From Candidatus Omnitrophota bacterium (GTDB taxonomy: Bacteria > Omnitrophota > Gorgyraeia > Gygaellales > Profunditerraquicolaceae): a stretch of DNA of 64,000 nucleotides. Under the pieces are notes generated by a model, which did not search any database, was not told the DNA's origin, and saw nothing but the letters and a program-made list of their open reading frames with translations. Both the position numbers and the translations under genes were made by a program. The stretch is taken from positions 97,947-161,946 of the forward strand of contig JAZDMX010000003.1 in assembly GCA_043800555.1 (NCBI GenBank), in the 5' to 3' direction. This document shows, in pieces, positions 1-64,000 of the stretch. Numbering within the stretch: position 1 is the stretch's first letter; every line of letters begins with the position of its first letter.

Positions 1-92
1 CGCCGGCAGTAATCCTGCCGCAGCAATCACCCCTTTAAAATCAGGTTGTTTTAGCGCCGCGGGGATTGGCAATAACTGGAGTTTGAAGAATT

Positions 93-2042
93 ATGGCGGA
101 TAGGCCTAAGACAATTTTATTTATAGCTATTTTTTTAATCATCGCTTGTTCCTGCGCTTTCTTTTATTCGAATTCCCTGCATAACCCTTTCATCTGGGAT
201 GACGACGCCTTAATCGTTAAAAACCCGATTATCCGAAGCTGGTCGAATTTGCCCAAGGCATTTACCAGCGATTTGTATTCCGGAGTTTCCTTTGGCTCAA
301 ATTTTTATCGTCCGATACAAACAATTTCTTATATGTGGGATTATTCTTGGTGGCAACTCGATCCTTACGGGTATCATTTAACTAATCTTTTTCTTCAGAT
401 CCTGGTTTCCTTTCTGGTGTTTTTATTCACCCGGAGTTTCTTTAATGAAATAAGAATTTCTATAGCGGCGGCCCTGCTTTTTGCTTTGAACCCGTTGCAT
501 ACGGAAGTAGTCACTTATATCTCCGGCAGGGCGGAGATGCTTATAGCCGTGTTTTTGCTTTTATCCCTGCTTTTATTTATGCGGGGGAACCGGTTCTTTT
601 CCTGGCTGGCTTTTATTTTTGCGCTGTTATCGAAAGAGTTAGCGGTAGCCTTTCCCCTAATCATTATTGCTTATTTATTCTGTTGCCGTGGCGAGGCAGA
701 AAAGAAAGAAGATGGCTTTTTAAGGCCGGCCATTCCTTTTCTGGCGATTGATTTCTTGTATTTACTATTAAGGCTTACATCTTTAAGTTTTTTGCGTTCT
801 CACCCTCCGGCTTTGACCAAATACCCGCTGTTGGCCAGGTTTATGGTTTTGCCCGATATATTGCTTACCTATTTTAAGCTATTGGTTTTACCGGTTGATT
901 TGCATATGAGTTGGACTTTAAAACACGCCGCGGGTTTTATTGGCATATTCTTTAATTGGTTTTTGTCCGGATTGGTTCTTATCTGCGGCTACTATATCCT
1001 TAAGAGAAATAAGAATCCCGGCGTCTGGTGTTTTATGTCGTCCTGGTTCTTCATTTTTCTTCTCCCGCAGGCAGGCCTCTTGCCGATTAACACTTTCATC
1101 GCCGAGCATTTCCTCTATTTATCGTCAATAAGCTTCTTTATCCTCCTGGGTTTCCTGTTGAATAAATCCTTAAGAAAACAATTATTTTATCCGGCGGTAA
1201 TACTCTTGGGCGCTTTTTACGGTATACTCACATTTAGCCGGAATTTTGACTGGCAGGACCCGGCAGTTTTTTATAAAAAGATAATCAAATTCTCTCCAAA
1301 CAGTTTCCAGGCGCATAACAATTTGGGTTTAGAGTATGAGCGCCGGCACCTTTTTGACTTAGCGTTGATTGAATATAAGAAAGCCCTTGAGATCGAACCG
1401 GGCCTGATGGAAGCGCGCTCAAACCTGGCCAACCTTTATTTTCAAACCGGAAAATTCAAGGACGCGCTCCTGGAATATTCCAAGGTAGAAAAGAATGCCC
1501 CCAAAAACAAGGCCGGGGAATTACAGAATAATATTGGCTGCGTATTTGAGGTTGAGGGGTTACCGGATGATGCCTTGAGAAGTTACAGGCTCGCTTTAAG
1601 GCTGGATCCGGCTTTGAATTTTACGCATTTTAACATTGCCCGTATTTATGCGGCAAAGGGTAATTTTGATTTGGCGGCACAGGAGGCATTGCAATCGCTT
1701 CCAGAGATAAACTCGCCAATAAAGAAGAGTGAAGAATACCGCGCCATCGTTTCCTCGTATGTTAAATTACCGAATGTTTTCCAATCCGGTGCCGTATTCT
1801 TTAATGATTTAGGCGTAAAGTTTGCTTCTCGGGGGCTTTGGGAAGGTTCAATCACGGCTTTTAACAGGGCCATTGAACTGGATCCTTTTTACGCTGATGC
1901 GCATTTTAACCTGGGACTTGTTTTTTGGAAAAATGGCCTGAAAAATAAAGCAATTTTTGAGTTTAAATCAATCCTTAAGAATCATCCTAATTATTTGAAG
2001 GCCAAGGAGTTCTTATCCGAAATAATATACAAAAAGTATTGA
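93..2042 (+). CDS. Polytopic membrane protein with an N-terminal GT-C-like (PMT/ArnT-like) multi-TM domain and C-terminal TPR repeats
   Basis: Roughly ten hydrophobic segments in the N-terminal 400 aa. The C-terminus carries several 34-aa TPR-like units (AHNNLGLEYERR, ARSNLANLYFQTGKFKDA, AHFNLGLVFWKNG). Confidence 0.55.
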   Translation: MADRPKTILFIAIFLIIACSCAFFYSNSLHNPFIWDDDALIVKNPIIRSWSNLPKAFTSDLYSGVSFGSNFYRPIQTISYMWDYSWWQLDPYGYHLTNLFLQILVSFLVFLFTRSFFNEIRISIAAALLFALNPLHTEVVTYISGRAEMLIAVFLLLSLLLFMRGNRFFSWLAFIFALLSKELAVAFPLIIIAYLFCCRGEAEKKEDGFLRPAIPFLAIDFLYLLLRLTSLSFLRSHPPALTKYPLLARFMVLPDILLTYFKLLVLPVDLHMSWTLKHAAGFIGIFFNWFLSGLVLICGYYILKRNKNPGVWCFMSSWFFIFLLPQAGLLPINTFIAEHFLYLSSISFFILLGFLLNKSLRKQLFYPAVILLGAFYGILTFSRNFDWQDPAVFYKKIIKFSPNSFQAHNNLGLEYERRHLFDLALIEYKKALEIEPGLMEARSNLANLYFQTGKFKDALLEYSKVEKNAPKNKAGELQNNIGCVFEVEGLPDDALRSYRLALRLDPALNFTHFNIARIYAAKGNFDLAAQEALQSLPEINSPIKKSEEYRAIVSSYVKLPNVFQSGAVFFNDLGVKFASRGLWEGSITAFNRAIELDPFYADAHFNLGLVFWKNGLKNKAIFEFKSILKNHPNYLKAKEFLSEIIYKKY

Positions 2043-2073
2043 TAAAAACGCCTGTTGTGTTAGAATAATTTCA

Positions 2074-2610
2074 ATGAAAAACAGGGTAAAAAACAGGTTA
2101 ATCGTAAAGAAAGCCGGCGGCCGAGCCGCCCTTAGCCCATCAGGGAAAGCCGCCGTAAGAAGGCGCGGTTTTCCGGGCGGGTTTTCTTTGGTAGAGATAA
2201 CGTTTGTGGTTTTAATTGTGTCTTTATTGGTTTCTTTGGCGGTTGTGGAAGGAGTTACGCTCAGGAAAAAAGCCAATGAAGCAAACGTTCAGGCAAATTT
2301 AAAGGCCATAGCGTCGGGTTTTGAAATATACGCTGCCGGCCACGGCGGGGCTTATTCTTCCGGAGATGAATCTAACCTGCAGTTTTTGGTTGATTCCAGA
2401 TGCGCTTCACAGGATTTAGTAAGCATGAGCCAGTTGGGGAATTTTAAATATGTTGTTGGTTCGATAAACCCTTCAGGTTATGATATAAGGGGCATTGCGG
2501 TCAACCCTGTTTTAGCCGACCATAACTATCAGATTACGACAGGCGGGCGGATTAGGCGCAGCGACACCCCGGAAACCTCGGATAATGATTTTAAGGATTA
2601 TGCCCCATGA
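2074..2610 (+). CDS. Type IV pilin / pseudopilin (prepilin-type N-terminal cleavage/methylation domain)
   Basis: G|FSLVEITFVVLIVSLLVSLAV is a classical prepilin peptidase site with Glu+5 and a hydrophobic helix. ~36 aa precede the motif from the annotated ATG, so the true start may be further downstream. It is followed by the pilMNOPQ genes. Confidence 0.7.
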   Translation: MKNRVKNRLIVKKAGGRAALSPSGKAAVRRRGFPGGFSLVEITFVVLIVSLLVSLAVVEGVTLRKKANEANVQANLKAIASGFEIYAAGHGGAYSSGDESNLQFLVDSRCASQDLVSMSQLGNFKYVVGSINPSGYDIRGIAVNPVLADHNYQITTGGRIRRSDTPETSDNDFKDYAP

Positions 2611-3023
2611 AGAATAATAAAGCAAAGAGTTTTGTAGCCATTATGATTGTGATCGCCTTGTCGGCCTTGGTGTTAAGGGTAGCTATAAGCAAGATTATTA
2701 ATTTGGTGAGCGCCCAGAATGAATCTAACGCTCAATCCACGCTTAAGCTTATATCTACCGCTCTTGAAAACTATGCCGCAAACAACCAGGGGGCCTATCC
2801 TTTGAAAATAGCCGTTTTAACCCAGTCTCAGCCGCAGTATCTTGACAAGGATTATATAAAGCAATCCCCCCTAAAAGGCTATCGTTATAGTTGCGGCCGC
2901 TTGGACGCTTCCGGGTATAACTGTTACGCGTTTCCCACCCGGTGCAAATTAACCGGCAAAGTCGATTTTAGCGTTACTACAGGCAGTTTGTTAATATCTG
3001 AAGATTGCGCTAAAAAGGAATAA
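2607..3023 (+). CDS. Pilin-like protein with a degenerate leader
   Basis: N-terminal hydrophobic helix (KSFVAIMIVIALSALVL) and a pilin-like alpha-beta region (STLKLISTALENYAANNQGAYP) resembling the upstream pilin. It lacks the canonical Gly-1/Glu+5. A C-terminal Cys pair is present. The ATGA overlap with the upstream gene suggests translational coupling. Confidence 0.4.
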   Translation: MKNNKAKSFVAIMIVIALSALVLRVAISKIINLVSAQNESNAQSTLKLISTALENYAANNQGAYPLKIAVLTQSQPQYLDKDYIKQSPLKGYRYSCGRLDASGYNCYAFPTRCKLTGKVDFSVTTGSLLISEDCAKKE

Positions 3024-3046
3024 GTTCATAATAACCAAGAATACTT

Positions 3047-4078
3047 ATGGCCAATATCTTGTCGAAAATAAAAAATAATTTCTCCCGGGAGAGGTTTTGC
3101 ATCGGCCTTGATATTGGCACCCAGTCAGTCAAAATAGCCAGGCTTAAACTTGCTAAAGACGAAGTTACCTTGTGCGGTTTCGATATAGAGCCGGCTAAGT
3201 TAGAGCTTAGCGGAGCGTTCAAGAAGATAAAAGAGCCGCGTTTTGCGGACACGTTGAATATATCTGTTTCGGGCCCGCAAACCGTAATACGCTATGCCAA
3301 TTTTCCCAAAATGAACTCTCAAGAGTTAAGGCGTTCCCTTAAGTTTGAGGCGCATAAATATATACCATTTTCGGTCTCCGAAGTTAATCTCGACGCTTGT
3401 ATTCTAAAGAACGACCCTGTCGATAGCAAGATGCTGGTTTTGATCGCCGCGGCAAAAAAAGAGATGGTTGCCAGCCGCCTGGAATTGATTGAGAGCATAA
3501 ATTTACCCGTAAACCTGGTTGAGGTGGATTCTATCTCGTTGGTCAACGCCTTTATCTTTAATAATCCTCCGGAAGATAGCGCCGGGGATAAAGCGGTAGC
3601 GCTTCTTAATATCGGCGCTTCGGTGAGTAATTTGAATATATTGGAAGGCGCCATCCCGCGTTTAAGCCGGGATATGCATATCGCGGGCAATACCTTTAGC
3701 CAAAAGATCATGGATATATTCGGGGTTGCTTTTAACGATGCCGAAAGGCTGAAGACCGAACCTGAGCGGGAAGCTGAAAATGAGGATAGAATCAACGCGG
3801 CTTTAGAATCGGTCTTGTCGAATATGGCAACCGATATCAGGACATCTTTCGATTATTACGAAAGCCAGGGCTCTTCTTCTGTCGTCAAGATATTCTTAAG
3901 CGGCGGGGGGGCCAGGTTCAAGGGGTTAAAGGAGGCGCTTGCGCGCCTTTTGGGTATTGAGGTGGAATTTTGGGATCCTTTGAAACGCCTGGTGATTGAC
4001 GCTGCCGTTGGGGTTGATAAGGCCAAAGAGGCATCCGGGCAATTAGCGGTTGCCGTGGGGTTAGCCTTACGCGGGTAG
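3047..4078 (+). CDS. pilM: Type IV pilus assembly protein PilM (actin-like ATPase fold)
   Basis: N-terminal CIGLDIGTQSVKIARL is the PilM/FtsA-like phosphate-1 motif. Size ~340 aa and its position ahead of PilN/O/P/Q fit the call. Confidence 0.85.
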   Translation: MANILSKIKNNFSRERFCIGLDIGTQSVKIARLKLAKDEVTLCGFDIEPAKLELSGAFKKIKEPRFADTLNISVSGPQTVIRYANFPKMNSQELRRSLKFEAHKYIPFSVSEVNLDACILKNDPVDSKMLVLIAAAKKEMVASRLELIESINLPVNLVEVDSISLVNAFIFNNPPEDSAGDKAVALLNIGASVSNLNILEGAIPRLSRDMHIAGNTFSQKIMDIFGVAFNDAERLKTEPEREAENEDRINAALESVLSNMATDIRTSFDYYESQGSSSVVKIFLSGGGARFKGLKEALARLLGIEVEFWDPLKRLVIDAAVGVDKAKEASGQLAVAVGLALRG

Positions 4079-4192
4079 CGTTTCCTATAAAAGTTATTTT
4101 GATTACGCGGGTTATCATTAGCATATTTTAATTCCTGCAATCTGTTTTAGGGAGACGGTTAACCCGCTTTTGAACCGCAAAGGAATTTTTGG

Positions 4193-4807
4193 ATGATCGA
4201 GATCAATTTACTCCCGGAAGAATTAAGAAACAGGCTGGTCAAAGCCGATAACCCCGAGGTAGCCGAAAGTTCCGGCAGCCTGGAGCCAAAGCATTTTATT
4301 TTGCTCGTACCGTTAATCTTCGGTATTTTAGTTTGCGTTCAATTGACTATCGGAGTTTGGGGGATATCCAGGGCGCAGCGGCTGCATGCGTTGAAGCAGG
4401 AATGGAAAACTCTTGAGTCTGAAAGAAAAGCCTTACGGGAGTCCAGCGAGAAATACGCGTTGGCTTCAGAAGGCCCCCGGGCTTTGCAGCAAATGTTACG
4501 CGACAGGATTATTTGGTCGGAAAAGCTAAACCGCCTTAGTTTGGACCTGCCTCCCGGAATATGGTTTGAGGGGCTAGCGGTCAATTCGAACGAACTGACC
4601 TTATTGGCAGCCGGGGTGTCTTTAAAAAAGGAAGATATGGCCTTGATCAAGCAGTTTATTGATAATCTTAAGAATGACCCCGCATTTATTAAAGACTTTA
4701 ACGGCCTTGAGTTAGGCCAAGCCGTTAAGAAAACAATCGGCAGCTACGAGATTACCGAATTTACTTTAGAGGCGGCTATTAACCGGGCATCCGCTAAAAC
4801 AAAATGA
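4193..4807 (+). CDS. pilN: Type IV pilus assembly protein PilN
   Basis: Starts MIEINLLPEE, the INLLP PilN signature. Single TM followed by coiled-coil. Gene order supports it. Confidence 0.8.
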   Translation: MIEINLLPEELRNRLVKADNPEVAESSGSLEPKHFILLVPLIFGILVCVQLTIGVWGISRAQRLHALKQEWKTLESERKALRESSEKYALASEGPRALQQMLRDRIIWSEKLNRLSLDLPPGIWFEGLAVNSNELTLLAAGVSLKKEDMALIKQFIDNLKNDPAFIKDFNGLELGQAVKKTIGSYEITEFTLEAAINRASAKTK

Positions 4808-5406
4808 ACCTGAAGGATAAAATAAGAAACATCAAGATTTTCGACCGGTTGGATTTGGATAATAAGAAAATAATCCTTATCGCCGTAATCAGCGCGATCG
4901 CGCTTTATATGGATGTAAACCTTGTGTTGAAAGCCCAGGTCAAGGGGCTCAATAAGGGCAAGGAGGAGCTTATCAGGTTAAATAATGACCTGGATAGCTT
5001 CAAAGCGGAAATCAATAAGATGCGGCAGATGGAATCCGCGCGGCCTTCTTTACCCCAACCGGGCCTTAAGGCAAAAAAGACGGTTCCTGAAAACCAGTTC
5101 CCATCTTTACTGCAGGATATCTTCAAAGCGGCGAATAATAATGCCGTAAGGATATTGCAGATAAGGCCTTACCGGCAGGCGCCTTCCGTCGGTAAGGATA
5201 ATAAGGCCAAACCTCAGGATAAGCTTACCCCTGTTTTAATCGCCTTAGAGCTATCGTGCGGGTATCATAATTTAGGCAAATTCATAAACGGCTTGGAAAA
5301 CTTAGAATATTTTGTTAATGTGCAGGAGATTAAGATAGAGCCCCAGGGAGACAATTACCTTAACCAGAAAGTCAGCCTGCTTTTGACTACATATACCGGG
5401 AGCTAA
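4804..5406 (+). CDS. pilO: Type IV pilus assembly protein PilO
   Basis: Single N-terminal TM, a coiled-coil, then a C-terminal domain. It sits between pilN and pilP, with a 4-nt overlap with pilN. Confidence 0.6.
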   Translation: MNLKDKIRNIKIFDRLDLDNKKIILIAVISAIALYMDVNLVLKAQVKGLNKGKEELIRLNNDLDSFKAEINKMRQMESARPSLPQPGLKAKKTVPENQFPSLLQDIFKAANNNAVRILQIRPYRQAPSVGKDNKAKPQDKLTPVLIALELSCGYHNLGKFINGLENLEYFVNVQEIKIEPQGDNYLNQKVSLLLTTYTGS

Positions 5407-5416
5407 GGGATATACT

Positions 5417-5842
5417 ATGCGCGCGCCGTTTGAAAATCGGGGTTTTCCCTGTAAAAAAGCGCTTGGGGCGCAAGCGGGATGCGGCCGCTGGCGATTATTG
5501 GTTACGTTGTTCCTGCTTTGTTTTTTCAGTATTTCTTTGGCCCAGGAAGATTTTGTCTATCAACCAAAAGGCAGGAGAAACCCCTTTATCCCCTTAGTCA
5601 CTAAAGACGGGCAGCTTCTGAAACTGGACAGGGAACGGGAAAGCCTCCCGGATGGCTTATCGGTGGATGGCATCATTTATGATAAGCAAGGCGTATCGTA
5701 TGCCCTTGTAAACGGGAGGGTAATCGGCGTGGGGGATTACGCCGGAGATTACAGGGTTTTAAAAATCGAAGATTACAAAGTTACTTTTCTTATAGGCGGC
5801 CAGGTTAAAGAGGTTCCCATATACAGCAGGGAGGAAAATTGA
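5417..5842 (+). CDS. pilP: PilP-like pilus assembly lipoprotein
   Basis: Signal/lipobox-like region (LLVTLFLLCFFSISLA) followed by the RNPF motif typical of PilP. Immediately upstream of the secretin, with a 4-nt overlap. Confidence 0.5.
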   Translation: MRAPFENRGFPCKKALGAQAGCGRWRLLVTLFLLCFFSISLAQEDFVYQPKGRRNPFIPLVTKDGQLLKLDRERESLPDGLSVDGIIYDKQGVSYALVNGRVIGVGDYAGDYRVLKIEDYKVTFLIGGQVKEVPIYSREEN

Positions 5843-7503
5843 GGATAAATATCGTTTTCAAGCTTTCGTTGCTTTCTTTATTTTTATTGTTCTTGTCTTT
5901 TTCTTCTTCCCCGGCTGCGGAGGATAAAGATAACCCTCTCCAGGTTCTAAGCGCTTCGGATAACGTGACTTTGGATTTTAAAGAAGCGGATATCCAAAAC
6001 GTGCTTAAGATTATTTCCTACAAGTCGGGAGTCAATATAGTCAGCACTCCCGAAGTCTTAGGGAATGTTACCTTAAGGATGGTTGATGTCCCCTGGGAAA
6101 CGGCCTTGGACGTGATATTAAAGACTTACGGGTACAGTTACCAGAAACAGGGAAATATTATTTTAGTTACCAGGTTAGAGAATATGGCCAAGCTCCAGGC
6201 AGAGGAACCCTTGCAGACTGAAATCTTCACTCTTAAATTCCTTGACGCGCAAGACGCCCAAAAGATCATTATACCCCTGCTTACTCCCCGCGGGAAAATA
6301 TCAGTATTGTATGCCCGGGGGCAGAAAGGATGGACTTTCGGAACTTTTAAAATCGGCAAAGAGACCGTGACCAACGCTGCCTTGGAGAGAGAAAAGCAAG
6401 AAGCCAAGGCCGAAACTATCTCTATGCAAAATTCCGCTACCGGGGAGCTTATCTCGCGTAAGGCGGAATTTGACGCGTCGGTAAAGTCGAAGGTTCTCCT
6501 TATAACCGATACAGCCCCTTCTTTGGACAGGATCCGCAACGTGATAATCCCCGCGATCGATAAGAGACCCAAGCAGGTTTTAATTGAGGCCCGGATTATG
6601 GAAGTGCAAAAAGATAAATTAAAAGACATAGGGTTAGAGTGGGGCAAGGGCAATGGCTCGATTACGACCAATACCTCAACCGGCACTATTGTCGGCAGAA
6701 GCATTGCTTCTAATGTTACGCCTAATGCGTTTGACCCTGTTGAGGGGACTACCGCCGTGACCGGGACCTATCCTTATAATACGGGTTTACAGCTTCTTTT
6801 CAGTAAAATAGGCGGCACGAAGATGGAAATATTGTTGCATGCCCTGGAAGAAGATTCGCATACAAATATGCTCTCTTCGCCTAAAATCCTCACCTTGGAT
6901 AACCAGGAGGCGTCGATTTTAATCGGTTATCATACGCCGATCCTTAGCTCTTCGGTAACTGCCGGAACTACGGATAGCGGCCCCACGCAGACACAAACCT
7001 TGGATTATTACCAGGAGATTGGCATCCGGCTCAATGTCGTCCCTCAAATCAGCGACGAGGGATATATAAACATGATTATACATCCGAGCATTACGTCTTC
7101 AAATTCAAGCGTGGCCGCTACTAATGTCGCCGGCACGGGAAACGACGCGATTACATCCGAGATTGATTATCCCGTTATCGATGTGCGCGAGGCGCAAACG
7201 CAGGTTTTGATAAGAAATAACGAAACAATTGTCATCGGCGGGTTGCTTAAGGACGTCAAGACCAAGGAGACAATCGGCGTGCCTTTTATAAAGGACATTC
7301 CGTGGCTGGGGAAGTTATTTACGCGCCAGACGGATAATGTAACGAAAGTCGATTTGCTTATATTTATCACCGCTCACATACTTGAAGAAGGAGAGCTTTC
7401 CCAGGAAGAAACCGAGAAGATTAAAAAAGGCGTTGATTATATGCCGCCCGAAAAAGACTCCGGGGCCAAGAAAAAGGGCTGGGATTCTTTAACCGCCCCA
7501 TAA
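5839..7503 (+). CDS. pilQ: Type IV pilus / type II secretion secretin (PilQ/GspD family)
   Basis: Signal peptide present. The C-terminal secretin domain reads VIGGLLKDVKTKETIGVPFIKDIPWLGKLFTRQTDNVTKVDLLIFITAHI. Confidence 0.85.
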   Translation: MRINIVFKLSLLSLFLLFLSFSSSPAAEDKDNPLQVLSASDNVTLDFKEADIQNVLKIISYKSGVNIVSTPEVLGNVTLRMVDVPWETALDVILKTYGYSYQKQGNIILVTRLENMAKLQAEEPLQTEIFTLKFLDAQDAQKIIIPLLTPRGKISVLYARGQKGWTFGTFKIGKETVTNAALEREKQEAKAETISMQNSATGELISRKAEFDASVKSKVLLITDTAPSLDRIRNVIIPAIDKRPKQVLIEARIMEVQKDKLKDIGLEWGKGNGSITTNTSTGTIVGRSIASNVTPNAFDPVEGTTAVTGTYPYNTGLQLLFSKIGGTKMEILLHALEEDSHTNMLSSPKILTLDNQEASILIGYHTPILSSSVTAGTTDSGPTQTQTLDYYQEIGIRLNVVPQISDEGYINMIIHPSITSSNSSVAATNVAGTGNDAITSEIDYPVIDVREAQTQVLIRNNETIVIGGLLKDVKTKETIGVPFIKDIPWLGKLFTRQTDNVTKVDLLIFITAHILEEGELSQEETEKIKKGVDYMPPEKDSGAKKKGWDSLTAP

Positions 7504-7542
7504 TTAAGAGTGAGGCAGGTTTAATGCCTTTGCTAAGGGTAA

Positions 7543-7848
7543 ATGTATAAATTAAAGTTTATTTTCTCCAAGAAAGGGTTGATGATATATATAGGGCATT
7601 TGGACCTGATGCGTTTATTCACGCGGGCAATGCGCAGGGCGGATTTGCCGCTTAAGATGTCCGAGGGGTTTTCTCCGCACCCTAAGTTTGGTTTAAGGCG
7701 GGCGCTAAAATTGGGGTTAGAAAGCGATAACGAGGAGGGGATAGTGGCCTTGAGGGTCCCGCAAGATGAGCAGGAATTTAAAAATAAATTGCAGGAACAA
7801 CTACCAGAAGGGATTGAGATAAAACATGTCGAAAGAAATTTTAGTTAA
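7543..7848 (+). CDS. DUF2344 (TIGR03936-like, radical-SAM-associated) domain protein, short form
   Basis: IYIGHLDLMRLFTRAMRRADLPLKMSEGFSPHPKFGL matches the DUF2344 core (SHLDlmr...RA.lP...eGFhPhP). Only 101 aa. Overlaps the rng start by 22 nt. Confidence 0.55.
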   Translation: MYKLKFIFSKKGLMIYIGHLDLMRLFTRAMRRADLPLKMSEGFSPHPKFGLRRALKLGLESDNEEGIVALRVPQDEQEFKNKLQEQLPEGIEIKHVERNFS

Positions 7849-9268
7849 TATTGAACCGCAGGAAAAGCGGGTTGCGGTTGTTTCAGAGGGGCAATTGCAG
7901 GAATTCTATATTGAACGCCCGCAGGATAGGACTATCGTCGGCAACATTTATAAGGGCAAGATTGAGGCGGTCCTGCCTTCTTTGGGGGCGGCTTTTGTGG
8001 ATATCGGCCTTCCCAAAAAGGGTTTTCTTTATTTGTCCGAGATTGAATTTGCGTTCGAATCGGTAGATGAGCCGGGGCTTAAAAAAGATAAAGAGATCAA
8101 GAAGGGCCAGGAAGTGTTGGTCCAGGTAGTTAAGGAATCCTTTGGCACCAAGGGCCCGAGGCTATCTACGCACATTGGCTTAGCCGGCAGGTACCTGGTG
8201 ATTATGCCGCAGGATAAGCAGGTAGGCATATCGCGCAGGATTGAGGATGATGTTGAAAGAAGGCGCCTGCGCCAGATATTTAACGAGTTAAAGCTCCCCA
8301 AGGATGTCGGTTTTATCGTGCGGACAGCTGCCTGCGGGAAATCCAAGCAGGAACTTGGCCGTGACGCCCAGTTCCTTTATAAATTATGGAAGAGGCTGGA
8401 GAAAATTGTGGAGCAGAAAAAATCTCCCAGCCTAATTTATGAAGAATACGACCTTACTTTAAGGGCGATAAGGGATTCTTTTACCGAAGATATCTCTAAG
8501 CTGATTGTAGATTCAAAACCCGAGTATTATCGCATCCAGAATTTTATGCGCACATTCTTAAGTTATTTGGCCAAGAAGGTGGAATTTTACCGCGGCGACG
8601 ATTTATTCGGAGAGAAAGATATCGAGAGGCAGATTATCCGGATAAACGAAAGCCGGGTTTACTTGAAATCAAAAGCTTACCTGGTCATTGAGCCTACCGA
8701 AGGCTTAGTGGTTATTGATGTCAATAGCGGAGGGTTTAAGAAGAAATTTAACCAGGAGGAGACTGCTTTTAAGGTTAATTCCGAGGCGGCTATGGAAGTT
8801 GCCCGCCAGTTGGTTTTACGCGACTTAGGCGGCATAATCGTCATCGATTTTATCGATATGGAAAAAGAAGGCCATCGCCGTGAGATATTTAATTTATTGA
8901 AGAGGGCATTAAGCGGCGACCGGGCAAAATACGATATTTTGGGTATTTCTAAATTCGGCGTGGTAGAAATGACCCGCGAGCGGATTCATAAGACCGTGCA
9001 GATGCTTTCTTTTCAGTCCTGCCCTTATTGCCAGGGCAGGGGCAGGGTAAAGTCAGCTATGACGATAGCTATTTACGCCCTTAAGGAGTTAAAGAGGTTC
9101 TTAAAGGGTAAAAACCTCAAAGAGGTCAATGTCACGCTTTCCCCTTCGGTAATCGGCGAAATATTGAAGAATAAGGAAGATTTAAGGTCAATTGAGTATA
9201 AATTCAAGACCAAGGTTAATTTTATCTCTAATCCTACTTTGCATATCGAAGACGTGCACATCGCATAA
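7826..9268 (+). CDS. rng: Ribonuclease G/E family endoribonuclease
   Basis: N-terminal S1 domain (VGNIYKGKIEAVLPSLGAAFVDIG), RNase E/G catalytic core, and a zinc-link CPYCQGRG. The 480 aa size fits RNase G. Confidence 0.85.
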   Translation: MSKEILVNIEPQEKRVAVVSEGQLQEFYIERPQDRTIVGNIYKGKIEAVLPSLGAAFVDIGLPKKGFLYLSEIEFAFESVDEPGLKKDKEIKKGQEVLVQVVKESFGTKGPRLSTHIGLAGRYLVIMPQDKQVGISRRIEDDVERRRLRQIFNELKLPKDVGFIVRTAACGKSKQELGRDAQFLYKLWKRLEKIVEQKKSPSLIYEEYDLTLRAIRDSFTEDISKLIVDSKPEYYRIQNFMRTFLSYLAKKVEFYRGDDLFGEKDIERQIIRINESRVYLKSKAYLVIEPTEGLVVIDVNSGGFKKKFNQEETAFKVNSEAAMEVARQLVLRDLGGIIVIDFIDMEKEGHRREIFNLLKRALSGDRAKYDILGISKFGVVEMTRERIHKTVQMLSFQSCPYCQGRGRVKSAMTIAIYALKELKRFLKGKNLKEVNVTLSPSVIGEILKNKEDLRSIEYKFKTKVNFISNPTLHIEDVHIA

Positions 9269-9388
9269 TATGCCTATTTACCGTTATTGACGGGCGTAAA
9301 ATGCCGCAGCCTGCGGCAGGCAGGTGTAACGGCCTAGCCTGGGGATTGCCGCAGTGCCTGCAGCTTCTGGAAACGACATAATTTAGCC

Positions 9389-9417
9389 TTGACCCGCGTA
9401 TTTTACCGGTATATAAT
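9389..9417 (+). promoter_or_regulatory. Sigma70-like promoter (TTGACC-17 nt-TATAAT) upstream of rplU
   Basis: TTGACC at 9389-9394, a 17-nt spacer, TATAAT at 9412-9417, ~45 nt before the rplU ATG. An AAGGGAG RBS lies at ~9450. Confidence 0.45.
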
Positions 9418-9461
9418 AAAGCTTCAAAAAATCCGTTAAATCTATCAAAAGGGAGCCAAAA

Positions 9462-9779
9462 ATGTATGCTATAGTTGAAGTTGGGGCAAAACAGTACAAT
9501 GTTAAAAAAGATGATATTATCCTCGTTGACCAGCAACCGCTTAAAGAAGGCAAGGAAATAGTATTAGAGAAGGTGCTTTTAGTTTCTAAGGATAGGAAAA
9601 TTGAGGTTGGCCAGCCGTATCTGAAAGATGCAAAGGTGAGCGCTGAAGTCTTATCCAGGGTAAAAGGGGAAAAGGCAACCGCTTTTAAATACCGGCGCCG
9701 TAAATCTTCGCATTGGAAAAAAGGCCACCGCGCCAAATTATTAGAGTTAAAAATAAAATCTATCGAAATAGGCAGTTAA
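9462..9779 (+). CDS. rplU: 50S ribosomal protein L21
   Basis: MYAIVEVGAKQYNVKKDDII is the canonical L21 N-terminus. 105 aa. Confidence 0.95.
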   Translation: MYAIVEVGAKQYNVKKDDIILVDQQPLKEGKEIVLEKVLLVSKDRKIEVGQPYLKDAKVSAEVLSRVKGEKATAFKYRRRKSSHWKKGHRAKLLELKIKSIEIGS

Positions 9780-9780
9780 A

Positions 9781-10746
9781 TTGTCCATTGCGTTTGTTGA
9801 CCAGGCAAAGATTTACGTAAAAGCCGGAGACGGAGGCAGAGGCAGCTCCAGTTTATACCGCGACAGGTCTATGCGCGTGGGTAGGCCTGACGGAGGAGAT
9901 GGCGGGCGGGGCTCTGATATAATAATCCGCGCCGACAGGAACCTCCACACTCTTTTAGATTTAAAGTATAACCAGCATTTTCGGGGTAAGCACGGCGGCC
10001 ACGGATCAGGCAATGATAAAAGAGGCCGGGAAGCCGAGCCTGTAATAATCCGCGTTCCGGTAGGCACTACTATTATTGATTCTAAGGGCAATTGCGTTTT
10101 ACGCGACTTGGAGGTTGACGCGCAAGAAGTCATCGTAGCGGCCGGCGGCGCCGGCGGTAAAGGCAATAATAAGCATAGCCTGCAAGGTTTTCCCGGAGGA
10201 CTGGGCGAAGAAAAAGTATTAATTTTAGACCTTAAGCTTATTGCCGAGGTTGGCGTTGTGGGCTTCCCGAATGCGGGGAAATCTACTTTGATTTCTAATA
10301 TATCCAATGCCCGGCCCCAGATTGCGGCGTATCCGTTTACTACCAAATTTCCCATTCTTGGATTTCTCAGGCGCGGGGAGAAAACATTCGTAGTCGCGGA
10401 TATCCCCGGCCTCATTAAAGGTTCGTCTGGAGGCAAAGGCCTGGGGGACAGGTTTTTAAGGCATGTTGAGCGCACAAAGATCCTTATTCATCTGGTTGAC
10501 ATGGCGGGTTTTGAGGGCAGGGAGCCGTTGGAGGACTATAAGACGATTAACCGGGAGTTAAAGAGTTTTAATCCTTTAGTTGGCAAGAAGATCCAGATAA
10601 TAGCCGCCAATAAAATGGACCTGGATGGGGCAAAAGAAAACCTGGAGAGGTTCAAGAAGGCAGTAAAGAAAAAGATATACCCCATATCTGCTTTGCATAA
10701 AAAAGGGCTAGAGGAATTAATCGATGCAGTCGCAAAGAAAATATAA
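9781..10746 (+). CDS. obg: GTPase Obg/CgtA
   Basis: Obg fold with FVDQAKIYVKAGDGGRGSSS...GGDGGRGSDIII. G-domain motifs GFPNAGKST and DIPGLI. Confidence 0.95.
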   Translation: MSIAFVDQAKIYVKAGDGGRGSSSLYRDRSMRVGRPDGGDGGRGSDIIIRADRNLHTLLDLKYNQHFRGKHGGHGSGNDKRGREAEPVIIRVPVGTTIIDSKGNCVLRDLEVDAQEVIVAAGGAGGKGNNKHSLQGFPGGLGEEKVLILDLKLIAEVGVVGFPNAGKSTLISNISNARPQIAAYPFTTKFPILGFLRRGEKTFVVADIPGLIKGSSGGKGLGDRFLRHVERTKILIHLVDMAGFEGREPLEDYKTINRELKSFNPLVGKKIQIIAANKMDLDGAKENLERFKKAVKKKIYPISALHKKGLEELIDAVAKKI

Positions 10747-11785
10747 AAGAATAGTCGTAAAGATAGGTTCCAGCCTTCTTTCGCATAAGGCTAAGCTTGA
10801 CACGGCTATGCTTAGCGGTGTTTCAAGCCAGGTATCCAGCCTTATGAAAAAAGGCAGGGAGATAGTTTTAGTTTCTTCAGGCGCCATAGCCTTGGGAATG
10901 TCGGTTTTAAAGTTAACGCAGCGGCCTAAAGAGCTTAGTTTTCTGCAGGCCTCTGCGGCTGTGGGGCAGAATGAATTGATGGACGCTTACCGGTATTTTT
11001 TCAAGAAACGCGGCATTAATTGCGCGCAATTACTTTTGACTTGGGAAGATTTTTCCGATCGTAAGCGTTATTTGAATGCCAAGAGCACGCTCAATACGCT
11101 TCTTAAATTAAAAATCGTTCCCATAATCAACGAGAACGACACTGTTTCGACCGATGAAATTAAGTTTGGGGATAATGACCGGCTTAGCGCTTTAGTTTCA
11201 ATCCTCGTTGGGGCGGACCTTTTGATCATACTTTCCGACGTCGAGGGGCTCTGGGGTGAAGATAAGAAAATAATCAGGGTCGTAGATAAAATTACCGGGA
11301 GCCTGAAGTCTTTAGCCTGTTCTTCGAAAAAAGAAATTTGCGTTGGAGGCATGGTAACTAAATTAGAGGCGGCCAATATTGCTACTAGTTCCGGTATCCC
11401 TTGCGTAATTGCCAGCGGCCAGAAGAAAGACATCATCAAGTCGGTAGTTGATGATGCCGGCAGCAACGGAACTCTCTTTTTAACCAAAGGTAAAGTGCTT
11501 GACGCTAAAGAGCGCTGGATGGCTTTCGGGACTAAATCTAAAGGTAGGATCAGGGTTGATGATGGCGCCAAAAATGCCTTGCTTAATAAAAAGAGCCTGC
11601 TTTCGGTAGGAATAGTCTCCTGCTCGGGAAATTTTTCGCCGGGAGATGTGGTGAGCATTTGTAATAATGATGATGTTGAATTTGCCCGCGGCAAAGCCGG
11701 ATTGGGGATAAAAGAACTTGAGAAAATTCAGGGGATCCGTTTTGCCAAAGAAATAATCCACCGGGATAACATAGTTATGCTTTAG
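10724..11785 (+). CDS. proB: Glutamate 5-kinase (with C-terminal PUA domain)
   Basis: RIVVKIGSSLL N-terminus and an amino-acid kinase fold. The C-terminal PUA-like region reads GRIRVDDGA...GDVVSI. Confidence 0.9.
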   Translation: MQSQRKYKRIVVKIGSSLLSHKAKLDTAMLSGVSSQVSSLMKKGREIVLVSSGAIALGMSVLKLTQRPKELSFLQASAAVGQNELMDAYRYFFKKRGINCAQLLLTWEDFSDRKRYLNAKSTLNTLLKLKIVPIINENDTVSTDEIKFGDNDRLSALVSILVGADLLIILSDVEGLWGEDKKIIRVVDKITGSLKSLACSSKKEICVGGMVTKLEAANIATSSGIPCVIASGQKKDIIKSVVDDAGSNGTLFLTKGKVLDAKERWMAFGTKSKGRIRVDDGAKNALLNKKSLLSVGIVSCSGNFSPGDVVSICNNDDVEFARGKAGLGIKELEKIQGIRFAKEIIHRDNIVML

Positions 11786-11868
11786 GGGCGGCTCTCAACT
11801 CGAAGTAAAAGCGTCCCTAGGCAAGGGGATACTTTTAAATTGATTGAAAACGTCCTTAAGAAAGAGAT

Positions 11869-13128
11869 ATGGACCTGAAAAAAGAAATAATACAAATTGC
11901 TAAAAACGCTAAATCCGCTTCCGGCTATCTTGCCAATCTTGCGACCAGCCAAAAGAATAGAATTCTAGAGGAGATGGCCGGGAACCTGGAAGATAAAAAG
12001 TCCAGGATACTCAAGGCGAATAAAAAGGATATTGCCGCAGCTAAGTCTGCAAAGTTATCCAGCGCTTTCATCGACCGGCTTACGCTTGACGATAAAAGAA
12101 TAGAAGCTATGGTGGCCGGGCTTTTAGATGTCGCCAAGCTAAAAGACCCGATAGGCGCGGAGATAAGATCATGGCAGGTCCCTTCCGGTTTAAAGATACA
12201 TAAGGTGCGCGTTCCCATAGGAGTAATCGCCATAATTTACGAAGCCCGCCCCAATGTTACTGCTGATTGTATCGGCCTGACTTTTAAGTCCGGGAACAGC
12301 GTGATTTTGAGAGGAGGAAGCGAGGCATTAAATTCCAATCTGGCTATCTTTGCAGCTATAAATGAGGTTGCCGAGAGAAATGATCTTCCGGTTGGAGCGT
12401 TAAATATTATTTCCACTAAAGACAGGCGGGCTATCGATTTCCTGCTTAAATTGAATGATTATATCGACGTGGTTATTCCCCGCGGCGGCGAAGAGTTGAT
12501 TAAGAAGGTGGTAAAGCTTTCGCGGATACCCGTAATCAAGCATTATAAAGGTATTTGCCATGTTTTTGTCGATGACTACGCGGATTTGAATATGGCCGAA
12601 CAAATTTGTTTTAACGCCAAGGTTCAGCGTCCGGGAGTCTGTAACGCCATGGAAAGCATGCTTGTGCATCGCGATGTTGCTGGCCGGTTCCTGCCGGGAA
12701 TGCTTAATAAATTCAAGGAAGCCCGGGTAGAAATCCGCGGCTGTGTTTTTACGCAAAGGATCGCTAAGGAAGGGGTAAAAAAAGCCACGGATAGGGATTA
12801 CCGCACCGAATTTTCGGACCTGGTCTTAGCGGTAAAAGTAGTAGATAGCCTTGACGAGGCGGTTGCCCATATCAATGAATATGGCTCGCATCACTCCGAT
12901 AGTATCGTTACCGATGATGAAAACAACGCCAGAGAATTCCTTAAAAGAATCGACTCGGCTTGTGTATATGTGAACGCCTCAACCCGTTTTACCGACGGCT
13001 ATCAATTCGGCATGGGAGCGGAAATCGGCATATCCACCGATAAATTACACGCCCGCGGACCGATGGGTTTGGAAGAATTGACCAGCTATAAGTACGCGGT
13101 TTTTGGCAATGGGCAGCTTAGGCAGTAG
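11869..13128 (+). CDS. proA: Gamma-glutamyl phosphate reductase (glutamate-5-semialdehyde dehydrogenase)
   Basis: ALDH-superfamily, 419 aa. The catalytic Cys context CNAMESMLVH is ProA-typical. Adjacent to proB. Confidence 0.9.
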   Translation: MDLKKEIIQIAKNAKSASGYLANLATSQKNRILEEMAGNLEDKKSRILKANKKDIAAAKSAKLSSAFIDRLTLDDKRIEAMVAGLLDVAKLKDPIGAEIRSWQVPSGLKIHKVRVPIGVIAIIYEARPNVTADCIGLTFKSGNSVILRGGSEALNSNLAIFAAINEVAERNDLPVGALNIISTKDRRAIDFLLKLNDYIDVVIPRGGEELIKKVVKLSRIPVIKHYKGICHVFVDDYADLNMAEQICFNAKVQRPGVCNAMESMLVHRDVAGRFLPGMLNKFKEARVEIRGCVFTQRIAKEGVKKATDRDYRTEFSDLVLAVKVVDSLDEAVAHINEYGSHHSDSIVTDDENNAREFLKRIDSACVYVNASTRFTDGYQFGMGAEIGISTDKLHARGPMGLEELTSYKYAVFGNGQLRQ

Positions 13129-13169
13129 CAGGCAAATAGGGACAGCGACCATTCTTATCTCCGCAGGGA

Positions 13170-13790
13170 ATGAGCAAGGTTATCGCTGCTCCTGATATAA
13201 AAAGGGGTAAGCTCAAATTGAAAATCGGTATCCTAGGCGGAACGTTTAACCCTGTTCACATCGGCCATTTGATTTTGGCCGAAGAAGCAAGAGAAAAGCT
13301 GGGTTTAGGGAGAATTATTTTTGTCCCGGCCAACCTGCCTCCGCATAAGGAAAATGGCGATATTGCGCAGGCGCATGACCGGCTTACAATGTTAAAGCTT
13401 TCGATCAAGGGAAATAAACATTTTGGAGTTTCGGACATTGAAATCAAGAGGCAGGGCCGTTCTTATACAATCGATACAATAAGGGAATTTAAGAAGAGGT
13501 TTTTATCCGACGAGTTGTATTTTATCATTGGTTCGGATTTACTGAAATACCTGGATGCCTGGAAAGATTTGGGGGAAATCAATAAAATGGTTAAATTCGT
13601 CGCTGCGACCAGGCCGGGCTATCCGTTGGAGAGTATCCCAGCTTATATCGAAACTTTAAAGATCAGGGCGGTTGATGTTTCAGGTTTTGAAGTGCGCCAG
13701 TGCATAAAGGAAAATAAGTCGTTTAGATATTTGGTTCCGGAAGCAGTATTTGGCTTTATTAACAAAAAAGGACTCTATAAGGGTAGATAG
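13170..13790 (+). CDS. nadD: Nicotinate-nucleotide adenylyltransferase
   Basis: IGILGGTFNPVHIGHL is the (H/T)xGH nucleotidyltransferase motif in NadD context. ~200 aa. Confidence 0.85.
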   Translation: MSKVIAAPDIKRGKLKLKIGILGGTFNPVHIGHLILAEEAREKLGLGRIIFVPANLPPHKENGDIAQAHDRLTMLKLSIKGNKHFGVSDIEIKRQGRSYTIDTIREFKKRFLSDELYFIIGSDLLKYLDAWKDLGEINKMVKFVAATRPGYPLESIPAYIETLKIRAVDVSGFEVRQCIKENKSFRYLVPEAVFGFINKKGLYKGR

Positions 13791-13873
13791 TAGCTAGCAG
13801 TTAGTATCTAGGGTATCCTGCATACTAACTACTATCTACTAACTACTCTGTAATAGGATAAGAAAGGCAAATA

Positions 13874-14518
13874 GTGAAGATACAAATTGCTCCATCCATA
13901 TTATCTGCTGATTTTAGCTGCCTTCAGGATGAAGTGAGGAGAGTTGAAAAGGCGGGGGCTGATTTGCTGCATATCGATGTTATGGATGGGCATTTTGTCC
14001 CGAATATTACTATCGGCCCGGCCGTGGTTAAATATATCCGTAAATGCACAAAATTGCCTCTGGATGTGCATTTGATGATTGAAAATCCTCAAAAATATGT
14101 CGATGCCTTTGTTAATGCCGGAAGCGACATGATTACCGTCCATATAGAAACGGTTTCGGGCCCCGGGCTCAAGGCCATAGGCGTTAAGCTTAAGCGCAAA
14201 GGCATAAAATTTGGCGTATCCCTTAACCCGGAGACGCCCGTATCCAGGCTTAAGCCGATATTAAAATACGTGGATTTTATCCTGGTAATGTCGGTTAATC
14301 CGGGTTTTGGCGGACAAAGTTTCATTCCGGGAGCAATTCCCAGAATAAAAGCTTTGCGGGCGATTTTTAAGGGAGACATTTCTGTTGATGGCGGGATAAA
14401 TGATTTAACCGCTCAAAGCGTAATGAAGGCTGGCGCGAATATCCTGGTAGCCGGTTCATACATATTTGGGGCAAAAGACAAAAGAAAAACTATAGAAAGG
14501 ATTAGAAATGCAGGCTAA
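13874..14518 (+). CDS. rpe: Ribulose-phosphate 3-epimerase
   Basis: IAPSILSADF...DVMDGHFVPNIT is the Rpe signature. 214 aa. GTG start. Confidence 0.9.
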   Translation: MKIQIAPSILSADFSCLQDEVRRVEKAGADLLHIDVMDGHFVPNITIGPAVVKYIRKCTKLPLDVHLMIENPQKYVDAFVNAGSDMITVHIETVSGPGLKAIGVKLKRKGIKFGVSLNPETPVSRLKPILKYVDFILVMSVNPGFGGQSFIPGAIPRIKALRAIFKGDISVDGGINDLTAQSVMKAGANILVAGSYIFGAKDKRKTIERIRNAG

Positions 14519-15896
14519 TAGCGGGATTAAATTCGGAACAGACGGTTGGCGGGCAGTTATTGCCGACTCTTACAATTTTAAGAACTTAAGGATTTTGGCC
14601 CAGGCTACCGCGGATTACCTGGGAGAAGGAAAGAAAATCGTCATTGGCTTTGATACGCGTTTCATGTCGGATAAATTTGCGTTTGTTGTAGCCGAAGTCA
14701 TCAGCAATAACGCCATAGAGGTGATTCTTTCGGAGGCCCCGGTGCCTACTCCGGCATTAAGTTTGGCCGTAAAGGAGATGCAAGCCGATTTAGGGGTAAT
14801 GATTACCGCTTCTCATAACCCGGCAGAATATAACGGTTTTAAAGTCAAAATGCCTTCCGGGGGCGCGGCCCCGGTAGAGGTGACTGAGGAAATCGAGAAT
14901 CTCCTGGGCCAAAAGGCCCCCGCAGAAACAAGCGTGAAAACAATACCCATAAAGAAATCCGATTTAACCCGGGATTACGTTAAATTCATCCGATCGTATA
15001 TTGATCTTAAGAAGATAAAGAATAATCAATTCAAGGTTTTGGTTGACGCGATGCATGGTTCAGGGGATAGCTTAATCGGCCGGATTTTAAAGGGCACTAA
15101 GATTAAGATTGAATTTATGCGTAATACAATAAATCCTTCTTTTGGCGGCAGCAGGCCGGAGCCTGTGGAAGAGAACCTCGAGGAATTGAAAGAGCGGGTA
15201 AAAAAAGAAAAATTCGACTTAGGGATTGCCCTTGATGGCGATGCGGACAGGATCGCGGCCGTAGCCCCCGGAGGAGTATTTATCCATCCTCAGAAAATTT
15301 TAGGGCTTTTAGCCCTGCATCTAAACCAGGATAGAGGATGCTCCGGCGGTTTGGTAAAGACAATTTGCGGGACAACCATGATGGACAATATTGCCAACTT
15401 TTTAAAGATTAAACTTTATGAAACACCGGTTGGCTTTAAGTATATCTCTAACCTTATGGAAACGGAAGATATAGTCGCCGGAGGCGAGGAAGCCGGAGGA
15501 ATGGGCGTTAAAAACTATATACCTGAACGCGACGGAAGCATGGCCGGTATGTTGTTGATTGAAATGATGAGTTTCCGCAATAAAAATATCCTCAAGATAC
15601 TCAACGAAACGGAGAAGCAGTTTGGAAAATTTTATTATGTTCGTGTTGACCTGCATTTGAATAAACGCGTGGAACCAGATAAAGAAAACCTGCCCAGGGA
15701 ATTGCTGGGAAAGAAGGTAACCGATATCAAGGATTATGACGGCTTAAAATTGATTTGCGAAGACAAAAGCTGGCTTATGTTCCGTCCTTCAGGGACTGAG
15801 CCGATCATGCGTATTTACGCGGAAGCCGGTAGCCTAGCGCAGGCAAATAAACTTTTGGAGTTAGGAAAGAAGGTCATTCTGAGGGATGCCGTATAG
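14508..15896 (+). CDS. Phosphoglucomutase/phosphomannomutase family protein
   Basis: GTDGWRA N-terminus. Active-site phosphoserine loop TASHNP. DGDADR metal-binding loop. Confidence 0.8.
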   Translation: MQANSGIKFGTDGWRAVIADSYNFKNLRILAQATADYLGEGKKIVIGFDTRFMSDKFAFVVAEVISNNAIEVILSEAPVPTPALSLAVKEMQADLGVMITASHNPAEYNGFKVKMPSGGAAPVEVTEEIENLLGQKAPAETSVKTIPIKKSDLTRDYVKFIRSYIDLKKIKNNQFKVLVDAMHGSGDSLIGRILKGTKIKIEFMRNTINPSFGGSRPEPVEENLEELKERVKKEKFDLGIALDGDADRIAAVAPGGVFIHPQKILGLLALHLNQDRGCSGGLVKTICGTTMMDNIANFLKIKLYETPVGFKYISNLMETEDIVAGGEEAGGMGVKNYIPERDGSMAGMLLIEMMSFRNKNILKILNETEKQFGKFYYVRVDLHLNKRVEPDKENLPRELLGKKVTDIKDYDGLKLICEDKSWLMFRPSGTEPIMRIYAEAGSLAQANKLLELGKKVILRDAV

Positions 15897-16473
15897 ATTA
15901 AGCAGATTTATACTGCTTTTGTTATGTAAACTTTTGTTCCGTATCCAATTCAAGGGGCGGGAGTTTATCCCTAAGAAAGGCGGATTCATTATAGCCAGCA
16001 ACCATTTTAGCTATCTGGATCCAATTGCAGTCGGCGTAGCCTGTACGCGCAGCATAAGTTTTATGGCCAAGGACGCGCTGTTTGATTATCCTTTTCTTTC
16101 CGGGTGGCTTAAGGCGGTTGGTGCCATATCCGTAAAACGGGGCTCGGCGGATTTATCCGCGATAAGAAAAGCGCTTAACAATGCAAAATCCGGAAAGGGC
16201 TTGGCATTATTCCCGGAAGGAACGCGCCGGACAAAAGAAACCGCATCTATCAACCCTGAACCGGGGGCCGGATTCCTGGCGGACAAGTTGAATGTGCCGG
16301 TTATCCCTGCGTTTGTCTCGGGAACAGAAATAGCTTTGCCAAAGGGAGCAAAGAGATTGCGCCTGGTAAAGTTAAAAGTAGTTTTTGGCAAGGAAATCCA
16401 TATAGAAAGGGGGAAGCCTTATCATGAAATTTCCGCAATGATAATGGCTAGCATAAATAATTTAGCAAGCTAA
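15886..16473 (+). CDS. plsC: 1-acyl-sn-glycerol-3-phosphate acyltransferase
   Basis: NHFSYLDP is the HX4D acyltransferase motif. FPEGTR motif also present. Confidence 0.8.
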   Translation: MPYRLSRFILLLLCKLLFRIQFKGREFIPKKGGFIIASNHFSYLDPIAVGVACTRSISFMAKDALFDYPFLSGWLKAVGAISVKRGSADLSAIRKALNNAKSGKGLALFPEGTRRTKETASINPEPGAGFLADKLNVPVIPAFVSGTEIALPKGAKRLRLVKLKVVFGKEIHIERGKPYHEISAMIMASINNLAS

Positions 16474-16577
16474 CAATAATAGGGGGGCGTAAATTTTTAC
16501 CGGTTGCTTGGAACAAAAATCAGCCCGTTACCCCTAGTCCCGTGGTTTAGAAAATAAACGATAAAGGAGAATTTAAA

Positions 16578-18119
16578 ATGTCAGATACAAGGGAAGAATT
16601 AGAGCAGCTCTATAATGAGAGCATTAAGATCATCAAGGAAGGGCACGTGGTAACGGGAAAAGTCGTTGCTATAAAGCAAAAGGAAGTTTTGGTGGATGTG
16701 GGTTTTAAATCCGAGGGGCTTGTCCCTATAACCGAATTCCCGAAGGCGGACTTGGAGGTAGGCAAGGAATTGGAGTTTTTCCTGGAGTCAATCGAGAATG
16801 ACGCCGGCAATATCGTTTTATCACGCGAAAAGGCAATCAGCATACAAGGTTGGGATAAGATCGTTAAGTTTTCCCATGAGGGGGCTCTTGTTGAAGGCAG
16901 GCCCGTCAAGAAGGTAAAAGGAGGATTCCTCGTTGACGTTATGGGGATCGAAGGGTTTTTGCCCCTATCATTGTCCGCTTTCAAGAATATCGCGGATAAG
17001 GACATACTTTATAAACCGTTCCAGTTTAAGATTGTTAAAGTCAATAATCTCAGGCGGAGCATAATTTTGAGCCGCAGGGAAGCGGTGCAAAAAGAAAGAA
17101 ACGTTGCCAAGGATAGAATCTGGCAGGAACTAAAGATTGGCAGCGTTGCTTCAGGCGTAGTCAAGGCCATTACGGATTTCGGAGCCTTCATTGATTTGGG
17201 CGGAGTGGACGGGCTTTTGCATATTACCGATATGTCCTGGTCAAAGATAAGCCATCCTTCGGAGGTAGTTGCTTTAGGGGATAAAATCGAAGTAGCAATC
17301 CTTAACCTGGACAGGGAATCCGGCAAGATTTCTTTAGGCTTAAAACAAAGAATGCCTGACCCGTGGGCTGATATTGTCAGTAAATTTACCGTTGGCTCAA
17401 AGGTAAAAGGAAAGGTTGTTAATATACTTCCTTATGGCGTATTTGTGGAATTGGAGAAAGGGATCGAGGGCCTGATTCACGTATCCGAGATTTCCTGGAC
17501 GAAAAGGATTAATAACCCGCAAGAAATGTTTGCTGTCGGGGATATACTTGAAACTCAGATTATCAGCGTTGATAAAGACTCGCGCAGGATCTCTCTTAGC
17601 CTGAAACAATTAGAGCAGAACCCGTGGCTGGAAGCTGATTCAAAATATGCCCAGGGCTCTACCGTTAGCGGAAAGGTTCGCGGGTTTACTGATTATGGCG
17701 CGTTCGTGGAGTTGGATAATAGCCTGGAAGGAATGATCCATGTTTCTGATATGTCCTGGACCAAAAGGATCGGGCATCCTCAGGATGTCTTAAAGAAGGG
17801 CCAGAAGGTCGATGTTCTGGTTATTTCTGTTGATAAGCAAAACAGGCGGATTGCTTTAGGGTTGAAGCAGCTTCAGGAGAATCCCTGGGGAAAAATTGCC
17901 GAAAAGTATCCTTTAGATACGGTTTTGGAAGCGGAAGTGGTCAATCTTACCGATTTTGGCGTTTTTGTAAAATTGGAAGATGATCTGGAAGGATTGATTT
18001 ATTCCAGCGAGATTGATAAAGATAGCGTATCTAAACTGAACCCCGGCGACAAAATCCAGGTCAAGGTGATTAAAGTGGATGTGGAGCAGGCCAAGATTGG
18101 CTTAACGGCCCGCGTATAG
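16578..18119 (+). CDS. rpsA: 30S ribosomal protein S1
   Basis: Multiple tandem S1 domains (repeated G..V.G.V..I.DFGAFV.L...GL.H.S). 513 aa. Confidence 0.9.
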
Positions 18120-18122
18120 AAG

Positions 18123-18145
18123 TAAGGGGGGAAGTCTCCCCCCAT
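18123..18145 (+). promoter_or_regulatory. GC hairpin (GGGGGGAAGTCTCCCCCC) directly abutting the tyrS start codon
   Basis: Perfect 7-8 bp G/C stem between the rpsA stop and the tyrS ATG at 18146. It overlaps the only purine-rich, SD-like sequence. Confidence 0.4.
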
Positions 18146-19321
18146 ATGGAAAATATGGACATCGATGAGCAACTAAAAATAATTAAGCGGGGTGTATCCG
18201 AAATAATTTCCGAAGAGGAGTTAAGAAAGAAACTCGCGGAAAGTAGCAAGGCCAAGCGCCCGCTTAAGGTTAAGGCCGGTTTTGACCCAACCGCCCCGGA
18301 TCTGCATTTAGGCCACACCGTGCTCTTAAGAAAGCTTAGGCAGTTCCAGGAGCTGGGCCATGAAGTGTATTTTCTTATAGGAGATTTTACCGGGCAGATT
18401 GGAGACCCTACCGGCAGGTCGGAGGCTAGGAAGCAGCTTTCCCGGCAAGAGGCGGCCAGGAACGCCGAAACTTACAAAAAACAGGTGGCCAAGATACTTG
18501 ACCTTAATAAATTAAAAATTGTTTTTAACAGTAAGTGGTTTGACAAGATGACGGCTTCCGGCATCCTTGAGCTTGCTACTCATGCCTCGGTTTCCCAGAT
18601 GTTGGCCCGCGAGGATTTCAAGAAGCGTTTTTCTAGCGGCGAAAATATATCAATCCTGGAGTTTTTGTACCCTTTGATGCAGGGTTATGATTCGGTCATC
18701 CTGGAGGCAGACTTGGAACTGGGAGGCACAGACCAGATATTCAATCTTTTGTTCGGCAGGCAGCTCCAAAAAAACTTTAATCAGCCGCAACAGGTTGTCA
18801 TGACTATGCCGCTTTTGGAAGGGACCGACGGCACCCAGAAGATGAGCAAGTCTTATGCCAATTACATCGGGATTAACGAGCCGCCAAAAGAGATGTTTGG
18901 CAAGGTTATGTCTATTTCCGACGAGCTTATGTTTAAATATTACGAATTACTGACTGATGAAAATCTGGATAATGTCAGGAAAATGCATCCTAAAGAAGCC
19001 AAAGTAAATTTAGCCAAGATTATAATCTCCCAGTACCATTCAAATAATGCCGGGGAAAAAGAGGCTGCGGAATTTGAGCGGGTTTTCTCCCAAAAAGAAA
19101 TCCCTCAAGATATGCCTGAATTTCGGCTTGATGCCGGCAAGAATATAATCCATATACTTACCGAAAGCAAGCTGGCCGCGAGCGGGAACGAGGCCCGCAG
19201 GCTTATCAAACAAGGCGCGGTAACTTTTGATAACCAAAGAATAGAAAAGGAAGATTTCATCCTTAAGGCCGGGGGTATCCTTAAGGCCGGCCCCCGCAGG
19301 TTCTTGAGGATTACTATTTAG
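18146..19321 (+). CDS. tyrS: Tyrosyl-tRNA synthetase
   Basis: Class I HIGH (PDLHLGH) and KMSKS (QKMSKS) motifs. C-terminal S4-like domain. The true start may be the second Met (MDIDEQ). Confidence 0.9.
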
Positions 19322-19377
19322 GAAGACGGAAAAAGAAAACGGTAAAATGGCGACGAAGACCGAAAACGCAAAAAAAA

Positions 19378-19437
19378 GGGGGACGTTTCTACTTTTTCTT
19401 AATCTGATGGCGGAAAAAGTAGAAACGTCCCCCTTTT
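19378..19437 (+). terminator. Intrinsic, probably bidirectional, terminator with a 21-bp perfect stem
   Basis: GGGGGACGTTTCTACTTTTTC (19378-19398), a 14-nt loop, then GAAAAAGTAGAAACGTCCCCC (19413-19433). Preceded by an A8 run and followed by TTTT. Confidence 0.8.
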
Positions 19438-19497
19438 CGCGTCCCATTTTTTCCATTTTCTCGCGCTTGCTATCCGGCAAGGCAATAATATTATCTT

Positions 19498-19767
19498 ATG
19501 TTTAGCGTTATAATCGGTTTAATCGCCGCCACATTGACTATGTTTTCTTTTATCCCCCAGATAGCCAGGTCTCTGCGGACTAAGTCTGTCAAGGATGTCA
19601 GCCCGGTTACGTTATTTCAGCTTTCTGCGGGAGTTTTTCTTTGGATAGTATACGGCATCCTGCGCCGGGATCCGGTAATTATCCTGGCCAATGCAGTAAC
19701 CATCGTAAGTTTGTCGGCGCTTATATTCTTATATTTTAGGTTTGGCAAAGGCATGTCCGGCAGATAG
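19498..19767 (+). CDS. SemiSWEET / PQ-loop family sugar transporter (3-TM)
   Basis: 89 aa with three predicted TMs. A PQ motif in TM1 (FSFIPQIARSLRTKS). Size and topology are typical of bacterial SemiSWEETs. Confidence 0.65.
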   Translation: MFSVIIGLIAATLTMFSFIPQIARSLRTKSVKDVSPVTLFQLSAGVFLWIVYGILRRDPVIILANAVTIVSLSALIFLYFRFGKGMSGR

Positions 19768-19778
19768 GACTGTTCCTA

Positions 19779-20663
19779 ATGGAGGGCCCCGGAATGAAAG
19801 GAATTATCCTGGCAGGCGGAAAAGGCAGGCGGCTTTATCCCATCACTAAAGGCGTTTGCAAGCAGATGCTTCCTATTTACGATAAACCGATGATTTATTA
19901 CCCGCTTTCGGTTTTGATGCTGGCCGGAATAAGGGATATCCTGGTTATTTCTACTCCTAAAGATTTGCCCCGTTTTAAGGACCTGTTGGGAGATGGCGTA
20001 AGCCTGGGGGTTAAACTTTCTTATGCGTCGCAAGAGGCCCCTAAAGGCATTGCCCAAAGTTTTATCATCGCCGAAAGATTCATCGGAGATTCCAGCGTTT
20101 GCCTTATCCTCGGGGACAATGTTTTTTACGGTTACAATCTAAGCGAGCTTTTGCAGCAGGCAATTAAGATCAAGGATGGCGCGCTTGTTTTTGGTTATTA
20201 TGTCAAAGACCCCTGCCGTTATGGCGTAATTGAGTTTAACGGTAATTGCAAGGTAGCTTCGATCATAGAAAAGCCAAAGCGCCCTAAATCCAATTGGGTT
20301 GTTTCCGGGCTGTATTTTTATGATAACAAAGTAGTTGAAATCGCCAAGAAGCTTAAGCCTTCCAGCCGCGGAGAACTGGAGATTACCTCGGTCAATAATG
20401 CATACATCAAACGAGGCAAGCTAAAGGTCAAATTTCTCGGCCGGGGCCACGCCTGGCTGGATACGGGTACCTATGATTCTTTGATTGACGCTTCCATGTT
20501 TATCAAGGCGATCGAAGAGAGGCAGGGGCTAAAAATCGGCTGTATCGAAGAAGTCAGCTATCGGATGGGTTATATAAACAAGAAACAGTTATCGGCGCTG
20601 GCCTTAGAGATGCCTAACAGCTACGGAGAATATTTAAAGGATTTGTTAAGAAGAGCCAGGTAG
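19779..20663 (+). CDS. rfbA: Glucose-1-phosphate thymidylyltransferase
   Basis: MKGIILAGGKGRRLYPITKGVCKQMLPIYDKPMIYYPLS is the canonical RmlA N-terminus. 294 aa. Confidence 0.9.
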   Translation: MEGPGMKGIILAGGKGRRLYPITKGVCKQMLPIYDKPMIYYPLSVLMLAGIRDILVISTPKDLPRFKDLLGDGVSLGVKLSYASQEAPKGIAQSFIIAERFIGDSSVCLILGDNVFYGYNLSELLQQAIKIKDGALVFGYYVKDPCRYGVIEFNGNCKVASIIEKPKRPKSNWVVSGLYFYDNKVVEIAKKLKPSSRGELEITSVNNAYIKRGKLKVKFLGRGHAWLDTGTYDSLIDASMFIKAIEERQGLKIGCIEEVSYRMGYINKKQLSALALEMPNSYGEYLKDLLRRAR

Positions 20664-20735
20664 CCGCCTATCCCCACAGCCAAAACGCCATTCTCGCAGG
20701 AGGCGCTGCCAAAAGGGAGAATATCTTACCCGGAA

Positions 20736-21557
20736 ATGAATAAAAAAATCCTAATTTTAGGCAAAGGCTTTATCGGCCAAAGGCTGCAAAAGGATTTCGG
20801 TTGCGCCATTTGCAAGGAGTTTATCCGGAGCCTTAAGGACGCCCAGAGGATAATCAAAAAATATAACCCCGGGATCATCATTAATTGCATAGGCTCTACC
20901 GGAAAAAATAACGTGGATGGCTGTGAATCCGCCAAGGACGCTACTTTGCTGGCTAACAGCTTTGTCCCCGTTATCCTTGCGGAAGCCTCCTTGCGCAGCA
21001 ATATAAAGTTGGTCCATATCAGCAGCGGGTGTATTTTTAAGTTTAACTATGCCTTGGATAAGCCGGTATCAGAAGATAAATCGCCGGATTTTTTCGGCCT
21101 ATTTTATAGCCGTTCCAAGATCTATTCCGATTTAGCTTTAGCCGAACTTAGCAAAAAATACGATATTTTGATCTGCCGCATCCGCATCCCCTTATTGAAC
21201 CAGCCGCATCCGAAGAATATCCTGGATAAATTGATTAAATACAGGAAGGTAATAACTTTGAGGAATTCCGTGACCTATATCCCTGATTTTTCCAGGGCGC
21301 TTACGCATTTGATCAAAATTGGCGCAAGAGGGATTTATAACGTGGTGAATAAGGGCGGATTGAGTTACCCCGAACTTATGGATATTTATACGAAATACGT
21401 GCCGGATTTTAAGTATAAAACAATCGATTTCCGCAAGCTTGGGCTGGTGCGCACGAATTTACTGATCTCCGCGCGCAAGCTTGAGAAAACGGGTTTTAAG
21501 GTGCGGCCGATTGATTCGGTCCTCGAAGAATGCGTAAGAGAATACCTAAAATATTAA
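20736..21557 (+). CDS. dTDP-4-dehydrorhamnose reductase-like SDR (RmlD family, divergent)
   Basis: Rossmann N-terminus ILILGKGFIGQRL. ~270 aa. A YSRSK (YxxxK) motif. ISSGCIF aligns with RmlD ISTDYVF. It sits between rmlA and rmlB. Confidence 0.5.
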   Translation: MNKKILILGKGFIGQRLQKDFGCAICKEFIRSLKDAQRIIKKYNPGIIINCIGSTGKNNVDGCESAKDATLLANSFVPVILAEASLRSNIKLVHISSGCIFKFNYALDKPVSEDKSPDFFGLFYSRSKIYSDLALAELSKKYDILICRIRIPLLNQPHPKNILDKLIKYRKVITLRNSVTYIPDFSRALTHLIKIGARGIYNVVNKGGLSYPELMDIYTKYVPDFKYKTIDFRKLGLVRTNLLISARKLEKTGFKVRPIDSVLEECVREYLKY

Positions 21558-22549
21558 TTACCGGAGGCGCGGGGTTTATCGGCAGCGCCTTTACGCGGTT
21601 ACTTATAAGGGGCGGTTCTCTGGCTACCGGCCGTAAGAATAGCGCATTTCCCGTAGTAGTTGATAACCTCACTTATGCCGGAGACCTCCAGCGGCTTAAA
21701 GAGGTAGAAGGAAGGTTTAAATTCTACAAAGCGGATATCTGCGATAAAAATGCGGTTAGTGCTATTTTTTCTAGAGGGAGGCCGGATATCGTAGTGCATT
21801 TAGCCGCAGAGAGCCACGTTGACCGCAGCATTAAAGACGCCTCCATTTTTATTGATACTAATATTAAAGGAACGCAAGTTTTGGTTGACGCCAGCCGCAA
21901 ATACTGCGTAAAAAGATTTATCTTTATCTCTACCGACGAAGTTTACGGAGAAATAGCCGATGGCAGGTTTAATGAAAGCTCTCCTATCCGGCCGAACAGC
22001 CCTTATGCGGCTTCTAAGGCATCAGCAGACCTGTTGGTCCAGGCTTATATCCGGACCTATAAATTCCCCGCGGTAATTATCCGGCCGTCAAATAGTTATG
22101 GGCCATGGCAATACCCGGAGAAGTTAATTCCGCTGGCTATCTTGAGGGTATTGGGCGGCGCTAAGGTCCCGGTTTACGGAAAAGGCAAGAACGTGCGCCA
22201 GTGGCTCTATGTTGACGATTGCGCGCGGGGTATCCTGGCGGTAATGAATAAGGGTGAAATCGCAAAGGCCTATAACTTAGGGGGAGCTTGCGAAAGCAGG
22301 AATATCGATACGGTAAAAATGCTGTTAAAGGCCCTTGGCGTCAGCCCGCAGAGGCTTGAATTTGTTAGTGACCGCCCAGGCCATGACATAAGATATAGCC
22401 TTGACTCCAGAAGAATCTCCGGTGAAACCGGCTGGAGGCCGGATGTTGATTTTACCCAAGGCCTTAAGCTTACCGTAGATTGGTCGCTAAGGCATCGAAG
22501 CTGGCTTGAGAGTAAATTAAAGGACATAAACAAGCTGTATAATAAATAA
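21530..22549 (+). CDS. rfbB: dTDP-glucose 4,6-dehydratase
   Basis: [14 protein letters not shown] glycine motif and the STDEVYG and YAASKASAD catalytic motifs. 339 aa. Confidence 0.9.
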
Positions 22550-22559
22550 GGAGTTTTTC

Positions 22560-23621
22560 ATGCCTGTTGTTTTGGTCAGCGGTTCCTGCGGTTTAATTGG
22601 TTCCGAGACAGCCGGGTTTTTTGCCCAAAAAGGGTTTGATGTCGTTGGCATCGACAATAATATGCGTAAAACTTTTTTTGGCGAAGACGGCTCCATCCTT
22701 TGGAATAAAGAGCGCCTGCGGAAGAAATACAAAAACTACGCGCATTATTCCGTAGATATCCGCGACGAAAATAAAATAAACAGGATCTTTAGGCGGTTCG
22801 GCCCGCAGATCGCTTTAATCGTCCATACGGCGGCCCAGCCGTCGCATGACTGGGCGGCGAAAGACCCGTTGGTTGATTTTGGCGTCAATGCCGACGGCAC
22901 GCTGGTAATGCTGGAGGCAATGCGTAAGTTGGCGCCGGAAGCAGTTTTTATTTTTACCTCGACCAATAAAGTTTACGGCGATACCCCTAACCGCCTGCCG
23001 TTAATTGAGAAAGAAAAACGCTTTGAGATTTCCCCGGAACATAAATATTACCGGGGTATTGATGAGGGTATGAGTATTGACGGATGCCTGCATTCGGTTT
23101 TCGGCGCCTCAAAAGTCGCCGCAGACATAATGACGCAGGAATACGGCAGGTATTTTAATCTGCGCACAGCGGTGTTTCGCGGCGGATGTCTCACCGGCCC
23201 GGCGCATTCAGCAGCGGAATTGCACGGGTTTTTATCCTACCTGGTCAAATGCGCCGTGACAAGACGCAAATATAAGATTTATGGCTACAAAGGCAAGCAG
23301 GTCAGGGATAACATACATTCTTTTGACCTGGTAAACGCGTTTTATCATTATTTCCAGGCCCCCCGGTGCGGCGAAGTTTATAACATAGGCGGAGGCAGGT
23401 TCGCAAATGTTTCTATCCTGGAAGCGATTGAATTTTGCGAGGCGCTGACAGGGGAAAAATTCGAATATGAATATATCGATACTAACCGTATCGGCGACCA
23501 TATCTGGTGGGTCAGCGATGTCTCCAAGTTTAAATCGCATTATCCCGGCTGGCAGTATAAATTCGGCATAGAAGATACGATGAAGCAAATTTACCTGGCC
23601 CAGAAAGGGTTGTCGCAATAG
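22560..23621 (+). CDS. Extended-SDR epimerase/dehydratase, CDP-paratose 2-epimerase-like, with the catalytic Tyr position occupied by Phe
   Basis: [14 protein letters not shown] Rossmann motif and a TSTNKVYGD motif. The expected YxxxK reads [12 protein letters not shown], i.e. F where Tyr is expected. Confidence 0.6.
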
Positions 23622-23748
23622 GATCGGCTGCTTGCCGGATACAAGCAGCATCAGCTTGGCCGGCTTTTTACCTTGCGAAAGGAAACTGCCCTGATTTGGG
23701 TTTATTCGGCGCATCATTCATCAATGAGGTTGATATTTCAAGGTTTAA

Positions 23749-24792
23749 ATGAGATATAATAATATTCTAATTACCGGAGGCGCCGGTTTCATCGGCAGTA
23801 ACCTGGCGGTCTATTTCAAGCGTGAATACCCGCGGATGAAAGTGTTTGCTTTGGATAACCTGGCGCGCCGGGGAAGCGAATTTAACCTGCCGCGCCTTAA
23901 GGAAAACGGCATTAAATTCATCCTTGGGGATGTCCGTTACCCTAAAGACATGCGCCTAGGATTCGACATAGACCTGCTACTGGACTGTTCCGCCGAACCG
24001 TCGGTTTTGGCGGGTTATGATAACCCTTCCTATATCATTGATGCCAACCTGATGGGCACTGTTAATTGCCTGGAGTTTTGCCGCAAGCGAAAAGCGGGGA
24101 TGATTTTTCTTTCCACCAGCAGGGTTTATCCCTATGAGGAAATAAACGCGATCAGGCGCCGGGAAACAAAAAGCAGGTTTGAGTGGGATAACCCTGGCGG
24201 TATTGATACGGATTTTTCCCTGGCCGGCCCAAAGACCTTATACGGGGCGACTAAACTGGCCGGCGAGTTTATCCTTCAGGAGTATGCCGCCGCATACGGC
24301 ATCAAGGCGGTTGTGGACCGCTGCGGAGTAGTCGCCGGGCCATGGCAGTTCGGCAAGGTTGACCAGGGCGTTTTTACTTATTGGATGCTGGCGCACTATT
24401 TCAAGAAACCGCTTAAATATATCGGTTTTGGAGGCCAGGGTAAGCAGGTGCGCGACCTCTTGCATATTGATGACCTTTGCCGGTTAATCGGCCTGCAGGC
24501 AAACAGCCTTGGCGAATTAAGCGGGAATACTTATAATGTCGGCGGTTCAAGAGAAATAAGCCTCTCTTTATTGGAAACTACAGCGTTTTGCCGGCAGATT
24601 TCCGGCAATAAGGTAAGAGTAGGCCGGAATCTGCGCAACCGGCCGGGAGATATCGCGGTTTATCTTACTAATAACGAAAAAGTTACCCGTGACTTTAAAT
24701 GGAAGCCGCGCAAGGCATCCGCAACTATCCTGAATGATATTTTTGGCTGGATCAGGAATAATGAGGCAAAGCTAAAGAAGCTATGCGGTTAA
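23749..24792 (+). CDS. Extended-SDR epimerase/dehydratase (CDP-paratose 2-epimerase-like paralog)
   Basis: [25 protein letters not shown], and an intact YxxxK (TLYGATKLAGE). Confidence 0.65.
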   Translation: MRYNNILITGGAGFIGSNLAVYFKREYPRMKVFALDNLARRGSEFNLPRLKENGIKFILGDVRYPKDMRLGFDIDLLLDCSAEPSVLAGYDNPSYIIDANLMGTVNCLEFCRKRKAGMIFLSTSRVYPYEEINAIRRRETKSRFEWDNPGGIDTDFSLAGPKTLYGATKLAGEFILQEYAAAYGIKAVVDRCGVVAGPWQFGKVDQGVFTYWMLAHYFKKPLKYIGFGGQGKQVRDLLHIDDLCRLIGLQANSLGELSGNTYNVGGSREISLSLLETTAFCRQISGNKVRVGRNLRNRPGDIAVYLTNNEKVTRDFKWKPRKASATILNDIFGWIRNNEAKLKKLCG

Positions 24793-24798
24793 ATTAGC

Positions 24799-25539
24799 AT
24801 GGTTATTCAAGATACCCTGCGTAAACGTTTTATCTGCGCCGAAACCGATTCCCTGGTTATAGAAACAATCCAAACTGAATCCAAAACCCTGCGTCAGCGC
24901 CTAAGAATGCTTAAGCTTAAAGGGGCTTGGCGCGCTAATAGCCGGAATGAGCTTTGTTTTGATGTTGCCCTGCGCAAAGGCCGGCCGCAAACCTATACCT
25001 TTAAAGGGGCTTGGAAGCTGGATGATAACCAGCAGATTGAATATAGCAGCGGCCAAGGCCCGGATGTATTAACCTTAAAAGGGCACTGGGATATATCTTC
25101 GGCTAACCGGCTTGTTTATATTTTAGAAGGCAGTTCAACCTCGCGTTTTGAATTCAAGGCCCAGCTTGAGTCGCCTGTAATTTATCCTAAGGCAGGCCAG
25201 ATCCGCTACCGTATCGGCATAGGTAGCCGTAAAAGCCGGCTGACTGGCGGGCAGCTGCTTATTTTCTATGGTGAATGGAAATTTGGCCGTAATTTAGGGT
25301 TGGTTTTCCAGATGGATTATGGCCAGGGACGGGTTAAAGCCATTCTCTTTGGGGCAGAGTTAACCTTTGGCCGTAATAAGGTTATTTTTGCGCTTAAGAG
25401 CGAACTTGGCGAACCTTTAGGGATGGCCCTTACCATGACACATAAATACTTGGAACATCTTGATACTAAAGCTTTTATAAGATTAAAATCCCGCAGCAAA
25501 GAACAGGCAGTAGAAGCCGGCATAACTATCCCCTTTTAA
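24799..25539 (+). CDS. Hypothetical protein with four to five ~30-aa internal repeats (KG-x-W class)
   Basis: Repeats LKGAWRANSRNELCFDVAL, FKGAWKLDDNQQIEYSSGQ, LKGHWDISSANRLVYILEG, FYGEWKFGRNLGLVFQMDY, FGAELTFGRNKVIFALKS. No signal peptide. No recognisable catalytic motif. Confidence 0.45.
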   Translation: MVIQDTLRKRFICAETDSLVIETIQTESKTLRQRLRMLKLKGAWRANSRNELCFDVALRKGRPQTYTFKGAWKLDDNQQIEYSSGQGPDVLTLKGHWDISSANRLVYILEGSSTSRFEFKAQLESPVIYPKAGQIRYRIGIGSRKSRLTGGQLLIFYGEWKFGRNLGLVFQMDYGQGRVKAILFGAELTFGRNKVIFALKSELGEPLGMALTMTHKYLEHLDTKAFIRLKSRSKEQAVEAGITIPF

Positions 25540-25655
25540 CCAAAAAAATCCTTTGCTCCCCAGGCTTTAATGATATAATATCTCCCGGTGTTACCGCTGC
25601 GCGCCCGAATGGGCGAGATAGTTTCAGGCTAAGCATCAAAAATGCGGAGGTAGAT

Positions 25656-26390
25656 GTGTTAAAACAATACGGCTGGCTGCCTGACATCCCGGATAAACGC
25701 GATTTACTCTACAGTTCTATTAAGCCCCGCATTAAGCTTCTTCCTAAAGTTGATTTGCGTAAAAACTGTCCACAAATAGAGCGCCAGGGAAACCTTGGCA
25801 GCTGCACTGCTTGTGCCCTGGCCGGAAACATTGAATACCTGGATAACCTTTTGGATTTTATTTATACTGACGTTAGCCGGCTTTTTATCTATTATAACGA
25901 AAGGGCCCTGGAGGGAACGCAAGATTATGACGCCGGAGCGTCTTTGCGCGACGGCATAAAGTCCCTGAGGAAAACCGGTTATTGCTGGGAGGCATCCTGG
26001 CCTTATAAAATCGTTTTTTTTAGCCGGAAACCCCCGGTTCGCTGCTATAGAGAAGCCAGGCAGCATTGTATCCAATCCTACCATCGTATCAATAATTTAA
26101 GGGAAATGCTGGTTTGTTTGAGCCAGGGGTATCCTTTTGTTTTTGGTTTTACCGTTTATGAGAGCTTTGAGGGCCCGGCTGTAAAACGCACGGGTATCGC
26201 GAATATGCCTGAAAAAGGAGAGCGTGTTTTAGGCGGCCACGCCGTAATGGCAGTTGGTTATAACCAAAAAGAAAAGAGGTTCCTTGTCCGTAATTCCTGG
26301 GGTAAGCAATGGGGTAAGGGAGGGTATTTTACCCTGCCTTTTGAATACCTGGAAACCCTGGCCGCGGATTTCTGGACAATAAGGAAGTAG
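25656..26390 (+). CDS. Papain-like (C1 family) cysteine peptidase lacking a signal peptide and pro-region
   Basis: QGNLGSCTACALAG matches the Q...GSCWAF catalytic Cys context. GGHAVMAVGY supplies the His and VRNSWGKQWGKGGYF the Asn. 244 aa, and the N-terminus starts directly at the mature-domain equivalent. Confidence 0.7.
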   Translation: MLKQYGWLPDIPDKRDLLYSSIKPRIKLLPKVDLRKNCPQIERQGNLGSCTACALAGNIEYLDNLLDFIYTDVSRLFIYYNERALEGTQDYDAGASLRDGIKSLRKTGYCWEASWPYKIVFFSRKPPVRCYREARQHCIQSYHRINNLREMLVCLSQGYPFVFGFTVYESFEGPAVKRTGIANMPEKGERVLGGHAVMAVGYNQKEKRFLVRNSWGKQWGKGGYFTLPFEYLETLAADFWTIRK

Positions 26391-26399
26391 AGGGATAAG

Positions 26400-27440
26400 A
26401 TGAAAAAGGCGTTAATTACCGGAGCTACCGGCCAAGACGGTTCGTACCTGGTGGAGTTACTCTTATCTAAAGGATACGAAGTCCATGGCATTATCCGCCG
26501 GGCAAGCACTTTTAATACCGGCAGGCTCAACCATATCTATACCGATCCGCACGAGCCTAAGGCCAAATTGTTCCTGCACTACGGCGATATTTCCGATGCC
26601 GAGCAAATCAACAATATTATTTTCAATATTAAACCTGACGAAGTGTACCATTTAGCCGCGCAAAGCCATGTGCGGGTAAGTTTCGATATTCCCGAATACA
26701 CCGGCAATATCACTGCTTTAGGCGCCACGCGTATCCTGGAATCGATCCGCCGGAGCGATAGGAAGATTAAACTCTACCAGGCCTCCAGCAGCGAGATGCT
26801 GGGGGCAGCGCATCCTCCGCAGTCGGAGGCTACGCCTTTTCAGCCGCAAAGCCCCTATGCCTGCGCCAAGGTTTACGCGTATTGGATGGTTAAAAACTAC
26901 CGTGAAGGCTACGGTTTATTTGCCTGCAACGGCATACTTTTTAACCATGAGTCGCCCAGGAGAGGGGAGACATTTGTTACCCGTAAAGTTACCCGCGCTC
27001 TCGCCGGTATCTTAGCCGGCAAGCAAAAGAAACTTTACCTGGGTAACCTTGAAGCAAAGCGCGACTGGGGCTTTGCCCCGGAGTATGTCGAAGGCATGTG
27101 GAAAATCCTCCAGCAGGAAAAACCGGATGATTTTGTTTTAGGCACGGGCCAGTCGCATGCGGTGAAGGAATTTGTCCAAGCGGCATTTGCTTACGCGGGA
27201 TTAAACTGGAAGAAATACGTATTGATTGACAAGAGGTATTTCCGCCCGACAGAAGTAAATGTGCTTAAGGCCGACCCATCCAAAGCCAAAAAGGCCTTAG
27301 GCTGGAAACCCAAAGTTACCTTCGATGATTTAGCCAAGATTATGGTTGATGCCGATATGCGCCAGATCGGCCTTAAGCCTATCGGCGAAGGCGATAAGAT
27401 TTTAAAACTAAAATTCACCAACAGGTGGTGGAAGGTCGAC

Positions 27441-27443
<3 letters not shown>
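26400..27443 (+). CDS. gmd: GDP-mannose 4,6-dehydratase
   Basis: [46 protein letters not shown] is the canonical Gmd N-terminus. YACAK YxxxK motif. Confidence 0.9.
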
Positions 27444-28463
<1,020 letters not shown>

Positions 28464-28464
28464 T

Positions 28465-29679
28465 ATGAGTAACCTTAGCAGGAAAAAGAAATCCGATAAT
28501 CTAAACGCTAAAGGCTGGAGGTTTGCAGGCAACGAAAGGCGGTATTTGGATGAGGTTTTATCTAACGGCTTTACCGCCGGAGGAACCGGGACAATGACCG
28601 AACGTTTAGAAAACGGTTTTGCCGCTCTCCACAAAAAGAAATACGCCATTGGCGCAAATTCCGGGACTTCTACTTTACATATGGCGTTAAAGGCTTTTGG
28701 GGTAGGCCCCGGAGATGAAGTCATCGTCCCCGGGCTTACGGTGGCTATGTGCGGGTTTGCAATCTGGCAGTGCCAGGCAACCCCGGTTTTTACGGATGTG
28801 CGCGAAGATACCTTCCTGCTTGATCCTGCGGATATAGAAAAAAAGATAAGCAAAAAGACAAAACCGATTATGCCAGTGCATCTTTATGGCTTAATGTGCG
28901 ATATGGGGGCTATCCTCAAAATTGCCAAGAAGCACGATTTATATATTGTTGAAGACTGCGCTCAATGCTACCTGGCCGAAGATGGCGCGGGCAGGATAGC
29001 CGGCACCGCAGGAGATGTCGGTAGCTGGAGTTTTGAGAATTCAAAACATATATCTACGGGAGACGGGGGGATAGTGCTTACGGATAATGAGCGCCTGGCA
29101 GAGTATATGAGGCAATTCGGAGGCGTAGGCTTTAAGAATATTACCGCAACTAGCGGTAAGGTAAGAATTGATAGGGATAAATTTCAAGATCCGTCCTGGC
29201 TACGGCATAGCATACCGGCTTATAACTACAGGCTTCCTGAATTATGCGCAGCTGTTGCCTTGGCCCAGTTAGAGCGGGTAAAATTATTTTGTAAGCTCAG
29301 GATAACCATGGGATTGGGTTATCTTGAAGTCATCCGCAGGACAAAAACCAGGCTCCTGGTTCCCCAAAAGACCCCGCGGGGATATACGCATTCGTATTTT
29401 ACGTTTGCCGCCCTTTTCAGGGGAGGCGAGTGCGGGATAGGCTGGCAGGAATTCAGGAAAAAGCATATCGAAAACGGGGGAGACGGCATTTACGCCGCCT
29501 GGCAGACATTGAATAATGAGCCTTGTTTCAAGAACAATAATATCGGCTATGGGAGGATCCCTGTCGCGGAAAAGCTCCAGCAAAATCTTATGCAATTTAC
29601 CACTAACCAGCATGACGGGACGCAACGCAATAAGCAGTTCCAGGCTTTAGAGAAAACAATAAAATATTTTAGTAAGTAG
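28465..29679 (+). CDS. DegT/DnrJ/EryC1/StrS-family PLP-dependent sugar aminotransferase/dehydratase-like protein (divergent)
   Basis: Fold-type I region with DEVIVPGLT, IVEDCAQC and SFENSKHISTGDGGIV, a variant of the SFxxxKxxxxGxGG PLP-Lys motif. Confidence 0.55.
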   Translation: MSNLSRKKKSDNLNAKGWRFAGNERRYLDEVLSNGFTAGGTGTMTERLENGFAALHKKKYAIGANSGTSTLHMALKAFGVGPGDEVIVPGLTVAMCGFAIWQCQATPVFTDVREDTFLLDPADIEKKISKKTKPIMPVHLYGLMCDMGAILKIAKKHDLYIVEDCAQCYLAEDGAGRIAGTAGDVGSWSFENSKHISTGDGGIVLTDNERLAEYMRQFGGVGFKNITATSGKVRIDRDKFQDPSWLRHSIPAYNYRLPELCAAVALAQLERVKLFCKLRITMGLGYLEVIRRTKTRLLVPQKTPRGYTHSYFTFAALFRGGECGIGWQEFRKKHIENGGDGIYAAWQTLNNEPCFKNNNIGYGRIPVAEKLQQNLMQFTTNQHDGTQRNKQFQALEKTIKYFSK

Positions 29680-29747
29680 CGTACCCGGCAGCCGTCTTCC
29701 CGGATGAGGCCATTGTTTAGGAATAAGTTATCTGGAGAATAAAAACG

Positions 29748-30608
29748 TTGGATAAACCGGTTAATAACGCGGAAAATATTTATGGGCCCCGGCAAGTCGT
29801 GGTCATTAAGCCCGGCAATCCCCCGGGGCAATACTGGGTAGATATCTGGCGCTACCGGGAATTATTCTATTTTCTTGCCTGGAGGGATATAATTGTCCGG
29901 TATAAGCAGACTATAATCGGAATCGCTTGGTCCTTGATACGCCCCTTCTTGACCTTGGTTGTTTTTACCGTTGTTTTTAGCAAGATCGCCAAGCTGCCGT
30001 CTTATGGCGCGCCTTATCCGGTATTGGTATTCGCCGGATTATTGCCGTGGCAGTTTTTTGCGAACGCCCTGTCCGAAAGCAGTAATTCGCTCATTGATAA
30101 TGAAAAATTGATTACAAAGGTATATTTCCCGCGTTTTATTGTCCCTTCCAGCACGGTTATAGTGAGCATCGTGGATTTCCTGCTTAATTTATTGATCCTT
30201 ATCGCAATAATGGCATGGTATCGCTTTGCCCCCGGCCCCAGGATAATGATCTTGCCGCTATTCTTTTTGTTCGCTGTTATTGTCGCTATGGGCGCCGGGC
30301 TATGGATGGCCACTTTGAATGTGAAATACCGCGATTTTCGCTATATAGTCCCTTTTGTAATACAATTCGGGCTTTATATTTCACCTGTCGGTTTTAGCAG
30401 CGCCGTTGTCCCGCAGAATTGGAGGTTATTGTATTCGTTAAACCCTATGGTCGGGGTAATTGATGGGTTCCGTTGGGCGATAATTGGCGGAGAGTCGCAT
30501 TTTTACTGGCCGGGATTTATTATCTCCATAATCCTGGCTTTAGTGATCTTTATATCGGGCTTATTTTATTTTCGTAAGGCAGAGAAAAAATTTGCGGATG
30601 TGATTTAG
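29748..30608 (+). CDS. wzm: ABC-2 type polysaccharide/O-antigen export permease (Wzm)
   Basis: Six TMs and the characteristic [19 protein letters not shown]-terminus of Wzm/KpsM-type permeases. Confidence 0.8.
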
Positions 30609-30615
30609 AGGGCTT

Positions 30616-31908
30616 ATGAATCCGGCTGTTAAAGTAGAAAATCTCGGTAAGAAATATATCATTCGCCACAATAAAGAGGCCCGTTATACGGCCTTACGCG
30701 ATGTAATAACTGATAAAGTCCGGGATATTTTTAGTTTGAATAAGCCGAAGATAAGATCCGGATTAGCCGTAGAACAGCAAGAGAGTTTTTGGGCTTTAAA
30801 AGATATTTCTTTTGAGGTTAACCCCGGAGAGAGGCTTGGAATAATCGGCAGGAATGGAGCCGGCAAGTCAACCCTGCTGAAGCTTTTGAGCAGAATTACC
30901 GAACCTACCACCGGCAGAGCGGTTATCAGGGGGCGCATAGCCAGTTTACTTGAGGTCGGGACGGGTTTTCATCCGGAATTAACCGGCAGGGAGAATATAT
31001 TCTTAAACGGCGCTGTCTTGGGTATGCCTAGGGCGCAAATAAAGGACAAATTCGATGCAATGGTGGCATTTGCGGAAGTGGAAAAATTCCTCGATACTCC
31101 GGTTAAGCGTTATTCTTCGGGGATGTATGTGCGTTTGGCTTTTGCGGTAGCTGCGCATCTTGATCCGGACATATTGGTTGTTGACGAGGTTTTGGCTGTG
31201 GGCGATGCTCAATTCCAGAAGAAATGCCTGGGGAAGATGGAAGAGGTTTCAACTCAAGAGGGAAGGACCGTGCTGTTTGTCAGCCATAACATGGGTGCTA
31301 TAGGGCAGTTATGCCAGAAGTCCATTCTTTTAGAAAACGGCAGTTTAGCCTCAACCGGAGAAACCGGCGTTGTTATCCAGCGTTATCTGGAGGGTAAAAG
31401 TTCTGGAATACTGGGAGAGAGATCGGGAATAAGCTTTAAAGAAGAAATCGGCAAGGAGCTCCAGATATCTTCCATCAAAGTAACCGATAACAAAGGAGAC
31501 ACTTTTGTAGAGCTAGATAGGATGCGTCCTTTTAGAATTGCTATAGAATATAGCGTGCGTAAATATACTGAAGTGGCCAGCGTAGATTTTGTTTTAGAAA
31601 CCTTGACCGGGGTATATATATGCCAATGTTCCGATCTTGATTTGGCCCTGGGCAAAATAATTAAGCGTGAGCCTGGATGTTATCTTGCTTATGTGGAATT
31701 CCCCGGTTACATGTTTAACGCCGGTTCATACCAGGTCCGGGCCTGGATATTGGCTGGCCAGCATGAGGTTTATGACTCTCCGGCAAAAGGCGTTATCTTC
31801 CATCTTTATGACAGCGGGACATTTGCAGCTACTTCTTCAGGAATGGGAGGGCAGCGTAACGGCATATTGGCGATGCCGGTTCAATGGAATACCAGCAGAA
31901 TAAAATGA
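30616..31908 (+). CDS. wzt: ABC transporter ATP-binding protein Wzt with a C-terminal glycan-binding domain
   Basis: Walker [13 protein letters not shown], signature [12 protein letters not shown], Walker B ILVVDE. A ~180-aa C-terminal extension typical of Wzt O-antigen terminal-residue recognition domains. Confidence 0.85.
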
Positions 31909-32408
31909 AAAAACTCAAACTATTAAAACAAGGCATAGATTTAATTGTTTATGACTTTGACGGAGTAATGACGGACAATAAAGCCTTCTTCTTTGAAGAC
32001 GCAAGAGAGGCTGTCCTGGTGAACAGGTCCGATGGCCTAGCGGTTAGCATAATTAAAAAGTCAGGTATCCCCCAGATTATTATCTCTACCGAGCCCAATA
32101 AAGTAGTGCAGGCGCGGGCAAGAAAGCTCAAGATTCCTTGCCTCTACAATATAAGCGATAAGAAAGCCGCACTAATTATGTACTGCAGAAAGATGCAGTT
32201 CGATATTAAGAAAACTATTTATATCGGTAACGATATCAATGATTTTGAGGCGATGAAAATCGCCGGTATCCCCATGGCCCCTCTGGATGCTTCCGTAGAA
32301 ATAAGGAGGATGGCTAGAGTTATCATAAATGTCCGCGGAGGCGACGGGGTCATCCGGGGTTTATTAAACTTATTAAACTTAGAAAGGGCTAAAGAAGATG
32401 ACAAGTGA
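31884..32408 (+). CDS. HAD-superfamily phosphatase, KdsC-like (ulosonate/nonulosonate-phosphate phosphatase)
   Basis: [19 protein letters not shown] is HAD motif I in KdsC family context. YIGNDINDF is motif IV. 174 aa. Confidence 0.7.
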
Positions 32409-33270
32409 GAATATTAATAAGCAAAATAACCGGATTTTCATAATAGCGGAATTGGGGATAAATCATAATGGCGATCTAAGCATTGCCAGGGAATTGATTA
32501 AAGTGGCAAAGGACGCCGGGTGTGACGCGGTTAAGTTCCAGAAGCGCTCGGTAGAACTTGTTTATTCAAAAGAGCTCCTTGATTCCCCGCGCCAGAGCCC
32601 CTGGGGAAATACTCAGAGGGCGCAAAAGGAAGGCCTGGAGTTAAGCTTGGAGGAATACCGGCAAATAGACCGTTATTGCAAAGAATTAGGCATCGAATGG
32701 TTCGCTTCGGCTTGGGATCTAGGGAGCTTAAGGTTCTTAAGGCAATTTAACCTGAAATATAATAAAGTTGCTTCGGCGTTATTGACCTACGATGCTTTCC
32801 TGAAAGAGGTGGCCGCGGAGAGAAAGTATACATTTATTTCTACGGGCATGAGCAACCTTGAACATATCGACCACGCCGTGGACATATTCAGGAAACAGGG
32901 TTGTCCTTTTGAATTGATGCATTGTATTTCGGTTTATCCTATGGATGACGAAGACGCTAATTTAAGCTGTATTAAGACGCTAAGAGAACGCTATAAATGT
33001 AACGTGGGATATAGCGGCCATGAAGTAGGGCTGGCTATTTCTTATGCCGCTGTGGCCTTTGGGATAAGTTCGCTTGAACGGCATATAACATTAGACCGGG
33101 CTATGTACGGTTCGGATCAGGCGGCCTCTCTTGAGCCGCCGGCTCTAAGAATGTTGGTTGGCGCCGTAAGGAAGATTGACAAGGCCATTGGAGACGGGGT
33201 AATTTCGATCCTGGAAAAGGAAGTGCCGATCAGCAAGAAGCTAAGGGCGCATTTCCTTAATTCTATCTAG
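32398..33270 (+). CDS. NeuB-family (N-acetylneuraminate/nonulosonate synthase) TIM-barrel protein lacking the C-terminal SAF domain
   Basis: IIAELGINHNGDLSIARELIKVAKDAGCDAVKFQK is the NeuB N-terminal signature. The ORF ends at 290 aa, with no antifreeze-like/SAF domain. Confidence 0.8.
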   Translation: MTSENINKQNNRIFIIAELGINHNGDLSIARELIKVAKDAGCDAVKFQKRSVELVYSKELLDSPRQSPWGNTQRAQKEGLELSLEEYRQIDRYCKELGIEWFASAWDLGSLRFLRQFNLKYNKVASALLTYDAFLKEVAAERKYTFISTGMSNLEHIDHAVDIFRKQGCPFELMHCISVYPMDDEDANLSCIKTLRERYKCNVGYSGHEVGLAISYAAVAFGISSLERHITLDRAMYGSDQAASLEPPALRMLVGAVRKIDKAIGDGVISILEKEVPISKKLRAHFLNSI

Positions 33271-33291
33271 GATTGGCCAGGACGTTAGCCT

Positions 33292-34044
33292 ATGAAAAAT
33301 AAAAAAGGATTAATTCCCGCTTTCATTACTGTAAGGTCTGCTTCATCAAGGCTTCCCTCAAAATGCCTTTTGCCATTTGGCGATGGAAATGTCTTGGAAC
33401 ATGTCATCCGCAGGGTTAAGTTTTTTGGATTGGAAGCGGTTGTCTGCACAACATCTGAACCCGGCGATGATATTATTGCGCAGATAGCCCGGAGAGAGCG
33501 GGTAGAGTGCTTCAGGGGCAGCTCCGAGGATAAGCTAAGGCGTTGGCTTGATTGTTGCGATAGCTTAGGGTTCGATAAATTCCATACTATAGACGCGGAC
33601 GACCCTTTTTTTGACCCCATTCTGGTAAAAAAAAGTTTCTCGCTGCTTAATAGGGGTTATGATCTGGTTTACCCGACCAAGAGTTCTTCTCTGGGAGCTG
33701 CAAGCGTGGGTTTCTCGTTAACCAGGGGCATAGTTTTCTTAGCGTGTGAAATTAAGAAAACCAAAAAGACGGAGATGGCCTGGGTATTCCTTGAGAGAGT
33801 TCCTGGGATAAGGGCTAAGAGGCTTGAGGAAGAATGCCCCGGAAAACCCAAATCCCGGCTTACCTTAGATTATGAAGAAGATTACTGGTTGCTTCGGACA
33901 GTCCAGCGTTTATTAGGGAATAACGCCTCCCGTAGGCGGGTTGACGATCTCTTTGCAAGAAATCCGGATCTCTATAAGGTCAACTGGTTTCGTAATAGCC
34001 AATGGAAAAAGAGGCAGGCTTTTTTAAGCAGGGTTAGGAAATAG
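33292..34044 (+). CDS. Acylneuraminate cytidylyltransferase-family protein (CMP-nonulosonate/ulosonate synthetase-like)
   Basis: LIPAFITVRSASSRLPSKCLLPFGDGNVLEHVIRR is the CMP-sugar synthetase N-terminal motif (compare PseF/SpsF/NeuA). Confidence 0.7.
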   Translation: MKNKKGLIPAFITVRSASSRLPSKCLLPFGDGNVLEHVIRRVKFFGLEAVVCTTSEPGDDIIAQIARRERVECFRGSSEDKLRRWLDCCDSLGFDKFHTIDADDPFFDPILVKKSFSLLNRGYDLVYPTKSSSLGAASVGFSLTRGIVFLACEIKKTKKTEMAWVFLERVPGIRAKRLEEECPGKPKSRLTLDYEEDYWLLRTVQRLLGNNASRRRVDDLFARNPDLYKVNWFRNSQWKKRQAFLSRVRK

Positions 34045-34048
34045 AAGG

Positions 34049-34870
34049 ATGATGAAAAAGCATAGTTTTGGAATAGTCCAGGGCCGTTTGACTCCTTCGC
34101 CCCGGGGCCGCTTACAGTGCTTCCCCCGGGATAATTGGCGGAAGGAATTTAGAGACGCATCTTTACTCGGGTATAATTTTATTGAGATGATAGCCGACAG
34201 GAGGTTTAACCCTAAGAATCCTCTTTGGAGTAGTCCCGGGCTCAAGAAGATAAAGGATGCGTGCTTGCGGCATAATCTTCAGGCGTATTCGGTCTGCAAT
34301 GATTTCATCATTAGCCACTCTCTTGTTAACGAGCCTAATGCCGAAGAGCAGACAATGAGGCTTATCGGCCGATCCGCTCTTCTGGGGATGAAAGTTTTGA
34401 TACTCCCGCTATTTGAGAGGAGCCAGATAAATATTCTAAATTACAGAAGGTTCTTGATTCCTTTAAGAAGGATTGCCGATGCTTCAGCCAGCAAGAAGAT
34501 CGTTATTTGCCTTGAAACAAACCTTGGGGCAGGGGAAATCCTTAGGATTTCGAAGTTTTTTAATCATTCCAACATTAAATATGTATTTGATTCCGGAAAC
34601 AGGGTTGTCCTTAAAGAAGATATCTACTCGGATATAAAGATCCTTAAGGGGTTGATAGGGCATATTCATATTAAAGACAAGGACCAGGCGGGGGATAATG
34701 TCCTGCTTGGAACGGGAAAAGTAAATTTTCTAAAGCTCTTCCGGTCTTTAGCGTTGATTGATTATACCGGCCCGTATGTCTTTGAGACTACAAGAGGGCG
34801 CGATCCTTTAAATACCGCCCGCTATCATAAAACATTGGTAGAGTTTTTCTTAAATGAGGCTTCAAAATGA
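34049..34870 (+). CDS. Sugar phosphate isomerase/epimerase (xylose-isomerase-like TIM barrel) family protein
   Basis: ~270 aa with an alternating beta/alpha pattern and a metal-ligand-like HIHIKD. Sits inside the nonulosonate module. Confidence 0.45.
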   Translation: MMKKHSFGIVQGRLTPSPRGRLQCFPRDNWRKEFRDASLLGYNFIEMIADRRFNPKNPLWSSPGLKKIKDACLRHNLQAYSVCNDFIISHSLVNEPNAEEQTMRLIGRSALLGMKVLILPLFERSQINILNYRRFLIPLRRIADASASKKIVICLETNLGAGEILRISKFFNHSNIKYVFDSGNRVVLKEDIYSDIKILKGLIGHIHIKDKDQAGDNVLLGTGKVNFLKLFRSLALIDYTGPYVFETTRGRDPLNTARYHKTLVEFFLNEASK

Positions 34871-35907
34871 TAAGAATACGGAAGATACTCTTTATAGGTT
34901 TAGGGGGAGCGGGGCAAAGGCATCTGCGGATTTTTAAAGATCTTCTTCCTGCCGATGTTGAATTCTTGGCTTTTCGCTCAACCGGAAAGACCCCTTTGCT
35001 TAATCCGGATTTCTCGGTCGATAATAGCTGTAGCCTAGAGAATAAATACGGGCTTAGATTATGCGGTTCTTTGAGGGAAGGCTTGGATAATAACCCGGAT
35101 TTAGCAGTGATTGCTAACCCTACTGTTTTGCATTTTGATACGGCAATTAAAGCAGCTGGGAGGGGCATAAATATATTTATCGAGAAGCCGCTTGCTTGCA
35201 GCCTAGCCGGGGCAAATAGCCTTAGCCGGCTGGTTTTAAGCAAGAATTTATATTTCTTTGTTTCTTTTCAATTGAGGTTTAATCCGCAGCTGAGGCTGGT
35301 TAAAGAGATGCTTCTTGAAGGCAGGCTGGGCAAGATTATTTCGGCCGAATTCAATGTTTGTTCATACGTTCCGGGGTGGCATAAATATGAGGATTTCAAA
35401 AACCTCTACGCCTGCAGGAAAGACCTGGGAGGAGGGGTTTTATTGACCGAGATACATGAAATTGACCTAGCTTGCTGGTATTTTGGCTTACCGGATTATG
35501 TTTACTGCGTTGCCGGTAATTATTCGGGGGTTCCTCTTGAGGTCGAAGATACGGCCCATACAATCTTGAAATATAAAGATTTCTCTGTGCAAGTGAACCA
35601 ATCTTTTATGCAAAAGCACCCGCGCCGGGACCTTTATATTTCCGGGACAAAAGGCTATCTTGAATGGAGCTCCCTGGATAATAAGTTGTTGTTCGAGGAT
35701 TACTCGGGCAAAAAAAAGAGAATAATAACCGGCGGAAAATTTAATTATGAGGGTATGTTTTATTCCCAGGCAAGGTTTTTCCTGAAGAAGGCCAAGAGGG
35801 CGGATAAGAACAGCATTAAGTCGGCATATGCTTCCGTAGCCGTTGTGGAGGCAGCCAAGAAGTCCAGCCAAACCGGCAGGGAGTGCAAGGTAAGCCGGGT
35901 TATTTAA
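34867..35907 (+). CDS. Gfo/Idh/MocA-family NAD(P)-dependent oxidoreductase
   Basis: KILFIGLGGAGQRHLRIF Rossmann N-terminus. A C-terminal alpha/beta domain with the EKPLA motif. Confidence 0.7.
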   Translation: MIRIRKILFIGLGGAGQRHLRIFKDLLPADVEFLAFRSTGKTPLLNPDFSVDNSCSLENKYGLRLCGSLREGLDNNPDLAVIANPTVLHFDTAIKAAGRGINIFIEKPLACSLAGANSLSRLVLSKNLYFFVSFQLRFNPQLRLVKEMLLEGRLGKIISAEFNVCSYVPGWHKYEDFKNLYACRKDLGGGVLLTEIHEIDLACWYFGLPDYVYCVAGNYSGVPLEVEDTAHTILKYKDFSVQVNQSFMQKHPRRDLYISGTKGYLEWSSLDNKLLFEDYSGKKKRIITGGKFNYEGMFYSQARFFLKKAKRADKNSIKSAYASVAVVEAAKKSSQTGRECKVSRVI

Positions 35908-36746
35908 AAAGAGAGGTGCGTATGGTTTTAGATAAATTCATCCTTAAAGATAGGGTTGTAGTTATAACCGGAGGCGCAGGCCTGTTTGGCTACCAGCATG
36001 CCGTTGCCGTTATTGAGGCCGGAGGTATTCCGGTTATTTCCGATGTTAATGTGGATGTTGCCCGGGAAGAGTCGGTTGCTTTGTCCGAAAAATACAAGAA
36101 TAAGGCTTTAGGCATCCGCATGGATGTTACTTCCAGAGAAAGCGTTCTGGAGGCAAAAAAGGAAATCCTTAACCAATTTGGGAGGATAGATTGTCTTATT
36201 AATAATGCGGCCTTGGACCCAAAGATGAATGATTCTTTGGATAATGCCTGGACGAGGTTTGAAAACTTTTCTGGCCAGGTATGGGATAAGGAGCTTTTGG
36301 TAGGCTTAAAAGGCGCATTTACCTGCAGCCAGGTTTTCGGGGAGCACATGGCTGAAAATGGCAAGGGTGTAATATTGAATATCGCTTCAGATTTAGGGAT
36401 TATTTCTCCCGATCAGAGGATTTATAGGAGGCAAGGGCTTCCCGAGGAAAAGCAACCTGTTAAACCCGTTACCTACTCGGTTATAAAACATGGTTTAATA
36501 GGTTTAACCAGGTATGCGGCAACTTACTGGGCGTTTAAAGGCGTCCGGGTCAACGCGCTTTGCGCGGGGGGAATTTATAATAACCAGCCCGGGGAATTTG
36601 TCGAAAAGCTCACTAATCTTATTCCTATGGCTAGGATGGCTGATTTAGATGAGTATCAAGCGGCCGTTGTTTTTCTTCTTTCCGACGCCTCTTCTTATAT
36701 GACCGGAAGCTCCTTGGTTATTGACGGAGGAAGGACCTGTTGGTAG
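35883..36746 (+). CDS. Classical short-chain dehydrogenase/reductase (SDR)
   Basis: VVVITGGAGLFGYQHA matches TGxxxGxG. NNAA motif. YSVIKHG is the YxxxK motif. Confidence 0.8.
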   Translation: MQGKPGYLKREVRMVLDKFILKDRVVVITGGAGLFGYQHAVAVIEAGGIPVISDVNVDVAREESVALSEKYKNKALGIRMDVTSRESVLEAKKEILNQFGRIDCLINNAALDPKMNDSLDNAWTRFENFSGQVWDKELLVGLKGAFTCSQVFGEHMAENGKGVILNIASDLGIISPDQRIYRRQGLPEEKQPVKPVTYSVIKHGLIGLTRYAATYWAFKGVRVNALCAGGIYNNQPGEFVEKLTNLIPMARMADLDEYQAAVVFLLSDASSYMTGSSLVIDGGRTCW

Positions 36747-36761
36747 CGCGGAGTAATTAAA

Positions 36762-38153
36762 ATGAGTAAAATTCTTTTTGTATATCCAAATAAAGAAGGT
36801 TATCCTATCATCCCTCTGGGGATAAGCGTCCTGGCAGGCATTCTTAAGAAAGCCGGCCACGAACTGGATATTTTTGATATTACTTTTATGATGCCGGAGA
36901 GGCTGGACCATAATGCCCGGATTAAAACCGGCGTAGTCATAAAAGTGGATATGGAGAAATACTGGGGAGAAGGCGCCGAGAAAGCCGATATTAATGTTGA
37001 GATTACCAGGAAGATCCAAGGCTTTAAACCTGATCTAGTAGCCTTTTCTGTGGTTGAAAACAACTATAGCTGCGCCAGGGGACTGTTTAAGGCGGTCAAG
37101 AAGGCAACAGATGCCCCTATTTTGGCCGGAGGCTTGTTTCCGACAGTCGCGCCGCAGTTTTTTATTGAAGATAAAAATGTAGATTTGCTTTGTATCGGGG
37201 AAGGCGAATACCCCATGTTGGAGCTGGCAACTAGGTTAGACGAAAAAAAAGGTTTTTCGGGCATAAATAACCTTATTATAAAAAATGGCGGCTTGATTGA
37301 GAAGAACCCTTATAACAGGTATTACGACTGGGAGCCAAACGTTTTCCAGGACTGGGGGAAATTCAGCGAAAAACATTTATTAAAACCTTTTGTCGGGAAA
37401 GTTTGGAGGACCGGTTTCTTTGAAACTTCCCGGGGTTGCCCTTTCCAGTGTTTCTATTGCGCCAACCATGTGTATCAGGATATTTTCAAGTCGCTAGGGA
37501 AATACCACAGAGAAAAGCCGCTGGATTATGTTATGGAGGAAATATCCTATAAAAAGAAGAAGTATTCTTTGGAATTATGCTTTTTTAACGATGAAAATTT
37601 CGTAATGATGGGCGAAGACAGATTCAAGAAATTCTGCGCGGAATACAAAAAACACATAGATTTGCCATTTTTTATTCAAACCCGGGCCGATACCCTCTTG
37701 AACGAATCTAAGGTCAGGGCGTTAAAAGAAACGGGTTGCGTTACTATCGGTATAGGCGTTGAATCGGGAAGCGAGAGAATACGCAAGGAAGTGTTAAACA
37801 AGCCTTTATCAAACCAGGCCTACCTGAAAGCATTTGAAAATTGCCATAAATATGATATCCGGACAACAGCCAACGTTATGATGGGAGTGCCTTTTGAGAA
37901 AGAAGAAGATATACTGGAATCTGCCGAGTTCTGCAAGAAAATTAAGGCAAAAAGCGTTTCTCTGGCTATTTTTGCCCCTTATTATGGGTCTGGGTTGCGG
38001 GACATTTCCGTAAAGCACGGTTTTATAGAAGACAAATACCATGACGATATTTCCATGAATTATACTTCGATTATGAAGATGCCGCAATTGTCAAAAGAGA
38101 AAATCGAAGAATTATATTATAAATTTAACAGTTTAGTCTACGGCGGAAGTTAA
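36762..38153 (+). CDS. Cobalamin (B12)-binding domain radical SAM enzyme #1
   Basis: N-terminal B12-binding-like Rossmann (ILFVYPNKEGYPIIPLGISVLAGILKKAGHE). Radical SAM cluster motif TSRGCPFQCFYCANH (CxxxCxxC). Confidence 0.8.
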   Translation: MSKILFVYPNKEGYPIIPLGISVLAGILKKAGHELDIFDITFMMPERLDHNARIKTGVVIKVDMEKYWGEGAEKADINVEITRKIQGFKPDLVAFSVVENNYSCARGLFKAVKKATDAPILAGGLFPTVAPQFFIEDKNVDLLCIGEGEYPMLELATRLDEKKGFSGINNLIIKNGGLIEKNPYNRYYDWEPNVFQDWGKFSEKHLLKPFVGKVWRTGFFETSRGCPFQCFYCANHVYQDIFKSLGKYHREKPLDYVMEEISYKKKKYSLELCFFNDENFVMMGEDRFKKFCAEYKKHIDLPFFIQTRADTLLNESKVRALKETGCVTIGIGVESGSERIRKEVLNKPLSNQAYLKAFENCHKYDIRTTANVMMGVPFEKEEDILESAEFCKKIKAKSVSLAIFAPYYGSGLRDISVKHGFIEDKYHDDISMNYTSIMKMPQLSKEKIEELYYKFNSLVYGGS

Positions 38154-38180
38154 TTACCGGGGGGGTAATCTTCATCTAAA

Positions 38181-39386
38181 ATGCCTCTAGAGCATATATA
38201 TTATATTTGCGGGCATATAACGGACCTGGCGCTAAGCAATGAAATGCGTAAGTTTTTTAAAAGGGTTTTTCCAGGTTTAGAGCAGCATATTGTGCTGGTA
38301 GAACACCCCTATCTTTCTACTGTTGAGTCCAAGATGATATTGGATTGCTTTAGTTCGGTAACCAGGCTGCCTTATTGCGAAACAGTCTTTACAAACAGAT
38401 GGTCCCATGAATTGAGGCCGCAAGCAATATATAAAAGGCTCTCTAATGCGTTTGGCTTCTTGAAGGAATCCGGAGAGCGGCTTAAATTCAAAACCAAAGC
38501 GCTTTGTTTTACTTATGAGATGAGCGAAGACGGGCTTGCGGTCAGGCTGCTTCTTAACAGGATAAGAAAAAATAAGGGTTTGATTTTGTGCCGCTTAGGC
38601 ATGTGGGGCCCGCGCATCAGCGCCTGCAAGACCAATGACTGGCTATTTTGGCTATTGAATAATTTTTATTGTTTGCTTGGGGCTCCGGCAGTCAGCGTAA
38701 ATGTGGGCGGTTGGATGCTGCGGGAAAGAAGGTATTACGCGGAAAAGAAGATACCGCGGTATCACCTGGTCTTTTCGAATAAATGGAAGGATAATGACGG
38801 GTTCAGAGAGGTAAAATATCCGGTTCCCGAAAACAAAGAGAGGACCAGCGTTAGAAAAATGGTATTTTTCTTTGATGACGGGTTATTCTGGGTGGAGCAT
38901 TTCCCGCAAAAGTTCTCTTTGGAATACTGGACCGCTAAAATGAACGAGTTATTAAGGAAAATATCCGAGATTTATAAAGGAGAGGACGTAGATCTTTTGT
39001 TTAAGATGCACCCGGGGGATACAGTAGGAGGGTATTTGCCTCCTTATGATTTGGCTGATTTTAAGATTTATGATGGGAACCTGACTTCCGAGTCTATTTA
39101 TTCCCGCAGGCACAATGAAATCAGGGCCGTTTACGGTATTTGTTCTACTTCCACAAGAACAGCGGATTTATACGGAATCAAAAGCTATGTTTTTTTCGAG
39201 ATGTTTGATATGCCCGAAGATGCCAAAGAAAGGTTCCGGCAGTTCTTGTTGGCCTATAGTAATGTTGTAAGCATAAGAGACCTTGACGGATTATCAGCCC
39301 CCGCTCTTGCCAGTAATACTTGCGTATCGGTTAACGGGGATCAAGAGAGGCTAAAGGGTTTATTTAAGGAGATAATGCAAAACTAG
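38181..39386 (+). CDS. Hypothetical GT-B-like protein with D-D-G and H-P motifs (candidate CMP-ulosonate/nonulosonate transferase)
   Basis: VFFFDDGLFW (D-D-G) followed ~45 aa later by LLFKMHPGD (H-P). This motif pair is characteristic of bacterial sialyl-/Kdo-transferase-like GT-B enzymes. No other recognisable domain. Confidence 0.35.
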   Translation: MPLEHIYYICGHITDLALSNEMRKFFKRVFPGLEQHIVLVEHPYLSTVESKMILDCFSSVTRLPYCETVFTNRWSHELRPQAIYKRLSNAFGFLKESGERLKFKTKALCFTYEMSEDGLAVRLLLNRIRKNKGLILCRLGMWGPRISACKTNDWLFWLLNNFYCLLGAPAVSVNVGGWMLRERRYYAEKKIPRYHLVFSNKWKDNDGFREVKYPVPENKERTSVRKMVFFFDDGLFWVEHFPQKFSLEYWTAKMNELLRKISEIYKGEDVDLLFKMHPGDTVGGYLPPYDLADFKIYDGNLTSESIYSRRHNEIRAVYGICSTSTRTADLYGIKSYVFFEMFDMPEDAKERFRQFLLAYSNVVSIRDLDGLSAPALASNTCVSVNGDQERLKGLFKEIMQN

Positions 39387-39410
39387 TTTATTAAAAGAAA
39401 GAGGAAAGCA

Positions 39411-40385
39411 ATGAATATATTTATTACCGGCATAACCGGATTTGTGGGCAGCCACCTGGCGGATTATCTACTTGATAATTACCCTGAGCATGAAATTTAC
39501 GGTTTAGACCGTTGGCGTTCCCCCAAAGATAATATTAAAGGTATTCTCGGGAAAGTTAATCTTTGTTTTGGGGATTTAACCGACTATTCTTCTTTGAGGC
39601 AGATATTGGCAAAGCATAAGCCTGGAATTATTTTCCATCTGGCGGCGCAGTCTTACGTGGATTTTAGTTTTGTCGCCCCTATTGCCACGCTTAATGCCAA
39701 TGTTATAGGCACCTGCAACCTGTTAGAGGCGGTAAAGGACCTGAAGTTTTCTGAAGGATATGACCCCCTGGTGCATATTTGCAGCTCTTCGGAAGTCTAT
39801 GGGCAGGTTAAGGAAGATGAGGTGCCGATTAAAGAGGCCAATGCTTTTCGTCCGGCCTCCCCCTATGCGGTAAGTAAAGTTGCCGAGGATATGCTTGCTT
39901 TGCAGTATTGGCTTTCCTGGAAGATTAAAACGATCCGCACTCGGATGTTCACGCATACCGGTCCGCGCAGAGGAGAAGTGTTCGCAGCTTCGAGTTTTGC
40001 AAAACAAATTGCCTCTATTGAGGCAGGATTATGCCCTCCGGTGATAAAGGTGGGGAATTTAAACAGCGTAAGGACGTTCTTAGACGTAAGGGACGCGGTA
40101 AAGGCGTATTGGCTTTTGGTTAAAAAAGGCCAGCCGGGAGAGGTTTATAATATCGGCGGGAACGAAACGATGACAATCAAGGAGATGCTTGGTAAGCTTA
40201 TCAAGCTTTCGGTTAAAAAGAATATAAAAGTGGAAGTGGATCCTTTGCGCCTGCGTCCTTCCGATGTTACTCTGCAGGTCCCTTGTATTGATAAATTCTG
40301 CAGCGTTACCGGATGGTCGCCTGAGATTAAATTTGAAAAGACCCTGAAAGACCTCCTGGATTATTGGAGGTCCCAGAAATTATGA
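39411..40385 (+). CDS. NAD-dependent epimerase/dehydratase (GDP-sugar 4,6-dehydratase / Rmd-like)
   Basis: IFITGITGFVGSHLADYLL, SSSEVYG, and PYAVSKVAEDML (YxxxK). 324 aa. Confidence 0.7.
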   Translation: MNIFITGITGFVGSHLADYLLDNYPEHEIYGLDRWRSPKDNIKGILGKVNLCFGDLTDYSSLRQILAKHKPGIIFHLAAQSYVDFSFVAPIATLNANVIGTCNLLEAVKDLKFSEGYDPLVHICSSSEVYGQVKEDEVPIKEANAFRPASPYAVSKVAEDMLALQYWLSWKIKTIRTRMFTHTGPRRGEVFAASSFAKQIASIEAGLCPPVIKVGNLNSVRTFLDVRDAVKAYWLLVKKGQPGEVYNIGGNETMTIKEMLGKLIKLSVKKNIKVEVDPLRLRPSDVTLQVPCIDKFCSVTGWSPEIKFEKTLKDLLDYWRSQKL

Positions 40386-40966
40386 TGAATAGGCAGGCGC
40401 TCCCTAATAATGCGTCGGATAGACCGAAAATATTATGCCCTGATCTGGTCCCGGTGAAAGAACAATACCGCAACAAGTGGTTTAAGGTATTGGAGCGCGG
40501 CGGGATCTTTACATTTGAATATGACCGGCCTCAAGTTGTGGTCTTGCCTATCGTGGACAAGAAGAGTATCGTCATGGTAAGGGTAAGGAGGCCGCTTATG
40601 GATGATTCCCCTTTAGAATTGCCGGCTGGGGATTCGCTGGAGCAGGAGACGCCCGCGGAAGCGGCAAGCCGGGAATTTTCCGAAGAAACAGGGATATGCG
40701 TCAATTCATTGGAAAGATTCAAGCCTGCAACCGCGATCTCTGAAATGCCGGGGAGGATGCCGGTCTTATTGAGCGTTTTTTATATAGAACTGGGTATGGA
40801 TGAATTTCTAAAGAGAAGGGCTTTTGATAAAAAAGAAATCATCTCCGTAGAACTGCTTTCAATAGGCGCAGTTATAAATAAGATCATTACCGGAGAAATA
40901 TATTTGAGCTCTCCTATCGCAATTTTATCGAGATTTATTTTCTCCAACTTGGATGGGATTAAATAA
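40364..40966 (+). CDS. NUDIX hydrolase (nucleotide-sugar pyrophosphatase-like)
   Basis: Nudix box LELPAGDSLEQETPAEAASREFSEETGI (Gx5Ex7REuxEExGu). Confidence 0.7.
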   Translation: MEVPEIMMNRQALPNNASDRPKILCPDLVPVKEQYRNKWFKVLERGGIFTFEYDRPQVVVLPIVDKKSIVMVRVRRPLMDDSPLELPAGDSLEQETPAEAASREFSEETGICVNSLERFKPATAISEMPGRMPVLLSVFYIELGMDEFLKRRAFDKKEIISVELLSIGAVINKIITGEIYLSSPIAILSRFIFSNLDGIK

Positions 40967-42438
40967 TGGAAGGTAAAGATATCATTTTGATTAATGTCGG
41001 CGGGACCAGAAAGAAGGTCTACCAGGATTTAAGCAAGGAATTTTCAGCTATCGATACGCCATTTTGGCTGGCACTTACCGCCGGTTACTTAATAAAGAAG
41101 GGGTTCTCGGTAAGCGTTTTGGACGCCAACGCCGAAAATATCGATTTTGATGAGACGGTCAGAAGGATCGAATCCGTTAACCCCCGCTACATCGCAATCA
41201 TTTGTTATAGCCAGCAGGCTAATGTCAGCACCCCGATAATGGTTGGCGTTGGCCATTTATGCCGGCTGATTAAGGAGAAGATTAAGGGCCGGAATTTGAT
41301 ACTTACCGGCTGGCACCCCTCGGCCCTTGCGCAACGGACGCTACAAGAAGAGGCCTGTGATTTTGTCGCTCAAGGAGAAGGGTTTTACACGCTGGAGGGC
41401 CTTCTCTCCGGAGATCCTTTTGATAATATAGCCGGTTTATGGTGGAAAGATGAGGGAGTGGCTAAGCATAATTTAGCCCCCAGGAATATCCGGAATTTAA
41501 GCGAAGAATTGAATGAGGTTGCCTGGGATTTGCTCCCAATGGATAAATATCGGGCATTCAGCTGGATGTGCTTAAGGGATTTTAGCGAGAGGGAGAAATT
41601 TGCCTCTATTTTCACAAGCCTGGGCTGCCCTTTTAAATGCAGTTTTTGTGCAATACATGCGACATACGGCGAGCATAAAATCAGATACTGGAACCCTGAA
41701 TGGGTCCTGAAGCAGATCGGTATCCTGGTAAAAAACTATGGCGTTAAGCATATTAATATCCATGATGAGCTCTTTGTCTTTAACCCAAAGCACTATCTGC
41801 CGATTGCCCAAGGCATTATTGAGCGGGGGTATTCGCTGAATATAAATGCATTCGCGCGGGTGGATGTATTGGATAAGATGAGCATCGATAATTTACGCGT
41901 TCTGAAAAAAGCGGGGTTCAATTGGTTAAAAATCGGCATTGAGACCGGCAATCGCCGCCTCCGGGCAGGCGTCGGTAAAGATAACTATGGGGAGGAAGTG
42001 GTGAGGCGGGTTATCAAAAAATCGCATGATAACGGCATTGATTTCTGCGCGAATTTTATGTTTGGCCTTCCCGGTGACGACTATGATTCGATGCAGGAGA
42101 CTTTGAATCTGGCGATAGATATGATGCCGGCCTTCCCGAGTTTTTTCGCCACAATGGCGATCCCGGGGTCGGATTTATACAGGGAGGCTTTAGCAAAAAG
42201 AATTCCTTTGCCGGATAACTGGCTAGGTTATGCTTCCCAGGGCTATGAGTTTATGCCTTTACCTACGGAAAAGCTCTCAGCCAGGCAGATACTGGAATTT
42301 AGGGACTACGCCTTCGACGCATATTTCAAGAACCCCAGGTATTTGAATATGATCGGAAATAAATTTGGGCCAAAAGCAAGAGCGCATATTGAGCAGATGA
42401 CGGCAATAAAACTCAAGCGCAAGCTATTGGGAGACTAA
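40966..42438 (+). CDS. Cobalamin (B12)-binding domain radical SAM enzyme #2
   Basis: N-terminal B12-binding-like domain. Radical SAM motif TSLGCPFKCSFCAIH. 490 aa. Confidence 0.8.
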   Translation: MEGKDIILINVGGTRKKVYQDLSKEFSAIDTPFWLALTAGYLIKKGFSVSVLDANAENIDFDETVRRIESVNPRYIAIICYSQQANVSTPIMVGVGHLCRLIKEKIKGRNLILTGWHPSALAQRTLQEEACDFVAQGEGFYTLEGLLSGDPFDNIAGLWWKDEGVAKHNLAPRNIRNLSEELNEVAWDLLPMDKYRAFSWMCLRDFSEREKFASIFTSLGCPFKCSFCAIHATYGEHKIRYWNPEWVLKQIGILVKNYGVKHINIHDELFVFNPKHYLPIAQGIIERGYSLNINAFARVDVLDKMSIDNLRVLKKAGFNWLKIGIETGNRRLRAGVGKDNYGEEVVRRVIKKSHDNGIDFCANFMFGLPGDDYDSMQETLNLAIDMMPAFPSFFATMAIPGSDLYREALAKRIPLPDNWLGYASQGYEFMPLPTEKLSARQILEFRDYAFDAYFKNPRYLNMIGNKFGPKARAHIEQMTAIKLKRKLLGD

Positions 42439-42441
42439 CGA

Positions 42442-43212
42442 ATGGATTCTTTTTGTAGAGATATACGCGAGGATATCCTGCGGATATCGCAGCGCAGCGG
42501 GCATGGGCATATTCCAACTTGTTTCTCGGTAGTGGAAATGATTTATGCGGCTTATTCGGTAATGAGGCATAAGCCAACTGATCCGCAATGGAGCGAGCGC
42601 GATATTTTTATTTTAAGTAAAGGCCACGCAGCCCTGGCTCATTATTGCGTTTTGGCCCGTTTGGGCTATTTCCCGCTGAAGGATGTTTACAGTTTCGGGT
42701 CATTCAGCTCAAAATTTGGCTGCCATGCCGACCGGCTTAGGGTGCCCGGAGTTGAGATGTCCACGGGCTCGCTTGGGCACGGAAGCGGCGTGGCTGCCGG
42801 TATTGCCTTGGCGTTTAAAATGAACAAATCTCCGAGGAGGGTTTTTGTCCTGATCGGAGACGGCGAGTCTAACGAAGGCACGGTATGGGAGTCTTTAATG
42901 GTTGCCGCAAGCCTGAAATTAGACAATCTTTATATTTTATTTGATAACAACGAATCTCAGTCGCGGTGTTTACCGGTTACAAAGCCCCAAGATAAATTTA
43001 GGGCTTTTGATTGCGAAGTTGTCGAATTAAACGGCCATGATGTTTCAGCGCTTAAAGAAGCCATGAGTTTGCCGCCGCAAGGCAGGCCAAAGGTTATTAT
43101 TGCCAATACCGTAAAGGGGCGGGGTTGCAGGACCCTGGTTGAAAACGTCTTTGCCTGGCACCGGCGCAGCCCCTCAAAAGAAGAACTGGATTGTTTACTG
43201 AAAGAAATTTAA
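42442..43212 (+). CDS. Transketolase, N-terminal (TPP/PP-domain) subunit
   Basis: GHGHIPTCFSVVEMIYAAY...ILSKGHAALAHY and the GSLGHG / GDGESNEG TPP-binding motifs of split transketolases. Confidence 0.85.
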   Translation: MDSFCRDIREDILRISQRSGHGHIPTCFSVVEMIYAAYSVMRHKPTDPQWSERDIFILSKGHAALAHYCVLARLGYFPLKDVYSFGSFSSKFGCHADRLRVPGVEMSTGSLGHGSGVAAGIALAFKMNKSPRRVFVLIGDGESNEGTVWESLMVAASLKLDNLYILFDNNESQSRCLPVTKPQDKFRAFDCEVVELNGHDVSALKEAMSLPPQGRPKVIIANTVKGRGCRTLVENVFAWHRRSPSKEELDCLLKEI

Positions 43213-44096
43213 TGAGAAAACATTTTAAAGAAACTCTTATTAAATTGGCTGAAAAGGATAAAAAGCTCCTGTTATTGCTTGGGGATATCAGCGTTTATCT
43301 TTTAAAGGATTTCTCTGCCCGTTTCCCGGGTCAATTTTATAATGCCGGTATCTGTGAGAACACCCTTATTTCGATGGCTGCGGGGTTAAGCTCGCAGGGG
43401 TTTCATCCGTTTGTGCATACCATTGCCCCGTTTATTACCGAAAGAAGTTACGAGCAGGTAAAGCTGGATATGTGTTATAACGGTTTTGGCGGCAATATTG
43501 CTTCTTGCGGAGGGTCATTTGATTATGCCTGGGATGGCGCAACGCACCATTGTTATACCGATCTGGAATTAATGCGCATGCTTCCGGGAATGGAGGTAAT
43601 GCAGCCGGGGAATAAAAAAGAGCTGGGCATCCTTATCGAATCGCAGTATGCCAACGCTAAGCCGTCGTATTTTAGGATACCGGCGGATGAGCATAAGCTT
43701 GATTTGACTGTGGAATTCGGCAAAGGCAATATTGTTATTCACAAGGATTCGGCAGTTTTAACAATCGCAACCGCAGGGCCTATCCTGCAAAATGTCTATG
43801 AAGCCTGTAAGGATTTGAGCGTAAATTTGCTCTATTTTCATACTATTAAGCCGCTGGATATAGAAATCCTGGCGCGCTACTCAAATACAAAAATCTTGGT
43901 CATTCATGATGCCTTCGGACTTTTTGAAGCAATCAGCGCTTCTTCCGAGGCAAAAGTAAAATATTTCGGGATTCCCGATAAATTCTGTTGTTATTATGGG
44001 ACGCTCGAAGACATAAGGAAAGAGCTGGGGCTGGATGTTGAAGGGATCAGGAAGGTTATTTTGCAAGAGCTGGAAGGGGTAAATCGTGGGAAATGA
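43191..44096 (+). CDS. Transketolase, C-terminal (Pyr + C-terminal domain) subunit
   Basis: ~300 aa pyrimidine-binding/C-terminal domain (FYNAGICENTLISMAAGLS...FVHTIAPF). Overlaps the N-subunit gene by 22 nt. Confidence 0.85.
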   Translation: MFTERNLMRKHFKETLIKLAEKDKKLLLLLGDISVYLLKDFSARFPGQFYNAGICENTLISMAAGLSSQGFHPFVHTIAPFITERSYEQVKLDMCYNGFGGNIASCGGSFDYAWDGATHHCYTDLELMRMLPGMEVMQPGNKKELGILIESQYANAKPSYFRIPADEHKLDLTVEFGKGNIVIHKDSAVLTIATAGPILQNVYEACKDLSVNLLYFHTIKPLDIEILARYSNTKILVIHDAFGLFEAISASSEAKVKYFGIPDKFCCYYGTLEDIRKELGLDVEGIRKVILQELEGVNRGK

Positions 44097-45483
44097 GCTT
44101 TTATTGGTTTCCATCGCTTCGAACAGCCATCGCAATATCGGCTGCCTTTCGCTTTATGCGACAGCTGTTGATGCCGGAATATCTACCAACCTCATCTTTA
44201 TTCCCCGGGAGTCCGAATATAGCCAGGATGAATTTTGCGCTTTTTTGCAGAAGAACAACTTTAAGATAGTCGGTATTTCTTTGACGACAAGGGATTTTAA
44301 CTTCGCGCGCAAGATTACAGCGCATATCCGCGGGTCTTTACCGGGCGCCCATATCGTATGGGGGGGGATCCACCCTACCTCTAAGCCCCAAGAGTGCTTG
44401 CATTATGCCGATTCTGTCTGCCTGGGGGAAGCAGAGGTATCCTTAACCCAGCTAATCAAAGCATTAAGGAATAAGTCCGGCATATCGCATATCCCGGGGA
44501 TCGGGATAAAGGCAGGCGGGGCCGATACGATTAACCCGCCGCAGTTAATCAGCGACTTAAACCTGTTGCCGTTTCCCCGCTTTGATTTTAAGAATTTCTA
44601 CGTATTAGACGCCTGCGGGCTGCATTTATTTAGCCGCCAGGATTACGTTAAGTATTCCAGGCATAATGGCGATGGGTATGTTTTATTAAGCTCCAGGTCC
44701 TGCCCGCATCATTGTTCCTACTGCATAAATTCTTTCCTTAATAAACTTTATAACGGCAGTCCTGCAAGATTATACCGCAGGCGTTCCGTAGATAATGTTT
44801 TGGCTGAAATCAAGCACGCTTTAGCGACAATCCCCGGCATAGGTTTTGTTAATTTTATGGATGACCATTTCCTCACGGATAAGAAATGGACCGGAGAATT
44901 CTGCGAGAAATACGCGAGGTTAATTAATCTGCCCTTTATAATCAGGGCGACTCCGGTTGCGATTATAAATACGGAAATCCCGTTGTTAAAAAAGGCCGGG
45001 TTGCGCACAGTGCAAATGGGCATCCAATCGGGGAGCGAAAACACGCACAAGAATATTTTCCATCGGGCTTTTAACAAAGACGATGTTTTGCAGGCCGCCG
45101 GGATCTTAAATAGCAATAACCTTGTCTGCCTCTTTGATTTCATAATCGAGAACGATTTTGAAACGGATGAAGACCGCGATAAGACCATTGAATTGATGCT
45201 GCAGCTTCCTAAGCCGTATATAGCCAATATCTTCGCGATGACTGTTTTCCCGAAAACCGATTTGGAATCCATGTATAAAGAACGCAAGATGACCCCGAGG
45301 ATCGATCCCTACGCAAGCAATTATTTTGATTTCAAGAAGGAGGATTTTTATTATCAGCTGGCGAGCCTGATTCCTTTAATAGATGGAGCAGAAGCCAGAC
45401 GTATATTCCAAAACCGTAATGATAGTATAACCAGGGCATACTTGAAAGAGTTGTATTTAGAAAAAACGCGTTCAGATTCGTAA
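44086..45483 (+). CDS. Cobalamin (B12)-binding domain radical SAM enzyme #3
   Basis: N-terminal B12-binding-like domain (LLVSIASNSHRNIGCLSLYATAV...). Radical SAM motif SSRSCPHHCSYCINS. 465 aa. Confidence 0.8.
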   Translation: MGNELLLVSIASNSHRNIGCLSLYATAVDAGISTNLIFIPRESEYSQDEFCAFLQKNNFKIVGISLTTRDFNFARKITAHIRGSLPGAHIVWGGIHPTSKPQECLHYADSVCLGEAEVSLTQLIKALRNKSGISHIPGIGIKAGGADTINPPQLISDLNLLPFPRFDFKNFYVLDACGLHLFSRQDYVKYSRHNGDGYVLLSSRSCPHHCSYCINSFLNKLYNGSPARLYRRRSVDNVLAEIKHALATIPGIGFVNFMDDHFLTDKKWTGEFCEKYARLINLPFIIRATPVAIINTEIPLLKKAGLRTVQMGIQSGSENTHKNIFHRAFNKDDVLQAAGILNSNNLVCLFDFIIENDFETDEDRDKTIELMLQLPKPYIANIFAMTVFPKTDLESMYKERKMTPRIDPYASNYFDFKKEDFYYQLASLIPLIDGAEARRIFQNRNDSITRAYLKELYLEKTRSDS

Positions 45484-45513
45484 GATAATATTAATTAAAT
45501 ATAAGGAGTTCAG

Positions 45514-46029
45514 ATGAAGGTAGCAGAAACAAATCTTAAGGGCGTGTTGATGATTCATCCGCCCACTGTTTTTGAAGATTTCCGGGGGTCTTACGTTGAG
45601 CTTTACAATAGCGGTCTTTATAGAGAATCCGGAATTAATGTTAATTTCATACAGGATGATATTTCGATTTCCACAAAACACGTCCTTAGGGGTATTCATG
45701 GGGATAATGAAACCTGGAAATTAATTTCTTGTCTTTACGGCGAATTTTATTTTGTTGTAGCCAATTGCGACAAAGAATCATCCGATTTCGGGAAGTGGCA
45801 GTCATTTACCCTCTCGGATAAGAACCATACCCAGATCCTTGTGCCGCCAAAATATGGGAATGCCCATCTTGTGCTAAGCGACAGGGCGGTTTTTCACTAT
45901 AAGCAGACAACTTATTATAATCCGTCTGGACAATTCACTTATAAATGGGATGATCCAGGCTTTAATATCCGCTGGCCGGTTAAGAATCCGATATTGTCTA
46001 AGCGGGATGAACTGGGCCATTTTGTTTAA
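45514..46029 (+). CDS. NDP-sugar 3,5-epimerase, RmlC-like cupin
   Basis: NFIQDDISISTKHVLRGIHGD matches the RmlC motif VQDNHS.S..GVLRGLH. 171 aa. Separated from rmlA/B/D by ~23 kb. Confidence 0.8.
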   Translation: MKVAETNLKGVLMIHPPTVFEDFRGSYVELYNSGLYRESGINVNFIQDDISISTKHVLRGIHGDNETWKLISCLYGEFYFVVANCDKESSDFGKWQSFTLSDKNHTQILVPPKYGNAHLVLSDRAVFHYKQTTYYNPSGQFTYKWDDPGFNIRWPVKNPILSKRDELGHFV

Positions 46030-46032
46030 AAA

Positions 46033-46956
46033 ATGTTGAATGATATAGCAATCAGGATGGCCAATAAAGATGATATCAGCGGAATTGTAGCGCTGCAAAA
46101 ACAAGTATATGGAGAATACAAAAGGGACGCGCCGTTTTTTATCTGGCAATGTTTCAAGAATATTAATCCATCTGTTTTGATAGTAGCCAAGAACAAGAAT
46201 TCTATTGTCGGAACATTGGGTATACAGAAGATCAAGACAACGGATAATTTATGCGGAGGCCAGCTCAGTTGGATCGTTGTTTCCAAACGCCAGCGCAGAA
46301 AAAGGATTTTTACAGAAATGAGCAGGCTTGCTTTAGAATGTATGCCGGGTTTGGATTTTATATTCATTTTTGCAAATAGCCAGGCCGTTGCCCCCTGCGA
46401 GAGTAAATTGGGGATGAGGTTTATCGGAAAGCTGAGCCAGCTGATTTCAAAGCCGCATAGCAAAGCTTATGCGGAATCTTATTTAGAGCCTATCAGCGCC
46501 GGGACAAGATTCCCGGTTGCCTTGCATGATAAAAAAGCAGTAACTTTTCAGCGGCCTGAGCGTTACCGGAGTTGGCGATATGCAAAGAATACGGTGCATA
46601 AATATTTTAAAGTTTTGATTTCGCCAAAAGAGTATGCGATTATTAAATTATTTAAAGAGCGAGGGGAAGTTCAAGTAACAGGAGATATTGTAGATTTTGA
46701 ATGCGATATCCAAAACAAAGGCCAGCTTAAAAAGCTTTTTCTCGCCGCTTCTTTTGAATTAATGAAAATGGGGGCAACAATGATTACTACCTGGGCTGTC
46801 CCCGGGACTAAATTACGCATTCTGTTGGAAGACATGGGTTTTAAAGAAAGCAATCATTGTTCTTTTTTCGGATTAAGAGTCCTTAATCCAGGTTATCACA
46901 GTTTATACAACTTTAAAGCATGGCATTTAGCGCAATCAGATGCCTCTAATTATTGA
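46033..46956 (+). CDS. GNAT-like acyltransferase-fold protein (possibly tandem GNAT domains)
   Basis: N-terminal region with GNAT-like features (ISGIVALQKQVY...IVGTLGIQKI). Weak, and no clear acetyl-CoA P-loop. Confidence 0.35.
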   Translation: MLNDIAIRMANKDDISGIVALQKQVYGEYKRDAPFFIWQCFKNINPSVLIVAKNKNSIVGTLGIQKIKTTDNLCGGQLSWIVVSKRQRRKRIFTEMSRLALECMPGLDFIFIFANSQAVAPCESKLGMRFIGKLSQLISKPHSKAYAESYLEPISAGTRFPVALHDKKAVTFQRPERYRSWRYAKNTVHKYFKVLISPKEYAIIKLFKERGEVQVTGDIVDFECDIQNKGQLKKLFLAASFELMKMGATMITTWAVPGTKLRILLEDMGFKESNHCSFFGLRVLNPGYHSLYNFKAWHLAQSDASNY

Positions 46957-46989
46957 TTTAAGTGTTTGTTTTTAATTATGGAGGAATAA

Positions 46990-48024
46990 GTGAAAGACAT
47001 AAAACAATCTATGGAGAAAGCCCTTATTGAGCAGGGATGGATATTCGGCGATAAAGCTACGCGAATCGGCTCACCGTTTGTTTGGGCAGAAAATGAGCAT
47101 AAAAATAATATCCTTAATCTGGAAGGGTTGTATGCGATAGGCTTTTATTTCTCAATGTGGTATGTCGTAAAAAGAACTCCGCGAGAACTGATGATCCATA
47201 ACCATGAAAAAGTCAGCAATTATATGATTTCTGAGATTACGCGTTCTTTCAGGCATTTTTTCCCTTTCCTGAAATTAACGAAAGATTGGAATAGCCATAT
47301 AGAGGCGCAGGCCTTAGCCAGAAGCCAGGATTATTTCTTTCTGAAGAAATTCTGTGAAATCCTGCCAAGTAAGCCGCATCATATTGATATCGGCCCGGGG
47401 CTGGGATGCGCTGCTATCGCTAGTATAAAATTTCTTAACTCTTTCTTTTACGCGCTTGAAGCAAGCCCGATGAGCTATGCGGTCCAGAGGCACTATTTCA
47501 GGTTTCTTTCTCCTGTCCCCGGAGCTTATCTTGACGTTATAGAATGTGAGAATTATCAGCTTCCTGCCGGGGAAATAATGCAAGAGATAAATAAGAACGG
47601 TTACAGAATCAAACACATCCCTTCATGGAGATTCCCCTGGTTGCTTGATGGGTCAATGGATATCTTGTCTGCTACCTTTGTTTTAAATGAACTTAATTAT
47701 TCAGGTATTTTCTGGATTCTATCGAATGCCTCGAGAGTTATCAAAAAAGGAGGATACTTTTATATTCGTGATAGTGAGATTTTAAAGCCAGGAACTCATA
47801 CAGTTGAATACGATAAGGTGCTTCTAAAGATTGGTTTTGAAAAAGTAAGCGAGCTAAGGTTTGAAAACAGGCATATATATTTTGGTATCCCCAGGCTATA
47901 TCGGAAAATTAATTCAAAAGCAGTTTCTTTTGAAGAGATTGTTGGCATGTGCCTGGGGAAATACGCTTCAGTGGCTGCGGGAAGTGATTTGGCATATAAT
48001 CTCGACAAGATGCCGAAATTGTAG
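46990..48024 (+). CDS. Putative class I SAM-dependent methyltransferase
   Basis: DIGPGLGCAAIAS is a motif I-like glycine-rich loop; otherwise unrecognised. Confidence 0.4.
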   Translation: MKDIKQSMEKALIEQGWIFGDKATRIGSPFVWAENEHKNNILNLEGLYAIGFYFSMWYVVKRTPRELMIHNHEKVSNYMISEITRSFRHFFPFLKLTKDWNSHIEAQALARSQDYFFLKKFCEILPSKPHHIDIGPGLGCAAIASIKFLNSFFYALEASPMSYAVQRHYFRFLSPVPGAYLDVIECENYQLPAGEIMQEINKNGYRIKHIPSWRFPWLLDGSMDILSATFVLNELNYSGIFWILSNASRVIKKGGYFYIRDSEILKPGTHTVEYDKVLLKIGFEKVSELRFENRHIYFGIPRLYRKINSKAVSFEEIVGMCLGKYASVAAGSDLAYNLDKMPKL

Positions 48025-48078
48025 TTTTAATTAAAGCGTAGTTGTCTTAGGCGTTATAAGACTTAAGGAGATTATCAT

Positions 48079-49077
48079 ATGGTTATCGTCAGAACCCCCT
48101 TTCGTATTTCATTCTTTGGCGGGGGGACAGATTACCCTTCCTGGTATAAGGAAAATGGCGGGATGGTTTTAAGCACCACTATAAATAAATATTGTTATAT
48201 CAGCTGCAGGTATCTTCCGCCTTTTTTTAACTATAAATATCGCATAAGATATGTCAAGCGGGAAGAAACGCAGGATATCTCCCAGATTGAACATCCTTCG
48301 GTTAGGGAATGCCTGAAGTTTATGAATATCGGTTCCGGAATTGAAATGGTCCATACCAGCGACATTCCGGCAAGATCAGGGGTCGGTTCAAGTTCGGCAT
48401 TTACAGTAGGATTTTTACAGGCCTTAAATGCCTTAAAAGGGAAAATGATTACCAAAAGGCAATTGGCGCGTGATGCGATCCATGTGGAGCATAACTTGAT
48501 TAAGGAAAATATAGGCGCCCAGGATCAGGTTGCGGTTGCTTTTGGCGGCCTTAACAAGATTGATTTTAGCGGGGATAATGAATTCTACGTTAATCCGCTT
48601 ACAATATCTAAAGAAAGAGCAGATCTATTACAGGGCCATTTAATGTTATTTTTTACCGGGTTTTATCGTAATGCTTCAGATATCGCAGAAGAGCAAATTA
48701 AAAATACTCCGGCATTAAAAAAAGAGCTCCATGAAATGAAGGGGATGGTGAGTGAGGCGGTTGAGATACTTAATGGCGACTCCGGAGATATTGAAGAATT
48801 CGGAAAGCTATTGCATGAATCATGGAAGATCAAACGCAGCCTGACATCTATGATTTCTACCCCTGAAATAGACGCTATTTATGGGGCTGCTTGTAAATCT
48901 GGGGCCCTTGGAGGCAAGTTACTGGGTGCCGGAGGCGGGGGTTTTATTCTTTTATTCGCCAAGCCAGAAGCGCAATCGAAGATAAAAGAAAAGCTGAAAA
49001 ATATCCTTCATGTGCCTTTTTCTTTTGAGAAGCTCGGAAGCCAGGTTATTATGTATTCTACCCAAGATTTTTATTAA
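48079..49077 (+). CDS. GHMP kinase, D-glycero-D-manno-heptose 7-phosphate kinase (HddA)-like
   Basis: TPFRISFFGGGTDYPSWY N-terminus (HddA-like). GHMP motif PARSGVGSSSAF. C-terminal LLGAGGGGF. Confidence 0.75.
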   Translation: MVIVRTPFRISFFGGGTDYPSWYKENGGMVLSTTINKYCYISCRYLPPFFNYKYRIRYVKREETQDISQIEHPSVRECLKFMNIGSGIEMVHTSDIPARSGVGSSSAFTVGFLQALNALKGKMITKRQLARDAIHVEHNLIKENIGAQDQVAVAFGGLNKIDFSGDNEFYVNPLTISKERADLLQGHLMLFFTGFYRNASDIAEEQIKNTPALKKELHEMKGMVSEAVEILNGDSGDIEEFGKLLHESWKIKRSLTSMISTPEIDAIYGAACKSGALGGKLLGAGGGGFILLFAKPEAQSKIKEKLKNILHVPFSFEKLGSQVIMYSTQDFY

Positions 49078-49092
49078 AACATACCTGCCATT

Positions 49093-49797
49093 ATGATAGA
49101 TACCGATGTTTTTATTCTTTGCGGAGGGAGGGGAAAAAGGTTAAGAGGTATTTCCGGGCCTAAACCAAAATCGATGATGCTGATTAATAAAAGACCGCTT
49201 CTTGATTTATTGATTGATTGTTTTGCGAAGTTTGGGTTCAAGCGTATTATTTTAGGGCTGGGTTATAAAGCAAATTATATAAAGGATTACTACCGGGATA
49301 ATTTACCCAAAGGTATAGAAATTTGTTTTTCCACAGAGGCTAAGCCCCTGGGGACCGGGGGGGCGTTAAAAAAAGCAGGAAAACTTATAAAAAGCGGTAA
49401 TTTCTTTGTTTTAAACGGAGATTCTTTGTCTAAATTTAACCCCTTAAAGATGTTGAGATACCACGATAAGAAGAATGCGCAAGTTACTGTTTTATTAAAG
49501 AAAATGGATAAGGCAAGCCAATACGGCCGGGTGGAGCTGGATAGAAATCGGCGGATTGTAAGTTATGATGAAAAGATAAAAAGAAGCGGTAGATGCTTCA
49601 TAAATGCGGGAGTATATATATTTAATAAGAAAATATTGGATTTAATGCCGGCTAAGAAGGGGTTTTCCTTGGAGTATGATTTTTTCCCTTCAATATTAGG
49701 CGAGGGAGTATTTGGCTTCAAGTATTCGGGTTCGTTTATTGATATCGGCACTCCCGATAGGTATAGAAAGGCGCAAAGGTCATGGCGGGTCAGCTAG
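49093..49797 (+). CDS. Sugar-1-phosphate nucleotidyltransferase (HddC/GMP-like)
   Basis: VFILCGGRGKRLRGISGPKPKSM is the G-x-G-x-R-L pyrophosphorylase motif. 234 aa. Directly follows the GHMP kinase. Confidence 0.75.
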   Translation: MIDTDVFILCGGRGKRLRGISGPKPKSMMLINKRPLLDLLIDCFAKFGFKRIILGLGYKANYIKDYYRDNLPKGIEICFSTEAKPLGTGGALKKAGKLIKSGNFFVLNGDSLSKFNPLKMLRYHDKKNAQVTVLLKKMDKASQYGRVELDRNRRIVSYDEKIKRSGRCFINAGVYIFNKKILDLMPAKKGFSLEYDFFPSILGEGVFGFKYSGSFIDIGTPDRYRKAQRSWRVS

Positions 49798-50903
49798 TAA
49801 GCATAATAATACCCACAATGAACCGTTCTGACTTTCTGATCAGGGCATTGAATTATTATAGGTCAGTTGGTTTTAAGGGCTATATCTGTATAGGCGATTC
49901 CAGTTATGGCGAGCATTCCCGGATTATAACCGATTTTATTAAAGAGATAGGGAGCGATTTAAATATAATTTATAAATATTACAGTAACCCGCCTTATTAT
50001 AATGACGCTATTTGCGTTAAAGATCTCCTGGAACTTGTAGTCACCCCGTATGCCGTGGAGAGCGGGGATGATGATTTTCTTGTCCCCTCGGCTTTAGAAA
50101 AGTGCGCAAGTTTTCTGCAGGAAAACCCTGATTACGGCTCGGCCCATGGTTTAAGGGTGGCGCTCAGGTTGGAAGGGGATAGCGTTTATGGCAAGGCAGT
50201 CCAGGCCCATAACTGCCATCAGCTTGCTTTAAGTTCGCCCCGGGCATGCGATCGATGGTCTGCCTATATGAGGCATCCGGTTTCTAATTTATATTCAGTC
50301 CATAGGATTGGGGCCTTGCGTAATATTTATAAGCATCCGGCTTCGTTGAATATGCGTTATATCGGAACCGAGATAACTACGGTAGGATTGTCCGTTATTT
50401 GCGGGAAGGTAAAAGAAATCGATTGCCTCTCTACCGTGTTTCAGGTTAACCGGAATAATTCTCTGGCGAATTATAGTTTTTATTCTTATCTTATGGATCC
50501 GGGTTGGTCTGAGGGGGCAGGAAACCTCAAGAGGATAATTACTGCCGCTTTGAAAGATGCCGATGGAATCAGCCAGCAAAAGGCGCAAGAGATATTCGAC
50601 CGTGAATTCTGGAGGTTTATCTTAAACAGCTTGCATTGGGATTACAAAACTAGGTATAAAGACCTGCCTTACGAGAACCCTTTTATCAAGGCAGCTAAAA
50701 AATGCTTGAGCAAGATCCCGGGTTTTATTCGTATGGCAAACTACCTGATCGGGAAGGTTTTAAGCCATAAAAATAAAAATAATCTGGGCTCGGTCAAGAG
50801 CCTTTCTTTGGGCGAGTTGTTAAATGCAAGGTCGGAAATATCCAGGGATTTTCTTAAGGTTTATAGTATTATCCAGGGTAAATTCCGTCCGGGGGTAAAA
50901 TAA
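49782..50903 (+). CDS. Glycosyltransferase family 2-like protein
   Basis: VSIIIPTMNRSDFL is the GT2 N-terminal motif. A D-x-D-like GDDDF is present. 373 aa. Confidence 0.5.
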   Translation: MAGQLVSIIIPTMNRSDFLIRALNYYRSVGFKGYICIGDSSYGEHSRIITDFIKEIGSDLNIIYKYYSNPPYYNDAICVKDLLELVVTPYAVESGDDDFLVPSALEKCASFLQENPDYGSAHGLRVALRLEGDSVYGKAVQAHNCHQLALSSPRACDRWSAYMRHPVSNLYSVHRIGALRNIYKHPASLNMRYIGTEITTVGLSVICGKVKEIDCLSTVFQVNRNNSLANYSFYSYLMDPGWSEGAGNLKRIITAALKDADGISQQKAQEIFDREFWRFILNSLHWDYKTRYKDLPYENPFIKAAKKCLSKIPGFIRMANYLIGKVLSHKNKNNLGSVKSLSLGELLNARSEISRDFLKVYSIIQGKFRPGVK

Positions 50904-52072
50904 TGCGCTTTCTGATCGTAGATGCCGTGTATCCGTCGTTTCTTAAAAACTTTTACAGCCGTTTCCCCGGCTATGGAGAACTAAGCTACCGGGACGGCCA
51001 AAGCCTTTTAATGAATGAATGCGTAGGCATAGCAGACGGTTATTCTGCGGGCCTAAAGGAGCTTGGCCACCAAGCCGAAGAAGTAATTATTAATGATCAA
51101 CTGTTGCAGATGCGTTGGGCCCTGGAAAACGGGTTGCCGGTTAGGGGCAGAAGGAGCCTTCTTAACAGCGTAAAAGATTTGCTTAAAAAAGGCTTGGGCA
51201 GGAATATTTATGGTTCGCTTAAGCAGTTTGCTCCGGATCGCCTTAAGGCTTCCGCGGCAGACCCCTGGATGCTTAAAGTCCTTTTCGGGCAGGTCAAGAA
51301 ATACCGCCCCGATGTTTTGTTGATCCATACGGTAAAAGAAGTAAATGAGGGCTTTCTTAAGTTGCTCAGGCCTTATGTAAAATTAATAATAGGCCAGCAC
51401 GCCAGCCCCTTGGTTCCCGGGATGGACTTTGGCCCGTATGATTTAATGCTTTCCTCATTGCCGAATTATGTGGAATTATTCCGCCGGGAGGGCAAAAGAA
51501 GCCAGTACTTCCGGCTGGGCTTTAATGATAAAGTTTTAGGTAGCTTGCGGCATCTTCCCGGCGCTCCTTTTGTCGTGCATATAGGAGGATACGGAGAGGC
51601 CCATAACGAGCGTAATAATTTCCTTGAGAAAGTAGCTAAAGGCACCCGGGTTGATTTTTGGGGTTTTGGCACTGAAAACTTAGATAAGAAATCCGCAATC
51701 TTGGGTAGTTATCATGGCCAGGCCTGGGGCTTAGAGAGGTTGAACATCTTTTATAGCGCTAAAATCGTCCTGACCAAGCATGCTTACTTTGCCGGTAATT
51801 TTGCCAATAACATGACTTTGTATGAAGCTACCGGTTCAGGGGCTTTATTGATTGCCGATAACAAGGATAATATTAATGATTTGTTTGAGGTTGGCAAAGA
51901 AATTGCGGTTTATAATAATCCGCAAGAGTGTCTGGAGTTGATTAAATACTATCTTAGCCATGAAGAAGAGCGGGCGGCTATCGCTTTAGCCGGGCAAAAA
52001 CGCACGCTTAAAGAACATACTTATGGCCGGCGCATGAAAGAGCTTCTGGGTATCGTAAATAAATATATCTGA
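50903..52072 (+). CDS. CgeB-family (DUF3880 + GT1-like) glycosyltransferase
   Basis: The C-terminal LYEATGSGALLIADNKDNINDLFEVGKEIAVYNNPQECLELIKYYLSHEEERAAIALAG resembles the CgeB/Glyco_trans_1_2 family. Confidence 0.45.
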   Translation: MRFLIVDAVYPSFLKNFYSRFPGYGELSYRDGQSLLMNECVGIADGYSAGLKELGHQAEEVIINDQLLQMRWALENGLPVRGRRSLLNSVKDLLKKGLGRNIYGSLKQFAPDRLKASAADPWMLKVLFGQVKKYRPDVLLIHTVKEVNEGFLKLLRPYVKLIIGQHASPLVPGMDFGPYDLMLSSLPNYVELFRREGKRSQYFRLGFNDKVLGSLRHLPGAPFVVHIGGYGEAHNERNNFLEKVAKGTRVDFWGFGTENLDKKSAILGSYHGQAWGLERLNIFYSAKIVLTKHAYFAGNFANNMTLYEATGSGALLIADNKDNINDLFEVGKEIAVYNNPQECLELIKYYLSHEEERAAIALAGQKRTLKEHTYGRRMKELLGIVNKYI

Positions 52073-52080
52073 TATTATTT

Positions 52081-53337
52081 ATGGCCATTCAAGGCAGGGA
52101 GAAAGCAGGTTTATTGAATATGAAAAAATGTTTAATTTGCGGGGCATCCATTGAGGAATTTATGTCATTCGGCAAAATGCCGATCGCTAACGGATTCCTC
52201 TCCCCGGGACAATTTAAAGACGAGTATTTCTTTGAGCTTAAAACCGCATTTTGCCAAAATTGCGGGATGTTCCAGCTCTTAGAGCAACCGTTAAAGGAGA
52301 TGATGTTTAATGAAAATTACGCGTTCTTTTCCGGGACCTCTAAGAGGATGGCCTTACATTTTAAAGAGTTTGCGGATGAGGTATTAGATAAATATATTAA
52401 GGCAAAGGATCCTTTTGTGGTGGAAATCGGCAGCAATGACGGCATCCTGCTGCAGAATTTCTCCGCCAAGAATATCCGTCATTTGGGCATTGAGCCTTCA
52501 GCAAACGTTGCTCAAGCTGCTTCGGCCAAAGGGATAAATACTGTTTCGGAGTTTTTTGATGAAAAATTGGCGCGTAAAGTTTGCCAGGAGCATGGGCAGG
52601 CAGATGTCATCCTGGCGGCAAATTGCATGTGTCATATCCCTTATCTGCATTCAGTTGTTGAAGGGATGAAGCTTTTGCTTAAGCCGGGAGGCCGCGTCAT
52701 CTTCGAAGACCCTTACCTGGCAGATGTCCTGGAAAAGACTTCTTATGACCAGATATACGACGAGCACGTTTTTCTTTTTTCACTGGCTTCTGTTAAATAT
52801 CTTTTTAATGAACATTCGATGGAGCTGGCGGATGTTAAGCCGCAGGAAACGCACGGAGGTTCAATGCGTTATTATATAGCGCATAAAGGTACGCATAGCC
52901 CGGGTAAAAGCGTACAGGAGCAGTTAAAGAAAGAAGGGGATCTGGGGCTTTCTGAGCCGGAAACTTTTGAGGCCTTCCGCCGGAATTGCGAGAGGTCAAA
53001 AAAAGAGTTAATCTCTGTATTAAACGATATTAAAAGAGAGGGCAAGAGGGTAGTGGGTTATGCCGCTACTTCTAAAAGTACAACTGTCATTAACTATTGC
53101 GGCATAGGCCCGGATTTGATTGAGTTTATCTGCGATACTACTCCGATTAAACAGGGTAAATTCAGCCCCGGCAAGCATATCCCTATAAAACCCTATGAAG
53201 AATTTGTAAAATCTTACCCGGAGTACGCTTTATTATTCGGATGGAATCACGCTAAAGAGATAATGGCTAAGGAAGAGGATTTTGCCAGCCAGGGCGGAAA
53301 ATGGATAGTTTATGTGCCAAAAGTGGGGATAAACTAA
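52081..53337 (+). CDS. SAM-dependent NDP-hexose C-methyltransferase (TylCIII/EvaC-like) with an N-terminal zinc ribbon
   Basis: N-terminal CxxC...CxxC (CLICG...CQNCG) zinc ribbon, a class I methyltransferase core (VVEIGSNDG), and the C-methyltransferase C-terminal domain architecture. Confidence 0.7.
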   Translation: MAIQGREKAGLLNMKKCLICGASIEEFMSFGKMPIANGFLSPGQFKDEYFFELKTAFCQNCGMFQLLEQPLKEMMFNENYAFFSGTSKRMALHFKEFADEVLDKYIKAKDPFVVEIGSNDGILLQNFSAKNIRHLGIEPSANVAQAASAKGINTVSEFFDEKLARKVCQEHGQADVILAANCMCHIPYLHSVVEGMKLLLKPGGRVIFEDPYLADVLEKTSYDQIYDEHVFLFSLASVKYLFNEHSMELADVKPQETHGGSMRYYIAHKGTHSPGKSVQEQLKKEGDLGLSEPETFEAFRRNCERSKKELISVLNDIKREGKRVVGYAATSKSTTVINYCGIGPDLIEFICDTTPIKQGKFSPGKHIPIKPYEEFVKSYPEYALLFGWNHAKEIMAKEEDFASQGGKWIVYVPKVGIN

Positions 53338-53338
53338 T

Positions 53339-54451
53339 ATGATTATTTGTGCTGATCCTTTGGCCGGTTATCTTGCGCATAGGAAGCAGATTGATTCTGC
53401 CGTTGGTTCTGTTTTGGCCAGCGGCAGGTATATATTAGGTGAACAGGTCAAGGCGTTTGAGACGGAGTTTGCCGGATACATTGGCGTTAAATATGCGGTC
53501 TCCGTTGGCAACGGCACGGATGCTTTAAGGATCGCGCTTTGCTCCTGCGGGATCAAGCGGGGTGATGAGGTGATAACTGTTTCGCATACCGCTGTTGCTA
53601 CCGTAGCTGCTATTGAGTTGGCAGGGGGAGTGCCTGTATTGGTTGATATCGACCCCTTTACTATGACCCTGGATCCTTCCAAGCTGGAAAAGATGGTTAC
53701 GAAACGCACCAAAGCCGTAATTGTCGTTCATCTTTATGGCTGTTGCGCTGATTTGTCTCCTATAATCAAGATAGCAAAGCGCTATGGACTTAGGGTTATT
53801 GAAGACTGCGCGCAGGCGCACGGCGCTTTTTATAAAGGAAGAAGGGCGGGTTCTTGGGGCGATTTATCCTGTTTTAGTTTTTATCCTACCAAAAACCTGG
53901 GGGCAATTGGCGATGGCGGAATGATCCTGACTGACAGGCTTGAGCTGGCTGAGAAAGCCGCGCTCTTGAGGGAATACGGCTGGGAAAAAAGATACGAGAG
54001 CTTGGTCCCCGGGGGTAATTCAAGGCTGGATGAATTGCAGGCTGCGATCTTAAGGGTAAAGCTCAAATACCTGGATTCAGAGAATAAGAAACGCTTAGCT
54101 TTATCCGGACTCTACAATAAGAAGCTTAAAAAAGAAGGGTGGTTGGTTTTGCCGGAATACCGGGTAGACCTAAGCCATGTTTACCATCTTTTTGTGGTCC
54201 GTTGCCGCCTTAGAGATAGGCTCCAGGGATACTTAAAGAAGAATAATATCTTCTCCCTGGTCCATTATCCTGTTCCCGTACACCTGCAAAAAGCGTATTT
54301 TGGCAGGCTCAGGGGCAAAGATGACCTTAAAGAGACGGAGAATGCCGCAAAGAGCGTTTTGTCATTGCCTATTTATCCGCAGATGTCCAAATACGATTTG
54401 GAGGAGGTAGCTGCGGCTGTACACAGCTTCAAGGGAGGGCGTTATGATTAA
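53339..54451 (+). CDS. DegT/DnrJ/EryC1/StrS-family NDP-sugar aminotransferase
   Basis: Canonical family layout: DEVITVSHT, VIEDCAQAHGA, and SFYPTKNLGAIGDGG with the PLP-Lys. Confidence 0.85.
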   Translation: MIICADPLAGYLAHRKQIDSAVGSVLASGRYILGEQVKAFETEFAGYIGVKYAVSVGNGTDALRIALCSCGIKRGDEVITVSHTAVATVAAIELAGGVPVLVDIDPFTMTLDPSKLEKMVTKRTKAVIVVHLYGCCADLSPIIKIAKRYGLRVIEDCAQAHGAFYKGRRAGSWGDLSCFSFYPTKNLGAIGDGGMILTDRLELAEKAALLREYGWEKRYESLVPGGNSRLDELQAAILRVKLKYLDSENKKRLALSGLYNKKLKKEGWLVLPEYRVDLSHVYHLFVVRCRLRDRLQGYLKKNNIFSLVHYPVPVHLQKAYFGRLRGKDDLKETENAAKSVLSLPIYPQMSKYDLEEVAAAVHSFKGGRYD

Positions 54452-54902
54452 AGGCGTAATATTGAAGAAACTGGTTACCCATTGCGATGAGCGCGGTTTT
54501 TTCAGGGAGCTGATCAGGAAGAATGACGGGTTCTTTAAAGAAGGTTTCGGGCAATGGTCGCATTCTTTGATGTATCCGGGCGTGATAAAGGCATGGCATA
54601 TTCATAAGAGGCAAACCGATTGGCTCTACGTTGCCTCCGGGGTGATAAAAGCCGTTCTTTATGACAACCGTAGCTCCTCTGCGACTTTCAAGAGGATAAC
54701 GGAGGTTTTTATGGGGGATGGCCAACCTGCCGGGGTATTAAGAGTGCCTATAGGCGTGGCGCACGGTTGTAAATGTATCTGCGGGCCGGCGAATTTATTT
54801 TATATTACTTCTAAGGTTTATGACCCTAGAGATGAAGGCAGGATCGCTTTTGATGATGCAAGGATTGGATACGATTGGTTGTCCGGCCCGGAGATTAAAT
54901 AG
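54444..54902 (+). CDS. WxcM/FdtA-like cupin (NDP-4-keto-6-deoxyhexose 3,4-ketoisomerase-like)
   Basis: 152 aa. WHIHKRQTDWLYVASGVIKAVLYD resembles the FdtA/QdtA HAHK..dq....G.....l.D core. An 8-nt overlap with the aminotransferase. Confidence 0.55.
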   Translation: MIKGVILKKLVTHCDERGFFRELIRKNDGFFKEGFGQWSHSLMYPGVIKAWHIHKRQTDWLYVASGVIKAVLYDNRSSSATFKRITEVFMGDGQPAGVLRVPIGVAHGCKCICGPANLFYITSKVYDPRDEGRIAFDDARIGYDWLSGPEIK

Positions 54903-54904
54903 GC

Positions 54905-56008
54905 ATGGATTTTAAGTATACCATTATAGGGGCCGGAGTCGTTGGCTTGGCTATATCCAGGGCCCTTTCTCTGAAGGCGGGAAAAGGAAATTCAGTTTTG
55001 TTACTGGAGAAAGATAAAACTTTCGGAAGCGGCATAAGCAGCCGCAACAGCGAAGTCATCCATTCAGGCGTTTATTATCTTAACGCAAGCTTAAAGCATA
55101 AGCTTTGTTTAAAGGGCAGGAGGATGCTTTATGATTATTGCAGGGATAAAAGCATCCCGTTCTTAAAATGCGGTAAGCTTATAATCGCTACCGATGCAGA
55201 TGAAGAGCCGGAGTTGGAAAAGATATTTATTCAATCGCAGGTAAACGGGGTAGAAAATGTCGTTAGGCTATCCAGGGCTCAGGCGTTGCGGCGAGAGCCG
55301 GATATAAATGTGCACGCCGCTTTGCTATCGAGTGAAACCGGGATAATTGATTCCCATAGGTTAATGCGATCGTTAGCGGATGAGGCCGTTGATAATGGGG
55401 CAATCTTGGCCTATAACTCGCAAGTAGTTTCAATACGGCCAGAAAAGAACAGATACCGCCTCAGGCTTCAAGACGGCACATTATTCTCCTCGGAGTTTAT
55501 AATAAATTCTGCAGGTCTCTGTTCTGTCGATATAGCTAAATTATTAAGCATCCCGGTGCCTAAGATGTTTCCCTGCAAAGGCGACTATTTTTATTATAGC
55601 GGTGAGCATAAGCTTAGGCATTTGGTTTATCCTATTCCTAATAAGGAACTGACCGGTTTAGGCGTCCATGCTACATTTGATATGAGCGGAAAGCTGAAGT
55701 TCGGGCCAGATGCGGAGTATACTGAAAATGTCTCTGATTTTTCTGTAGATGAAAGGAAAAAGGGGCAATTCTGTAAATCCGCCTCCAAGCTGTTAAGGAA
55801 TATCGATTTGAACAAGATTATCCCGGATATGTCCGGGATAAGGCCAAAGATACAAGGTCCGGAAGATAGAATAAAAGACTTTTATATTAGGGAAGAATCC
55901 GGAGCCGGATTTAAGAAATTTATAAACCTGATCGGGATTGAATCTCCGGGATTGACCAGTTCTCTTGCGCTAGGGCAATATGTAAGCAAGTTAGCCGGGC
56001 TTAATTAG
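54905..56008 (+). CDS. FAD-dependent oxidoreductase (DAO / L-2-hydroxyglutarate oxidase-like)
   Basis: YTIIGAGVVGLAISRAL dinucleotide-binding motif in the DAO-family layout. 367 aa. Confidence 0.7.
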   Translation: MDFKYTIIGAGVVGLAISRALSLKAGKGNSVLLLEKDKTFGSGISSRNSEVIHSGVYYLNASLKHKLCLKGRRMLYDYCRDKSIPFLKCGKLIIATDADEEPELEKIFIQSQVNGVENVVRLSRAQALRREPDINVHAALLSSETGIIDSHRLMRSLADEAVDNGAILAYNSQVVSIRPEKNRYRLRLQDGTLFSSEFIINSAGLCSVDIAKLLSIPVPKMFPCKGDYFYYSGEHKLRHLVYPIPNKELTGLGVHATFDMSGKLKFGPDAEYTENVSDFSVDERKKGQFCKSASKLLRNIDLNKIIPDMSGIRPKIQGPEDRIKDFYIREESGAGFKKFINLIGIESPGLTSSLALGQYVSKLAGLN

Positions 56009-56009
56009 A

Positions 56010-57038
56010 ATGAATAATTCGGTTGTTAATAATAAAGTGATTCTTGTCGCCGGAGGCGCAGGTTATATAGCGTCAAATCTTGTAAATGCGATTAAGGATT
56101 GCAGTTGCACGATTTTAAGATTAGACAGGCCGGGGGTTAATTTTCCGCCGGTTGCAGGTAAAGCTATAATAAAAGATATCGCCAGAGATATCCGGGCTGA
56201 TAACGCCTGGGCCGGCCTTCTTGAAGGAGTAGATATTATATTCTATCTGGCAGGGCAAACGAGCGTTTATTCCGCAAATAACGATCCGAAGGCGGATTTA
56301 GAGCTGAATGTAATTCCCTTAATTAATCTCTTAGAAGCTTGCCGGAAACATAATTTCAAACCCTGTATTTTGTTTTCCAGCACCGTGACAATATCCGGGG
56401 TTACCGAAAAGATCCCGGTAAACGAATCATTTCCCGATAATCCTGTTACTATATATGATTTGCATAAATCAGTGGCTGAAAACTACATAAAATATTACAT
56501 AAAACAGGGGGTTTTAAGTGGCGTTATTCTGCGTTTGGCTAATGTCTATGGCCCGGGCCCGAAAAATAGCAGTTCTGACCGGGGGATCCTTAATCTAATG
56601 GTTCGCAAGGCCCTGAATTCCGAAGGATTAACGATTTACGGTGACGGTAACTATTTGAGGGATTATATTTTTGTGGATGACGTAATTGCGGCCTTTATTA
56701 ATGGTTACGCTAATATGGATAAATGCAACGGCAGGCATTTTGTTATCGGCAGCGGCAAGGGTTTCCGGATAGCCGATATGGTAAACCTGGTAGCTGAAAG
56801 GGCCAGGGCCAAAACAGGCAGGGGCGTGAATGTTGAACATATAGCCCCTCCGGAAGGATTGTCTGGCATCGAATTCCGTAATTTCGTTGCAGATACAACT
56901 AATTTCAAGCAGGCAACCGGTTGGCTTCCTAAGGTTTGTTTAGCGCAAGGCCTAGATTTAACAATAGGCTATTATTTAAATGCGGACAATGAAACAGGGA
57001 AGATAAATGCCCCAGAAACAGACGAGCCTGAAAAATAA
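56010..57038 (+). CDS. NAD-dependent epimerase/dehydratase (extended SDR)
   Basis: ILVAGGAGYIASNL, and a YxxxK motif (YDLHK). Confidence 0.65.
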   Translation: MNNSVVNNKVILVAGGAGYIASNLVNAIKDCSCTILRLDRPGVNFPPVAGKAIIKDIARDIRADNAWAGLLEGVDIIFYLAGQTSVYSANNDPKADLELNVIPLINLLEACRKHNFKPCILFSSTVTISGVTEKIPVNESFPDNPVTIYDLHKSVAENYIKYYIKQGVLSGVILRLANVYGPGPKNSSSDRGILNLMVRKALNSEGLTIYGDGNYLRDYIFVDDVIAAFINGYANMDKCNGRHFVIGSGKGFRIADMVNLVAERARAKTGRGVNVEHIAPPEGLSGIEFRNFVADTTNFKQATGWLPKVCLAQGLDLTIGYYLNADNETGKINAPETDEPEK

Positions 57039-57999
57039 AAAGGTGCTTATTACCGGGGGATTAGGTTTTATAGGCAGCAACCTGGCCCATAAATGCCTCC
57101 AGCTCGGCGCATCTGTCACTATCTACGATTGCCTGGACCAAAAGTCGGGGGGCAATATTTATAACATCGAGGACATAAAGAAGGATGTCGCGTTGATTAA
57201 TGATGATATCCGTAATTTCCAGGCCTTGTCTTTATCGTTAGCGAAAAAGGAGATTGTTTTTAACTGTGCTGCCTATACGTCACACCCTAATTCTATGAAA
57301 GAGCCTTTAATAGATATAGACATAAATTGCAAAGGGACCCTGAATCTTTTGGAAGCGGTTAGGAAATTTGAGCCGGAAGCAAAAATCGTGCATATAGGCA
57401 CGAGCACCCAAATAGGCAAAATGGAATTCAAGGTTATTGACGAGATGCATCCTGAATTTCCGCTGGATATCTACTCCGCGAACAAAAGCGTTTCGGAAAA
57501 ATATGTTTTGTTATATGGCAACGCCTATGCGTTGGATACTACTGTTTTGAGGCTGGCCAATAATTTCGGGCCCCGTTCTAATATCAAAAGCCCGGATTTC
57601 GGGTTTATGAATTATTTCATCGGCCTGGGCTTGCAAGGCAAAGAAATTAATGTTTTTGGCAGCGGGAGCCAATTAAGAAACGTAAATTTTGTCGATGATT
57701 CTGTCGCGGCCTTGATCCTGGCGGCGCTCAACCCTGAAAGCAAAGGCCAGGTGTTTTTCGTCGTCGGAGACAGGCAATATACGGTTTTACAGATTGCCGA
57801 AGCTATCGCCAGGAACATAGGCGGAAAAATTAAATTTGTCGGTTGGCCGGAAGAAAGAGAAGCCATAGAGATCGGGGACGCCGTGATAAGCAACAAGAAG
57901 GTTAAAAAGATGCTATCTTGGGAGGCAAAATACGGCATTGACGAAGGGCTCAAGAAAACAAAAGATTATTTTGACAGCTGTTTAAATCGGTATCTTTAG
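57007..57999 (+). CDS. NAD-dependent epimerase/dehydratase (UDP-hexose 4-epimerase-like)
   Basis: VLITGGLGFIGSNLA, and a YxxxK motif (YSANK). Confidence 0.7.
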   Translation: MPQKQTSLKNKKVLITGGLGFIGSNLAHKCLQLGASVTIYDCLDQKSGGNIYNIEDIKKDVALINDDIRNFQALSLSLAKKEIVFNCAAYTSHPNSMKEPLIDIDINCKGTLNLLEAVRKFEPEAKIVHIGTSTQIGKMEFKVIDEMHPEFPLDIYSANKSVSEKYVLLYGNAYALDTTVLRLANNFGPRSNIKSPDFGFMNYFIGLGLQGKEINVFGSGSQLRNVNFVDDSVAALILAALNPESKGQVFFVVGDRQYTVLQIAEAIARNIGGKIKFVGWPEEREAIEIGDAVISNKKVKKMLSWEAKYGIDEGLKKTKDYFDSCLNRYL

Positions 58000-58004
58000 G
58001 GACT

Positions 58005-58949
58005 ATGAAAATCGTAATTACCGGGGCTTTAGGGCATATTGGTTCGCACCTGATCCGCAGGATACCTGCGTTATTCCCTGGCGCGGAAATTGTTATGGTG
58101 GATAATTTCCTTACCCAGCGTTACGCGTCTTTATTTAACCTGCCGGAGAAAGTAAAGTATAATTTTATCGAGGCGGATATTTTAACGGCTGACCTGGAAG
58201 CCATTTTCTCCGGGGCGGAAGTTGTTATACACCTGGCGGCAATAACTAATGCGGCGGCGAGTTTTGAAAATAAAGAGCAGGTAGAGCTGGTTAACTTTTC
58301 CGGCACCGAAAGGGTCGCAAAAGCATGTTTAAGCGCTAACTCTGCTTTGGTCTTTCCTTCTACTACCAGTGTTTACGGGAGCCAGGATGAGCTGGTTGAC
58401 GAAGATTGCCCCTTAAAGGACTTGAAGCCGCAAAGCCCGTATGCCGACTCCAAACTAAGGGCAGAGCTGTTGTTAAATAAAATGGGCGATAGCCATGGCC
58501 TGCGTTTTCTAATCTGCAGGCTGGGGACGATCTTTGGTGCATCGATAGGCATGCGTTTTCACACTGCTATAAATAAATTCTGCTGGCAGGCAGTGTTTAA
58601 GGAGCCAATCAGCGTCTGGAGGACGGCGCTGCATCAATACCGGCCTTACCTTGACCTGGACGATGCTTCCAGGGCAATAAGTTTCGTCGTTAAAAACCGG
58701 TTTTATGAGCGTTCTGTATACAATATCGTTACGGTCAATAAGACGGTAGACGATATTATCCGGATTATATCGCGTTATGAGCCGGGGGTAAAAGTCGAAT
58801 TTGTCGATACCCGGATAATGAACCAGCTTTCCTACAAAGTTTCTTCCGGGCGTTTTACGGATAAGGGTTTTAAGTTTGACGGCGATATTGAATCGGGAAT
58901 TAAAGAAACAATCGGCCTGATTAAATGTTCCGCGGCATTTAAAAAATAA
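58005..58949 (+). CDS. NAD-dependent epimerase/dehydratase (extended SDR)
   Basis: IVITGALGHIGSHL, and a YxxxK motif (YADSK). Confidence 0.65.
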   Translation: MKIVITGALGHIGSHLIRRIPALFPGAEIVMVDNFLTQRYASLFNLPEKVKYNFIEADILTADLEAIFSGAEVVIHLAAITNAAASFENKEQVELVNFSGTERVAKACLSANSALVFPSTTSVYGSQDELVDEDCPLKDLKPQSPYADSKLRAELLLNKMGDSHGLRFLICRLGTIFGASIGMRFHTAINKFCWQAVFKEPISVWRTALHQYRPYLDLDDASRAISFVVKNRFYERSVYNIVTVNKTVDDIIRIISRYEPGVKVEFVDTRIMNQLSYKVSSGRFTDKGFKFDGDIESGIKETIGLIKCSAAFKK

Positions 58950-58952
58950 AGG

Positions 58953-60020
58953 TTGCCCTTGAATAACCCCCTATTTTCAATCGGCATTACTACTTACAAC
59001 AGGAAGGAGCTCCTTAAGCAAACCCTGGCTTCTGTATTAAGCCAGACATTTCCTGATTTCGAAGTTATTGTCGGAAACGATTTTACGGGCTCCCCGGTTT
59101 CCGCAGGGTCCTTAGGCATCAGCGACCCGAGAGTGAGGTTTATAAATAACGCTTCTAATCTTGGCGAAGCGGCGAATATGAATTCCTTGCTTTTTTTGAG
59201 CCGGGGGCGGTATTTTACATGGCAGTTTGACGATGATCTCTACGACCATAATTTCCTGAAACTGGCCCACGAAGCTTTGGAGTTTTATAATTTTCCGGAG
59301 TGCGTATTTACCGCTTACAAAAGCATAGGGTCTGGTTTTAAGGGGTTTACCGGCGACCTTACCGCTGCAAACAGGCGGCTTTATCGCGGGAAAGAGTTTT
59401 TAAAGTTATACCTTAAGGGAAAAATAAAAACAATGGGTTGCACCGGCCTATACCGTTGCGATTTACTGAAAAAGCAGGGCGGGGTCACTAAGCTTGCTAG
59501 CGGCCCCATCGCTTTATATTCTGAATACCTGCTTTTGCTGCGCTCCGGCATGTTTGAGAATATCGCTTATCTGGACGCGCCGTTGGTTTTTTATCGCTCT
59601 CATGAGCTTTCCTGGGGTTGTTCTAATGCCCAAGCCCAGGAGTATAAGGATGCGGGGCTTAATCTTATTTCGGAAAGCCTCGTTATTTTAGCCAATCCTC
59701 TCCTTAAAGATGATTTTGAGGTGAATTTTGTTTCTCTGCTAAAGCTTTGCGCGGGGGATTTTCTAAGAAAGTTGTACTTAAAAGACAAATGCGTCAAGAT
59801 AAGAGGGCTAATAAGATACTTTAGCCTGTTGGGAAATAAAATAGAGCCGCTAAAAGGCTCAAACATCTACCTAAAGGCAAGGTCCGCCTTGGCTAAAACG
59901 CTGTTTTCGGCGTTCTGGGTATTTATTAAGCTGAATTTAAAGAGCATTCTCCCCGGCCCGCTGGCAGCTAAAATTATGGCAATCCGCCGGCGCCTGAATC
60001 CTGCGGATAATGGGAGTTAA
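58953..60020 (+). CDS. Glycosyltransferase family 2
   Basis: FSIGITTYNRKELLKQTLASVLSQTFPDFEVIVGND is the GT2 N-terminal region with a DxD-like GNDF. Confidence 0.8.
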   Translation: MPLNNPLFSIGITTYNRKELLKQTLASVLSQTFPDFEVIVGNDFTGSPVSAGSLGISDPRVRFINNASNLGEAANMNSLLFLSRGRYFTWQFDDDLYDHNFLKLAHEALEFYNFPECVFTAYKSIGSGFKGFTGDLTAANRRLYRGKEFLKLYLKGKIKTMGCTGLYRCDLLKKQGGVTKLASGPIALYSEYLLLLRSGMFENIAYLDAPLVFYRSHELSWGCSNAQAQEYKDAGLNLISESLVILANPLLKDDFEVNFVSLLKLCAGDFLRKLYLKDKCVKIRGLIRYFSLLGNKIEPLKGSNIYLKARSALAKTLFSAFWVFIKLNLKSILPGPLAAKIMAIRRRLNPADNGS

Positions 60021-60837
60021 CACAGCAAGAAGGTTAAAAGTGAATGGTCCGCTGGTAAGTATTATAACGGTTGTTCTTAACGCGGGAAATTATCTTGAGG
60101 AGACGATAAAAAGCGTCATTTCGCAGGATTATAAGAATATGGAGTATATAATAATTGACGGAGGCTCCGAAGATAATACGGTTGAGGTTATCAATAAATA
60201 CAAGGAGCATATTTCTTATTGCCTTAGCCAGAAAGATAACGGCATATACGAGGCGATGAACAAGGGGCTGAAAGCCGCCAGAGGCCAGTATCTTAATTTT
60301 ATGAATGCGGGCGACTGTTTTTACGGTAGAGAAGCGGTATCCGGTTTCGCTGAAGAGATGAATAAGGGATACCTGCTGTTGTGCGGGGACACTTTGATAA
60401 GCTATCCTGACGGATTCAAGAGGGTAAATAAGTTTTTCCTGAATTTATATATTATGCCGTCTTATCACCAGTCTATGTTCTTCCACAAAGAGCTCTTTGC
60501 GCTTCTGGGAGGTTATAATGAAAAATATAAGTGGGCGGCGGATATAGATTTGTGGCAAAGGGCATATTCTAAATACAGGGGCAAGATTATCGGTAAGAAC
60601 AGGCTTATTAGCGTAAATAACCTCCAGGGATTTAGCAACAGGAATTTTGTTGGCGCCTATAAAGAGGAGTTGCGCGTATCCTTTTTTAACCTGCGTCCCA
60701 TCGATTTTATGGCCGCTTTTTGCATTAAGACCGCCGTATTCCTTTATGTCATAGTCCTTAACTTATTTAAAAAGATAGGTTTGTATAAATACCTTATCCG
60801 TTTAAGGTATTTATTTTCTAAGGCCCGGTATAAATAA
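60010..60837 (+). CDS. Glycosyltransferase family 2
   Basis: VSIITVVLNAGNYLEETIKSVISQDYKNMEYIIIDGGSED is the GT2 motif with IIDGGS. Confidence 0.8.
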   Translation: MGVNTARRLKVNGPLVSIITVVLNAGNYLEETIKSVISQDYKNMEYIIIDGGSEDNTVEVINKYKEHISYCLSQKDNGIYEAMNKGLKAARGQYLNFMNAGDCFYGREAVSGFAEEMNKGYLLLCGDTLISYPDGFKRVNKFFLNLYIMPSYHQSMFFHKELFALLGGYNEKYKWAADIDLWQRAYSKYRGKIIGKNRLISVNNLQGFSNRNFVGAYKEELRVSFFNLRPIDFMAAFCIKTAVFLYVIVLNLFKKIGLYKYLIRLRYLFSKARYK

Positions 60838-60844
60838 AATACTT

Positions 60845-61996
60845 ATGTTGTCCAGAGACAGAAAAAGAAAACTGGTGGTTGCCCCTTTTTTAGTTATAGA
60901 AAGGTTCTTTTCCAGGCGTAATCGTAAGCCCGCCGGGCTTTCGGGATTAAAAAAAGCCTTAATTGTAGAAATCTGGGGAATCGGTGACCTCGCCATGATG
61001 ACTTCGGTCATCGGTCCTCTAAGGAAAAGTTTCCCGGAAGCCAGTTTTGATTTGTTGTGCAAGCCTTTGGCAAGAAACATCCTGGCAGGCCAAGGGTTCT
61101 TTAGCGAATTTATCTGTTTTGATTTTCCGTGGACGCGTTTTCATGGCAAATACAGGATTTGGAATTGGGATTGGCTTGGCATTATAAGGCTGATTATGAG
61201 GCTTAGGAAGGCCAGGTATGATTTGATTATTGACGCTCGGGGAGACCCCAGGAATAATTTGCTTTCTTTCCTTATAAACGCCAGAAGGCGCCTGGGCTAC
61301 GATTGGTCCGGAGGAGGGATTTTTCTTACGGATGTGTTGGGCCTTGATTACCGCGATAAACATAGGGTTGAAGCCTGGTTAAATATACTGGATTATTTAA
61401 AACTTGATATATCCGAAGCCCGTCCTAAATTATGCGTTACGCAAAAGAGCCGGAAGCAGGCGGAAGAATTATTGAATGGCTTTGGCATTACAAAGGAAAA
61501 CTTGCTTGTGGGTATCCACCCCGGCGCCAGGATAAAAACAAGGCGTTGGGATATTAAAAAGTTTGCCAGGGTAGCCGAATATGCCAGAGACAAATATAAG
61601 GCTAGAATTATAGTTTTTGTGGAGCCGCAAGGCTATGGGGAGGATATTCCGATAGAGGGGGATTTTTTGAAGTTAAAGTGTTCCCTGGACAATTTGGCAG
61701 CCGTAATAAAAAGGTTGAACCTGTTAGTTTGTAACGACGGCGGCCCTATGCATATTGCTGCCGCCTTGGAGGTGCCGGTCATTGGTGTATTTGGCCCTAC
61801 CAATCCCGTAAAGTTTGGGCCGTATAGCGATAACAGCACCGTTATTATCGATAATTCCTTCTCTTGCCGCCCTTGTTTTGATTATTGTAGTTACCCCGAA
61901 GCGCTATGCCTGGCAGGAATAGATGCCCGGGAAGTAATGGCAAAGATGGATAAGTATTTTGGCGGCCATTCAAGAGGTAATAATCAATATGCTTAA
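60845..61996 (+). CDS. Glycosyltransferase family 9 (LPS heptosyltransferase-like)
   Basis: KKALIVEIWGIGDLAMMTSVIGPLRKSFP is the GT9 N-terminal motif (compare RfaF/RfaC GIGD). The C-terminal GNDGGPMHIAAAL is also GT9-like. Confidence 0.7.
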   Translation: MLSRDRKRKLVVAPFLVIERFFSRRNRKPAGLSGLKKALIVEIWGIGDLAMMTSVIGPLRKSFPEASFDLLCKPLARNILAGQGFFSEFICFDFPWTRFHGKYRIWNWDWLGIIRLIMRLRKARYDLIIDARGDPRNNLLSFLINARRRLGYDWSGGGIFLTDVLGLDYRDKHRVEAWLNILDYLKLDISEARPKLCVTQKSRKQAEELLNGFGITKENLLVGIHPGARIKTRRWDIKKFARVAEYARDKYKARIIVFVEPQGYGEDIPIEGDFLKLKCSLDNLAAVIKRLNLLVCNDGGPMHIAAALEVPVIGVFGPTNPVKFGPYSDNSTVIIDNSFSCRPCFDYCSYPEALCLAGIDAREVMAKMDKYFGGHSRGNNQYA

Positions 61997-63509
61997 GGCC
62001 ATATTAAATTTCTATAATGAATTCATCATAGTTGTATTTTGCTTATTCTTGTTCGGGGTTTTATCCTTTGGCAGGGCTTTTTCCGTCCTTTGCATCGGGA
62101 CTCCCGCCTTTCCCTTATTTGTAACGGAGCTAGTCCTAATTTTGAGCCTGCCTTTTATTTTTATAAATTACAAGGCGGTAAGAAGCATTGACGGGAGGCT
62201 GCTTATCGCCTGGGGTATTTATTTTCTTTACGGATGTTTTTATATGGCTTTAGGGCTTTTGAAAGGGAACCTGTTTGCCTTAAGGGACGTTACGTTGTTT
62301 GGGTATACGCTTTTTTTCCTGTTAAGTTTTATCATTTTCTCAAACGAAAACGAATGGGATAAAATACTTGTTCCGTTTGTTTTATTTGCCAACTTCGTCA
62401 TAATTATGGTAAGCAGGATGTCCCTCCTCCAGGTTTTTGCAACGGAAGGCTTAAAAGAAGCGGTCAGTAAAACAAAGGTTTTTCATTTTGGCCTGCATTA
62501 CGGGGTAATTGCCTGTATTTTGCTTTCTTTGCTTAATAGCGTTAAAGATACAAGGACAAAACTGGTTATAAAGATATTGCTTACGCTGGATGTATATATG
62601 CTGGTTATTTTTGGCAACCGGTCTATCTGGCTGGCTTGTTTGGCCGCCCTAGCATTTTTTATATTATTCCTGAAGACGAAGCTCTTGAAGAACCTGGTTA
62701 TGCTGCTGCCGTTTTTTATCATAATCTTAAGCGTTTTATGCCTTATGGATTTTGGTATCTTGAAAATCAGCCAGCAGAAATTAATTTTATCAAAAGCAAA
62801 GAGTTTCGGTTATTTTATAACCGGAAGGTTAGTTTCCAAAAGGGTAGCTGTTCCGGAAAGTGCAGGCCCAGTAAATGAGGCGCCCAGGAAAATTTTCTCC
62901 GAGCGGGTTTATCTGGCCGGTAGTTCCAAGGCCCAAAAGCTAAGAAACGCCGGGGAAGGGCCTTTGGGGCTTCCTGCCAAAGCAGGAGTTGCCGGGCCTG
63001 CGCCCCGCGTTGTTCCTGAATCGCTAAGGTGCGGTTTCCTTAACATATTATGGCGCCTGGATATCTGGGAGCAATCTATTGCTTTTGGCATGAAAAGCCC
63101 TTTATGGGGAAGAGGGTTTGGCGTGTATCCCGAATACTTAATATGGGGAGGCCATGCCCCTGCTCCGGAGAGAATCGGGGCAGATTCCGGGGTCATCCCG
63201 GTCCACAACTACTTAATTACTATTTTCTATAAAATGGGGATTCTGGGATTGGCGTTATTCCTCTATATCAACATTTTTGTTTTATATTCAGGCATTAAGT
63301 ATGTAAATAAATGCAGATCCGTATTCGCCAGGTACTTTCTTATCAGCACATTGGGCGCTTGCATTTTTTGGCACACTATGGCTTTTTTCTTTGATGTTAT
63401 AGATTCTCCTCCGACAAGCATATTTATATGGATTCTAATGGGCATGGTTATAGCGGTCATAGAAACAGATAAAAACGGGCGCTTTAATTGCCGTAGTAAA
63501 CTATTATGA
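61959..63509 (+). CDS. O-antigen ligase/polymerase-like (Wzy_C/WaaL family) polytopic membrane protein
   Basis: More than 10 predicted TMs. A large loop bearing a WGRGFG motif, which resembles the O-antigen ligase-family periplasmic loop. A GC-rich, low-complexity insert at ~62840-63040. Confidence 0.5.
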   Translation: MAAIQEVIINMLKAILNFYNEFIIVVFCLFLFGVLSFGRAFSVLCIGTPAFPLFVTELVLILSLPFIFINYKAVRSIDGRLLIAWGIYFLYGCFYMALGLLKGNLFALRDVTLFGYTLFFLLSFIIFSNENEWDKILVPFVLFANFVIIMVSRMSLLQVFATEGLKEAVSKTKVFHFGLHYGVIACILLSLLNSVKDTRTKLVIKILLTLDVYMLVIFGNRSIWLACLAALAFFILFLKTKLLKNLVMLLPFFIIILSVLCLMDFGILKISQQKLILSKAKSFGYFITGRLVSKRVAVPESAGPVNEAPRKIFSERVYLAGSSKAQKLRNAGEGPLGLPAKAGVAGPAPRVVPESLRCGFLNILWRLDIWEQSIAFGMKSPLWGRGFGVYPEYLIWGGHAPAPERIGADSGVIPVHNYLITIFYKMGILGLALFLYINIFVLYSGIKYVNKCRSVFARYFLISTLGACIFWHTMAFFFDVIDSPPTSIFIWILMGMVIAVIETDKNGRFNCRSKLL

Positions 63510-64000
63510 AGGCCAAAAGCGATATTCCTGCCTTAGGCCTTTTGGCAAAGAAGGCGGGGTATAGATTAAAGGTTTTTTATTACCTAACCCGTTTTAGGCG
63601 CAATTGCCCCGAAGGCAAGCTTCCCGTAGGCCTTGCCGGTTGCGGTAATTTTGTTAAATGTGCTTATCTGCCCGCACTAAATAGCAGGAATTGCCCCGTT
63701 TATGTTTCCGGTTTATACAGTCGTCTAAAAGAAAAGACGGCGCTTATCCGGAGGATGTTGCGATACGAAAATAGCCATTTTGATTCATATCCGGATTTGC
63801 TTAATTCCGGCATTAAAGGCGTACTTATAGCATTGCCCAATCACCTGCATTTCCAGCGCATAATCGACGCGCTGGAGAATAATATTGATGTTTTTTGCGA
63901 GAAACCGTTGGTTAATGATTTGAAGGATGCTTATGCCCTCCGGAATTTCGTCAATAAAACAAAAATGGTCCTGATGGCCGGTTTTAACCAAAGATATACG
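63507..64000 (+). CDS. Gfo/Idh/MocA-family oxidoreductase (partial; runs off the window end)
   Basis: VGLAGCGNFVKCAYLPALNS Rossmann N-terminus and a later EKPL motif. No stop codon before 64000. Confidence 0.6.

Follow-up and report, generated by a model that had tools for sequence, protein, structure and literature searches.

Widespread and uncultured, the Omnitrophota form a phylum of very small bacteria that may depend on hosts, and to our knowledge their cell envelope is essentially unstudied. Here, we describe X, the label used for the protein of the open reading frame at 24799..25539 in a 64,000-nucleotide stretch of a Candidatus Omnitrophota contig (the window, meaning the whole stretch that was analysed), and we compare it with the closest described systems. 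By function, the nearest analogues of X appear to be the OstA-like and AsmA/TamB-type proteins; by architecture, the proteins built of hairpin repeats; and by motif, the lipocalin-like proteins with a G-x-W.

The OstA-like proteins (LptA, LptC and the N-terminal domain of LptD) and the β-taco of AsmA/TamB are composed of consecutive antiparallel strands with one hydrophobic face, as X is predicted to be. These proteins handle envelope glycolipids or lipids, and LptA assembles head-to-tail; paralogues of X are encoded beside LpxL-LptC-LptB and AsmA-like genes. However, OstA-like and AsmA/TamB proteins are periplasmic with a signal peptide or membrane anchor, and X has neither. No Pfam match of X to OstA or LptC is seen even below threshold, and neither is among the 50 Foldseek PDB matches listed; the likeness would be one of functional analogy only.

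The MORN, YD/Rhs and cell-wall/choline-binding repeats share with X the short hairpin unit (20–30 residues), in which Gly and aromatic residues are combined with an Asx/Gly turn. They vary in unit number and act by binding, not by catalysis. X differs from them in its own consensus, a double-unit periodicity of ~60 residues and a unique central signature. Among 129 diverse family members, RHS_repeat is matched below threshold in two (best E 0.042), and MORN and CW_binding are absent from the 25 most frequently matched Pfam families. The lipocalin-like families (Lipocalin_4, DUF5640, DUF5004 and the N-terminal domain of NlpE) and DUF7840 share with X a G-x-W at the strand start; however, the motif occurs once in each eight-stranded barrel of the lipocalins but once per hairpin in X. 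Foldseek gives no significant lipocalin match, and the Pfam matches all lie below the gathering scores.

Staphostatins and chagasin-type inhibitors are, like X, all-β, cytoplasmic and encoded beside a cysteine peptidase. They are small, whereas X is about twice as large, repetitive and mostly without a neighbouring peptidase, and no sequence or fold match to them was found. For bacterial gasdermins, PADLOC gives no match, and the adjacent protease is not obligatory for X (only 15 of 38 loci have one no more than three genes away). Because the tests for membership came out negative, apart from a C-terminal β-signal-like strand that X does carry, we file X under none of these families.

Gene X and its product

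The features of the locus are as follows.

rpsA, 16578-18119: start of the conserved block
tyrS, 18146-19321: follows rpsA
SemiSWEET-rmlA-rmlD-like-rmlB, 19498..22549, forward strand: conserved block after rpsA and tyrS
SDR1, 22560..23621, forward strand: commonest immediate upstream neighbour of X in other species
SDR2, 23749..24792, forward strand: extended-SDR epimerase/dehydratase, its stop 6 nt before the start of X
Gene X, 24799..25539, forward strand: 246-residue β-hairpin-repeat protein, pI 9.9, without signal peptide
Papain-like peptidase of the C1a type, 25656..26390, forward strand: GGAGG ribosome-binding site, promoter-like TTGCTC-15-TATAAT
gmd, fcl, DegT-family aminotransferase, wzm and wzt, 26400..31908, forward strand: downstream glycan genes

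X is a real gene that evolves slowly. The open reading frame is maximal in its frame, with no upstream extension possible, and its product has a 100% identical counterpart at NCBI, the hypothetical protein P0001 from a Candidatus Omnitrophota MAG. No second copy of the gene is found within the window. The protein is hydrophilic and basic, and its relatives have pI values of 8.8–10.5. Neither X nor any of the ~400 relatives examined has a hydrophobic N-terminus or signal peptide, and judged from its sequence X would be located in the cytoplasm. Scans of X against Pfam and NCBIfam give nothing above the gathering or curated cut-offs, and PADLOC and PHROGs give no match. The first-pass annotation, which had described a protein with no known domain and no signal peptide lying 6 nt after an SDR gene, is borne out on all of these points.

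Internal repeat

The best off-diagonal Smith–Waterman self-score of X is 52, compared with 29.5 ± 5.9 for 100 shuffled sequences, none of which reached 52. When the family profile is aligned with itself, residues 6–123 fall on 67–188 off the diagonal (96% probability, E 1.3e-9), and a second off-diagonal match places residues 117–194 on 1–78 (92% probability, E 6.7e-7). Thus, the internal periodicity proposed from the first reading of the sequence is confirmed, and the five units quoted there are all found in X, at residues 41–58, 68–86, 93–111, 156–174 and 184–201. The self-alignments resolve ~7 homologous hairpin units, which form ~3.5 double units of ~58–61 residues.

Unit 0, residues 6-32, 24814..24894, forward strand: degenerate hairpin RKRFICAETDSLVIETIQT, aligned to units 2 and 4 (self-comparison, AF2)
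Unit 1, residues 35-60, 24901..24978, forward strand: hairpin with G42-x-W44 and turn residue N50
Unit 2, residues 63-86, 24985..25056, forward strand: hairpin with G70-x-W72
Unit 3, residues 88-113, 25060..25137, forward strand: hairpin with G95-x-W97, both invariant or nearly so across the family
Unit 4, residues 114-148, 25138..25242, forward strand: family signature, followed by a low-confidence basic loop
Unit 5, residues 151-176, 25249..25326, forward strand: hairpin with G158-x-W160
Unit 6, residues 177-203, 25327..25407, forward strand: hairpin FGAELTFGRNKVIFALKS without Trp
C-terminal part, 25408..25536, forward strand: strands and one short helix, with an amphipathic final strand ending ...VEAGITIPF

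The consensus of the ~30-residue hairpin is h-x-F-x-G-x-W-x-h-(D/N)-x-x-N-x-L-x-Y. G-x-W is present in four of the ~7 units and holds all four Trp residues of X, an arrangement that arose by chance in 10 of 200,000 shuffles; the units at 6–32, 114–148 and 177–203 are degenerate. The earlier count of four to five units holds as a number of recognizable units, since units 0, 4 and 6 are degenerate, and the total, degenerate units included, is ~7. Across subfamilies, the modal G-x-W count is four in the forms of 230–265 residues and five in the longer forms, in which the extra units are added N-terminally.

Predicted structure

The AF2 model calculated with 129 diverse relatives is all-β, with a pLDDT of 88.5 and a pTM of 0.83; with only 32 close homologues, the pLDDT is 39.8. 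The model is composed of ~17–20 consecutive antiparallel strands, one short helix at residues 215–220 and a weak loop at residues 141–150. The strands read as amphipathic in the sequence. The model agrees with the original description of X as β-rich. The propeller-, trefoil- or lectin-like fold proposed with it finds no such agreement: Foldseek searches of the model against the PDB and BFVD give no match at E ≤ 1e-3, and the top PDB matches, which are mostly β-propellers and include fish-egg lectin, have E ≥ 0.028, a probability of at most 0.28 and TM ≤ 0.18. Sequence-profile searches of the PDB reach chance level only (ZnuD, E 0.15; the S-layer protein MA0829, E 0.042; YoeB).

The repeat number varies among the subfamilies; a closed propeller is therefore disfavoured, and this variation fits an open, extendable architecture, which the sequences favour indirectly for X. 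Since no structural neighbour was found, any comparison with lipid- or glycan-binding β proteins rests on analogy.

Conservation across the family

Conservation was analyzed in 398 sequences (Neff ~160) at a threshold of at least 75%. The positions that reach it are occupied by G, W, F, Y, L, I and N, together with S115, K161, D47, R51 and E171, the last three of which are consensus residues from which the window protein differs. What sets the family apart most clearly is the central motif S115-x-F-x-F-[RK]-x-x-h-[QE]-[TS]...G133-x-I-[KR]-Y-[RQ]-h-G140, which is basic and hydroxyl in character. The C-terminal residue is Phe or Trp in ~97% of 382 relatives. No Cys or His is conserved among the 398 members; this argues against catalysis and upholds the initial remark that X carries no catalytic motif, and X is very probably no enzyme. 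A PilZ-like reading (RxxxR...DxSxxG) was dropped, as R32 varies even in close homologues and R36 across the wider family. Mean-field DCA (283–290 sequences, Meff ~150–170) was discarded because indel-edge and terminal artefacts dominated it.

Family size and taxonomic spread

X belongs to an undescribed, Omnitrophota-centred family of all-β repeat proteins. The 90%-identity cluster collection contains 276 close homologues, the best 120 of which are 68–82% identical to X and 237–262 residues long. A profile search of 1.84 billion representatives gives 399 clusters at 50% identity with E ≤ 1e-3, including 162 with E ≤ 1e-30. Most of the 399 are 325–345 residues long, with ~90 extra N-terminal residues that carry further repeats, and a third subfamily of ~285 residues came to light in a search started from a divergent member. 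All named close homologues and all named members of the long-form sample come from Candidatus Omnitrophota MAGs; two paralogues of ~285 residues carry the MAG labels Thermodesulfobacteriota and Eisenbacteria (labels as given). No relatives were found on IMG/VR viral contigs, plasmids or phage genomes.

The Pfam cut-off is reached by none of the 129 diverse relatives. The sub-threshold matches that recur among them are DUF7840 (18 members), Lipocalin_4 (7), DUF5640 (7) and DUF5004 (6). No publication on the X family was found in the literature on Omnitrophota LPS, rhamnose or outer membrane, or on DUF7840.

Gene neighbourhoods of X and its relatives

The gene context was compared by tblastn and ORF clustering in 40 loci from GTDB species representatives and several metagenomic loci. 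Besides the window, 38 non-redundant Omnitrophota loci were counted, 20 of which have at least 4 kb on both sides (full-flank loci). The gene order in these 38 loci is rpsA-tyrS-SemiSWEET-rmlA-rmlD-like-rmlB-SDR1-(SDR2), then X, and then variable EPS/O-antigen genes, which include MarR_EPS, Wzz-like, gmd/fcl and wzm/wzt. The MarR_EPS regulator (TIGR04176, 95.3 bits against a cut-off of 88) is present in half of the full-flank loci (10 of 20). In 16 of the 38 loci, X directly follows SDR1 or SDR2, and the coding regions usually overlap or nearly touch. In the remaining loci, the gap between SDR and X is filled by insertions (AbiEi/AbiEii, ORF6N, RhuM-like, AAA_14/DUF4143), and a Y1 transposase lies farther upstream, between tyrS and SemiSWEET.

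The mean identity to the window protein over the 14 species in which all of the compared genes are present is 70.5% for X, compared with 68.1% for RmlB, 68.4% for RmlD, 74.7% for TyrS, 77.2% for RmlA and 78.6% for SDR1. The level of X is near that of RmlB and RmlD, and X is therefore constrained at the level of a housekeeping gene. The first-pass annotation had considered X and the peptidase unexpected in a sugar-nucleotide locus; for X this is contradicted by its fixed syntenic place in the 38 loci and in distant long-form lineages. No rmlC (dTDP_sugar_isom) is found at 12–42 kb of the window or in those related loci for which a precomputed Pfam annotation exists, and the rmlD-like gene of the window is divergent (44.9 bits against a cut-off of 224).

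The common thread of the family neighbourhoods is envelope glycolipid and lipid metabolism. The long forms, which are 32–40% identical to X, retain the glycan neighbourhood in several arrangements: tyrS-X-VanZ-manC-rmlA-rmlD-rmlB (L005), rpsA-tyrS-ugd-SDR-X-rmlA-rmlD-rmlB (L048), rpsA-tyrS-wzx-GT2-GT2-rSAM-X-MarR_EPS (L050) and X-SemiSWEET-C1-MarR_EPS with ugd-SDR upstream of X (L047 and L049). One member of 342 residues is encoded between kdsB-kdsA-kdsD-kdsC/queDCEF and LpxL-LptC-LptB, and another lies near an AsmA/YhdP-like gene. The gene of a 280-residue member overlaps that of pyruvate kinase and is directly followed by an AsmA/YhdP-like gene.

In 72 metagenomic loci of the ~285-residue subfamily, the most frequent neighbours are an α/β-hydrolase encoded upstream in 15, with a PGAP1-like one in three more, and a secreted PLDc_2 protein encoded downstream in 13. 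The same PLDc_2 type is found a few genes past X in five short-form loci. This PLD-like neighbour could be a nuclease instead of a lipid enzyme. The paralogue locus L054 shows no envelope theme and is surrounded by translation and replication genes.

Papain-like peptidase neighbour

The gene downstream of X encodes a Peptidase_C1 (PF00112, E 1.9e-13; 51.4 bits, cut-off 20.7), in whose translation the Cys/His/Asn triad is visible as GSCTAC, GGHAV and RNSWG. With this triad intact and no signal peptide, it is the cytoplasmic papain-like peptidase that had been recognized at first sight. The gap between the two genes is 116 nt and holds the ribosome-binding site and the promoter-like element of the peptidase gene. 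Orthologues of the C1a type are present in four other species at 66–84% identity. The c11 type (~270 residues, ~31–34% identical to C1a) is present in twelve loci, before or after X and invariably in the same orientation as X; it also occurs two genes after the long-form X of L047 and L049, with 62–66% identity to its short-form counterpart. Neither signal peptide nor propeptide is present in the two C1 types, and the triad is retained in both.

Of the 38 loci, 15 have a C1 peptidase gene no more than three genes from X; among the 20 full-flank loci, 7 have one at this distance and 12 lack it. Because of these absences, the pair is recurrent and not obligatory. The association of X with the peptidase is therefore old, recurrent and optional: the link proposed earlier stands in its recurrence, including the c11 type beside long forms, and not as a constant pairing.

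Discussion

Our preferred reading, at a probability of roughly 0.4, is that X serves the assembly of envelope glycolipids (LPS O-antigen or EPS) as a binding or scaffold protein, basic, cytoplasmic and without enzymatic activity. The envelope-lipid neighbourhoods, together with the predicted cytoplasmic, basic, non-catalytic and amphipathic all-β repeat, make a role in binding or scaffolding at the inner membrane face the best supported one. X would be made together with the sugar-nucleotide enzymes and would act on the cytoplasmic side of the inner membrane. At this site, the aromatic-rich face of the sheet and the conserved central basic/hydroxyl patch may hold an anionic ligand, for which a lipid-linked or nucleotide-linked glycan or a membrane lipid would be candidates. 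Alternatively, X may dock the enzymes that handle such a ligand. Given the open-ended sheet, the conserved edge strands and the invariant aromatic C-terminus, X may also form head-to-tail oligomers. The cytoplasmic location, a binding role in place of catalysis, the kind of ligand and the oligomerization are all features that we infer. Against a binding or scaffold role, boundary synteny would also be expected of a mere flanking core gene, the context of the L054 paralogue lacks an envelope theme, some neighbours such as the PLD-like protein could be nucleases, and no structural neighbour was found.

A role as partner of the papain-like peptidase is unlikely in our view. X would then be either a substrate that is cleaved to become active, or a protein that inhibits or chaperones, in trans, a cytoplasmic peptidase without a prodomain; the pairs of staphostatin with staphopain and of bacterial gasdermin with its protease are analogous. 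The recurrence of a C1 gene within three genes, on either side and always on the same strand, speaks for such a partnership, as does the occupation of this position by two clades of ~31–34% mutual identity, both without signal peptide or propeptide and with the triad kept, and one of them (c11) shared with the long forms L047 and L049. However, the peptidase is missing from 12 of the 20 full-flank loci, in which X is always present and slow-evolving, and in the window the peptidase gene seems to be served by a separate promoter and ribosome-binding site. No gasdermin model was matched in PADLOC, neither gasdermin nor staphostatin is among the Foldseek matches, and the paralogous subfamilies have no peptidase neighbour. 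We give no more weight to the idea that X is a core gene unrelated to glycans, for example a binder of nucleic acid or another anionic polymer, that only marks the border of the glycan locus and of an insertion hotspot. The pI of 9.9, the hotspot upstream of X (AbiEi/AbiEii, ORF6N, RhuM-like, AAA_14/DUF4143, Y1 transposase), the adjoining rpsA-tyrS and the translation and replication genes around the L054 paralogue would all suit this idea; against it, the glycan or envelope neighbourhood persists in rearranged lineages and in paralogous subfamilies, and X is translationally close to an SDR sugar-nucleotide enzyme in many species.

The other alternatives concern the fold or activity of X itself. 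It is very unlikely that X is a soluble, lectin-like closed β-propeller or β-trefoil that binds free or polymeric carbohydrate, as the aromatic/Gly repeats and the propellers and fish-egg lectin at the top of the Foldseek list might suggest, because those matches are non-significant and no lectin or propeller Pfam family appears even below threshold. Moreover, the unit is a hairpin and not a four-stranded blade, the unit number varies by subfamily, and a cytoplasmic location is unusual for lectins. The absence of rmlC from the searched loci and the close spacing of X behind SDR genes could point to an unrecognized sugar-nucleotide enzyme, such as a substitute for the missing RmlC 3,5-epimerase. 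We regard this as highly improbable: the family conserves no residue of catalytic type, rml genes are missing around some long-form orthologues and paralogues, and the pathway may make a 6-deoxy-D-hexose and may need no RmlC, since the rmlD-like gene is so divergent. Least probable of all is an outer-membrane β-barrel (porin or exporter) whose export needs no classical signal peptide. The model does have ~17 consecutive antiparallel strands, X sits in an LPS/EPS locus, and its C-terminal strand resembles an OMP β-signal, being hydrophobic at −1, −3, −5, −7 and −9 with a terminal Phe or Trp in ~97% of relatives; the profile match to the ZnuD barrel strands is weak (E 0.15). However, signal peptides and hydrophobic N-termini are missing from all of the ~400 relatives, the Foldseek matches include no OMP barrel despite a confident model, the basic pI is atypical of bacterial OMPs, and the strand count differs between subfamilies.

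Beyond a binding or scaffold role in envelope glycolipid assembly, X might represent a new class of cytoplasmic open-ended β-repeats that bind anionic lipid-linked glycans or membrane lipids, polymerize edge-to-edge and hand cargo from the synthesis enzymes to exporters (Wzm/Wzt, Lpt, AsmA-like), a proposal that we hold to be quite improbable. If it were true, X would be an Omnitrophota-specific envelope-biogenesis factor whose fold has no solved relative and whose control by a papain-like peptidase is optional. The X family, with no curated family or detectable structural relative, is conserved like the rhamnose-pathway enzymes and heads a surface-polysaccharide locus. Even if X is not an envelope factor, it is still a good family-level marker and a clear structural-genomics target. 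Should X prove to act in envelope assembly, LPS/EPS biogenesis would have a component specific to this phylum, probably with a new β-repeat fold.

Sugar-nucleotide genes and genomic neighbourhood

The rml block (19779-22549 in the window; loci L001-L046) combines rmlA and rmlB with a divergent rmlD-like gene (TIGR01214 score 44.9 bits; cut-off 224). No rmlC (dTDP_sugar_isom) was detected in the 12-42 kb region of the window, nor in the loci with precomputed Pfam annotation (L001-L006 and L048). The product of the block may be a 6-deoxy-D-hexose instead of L-rhamnose. The downstream part of the locus carries the following features.

Downstream features of the window locus
32398-42438: interval containing NeuB-like and cytidylyltransferase genes (nonulosonic-acid type)
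36762-38153: B12-binding radical SAM gene, first of two
38181-39386: 401-aa ORF without a Pfam match
40966-42438: B12-binding radical SAM gene, second of two

The C-terminal half of the C1a papain-like peptidase (25656-26390) matches the phage peptidase family phrog_16701 (E 1.1e-19), and both C1a and c11, the second C1 type found near the hairpin-repeat gene (X) elsewhere, lack a propeptide and a signal peptide. Another recurrent neighbour is a secreted PLDc_2 protein of ~480 aa, a candidate lipid enzyme or nuclease, with a single HKD motif and a long C-terminal region without a Pfam match; its gene lies downstream of the 246-aa subfamily of X in L002, L017, L022, L026 and L032, and downstream of the 285-aa subfamily in 13 loci among L055-L126.

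The interval between the extended-SDR genes (SDR1/SDR2) and X is an insertion hotspot (L002, L008, L010, L015, L019, L023, L024, L026, L027, L029, L031, L036 and L038), where the cargo comprises AbiEi/AbiEii-like pairs, ORF6N, a RhuM-like gene and AAA_14/DUF4143 ATPases; the window is free of such inserts. Further upstream, the tyrS-SemiSWEET interval repeatedly holds a Y1 (REP-associated) transposase.

Additional copies and distribution of the family

An additional X copy in L024 (15799-16517), ~69% identical, is broken across three reading frames; it is a pseudogene or a product of misassembly. Two intact copies occur on separate contigs of MAG CAZQGT01 (L010 and L034). These two loci, together with L022, L028, L042 and L046, come from MAGs that have the Omnitrophota-type locus and are recorded as 'uncultured Planctomycetales bacterium', probably a taxonomic mislabel by the submitters' pipeline.

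Finally, a 342-aa family member is encoded in L051:

L051 10001-11029: 342-aa X-family member, with Kdo pathway/queuosine genes on one side and LpxL-LptC-LptB on the other

This arrangement is the clearest tie of the X family to lipid A/LPS transport.

Follow-up and report, generated by a model that had tools for sequence, protein, structure and literature searches.

We found that the gene at positions 25,656 to 26,390 of the window (the whole stretch of DNA analysed, 64,000 nt, from a Candidatus Omnitrophota bacterium) encodes a short C1A cysteine peptidase of the xylellain type. Taken by itself, this family assignment is close to certain, and the protein is an ordinary member of a known, named family. 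We favour a fuller reading, in which the enzyme is a latent, leaderless endopeptidase with a protein or peptide substrate and a dispensable passenger co-transcribed with Omnitrophota glycan operons. We hold this package as a whole to be reasonably probable.

Gene structure and translational start site

The gene and its ribosome-binding site were located as follows.

25656..26390, + strand: xylellain-type short C1A cysteine peptidase gene, 244 aa, GTG start, stop codon included
25646..25650, + strand: ribosome-binding site GGAGG, read from the sequence, 5 nt ahead of the GTG

An identical protein, encoded on a 304-kb contig, carries the NCBI name 'C1 family peptidase [Candidatus Omnitrophota bacterium]'. 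The reading frame upstream of the peptidase contains no ATG, GTG or TTG, though it is open back to at least 25500, and its translation ahead of 25656 has no signal-like character. Kyte-Doolittle analysis detected neither a signal peptide nor a membrane helix in the peptidase, the maximum being 0.3 with a 12-residue window over the first 45 residues and 1.0 with a 19-residue window over the whole protein. In 68 of 82 homologue loci, the maximal ORF reaches past the N-terminus of our protein by no more than 15 residues.

A missed upstream start, signal peptide or propeptide was ruled out by the start-less frame, the well-placed ribosome-binding site and the same start position in the homologues. 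The earlier note had described a protein with neither a signal peptide nor an I29 propeptide, and this description was borne out by hydropathy, Pfam and the extended upstream frame, all of which were negative. The peptidase is most likely located in the cytoplasm. Lack of a signal peptide is no proof that the enzyme works in the cytoplasm, because close homologues from plant-pathogenic Pseudomonadota are considered to leave the cell by a non-classical route (PMC12090721).

Family membership, catalytic residues and predicted fold

The sole Pfam match of the peptidase above its cut-off was PF00112 (Peptidase_C1), with an E-value of 1.9e-13 and 51.4 bits against a cut-off of 20.7 over residues 31-227. 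NCBIfam gave no match for the peptidase or for the upstream repeat protein described below. The motifs on which the earlier note had relied (QGNLGSC, GGHAVMAVGY and NSWGKQWGKGGYF) were all found in the ORF. The catalytic Cys, His and Asn and the Gln of the oxyanion hole stand in the canonical C1A order, and Gln44, Cys50, His195, Asn213 and Trp215 were invariant in a family alignment of 32 sequences with identity down to 42%. Four of these residues are encoded at the following positions, the last three being read from the sequence as well as the alignment.

25785..25787, + strand: Gln44 codon, oxyanion hole
25803..25805, + strand: Cys50 codon, catalytic nucleophile
26238..26240, + strand: His195 codon, catalytic base
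26292..26294, + strand: Asn213 codon, third residue of the triad, in the invariant NSW motif

The Pfam match above threshold and the invariant catalytic residues confirmed the earlier identification of a C1 peptidase with an intact catalytic apparatus. Because these residues are invariant across the 32 sequences, the product is predicted to be an active-type enzyme, not a pseudo-enzyme.

AlphaFold2 (AF2) prediction from the single sequence gave a pLDDT of only 35, and a model built on the family alignment (pLDDT 94.3) was used instead. Foldseek matched this model with a probability of 1.00 to xylellain (3OIS), papain and cathepsins, which corresponds to the two-lobed papain fold. The best solved relative was xylellain of Xylella fastidiosa (XF0156, 3OIS), with an E-value of 2e-55 over residues 4-243; the model and the xylellain structure superposed with a TM-score of 0.91 at 42% identity, and papain and the cathepsins with TM-scores of about 0.65-0.80. 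Our protein and xylellain share a single papain-fold domain, the same catalytic residues and the N-terminal motif YG[WY]xPDxxDxRD, and both are without a signal peptide and an I29 propeptide. Our protein lacks two internal insertions of xylellain. As a single domain of 244 aa with a homologous short N-terminal region, it fits the xylellain-type class. The settings differ: a plant-pathogen or phage-associated one for xylellain (PMC12090721), an Omnitrophota glycan locus for the gene studied here.

Papain and cathepsins L and B have the same fold and the Gln/Cys/His/Asn/Trp constellation at about 20% identity. Their zymogens carry a signal peptide and an I29 propeptide of about 100 residues, whereas our protein has only a 30-residue arm. 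The equivalent of papain Cys22, three residues ahead of the catalytic Cys, is Leu in 93% of the close homologues of our protein. The close subfamily conserves Cys38, Cys110, Cys130 and Cys154, so that disulfides in the peptidase are conceivable. The C1B peptidases (aminopeptidase C/bleomycin hydrolase) are likewise leaderless bacterial C1 enzymes without a propeptide. Membership of C1B was ruled out by length (244 aa compared with about 440 aa) and by PF03051, which matched only residues 195-233 (39 residues) at 17.8 bits, below its cut-off of 22.

The N-terminal arm

The mature-domain equivalent begins near Leu29/Pro30, so that the leader is about 28-30 residues long.

25656..25745, + strand: N-terminal arm, residues 1-30, with a near-invariant YGWxPDxPDxRD motif; equivalent to the short N-terminal region of xylellain

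The PDxPDxRD stretch of the arm is the most conserved part of the N-terminus. D10, D13 and D16 were invariant in the 32-sequence alignment, and P9, P12 and R15 occurred in 98% of 85 close sequences. The pLDDT across residues 1-30 of the AF2 model was 80-86. The 3OIS chain consists of a 20-aa His tag followed by native xylellain beginning MQTVLKRRKKSGYGYIPD; once this tag is discounted, the N-terminus of our protein is just 8 residues shorter than that of xylellain. Residues 4-30 align to residues 12-38 of native xylellain and thereby cover its short N-terminal region almost completely. Zymogen structures were more similar to the AF2 model (TM-score 0.80 for 4i04 and 0.77 for 1cs8) than mature enzymes (0.64-0.73) and aligned over more columns, a difference consistent with the predicted arm overlaying the end of a propeptide.

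Leite et al. in 2013 (FEBS Lett 587:339) are said to have reported that part of the xylellain N-terminal sequence blocks the active site. The earlier note had regarded our enzyme as constitutively unblocked, and this view does not agree with the match of residues 4-30 to the xylellain N-terminal region, the near-invariant motif and the occlusion reported for xylellain. A mini-pro-region is more likely than a constitutively unblocked enzyme, and the arm probably auto-inhibits the peptidase, judging by analogy with xylellain.

The same work of Leite et al. reportedly also described a ribonucleotide outside the active site of xylellain that modulates its activity. Among the other papers searched, none described this nucleotide ligand. 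A speculative extension is that nucleoside diphosphates (UDP, GDP and dTDP, by-products of glycosyl transfer) might release the arm of a latent cytoplasmic protease in glycan loci. If so, proteolysis of envelope or glycan-assembly proteins would be coupled to nucleotide-sugar flux. We consider this gating improbable, because it draws only on a ligand reported for xylellain and on genomic context.

Distribution of xylellain-type peptidases

Homologues of the peptidase formed more than 8,000 clusters at 90% identity (E-value of 1e-10 or below). Clustering at 50% identity gave 19,524 clusters at an E-value of 1e-3 or below and 2,843 at 1e-30 or below. Most family members are about 245-260 aa long, and their alignment begins at residue 2-5 of our protein. 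Short single-domain C1A peptidases are widespread across Bacteria and Archaea, the intracellular ones have no signal peptide, and the type has been acquired by giant viruses and tailed phages (PMC10380794). The earlier note had called a leaderless enzyme of this kind unusual; leaderless short C1A peptidases are in fact a very large family that has been described as 'xylellain-type' (PMC10380794). Among phage homologues, one from a 595-kb phage was 47% identical and one from the Burkholderia jumbo phage FLC9 was 38% identical. A scan with the single protein as the query yielded no relatives in viral contigs.

The glycan locus surrounding the peptidase gene

The peptidase gene is embedded in a long run of genes on the same strand.

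19779..64000, + strand: glycan super-locus around the peptidase, at least 44 kb, co-directional, running past the end of the window
24799..25539, + strand: repeat protein, 246 aa, with four invariant GxW motifs, Omnitrophota-specific, the upstream neighbour of the peptidase
26400..28463, + strand: gmd (GDP-mannose 4,6-dehydratase family match) and an fcl-like epimerase/reductase, downstream of the peptidase

The first part comprises rmlA, rmlD and rmlB, a pair of SDR genes, the genes for the repeat protein and the peptidase, gmd and fcl, DegT, wzm and wzt, HAD, NeuB and a CMP-transferase. Beyond these lie three genes for B12-radical-SAM enzymes, a transketolase split over two genes and rmlC, together with a GHMP kinase accompanied by a nucleotidyltransferase, a C-methyltransferase, another DegT, several glycosyltransferases and a Wzy_C protein. 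The super-locus combines genes for dTDP-rhamnose, GDP-fucose and nonulosonic acid (NeuB/CMP-transferase), and carries both wzm and wzt. The B12-radical-SAM genes are at 36762, 40966 and 44086 (+ strand), the split transketolase pair at 42442-44093, the sugar C-methyltransferase at 52081 and the Wzy_C-like protein at 61959. Four ORFs of 307-401 aa on the + strand (38181-39386, 46033-46956, 46990-48024 and 49782-50903) had no Pfam match at an E-value of 1e-5 or below.

The stop codon of the peptidase is separated from the start of gmd by 9 nt, and the repeat-protein gene ends 116 nt upstream of the peptidase, both on the same strand. No terminator-like site was found in the gap on either side of the peptidase. 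The earlier proposal that the gene lies in a glycan locus was supported, and the gene is probably co-transcribed with that locus. Scans for promoter and terminator consensus sequences around the peptidase gave chance-level results. No intergenic RNA structure was detected upstream of the peptidase (z = -0.85), and Rfam had no match anywhere in the 64,000-nt window.

The upstream repeat protein

We detected 276 homologues of the repeat protein, all in Omnitrophota and all annotated as 'hypothetical'. Assignment of the repeat protein to an inhibitor or fold already known was rejected, as Pfam, NCBIfam and PDB profiles gave no match. Its gene lies ahead of the peptidase in the window, in L004 (73% identity) and in L001 (40%). 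In L093, L094 and L095 it likewise follows the rml-SDR block, but no peptidase gene was present within the ±6 kb retrieved. Conversely, the peptidase occurs without the repeat protein in L007, L009, L011, L012 and most other loci. The two-gene module of repeat protein and peptidase suggested earlier is unsupported, because each gene occurs alone; the two reside independently of each other in the variable region downstream of the conserved rml block.

The position of the repeat protein is fixed directly after the rmlA-rmlD-rmlB-SDR-SDR block, whether the peptidase is present or absent (L001:6819-7850, L004:6191-6937, L093:6001-6747, L094:6001-6774 and L095:6001-6753). The L001 protein is longer, at 343 aa, and has extra repeats.

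Genomic context of homologues

The context survey comprised six homologues on long contigs and 80 loci obtained by scanning GTDB species genomes, for which a 10-sequence alignment was the query. Neighbouring genes were labelled by phmmer, with Pfam-verified glycan proteins as seeds, alongside aggregated Pfam scans; these replaced sequence clustering of the neighbours, which was too fragmented. The other phyla were Verrucomicrobiota, Desulfobacterota, Ignavibacteriota, Bacteroidota, Myxococcota, Gemmatimonadota and Methanoperedens, among others.

Omnitrophota: 24 loci; at least one glycan gene within 5 kb in 20 and at least three in 16; glycan neighbours 79/203 (39%)
Other phyla: 61 loci; at least one glycan gene within 5 kb in 11 and at least three in 0; glycan neighbours 15/464 (3%)

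Glycan matches in other phyla were mostly a single generic SDR, GFO or ABC gene, and the immediate neighbours there belonged to scattered, unrelated families in the aggregated Pfam scans. The neighbour Pfams in Omnitrophota were mainly GT1/GT4, epimerase/dehydratase, B12-radical-SAM, GT2, hexapeptide, GFO, exosortase and ABC. The closest homologues, which are from Omnitrophota (62-85% identity), share the glycan context of our gene and are not scattered, in line with the setting emphasized in the earlier note. The glycan context is real but lineage-specific, and apparently confined to Omnitrophota. Outside Omnitrophota, a DUF900 alpha/beta-hydrolase was the second commonest immediate neighbour of the peptidase (4/116).

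Within Omnitrophota, the flanking genes vary. Upstream neighbours include RmlB, AsnB, a GH123-like protein and the repeat protein; downstream neighbours include gmd, wzm, PMT_2, exosortase, DegT and HTH/Fic. There was no constant glycan partner gene across the Omnitrophota peptidase loci.

The glycan link of the peptidase may be positional only, because loci of the same architecture lack the peptidase and no glycan neighbour is constant. The peptidase could then be a hitch-hiker: an ancestral Omnitrophota copy would have landed in the hypervariable part of a glycan island and remained in islands of this kind, where accessory genes collect. Its role would have nothing to do with the sugars and might be proteolysis of a housekeeping or regulatory sort, or resemble that of a toxin. 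We regard this as a possible but less probable account. It fits the neighbour-joining tree, in which the 24 Omnitrophota sequences formed one clade together with one doubtfully binned contig, and the homologues of other phyla, which are 55-62% identical to our protein and lie in unrelated contexts. It also fits the near-identical architectures of L093-L095, which lack the peptidase, the change of immediate neighbours between loci without a constant partner, and the presence of other accessory genes (AAA_14/DUF4143, Fic+HTH, ORF6N and PLDc_2) at the same junctions. However, the glycan context persists over the 62-85% identity range despite the reshuffled flanking genes. In three loci (L007, L009 and L012), the start of the peptidase gene and the end of the glycan gene ahead of it share 4 nt, an arrangement of translational coupling, and one MAG, JADFXQ01 (nDJH15bin13), carries two sister copies (L020 and L023), both in glycan loci.

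The glycan contexts of these two copies differ, with wzm/wzt in one and GFO/DegT/SDR in the other. In L012, the gene that the peptidase start overlaps is the upstream GH123-like gene. In L012 (8001-10202) and L022, the peptidase directly adjoins the exosortase EpsH/EpsI pair of a PEP-CTERM exopolysaccharide locus; in L022 the peptidase is at 10001-10723, and the exosortase and EpsI are at 10833-12367 on the opposite strand. Accessory or mobile-type genes found at the glycan-locus junctions where the peptidase or the repeat protein also occurs were AAA_14/DUF4143, HTH+Fic, 23S_rRNA_IVP and ORF6N (L094:4782-5960, L011:207-1484, L007:8832-9512 and L012:10254-11813), which suggests that the start of the variable region in Omnitrophota glycan loci is an insertion hot-spot.

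The earlier note had also proposed an enzyme that acts on a sugar intermediate, such as a hydrolase of amino-acylated sugars. An amidase or acyltransferase with a nucleotide-sugar or glycan intermediate as its substrate, such as an amino sugar that is amino-acylated, and with the papain-fold acyltransferase BtrH as its analogue, would suit the several loci in which the peptidase is surrounded by aminotransferases of the DegT type, amidotransferases of the AsnB type, and hexapeptide and GFO enzymes. Xylellain is said to bind a nucleotide, and our protein has a weak match to PF13529 (Peptidase_C39_2; E-value 0.033). However, this match reached only 15.2 bits against a cut-off of 24, and membership of the Peptidase_C39_2/BtrH-like acyltransferases was rejected on this score. 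No amino-sugar gene is a constant neighbour, and no other sugar-pathway gene occurs consistently. Close homologues of other phyla (55-62% identity) have no sugar genes nearby, and some have a protein-protease inhibitor as a partner. Xylellain itself reportedly cleaves peptide substrates (Nogaroto et al. in 2006, cited in PMC5542433). An amidase or acyltransferase of this kind is very unlikely, and the idea of a sugar-intermediate hydrolase was not supported.

Chagasin-family neighbours in Verrucomicrobia

In a verrucomicrobial subclade, a leaderless 108-aa gene product of the chagasin family (I42) is encoded 17-25 nt downstream of the peptidase (L036:2745-3071, L044:10772-11098, L047:2432-2758, L052:10771-11097 and L066:10765-11091). 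These I42 proteins carry an NPTTGYRW motif. The paired subclade is Chthoniobacterales/Udaeobacter-like, and the arrangement is that of a cytoplasmic peptidase-inhibitor operon. Because a chagasin inhibitor gene adjoins the verrucomicrobial peptidase, the pairing argues that these relatives are genuine proteases that need restraint inside the producer cell.

Chagasin I42-C1A operons are thus seen with verrucomicrobial homologues, whereas our gene has no adjacent I42 gene; a search of the window and the Omnitrophota loci with an HMM of the five I42 proteins from the verrucomicrobial loci found none. In comparison with operons of the staphopain-staphostatin type, the repeat protein upstream of our peptidase matched no inhibitor family. 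PADLOC defence models matched neither the peptidase nor the repeat protein.

These observations bear on whether the peptidase is a leaderless exported effector or toxin, as proposed for the xylellain-like peptidases (XLPs) of vascular plant pathogens, with the glycan locus being simply an island for the envelope or for host interaction. Non-classical secretion is predicted for XLPs, which are situated close to phage regions (PMC12090721), the xylellain-type family is present in jumbo phages, and the leaderless verrucomicrobial chagasin resembles an effector-immunity or staphopain-staphostatin arrangement. However, no inhibitor, immunity or secretion-system gene adjoins the peptidase in the window or the Omnitrophota loci, and the lack of a PADLOC match for the peptidase also counts against a toxin. 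We judge an exported effector to be highly improbable.

Discussion

The latent endopeptidase that we favour would catalyse by the papain machinery, with the Cys50 thiolate, the His195 imidazolium, Asn213 and the Gln44 oxyanion hole. The 30-residue YGWxPDxPDxRD arm would stand in for the I29 propeptide of about 100 residues. Lying over the active-site cleft, it would keep the enzyme latent until displacement or trimming of the arm, as is reportedly the case for xylellain. The enzyme probably acts on a protein or peptide and not on a sugar intermediate. In Omnitrophota, the gene would be a passenger that recurs in the variable part of surface-glycan loci but is dispensable there; it would be transcribed with these loci, and any link to envelope or glycan assembly would be generic and not bound to one sugar pathway.

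As far as our literature searches show, neither the embedding in Omnitrophota glycan loci nor the verrucomicrobial chagasin pairing has been described. We regard both as modest comparative leads, not as a new kind of system. The peptidase alone adds little to a family that is very large, named and functionally unexplained, the substrate of xylellain included (PMC12090721). Members of this family also occur in plant pathogens and jumbo phages, and the glycan embedding in Omnitrophota and the chagasin pairing in Verrucomicrobia offer handles on the substrate and the regulator of xylellain-type peptidases.

Follow-up and report, generated by a model that had tools for sequence, protein, structure and literature searches.

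An uncultured Omnitrophota bacterium has a large gene cluster for cell-surface sugars, in which a GHMP kinase and the adjacent nucleotidyltransferase (NTase) appear to be the activating pair of a GDP-sugar cassette that is both conserved and horizontally mobile, and with moderate confidence they are assigned the HddA and HddC steps as their most likely roles. A GDP-(6-deoxy)heptose branch is the best reading, and somewhat better than an even bet, since the neighboring short-chain dehydrogenase/reductase (SDR) is 47% identical to a heptose dehydratase and the best matches of the epimerase and the linkage of the cassette point the same way. Homology, clade structure and conserved neighborhoods are the basis from which all substrates and the order of the steps are inferred.

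The cassette lies on the + strand of the window, the 64,000-nucleotide stretch of DNA analyzed here, and its genes look like one operon from their tight packing throughout; the kinase and NTase genes are 15 nt apart, and the latter overlaps a downstream glycosyltransferase gene. The open reading frames, motifs and coordinates given in the sequence-only reading were all borne out, with every frame present on the + strand at its given position. The gene order DmhA-NUDIX-rSAM-TktN-TktC-rSAM-RmlC-kinase is repeated in the related loci L041 and L044, and in L041 the NTase gene directly follows the kinase on the 3' side. The two B12-binding radical SAM enzymes (40966-42438 and 44086-45483, + strand, each with PF02310 and PF04055) have genes in equivalent positions in both of these syntenic loci.

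The kinase (48079-49077, + strand, 332 aa) contains PFRISFFGGGTDYP and PARSGVGSSSAF and has both domains of the GHMP fold (GHMP_kinases_N, PF00288, 55 bits; GHMP_kinases_C, PF08544, 48 bits). Its resemblance to HddA, as proposed from the sequence, holds in that HddAs are its nearest characterized relatives (PDB matches at E 1e-33 to 1e-37 for 3k85, WcbL and Cj HddA), but not to the point of orthology. The score against the curated NCBIfam HddA equivalog is 148.8 bits, short of the cutoff of 600, and identity to the same three proteins is 28-31%, whereas those HddAs, from three phyla, share 49-53% among themselves. The phylogenetic placement that had been suggested, here an NJ tree, puts the kinase clade apart from the HddA group and sister to it, with Fkp as the outgroup. 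The best 150 representatives of 50%-identity clusters all score at least 265 bits to the kinase, and the solved HddA-type kinases score 118-132 bits in a separate PDB search. By this placement the kinase is a member of a large, uncharacterized sister clade of HddA, outside the HddA orthologue group. WcbL residues R13, D22 and Q162-D163 align with R9, D18 and Q148-D149 (QDQ motif) of the kinase, and these four are invariant across the clade; since the catalytic and sugar-binding residues of WcbL are also found in Fkp, they do not discriminate between substrates. The enzyme is a probable heptose-7-phosphate anomeric kinase.

The NTase (49093-49797, + strand; NTP_transferase, E 5e-32) is HddC-like, as had been proposed, with the Yersinia HddC (6jq8/5xhw, E 2e-38) as its best PDB match, and is probably a guanylyltransferase. 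An NTase is present in 20 of the 29 well-covered loci, mostly just 3' of the kinase. The arrangement resembles characterized HddA/HddC systems, in which a GHMP kinase with RxxxxGGGTD and QDQ motifs is followed by a short NTP_transferase. The NTase scores 149.8 against the NCBIfam HddC model NF049965 (cutoff 300) and 156.6 against the mannose-1-phosphate guanylyltransferase model (cutoff 440), and the equally good fit to the latter, together with the position of the kinase clade outside the HddA orthologue group, counts in favor of a different activity for the pair. The kinase could act at the anomeric position of a free or derivatized hexose, a deoxyhexose or a recycled sugar, in the manner of Fkp-type salvage, with the NTase forming a GDP-hexose. 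This is rather unlikely, in part because the dehydratase of the cassette resembles GMD far less than it does the heptose enzyme, and a true GMD is already encoded in the window besides the SDR. Fkp, a bifunctional L-fucokinase/GDP-fucose pyrophosphorylase, belongs to the same broad GHMP subfamily, with GG(W/G)TD and QDQ motifs, and shares the logic of a kinase plus a GDP-sugar pyrophosphorylase. Its similarity to the kinase, however, is far weaker (E 1e-19) and is confined to the C-terminal 240 residues, and the kinase and NTase are separate proteins here.

The genes gmhA and gmhB bear on both readings. As the sequence-only reading had stated, neither is found in the window: Pfam and NCBIfam scans, which covered the ORFs between 4804 and 63509, detected no SIS/GmhA or GmhB-type HAD, and a whole-window tblastn with GmhA and GmhB from a related locus found neither gene. 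The window encodes a single HAD (31884), a phosphatase of the KdsC/KDN-9-P type. Next to orthologous kinases, gmhA and/or gmhB occur in 10 of the 29 well-covered loci (NCBIfam-confirmed), and among the kinases so linked, identity to the window kinase reaches 71% in L001 and 65% in L047. In L047 gmhA starts 35 nt downstream of the kinase, and in L001 the SDR orthologue is followed directly by gmhA-gmhB. This adjacency, which recalls characterized HddA/HddC clusters in part of the kinase clade, is recurrent, often immediate and scattered over the whole clade, which argues against a hexose or salvaged sugar as the substrate; neither gene occurs in the 20 loci with distant GHMP kinases that served as controls. 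On the other side, the two genes are absent from about two thirds of the related loci as well as from the window, a difference from the characterized systems. The related loci that lack them include those of the candidate phyla radiation (CPR) bacteria Woesebacteria and Saccharibacteria, where LPS heptose synthesis is not expected, and this counts against heptose and for another sugar. In the many loci without gmhA or gmhB the kinase substrate may differ from D,D-heptose-7-phosphate.

The NUDIX hydrolase (40364-40966, + strand, PF00293) is paired with the SDR, and the same pair is seen again in L005, L041, L044, L048 and L056. Its role is assigned by inference only, and it has weak similarity to ADP-ribose/ADP-sugar pyrophosphatases. 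If the kinase and NTase did activate another sugar, the NUDIX hydrolase might free that sugar from another nucleotide; in line with this, a NUDIX gene is present in 8 of the 29 loci and coincides with the gmhA/gmhB loci only once.

The SDR (39411-40385, + strand) is DmhA-like. Its best PDB match is 7us5, the C. jejuni GDP-D-glycero-D-manno-heptose 4,6-dehydratase (295 bits), compared with 213 bits for Rmd and about 130 bits for GMDs, and the earlier suggestion that this Gmd-like protein is a heptose enzyme agrees with these scores. The motifs ICSSSEVYG and ASPYAVSK supply the SSE and YxxxK residues. Since the SSE motif is also present in Rmd, it does not settle whether the SDR is a dehydratase or a reductase; a GDP-heptose 4,6-dehydratase is the probable assignment.

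The RmlC-fold enzyme (45514-46029, + strand; PF00908, dTDP_sugar_isom, E 2e-45) is encoded downstream of rmlA (19779) and an rmlB-like gene (21530), at a distance of about 23 kb. It had been proposed to serve a GDP-6-deoxyheptose, and this is supported by its PDB matches, the top eight of which are C. jejuni GDP-heptose epimerases (E 2e-35 to 3e-34), and by its orthologues, which are 59-75% identical and in every case lie within the GDP-sugar cassette, in 22 related loci. That the enzyme is instead the RmlC of the dTDP-rhamnose pathway, displaced from rmlA, rmlB and rmlD (19.8-22.5 kb) and with no relation to the kinase and NTase, is a very unlikely alternative, even though the fold and the strong PF00908 match suit it, the dTDP RmlCs score barely lower (E 4e-32, a small margin), and the surroundings of rmlABD contain no second full-length RmlC. 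The score of 142.8 bits is under the cutoff of the rmlC equivalog TIGR01221 (155.75), and the cassette orthologues stand beside GDP-type Fcl-like reductases. In the subset of loci with called genes, no rmlABD genes were noted near these orthologues. The fold, the closeness and the conserved cassette synteny are those of GDP-heptose epimerases of the Cj1430, MlghB and DdahB type, and the enzyme is a probable GDP-4-keto-heptose 3- or 3,5-epimerase. Two Fcl-like reductases flank the epimerase in most relatives and are missing from this locus, a point against the heptose reading. The SDR, the epimerase and, in the relatives, the reductases are all accessory enzymes of the GDP-sugar class, and DmhA-type 4,6-dehydratases, RmlC-fold GDP-heptose epimerases and Fcl-like reductases are likewise associated with characterized HddA/HddC pairs.

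The transketolase-like ThDP enzyme is encoded as a PP-domain subunit (42442-43212, + strand; Transketolase_N, PF00456, 115 bits) and a Pyr-domain subunit (43191-44096, + strand; Transket_pyr, PF02779). Across phyla, members of the PP-domain family share at least 60% identity, and the family is syntenic with the kinase cassette. The sequence-only reading had the local transketolase supply sedoheptulose-7-phosphate as the heptose precursor. The linkage is real, the ThDP pair being present in 24 of the 29 well-covered loci of the kinase clade and, in L001, directly 5' of the kinase. This suits a role in making sedoheptulose-7-phosphate or a longer precursor (e.g. octulose-8-phosphate), as in the LmbR/N/P/K/O octose route, with the kinase and NTase activating the derived aldose. 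Such a supply role is nonetheless unlikely given the divergence of the enzyme. The Pyr subunit (98 bits to the solved split transketolase 6yaj, 77 bits to DXS) is as near to DXS as to a real transketolase. The cofactor-activating Glu is retained, as is the equivalent of H473. In E. coli transketolase the substrate phosphate is bound by R358, S385, H461 and R520; here R358 is kept, and the equivalents of the other three are V, G and A in an alignment at ~30% identity. Gly replaces H461 in every one of the 25 cassette transketolase-like subunits, and the S385 and R520 equivalents are mostly lost too, so that the canonical phosphate-binding residues appear to be missing. E1 alpha/beta pairs also alternate or co-occur with the transketolase-like pair in the same slot of sister loci. 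The E1 pairs use pyruvate-type donors, whose 1-deoxy products could not be isomerized to an aldose, and an isomerase is missing from most such loci. Rather than supply the precursor of the sugar, the transketolase-like enzyme probably adds a C2 branch to it.

E1-like and split-transketolase enzymes are a precedent for C2-branching of keto-sugars. The alpha-KADH2 enzymes (aldgamycin; KbDH-alpha/beta of kibdelomycin) and the split transketolases of miharamycin and amipurimycin are two-subunit ThDP enzymes in deoxy-keto-sugar pathways, and the E1 type and the transketolase type occupy equivalent positions by the dehydratase, epimerase and reductases. For the miharamycin and amipurimycin enzymes the branching role is a proposal rather than a step demonstrated in vitro. 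The known cases are actinomycete antibiotic pathways, whereas the cassette lies in surface-glycan clusters of uncultured phyla, and the likeness is one of subunit make-up and pathway context. The cassette also differs from characterized heptose clusters in its ThDP and B12-radical-SAM enzymes and in the NUDIX gene that it often has, none of which those clusters are known to contain.

In the GDP-(6-deoxy)heptose branch, the kinase would phosphorylate O1 of D-glycero-D-manno-heptose (D,D-heptose) 7-phosphate, the 7-phosphate would be removed by a GmhB encoded elsewhere, and the NTase would form the GDP-sugar. The SDR would dehydrate this to GDP-6-deoxy-4-keto-heptose, and the RmlC-fold enzyme would epimerize C3 and/or C5. 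The transketolase-like and B12-radical-SAM enzymes would probably add the C2 branch and C-methyl groups to the keto-sugar, which would last undergo reduction and be passed on to a glycan exported by an ABC transporter. Tentatively, and with the balance of chances against it, the kinase clade, the NTase and the ThDP/B12-radical-SAM enzymes may form a widespread, uncharacterized pathway by which GDP-heptoses (or higher sugars) destined for surface glycans gain carbon branches or a longer chain. Such a pathway would span Omnitrophota, Planctomycetota, Nitrospirota, CPR and other uncultured lineages, and the split transketolase-like enzymes would be keto-sugar C-glycolyl transferases of primary cell-envelope biosynthesis.

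Two further genes had been counted as signs of heptose and lend it no support. The GT9 gene (60845, + strand) is present; its product is under the cutoff of every heptosyltransferase model, and it adjoins a WaaL-like ligase. The rpe gene (13874, + strand) is also present, 28 kb away amid housekeeping genes. Between the epimerase and the kinase lie a GNAT-like protein of unknown function (46033-46956, + strand; weak, sub-cutoff Acetyltransf_9 match), with a counterpart in L044 only, and a 344-aa protein (46990-48024, + strand) that has no match in a Pfam search. The latter has a faint match to the CpaM methyltransferase and a DIGPGLG motif, is possibly a SAM-dependent methyltransferase, and is also encoded in L044.

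In this DNA of an uncultured Candidatus Omnitrophota bacterium, the GHMP kinase at 48079-49077 (identical to NCBI MFH0855101.1, encoded on a 304-kb contig) and the nucleotidyltransferase at 49093-49797 had been read from the sequence alone as an HddA/HddC-like pair which, with a displaced RmlC-like epimerase, might form a GDP-heptose branch fed by the local transketolase. All the genes of this sequence-only reading are present in the window at the positions given, both kinase motifs included. In a PDB search, the nearest solved structures to the kinase are those of the HddA type, B. thetaiotaomicron 3k85, B. pseudomallei WcbL and C. jejuni Cj1425 (E values of 1e-33 to 1e-37), followed by Fkp (1e-19), with galactokinase and mevalonate kinases weaker still. 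The kinase family forms a single clade in a neighbour-joining tree, sister to the HddA trio and with Fkp as outgroup. The kinase thus lies in a separate sister clade, and it scores 148.8 bits against an HddA equivalog cutoff of 600. It is 28-31% identical to the three HddA references, which come from three phyla and share 49-53% identity with each other. With the kinase as query, 2,883 of 1.84 billion cluster representatives matched at E <1e-30; the best 150 of these have 37-66% identity to it (most 40-55%) and 265-394 bits, far more than the 118-132 bits of the solved HddA-type kinases in the separate PDB search. Judged by sequence, the kinase belongs to a distinct family and is not a strict HddA orthologue. 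Existing labels for the clade are "HddA" at JGI and just "kinase" at NCBI.

Such a non-orthologous kinase could act on a different sugar substrate. The WcbL residues R13, D22 and Q162-D163 are kept in the kinase, and the same residues also occur in Fkp. The WcbL paper assigns general catalytic residues only, and none to the heptose 7-phosphate, a substrate complex never having been obtained. We nevertheless regard a different substrate as unlikely: kinases with gmhA or gmhB neighbours are scattered through the whole clade, among them those of the related loci L001 and L047, with 71% and 65% identity, respectively, to that of the window. In L047, gmhA starts 35 nt past the kinase.

We assembled 97 non-redundant loci of the kinase clade, whose kinases are 51-84% identical to that of the window, and annotated them using proteins of the window and of L001 as seeds. 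A scan of genome contigs found 12 close relatives. Kinases at least 70% identical occur in Omnitrophota, Nitrospirota and one Firmicute, and this high conservation across phyla suggests that the cassette is mobile and strongly constrained. Neighbours were counted at the 29 loci where the sequence extends 5 kb or more beyond the kinase in both directions. A two-subunit ThDP enzyme, either transketolase-like or E1 alpha/beta-like, is found at 24 of these loci and the nucleotidyltransferase at 20, mostly directly downstream of the kinase. An RmlC-like epimerase (59-75% identical to that of the window) and a B12 radical SAM enzyme are each found at 15, the DmhA-like SDR at 13, gmhA and/or gmhB at ten, and NUDIX at eight. 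The best NCBIfam models for the gmhA and gmhB calls are D-sedoheptulose-7-phosphate isomerase and heptose-1,7-bisphosphate 7-phosphatase, with scores at or just below the cutoffs. At 20 control loci, chosen for their distant GHMP kinases, gmhA, gmhB and E1 genes are all absent, and the transketolase-like N subunit gives only two matches, both weak. The window, too, lacks the heptose genes, as had been noted: neither scans of its ORFs between 4804 and 63509 for protein families nor tblastn of the whole window with one GmhA and one GmhB from a related locus found a SIS/GmhA or GmhB.

The gene order of the window up to the kinase (DmhA-like SDR, NUDIX, radical SAM, the N and C subunits of the transketolase-like enzyme, radical SAM, RmlC-like gene, kinase) recurs in L041 and L044, and in L041 the nucleotidyltransferase follows directly. 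A different pre-kinase block recurs in L005, L009, L012, L048 and others. It consists of the E1 alpha/beta or transketolase-like pair, a 310-aa protein with a faint methyltransferase match, a FabG-type SDR, and an RmlC-like gene between two Fcl-like SDRs. Of this block, the window has neither the 310-aa protein nor the FabG orthologue, nor either of the two Fcl-like SDRs.

The DmhA-like SDR at 39411-40385 is 47% identical to the C. jejuni GDP-D-glycero-D-manno-heptose 4,6-dehydratase (295 bits, compared with 213 for Rmd and about 130 for GMDs), in keeping with its tentative earlier reading as a heptose-type enzyme. Its orthologue in L001 is directly followed by gmhA-gmhB. A NUDIX hydrolase recurs after the SDR (39411-40966 in the window, 2172-3777 in L005 and 6828-8532 in L041), and NUDIX and gmhA/gmhB occur together in only one of the 29 loci. 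This pairing may reflect an alternative precursor route or a regulator of the GDP-sugar pool like Gmm. A 401-aa ORF at 38181-39386, which separates the SDR from a radical SAM gene, matches nothing in Pfam or NCBIfam.

The RmlC-like gene at 45514-46029 has the C. jejuni GDP-heptose 3- and 3,5-epimerases as its best PDB matches, falls below the RmlC equivalog cutoff, and is flanked in relatives by two GDP-fucose-synthase-like reductases. These observations assign it to the GDP-sugar cassette, a possibility raised earlier, and not to the rml genes, from which it is 23 kb distant. The dTDP RmlCs score only slightly lower among the PDB matches, and we consider it very improbable that the gene is a plain displaced RmlC. 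A GT9 gene had also been brought in as heptosyltransferase-like, but it scores under every heptosyltransferase cutoff and has a ligase next door; it at most hints at ADP-heptose, and hence a gmhA, in the organism.

The transketolase-like pair (42442-43212, PP domain; 43191-44096, Pyr domain) had been proposed to supply sedoheptulose-7-phosphate. Synteny upholds its functional link to the cassette, but the supplier role fares poorly, given the divergent C subunit and the E1 pairs in the same position. Compared with a genuine split transketolase, that C subunit reaches 98 bits, and with DXS 77. An alignment of 25 cassette C subunits with the genuine split transketolase (about 30% identity) shows that the cofactor Glu and the equivalents of H473 and R358 are conserved. 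The equivalent of H461 is Gly in all 25, that of S385 is mostly Ala or Val, and that of R520 is usually not Arg. We take H461, S385, R520 and R358 to be phosphate-binding residues of transketolase structures. The paper on the split transketolase covers donor-site residues only and names none for phosphate binding. Production of a precursor such as sedoheptulose-7-phosphate or octulose phosphate by this enzyme seems improbable in view of the substituted positions. At sister loci, an E1 alpha/beta pair takes the same position and is followed by a FabG-type reductase. According to a 2025 review, E1-like alpha-KADH2 enzymes attach C2 branches to deoxy-keto-sugars, and for miharamycin and amipurimycin, split-gene transketolases are proposed to extend a keto-sugar by a hydroxyacetyl unit. 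Because of the residue losses, the E1 pairs and these precedents, the more likely role of the transketolase-like enzyme would be C2 addition to a GDP-4-keto sugar from the DmhA-like enzyme. Two of three B12-binding radical SAM enzymes (40966-42438 and 44086-45483) flank the pair, and these enzymes may carry out sugar C-methylation or carbon extension.

In the proposed heptose pathway, the kinase would phosphorylate O1 of heptose-7-phosphate made by a putative GmhA encoded elsewhere, a GmhB also encoded elsewhere would remove the 7-phosphate, and the nucleotidyltransferase would form GDP-heptose. The products of 39411 and 45514 would then act in 4,6-dehydration and C3/C5 epimerisation, respectively, and the transketolase-like and B12 radical SAM enzymes, perhaps with the products of 46033 and 46990, would elaborate the sugar before its reduction, transfer by downstream glycosyltransferases and export via Wzm/Wzt. 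From the gene relationships, we consider it somewhat probable that the sugar is a heptose, and hold the later steps with less confidence. The heptose hypothesis is an annotation-level inference and the best available reading. Pipelines already make it, JGI by naming clade members after HddA. Three points are new: the kinases make up a distinct, uncharacterised clade, usually have no gmhA/gmhB in the cluster, and are tightly coupled to ThDP and radical SAM enzymes. Should these kinases be HddA isozymes, sugars derived from GDP-heptose would be much commoner among uncultured phyla than the handful of examples from pathogens implies. The strong association with ThDP (transketolase-like and E1-like) and B12 radical SAM enzymes points to heptoses with branches or extensions that are undescribed in cell-surface glycans, and the cassette transketolase-like enzymes are candidates for the still unproven keto-sugar branching reaction of split transketolases.

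The cassette is part of a single plus-strand array of more than 40 glycan biosynthesis genes, from about 19.8 kb to the end of the window. The array includes rmlA with rmlD-like and rmlB-like genes, a true GMD with an Fcl-like reductase and a DegT aminotransferase, a Wzm/Wzt ABC exporter, a NeuB/KdsC-like/CMP-transferase module, the three B12-binding radical SAM enzymes (the remaining one at 36762-38153), the split transketolase, a C-methyltransferase/DegT/WxcM-like set, several SDRs and glycosyltransferases, and the GT9 gene with a WaaL-like ligase. The rpe gene, previously mentioned alongside the transketolase, has the housekeeping genes obg-proBA-nadD-pgm as neighbours and adds nothing to the heptose case.

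The region 31884-35907 groups a KdsC/KDN-9-P-phosphatase-like HAD, a SAF-less NeuB, a CMP-transferase, a xylose-isomerase-like TIM barrel and a GFO/IDH/MocA oxidoreductase, and looks like a separate ulosonic-acid (KDN/Kdo-like) branch. The HAD at 31884, the only one in the window, is ruled out as GmhB, being of the KdsC/KDN-9-P phosphatase type and beside NeuB and the CMP-transferase, and nothing supports the TIM-barrel gene at 34049, a member of the NeuB module, as a stand-in isomerase. A papain-family (Peptidase_C1) cysteine protease gene at 25656-26390, unusual in a glycan cluster, lies amid sugar-nucleotide SDR genes. The GC content of 46001-50000, which spans the GNAT-like, 344-aa, kinase and nucleotidyltransferase genes, is about 0.40, compared with about 0.45 on either side, as would fit a recent gain of this portion of the cassette. 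A TylC3-type sugar C-methyltransferase, a DegT aminotransferase and a short WxcM/RmlC-like cupin are grouped at 52081-54902, probably a dTDP branch fed by rmlA/rmlB and leading to a C-methylated amino sugar.
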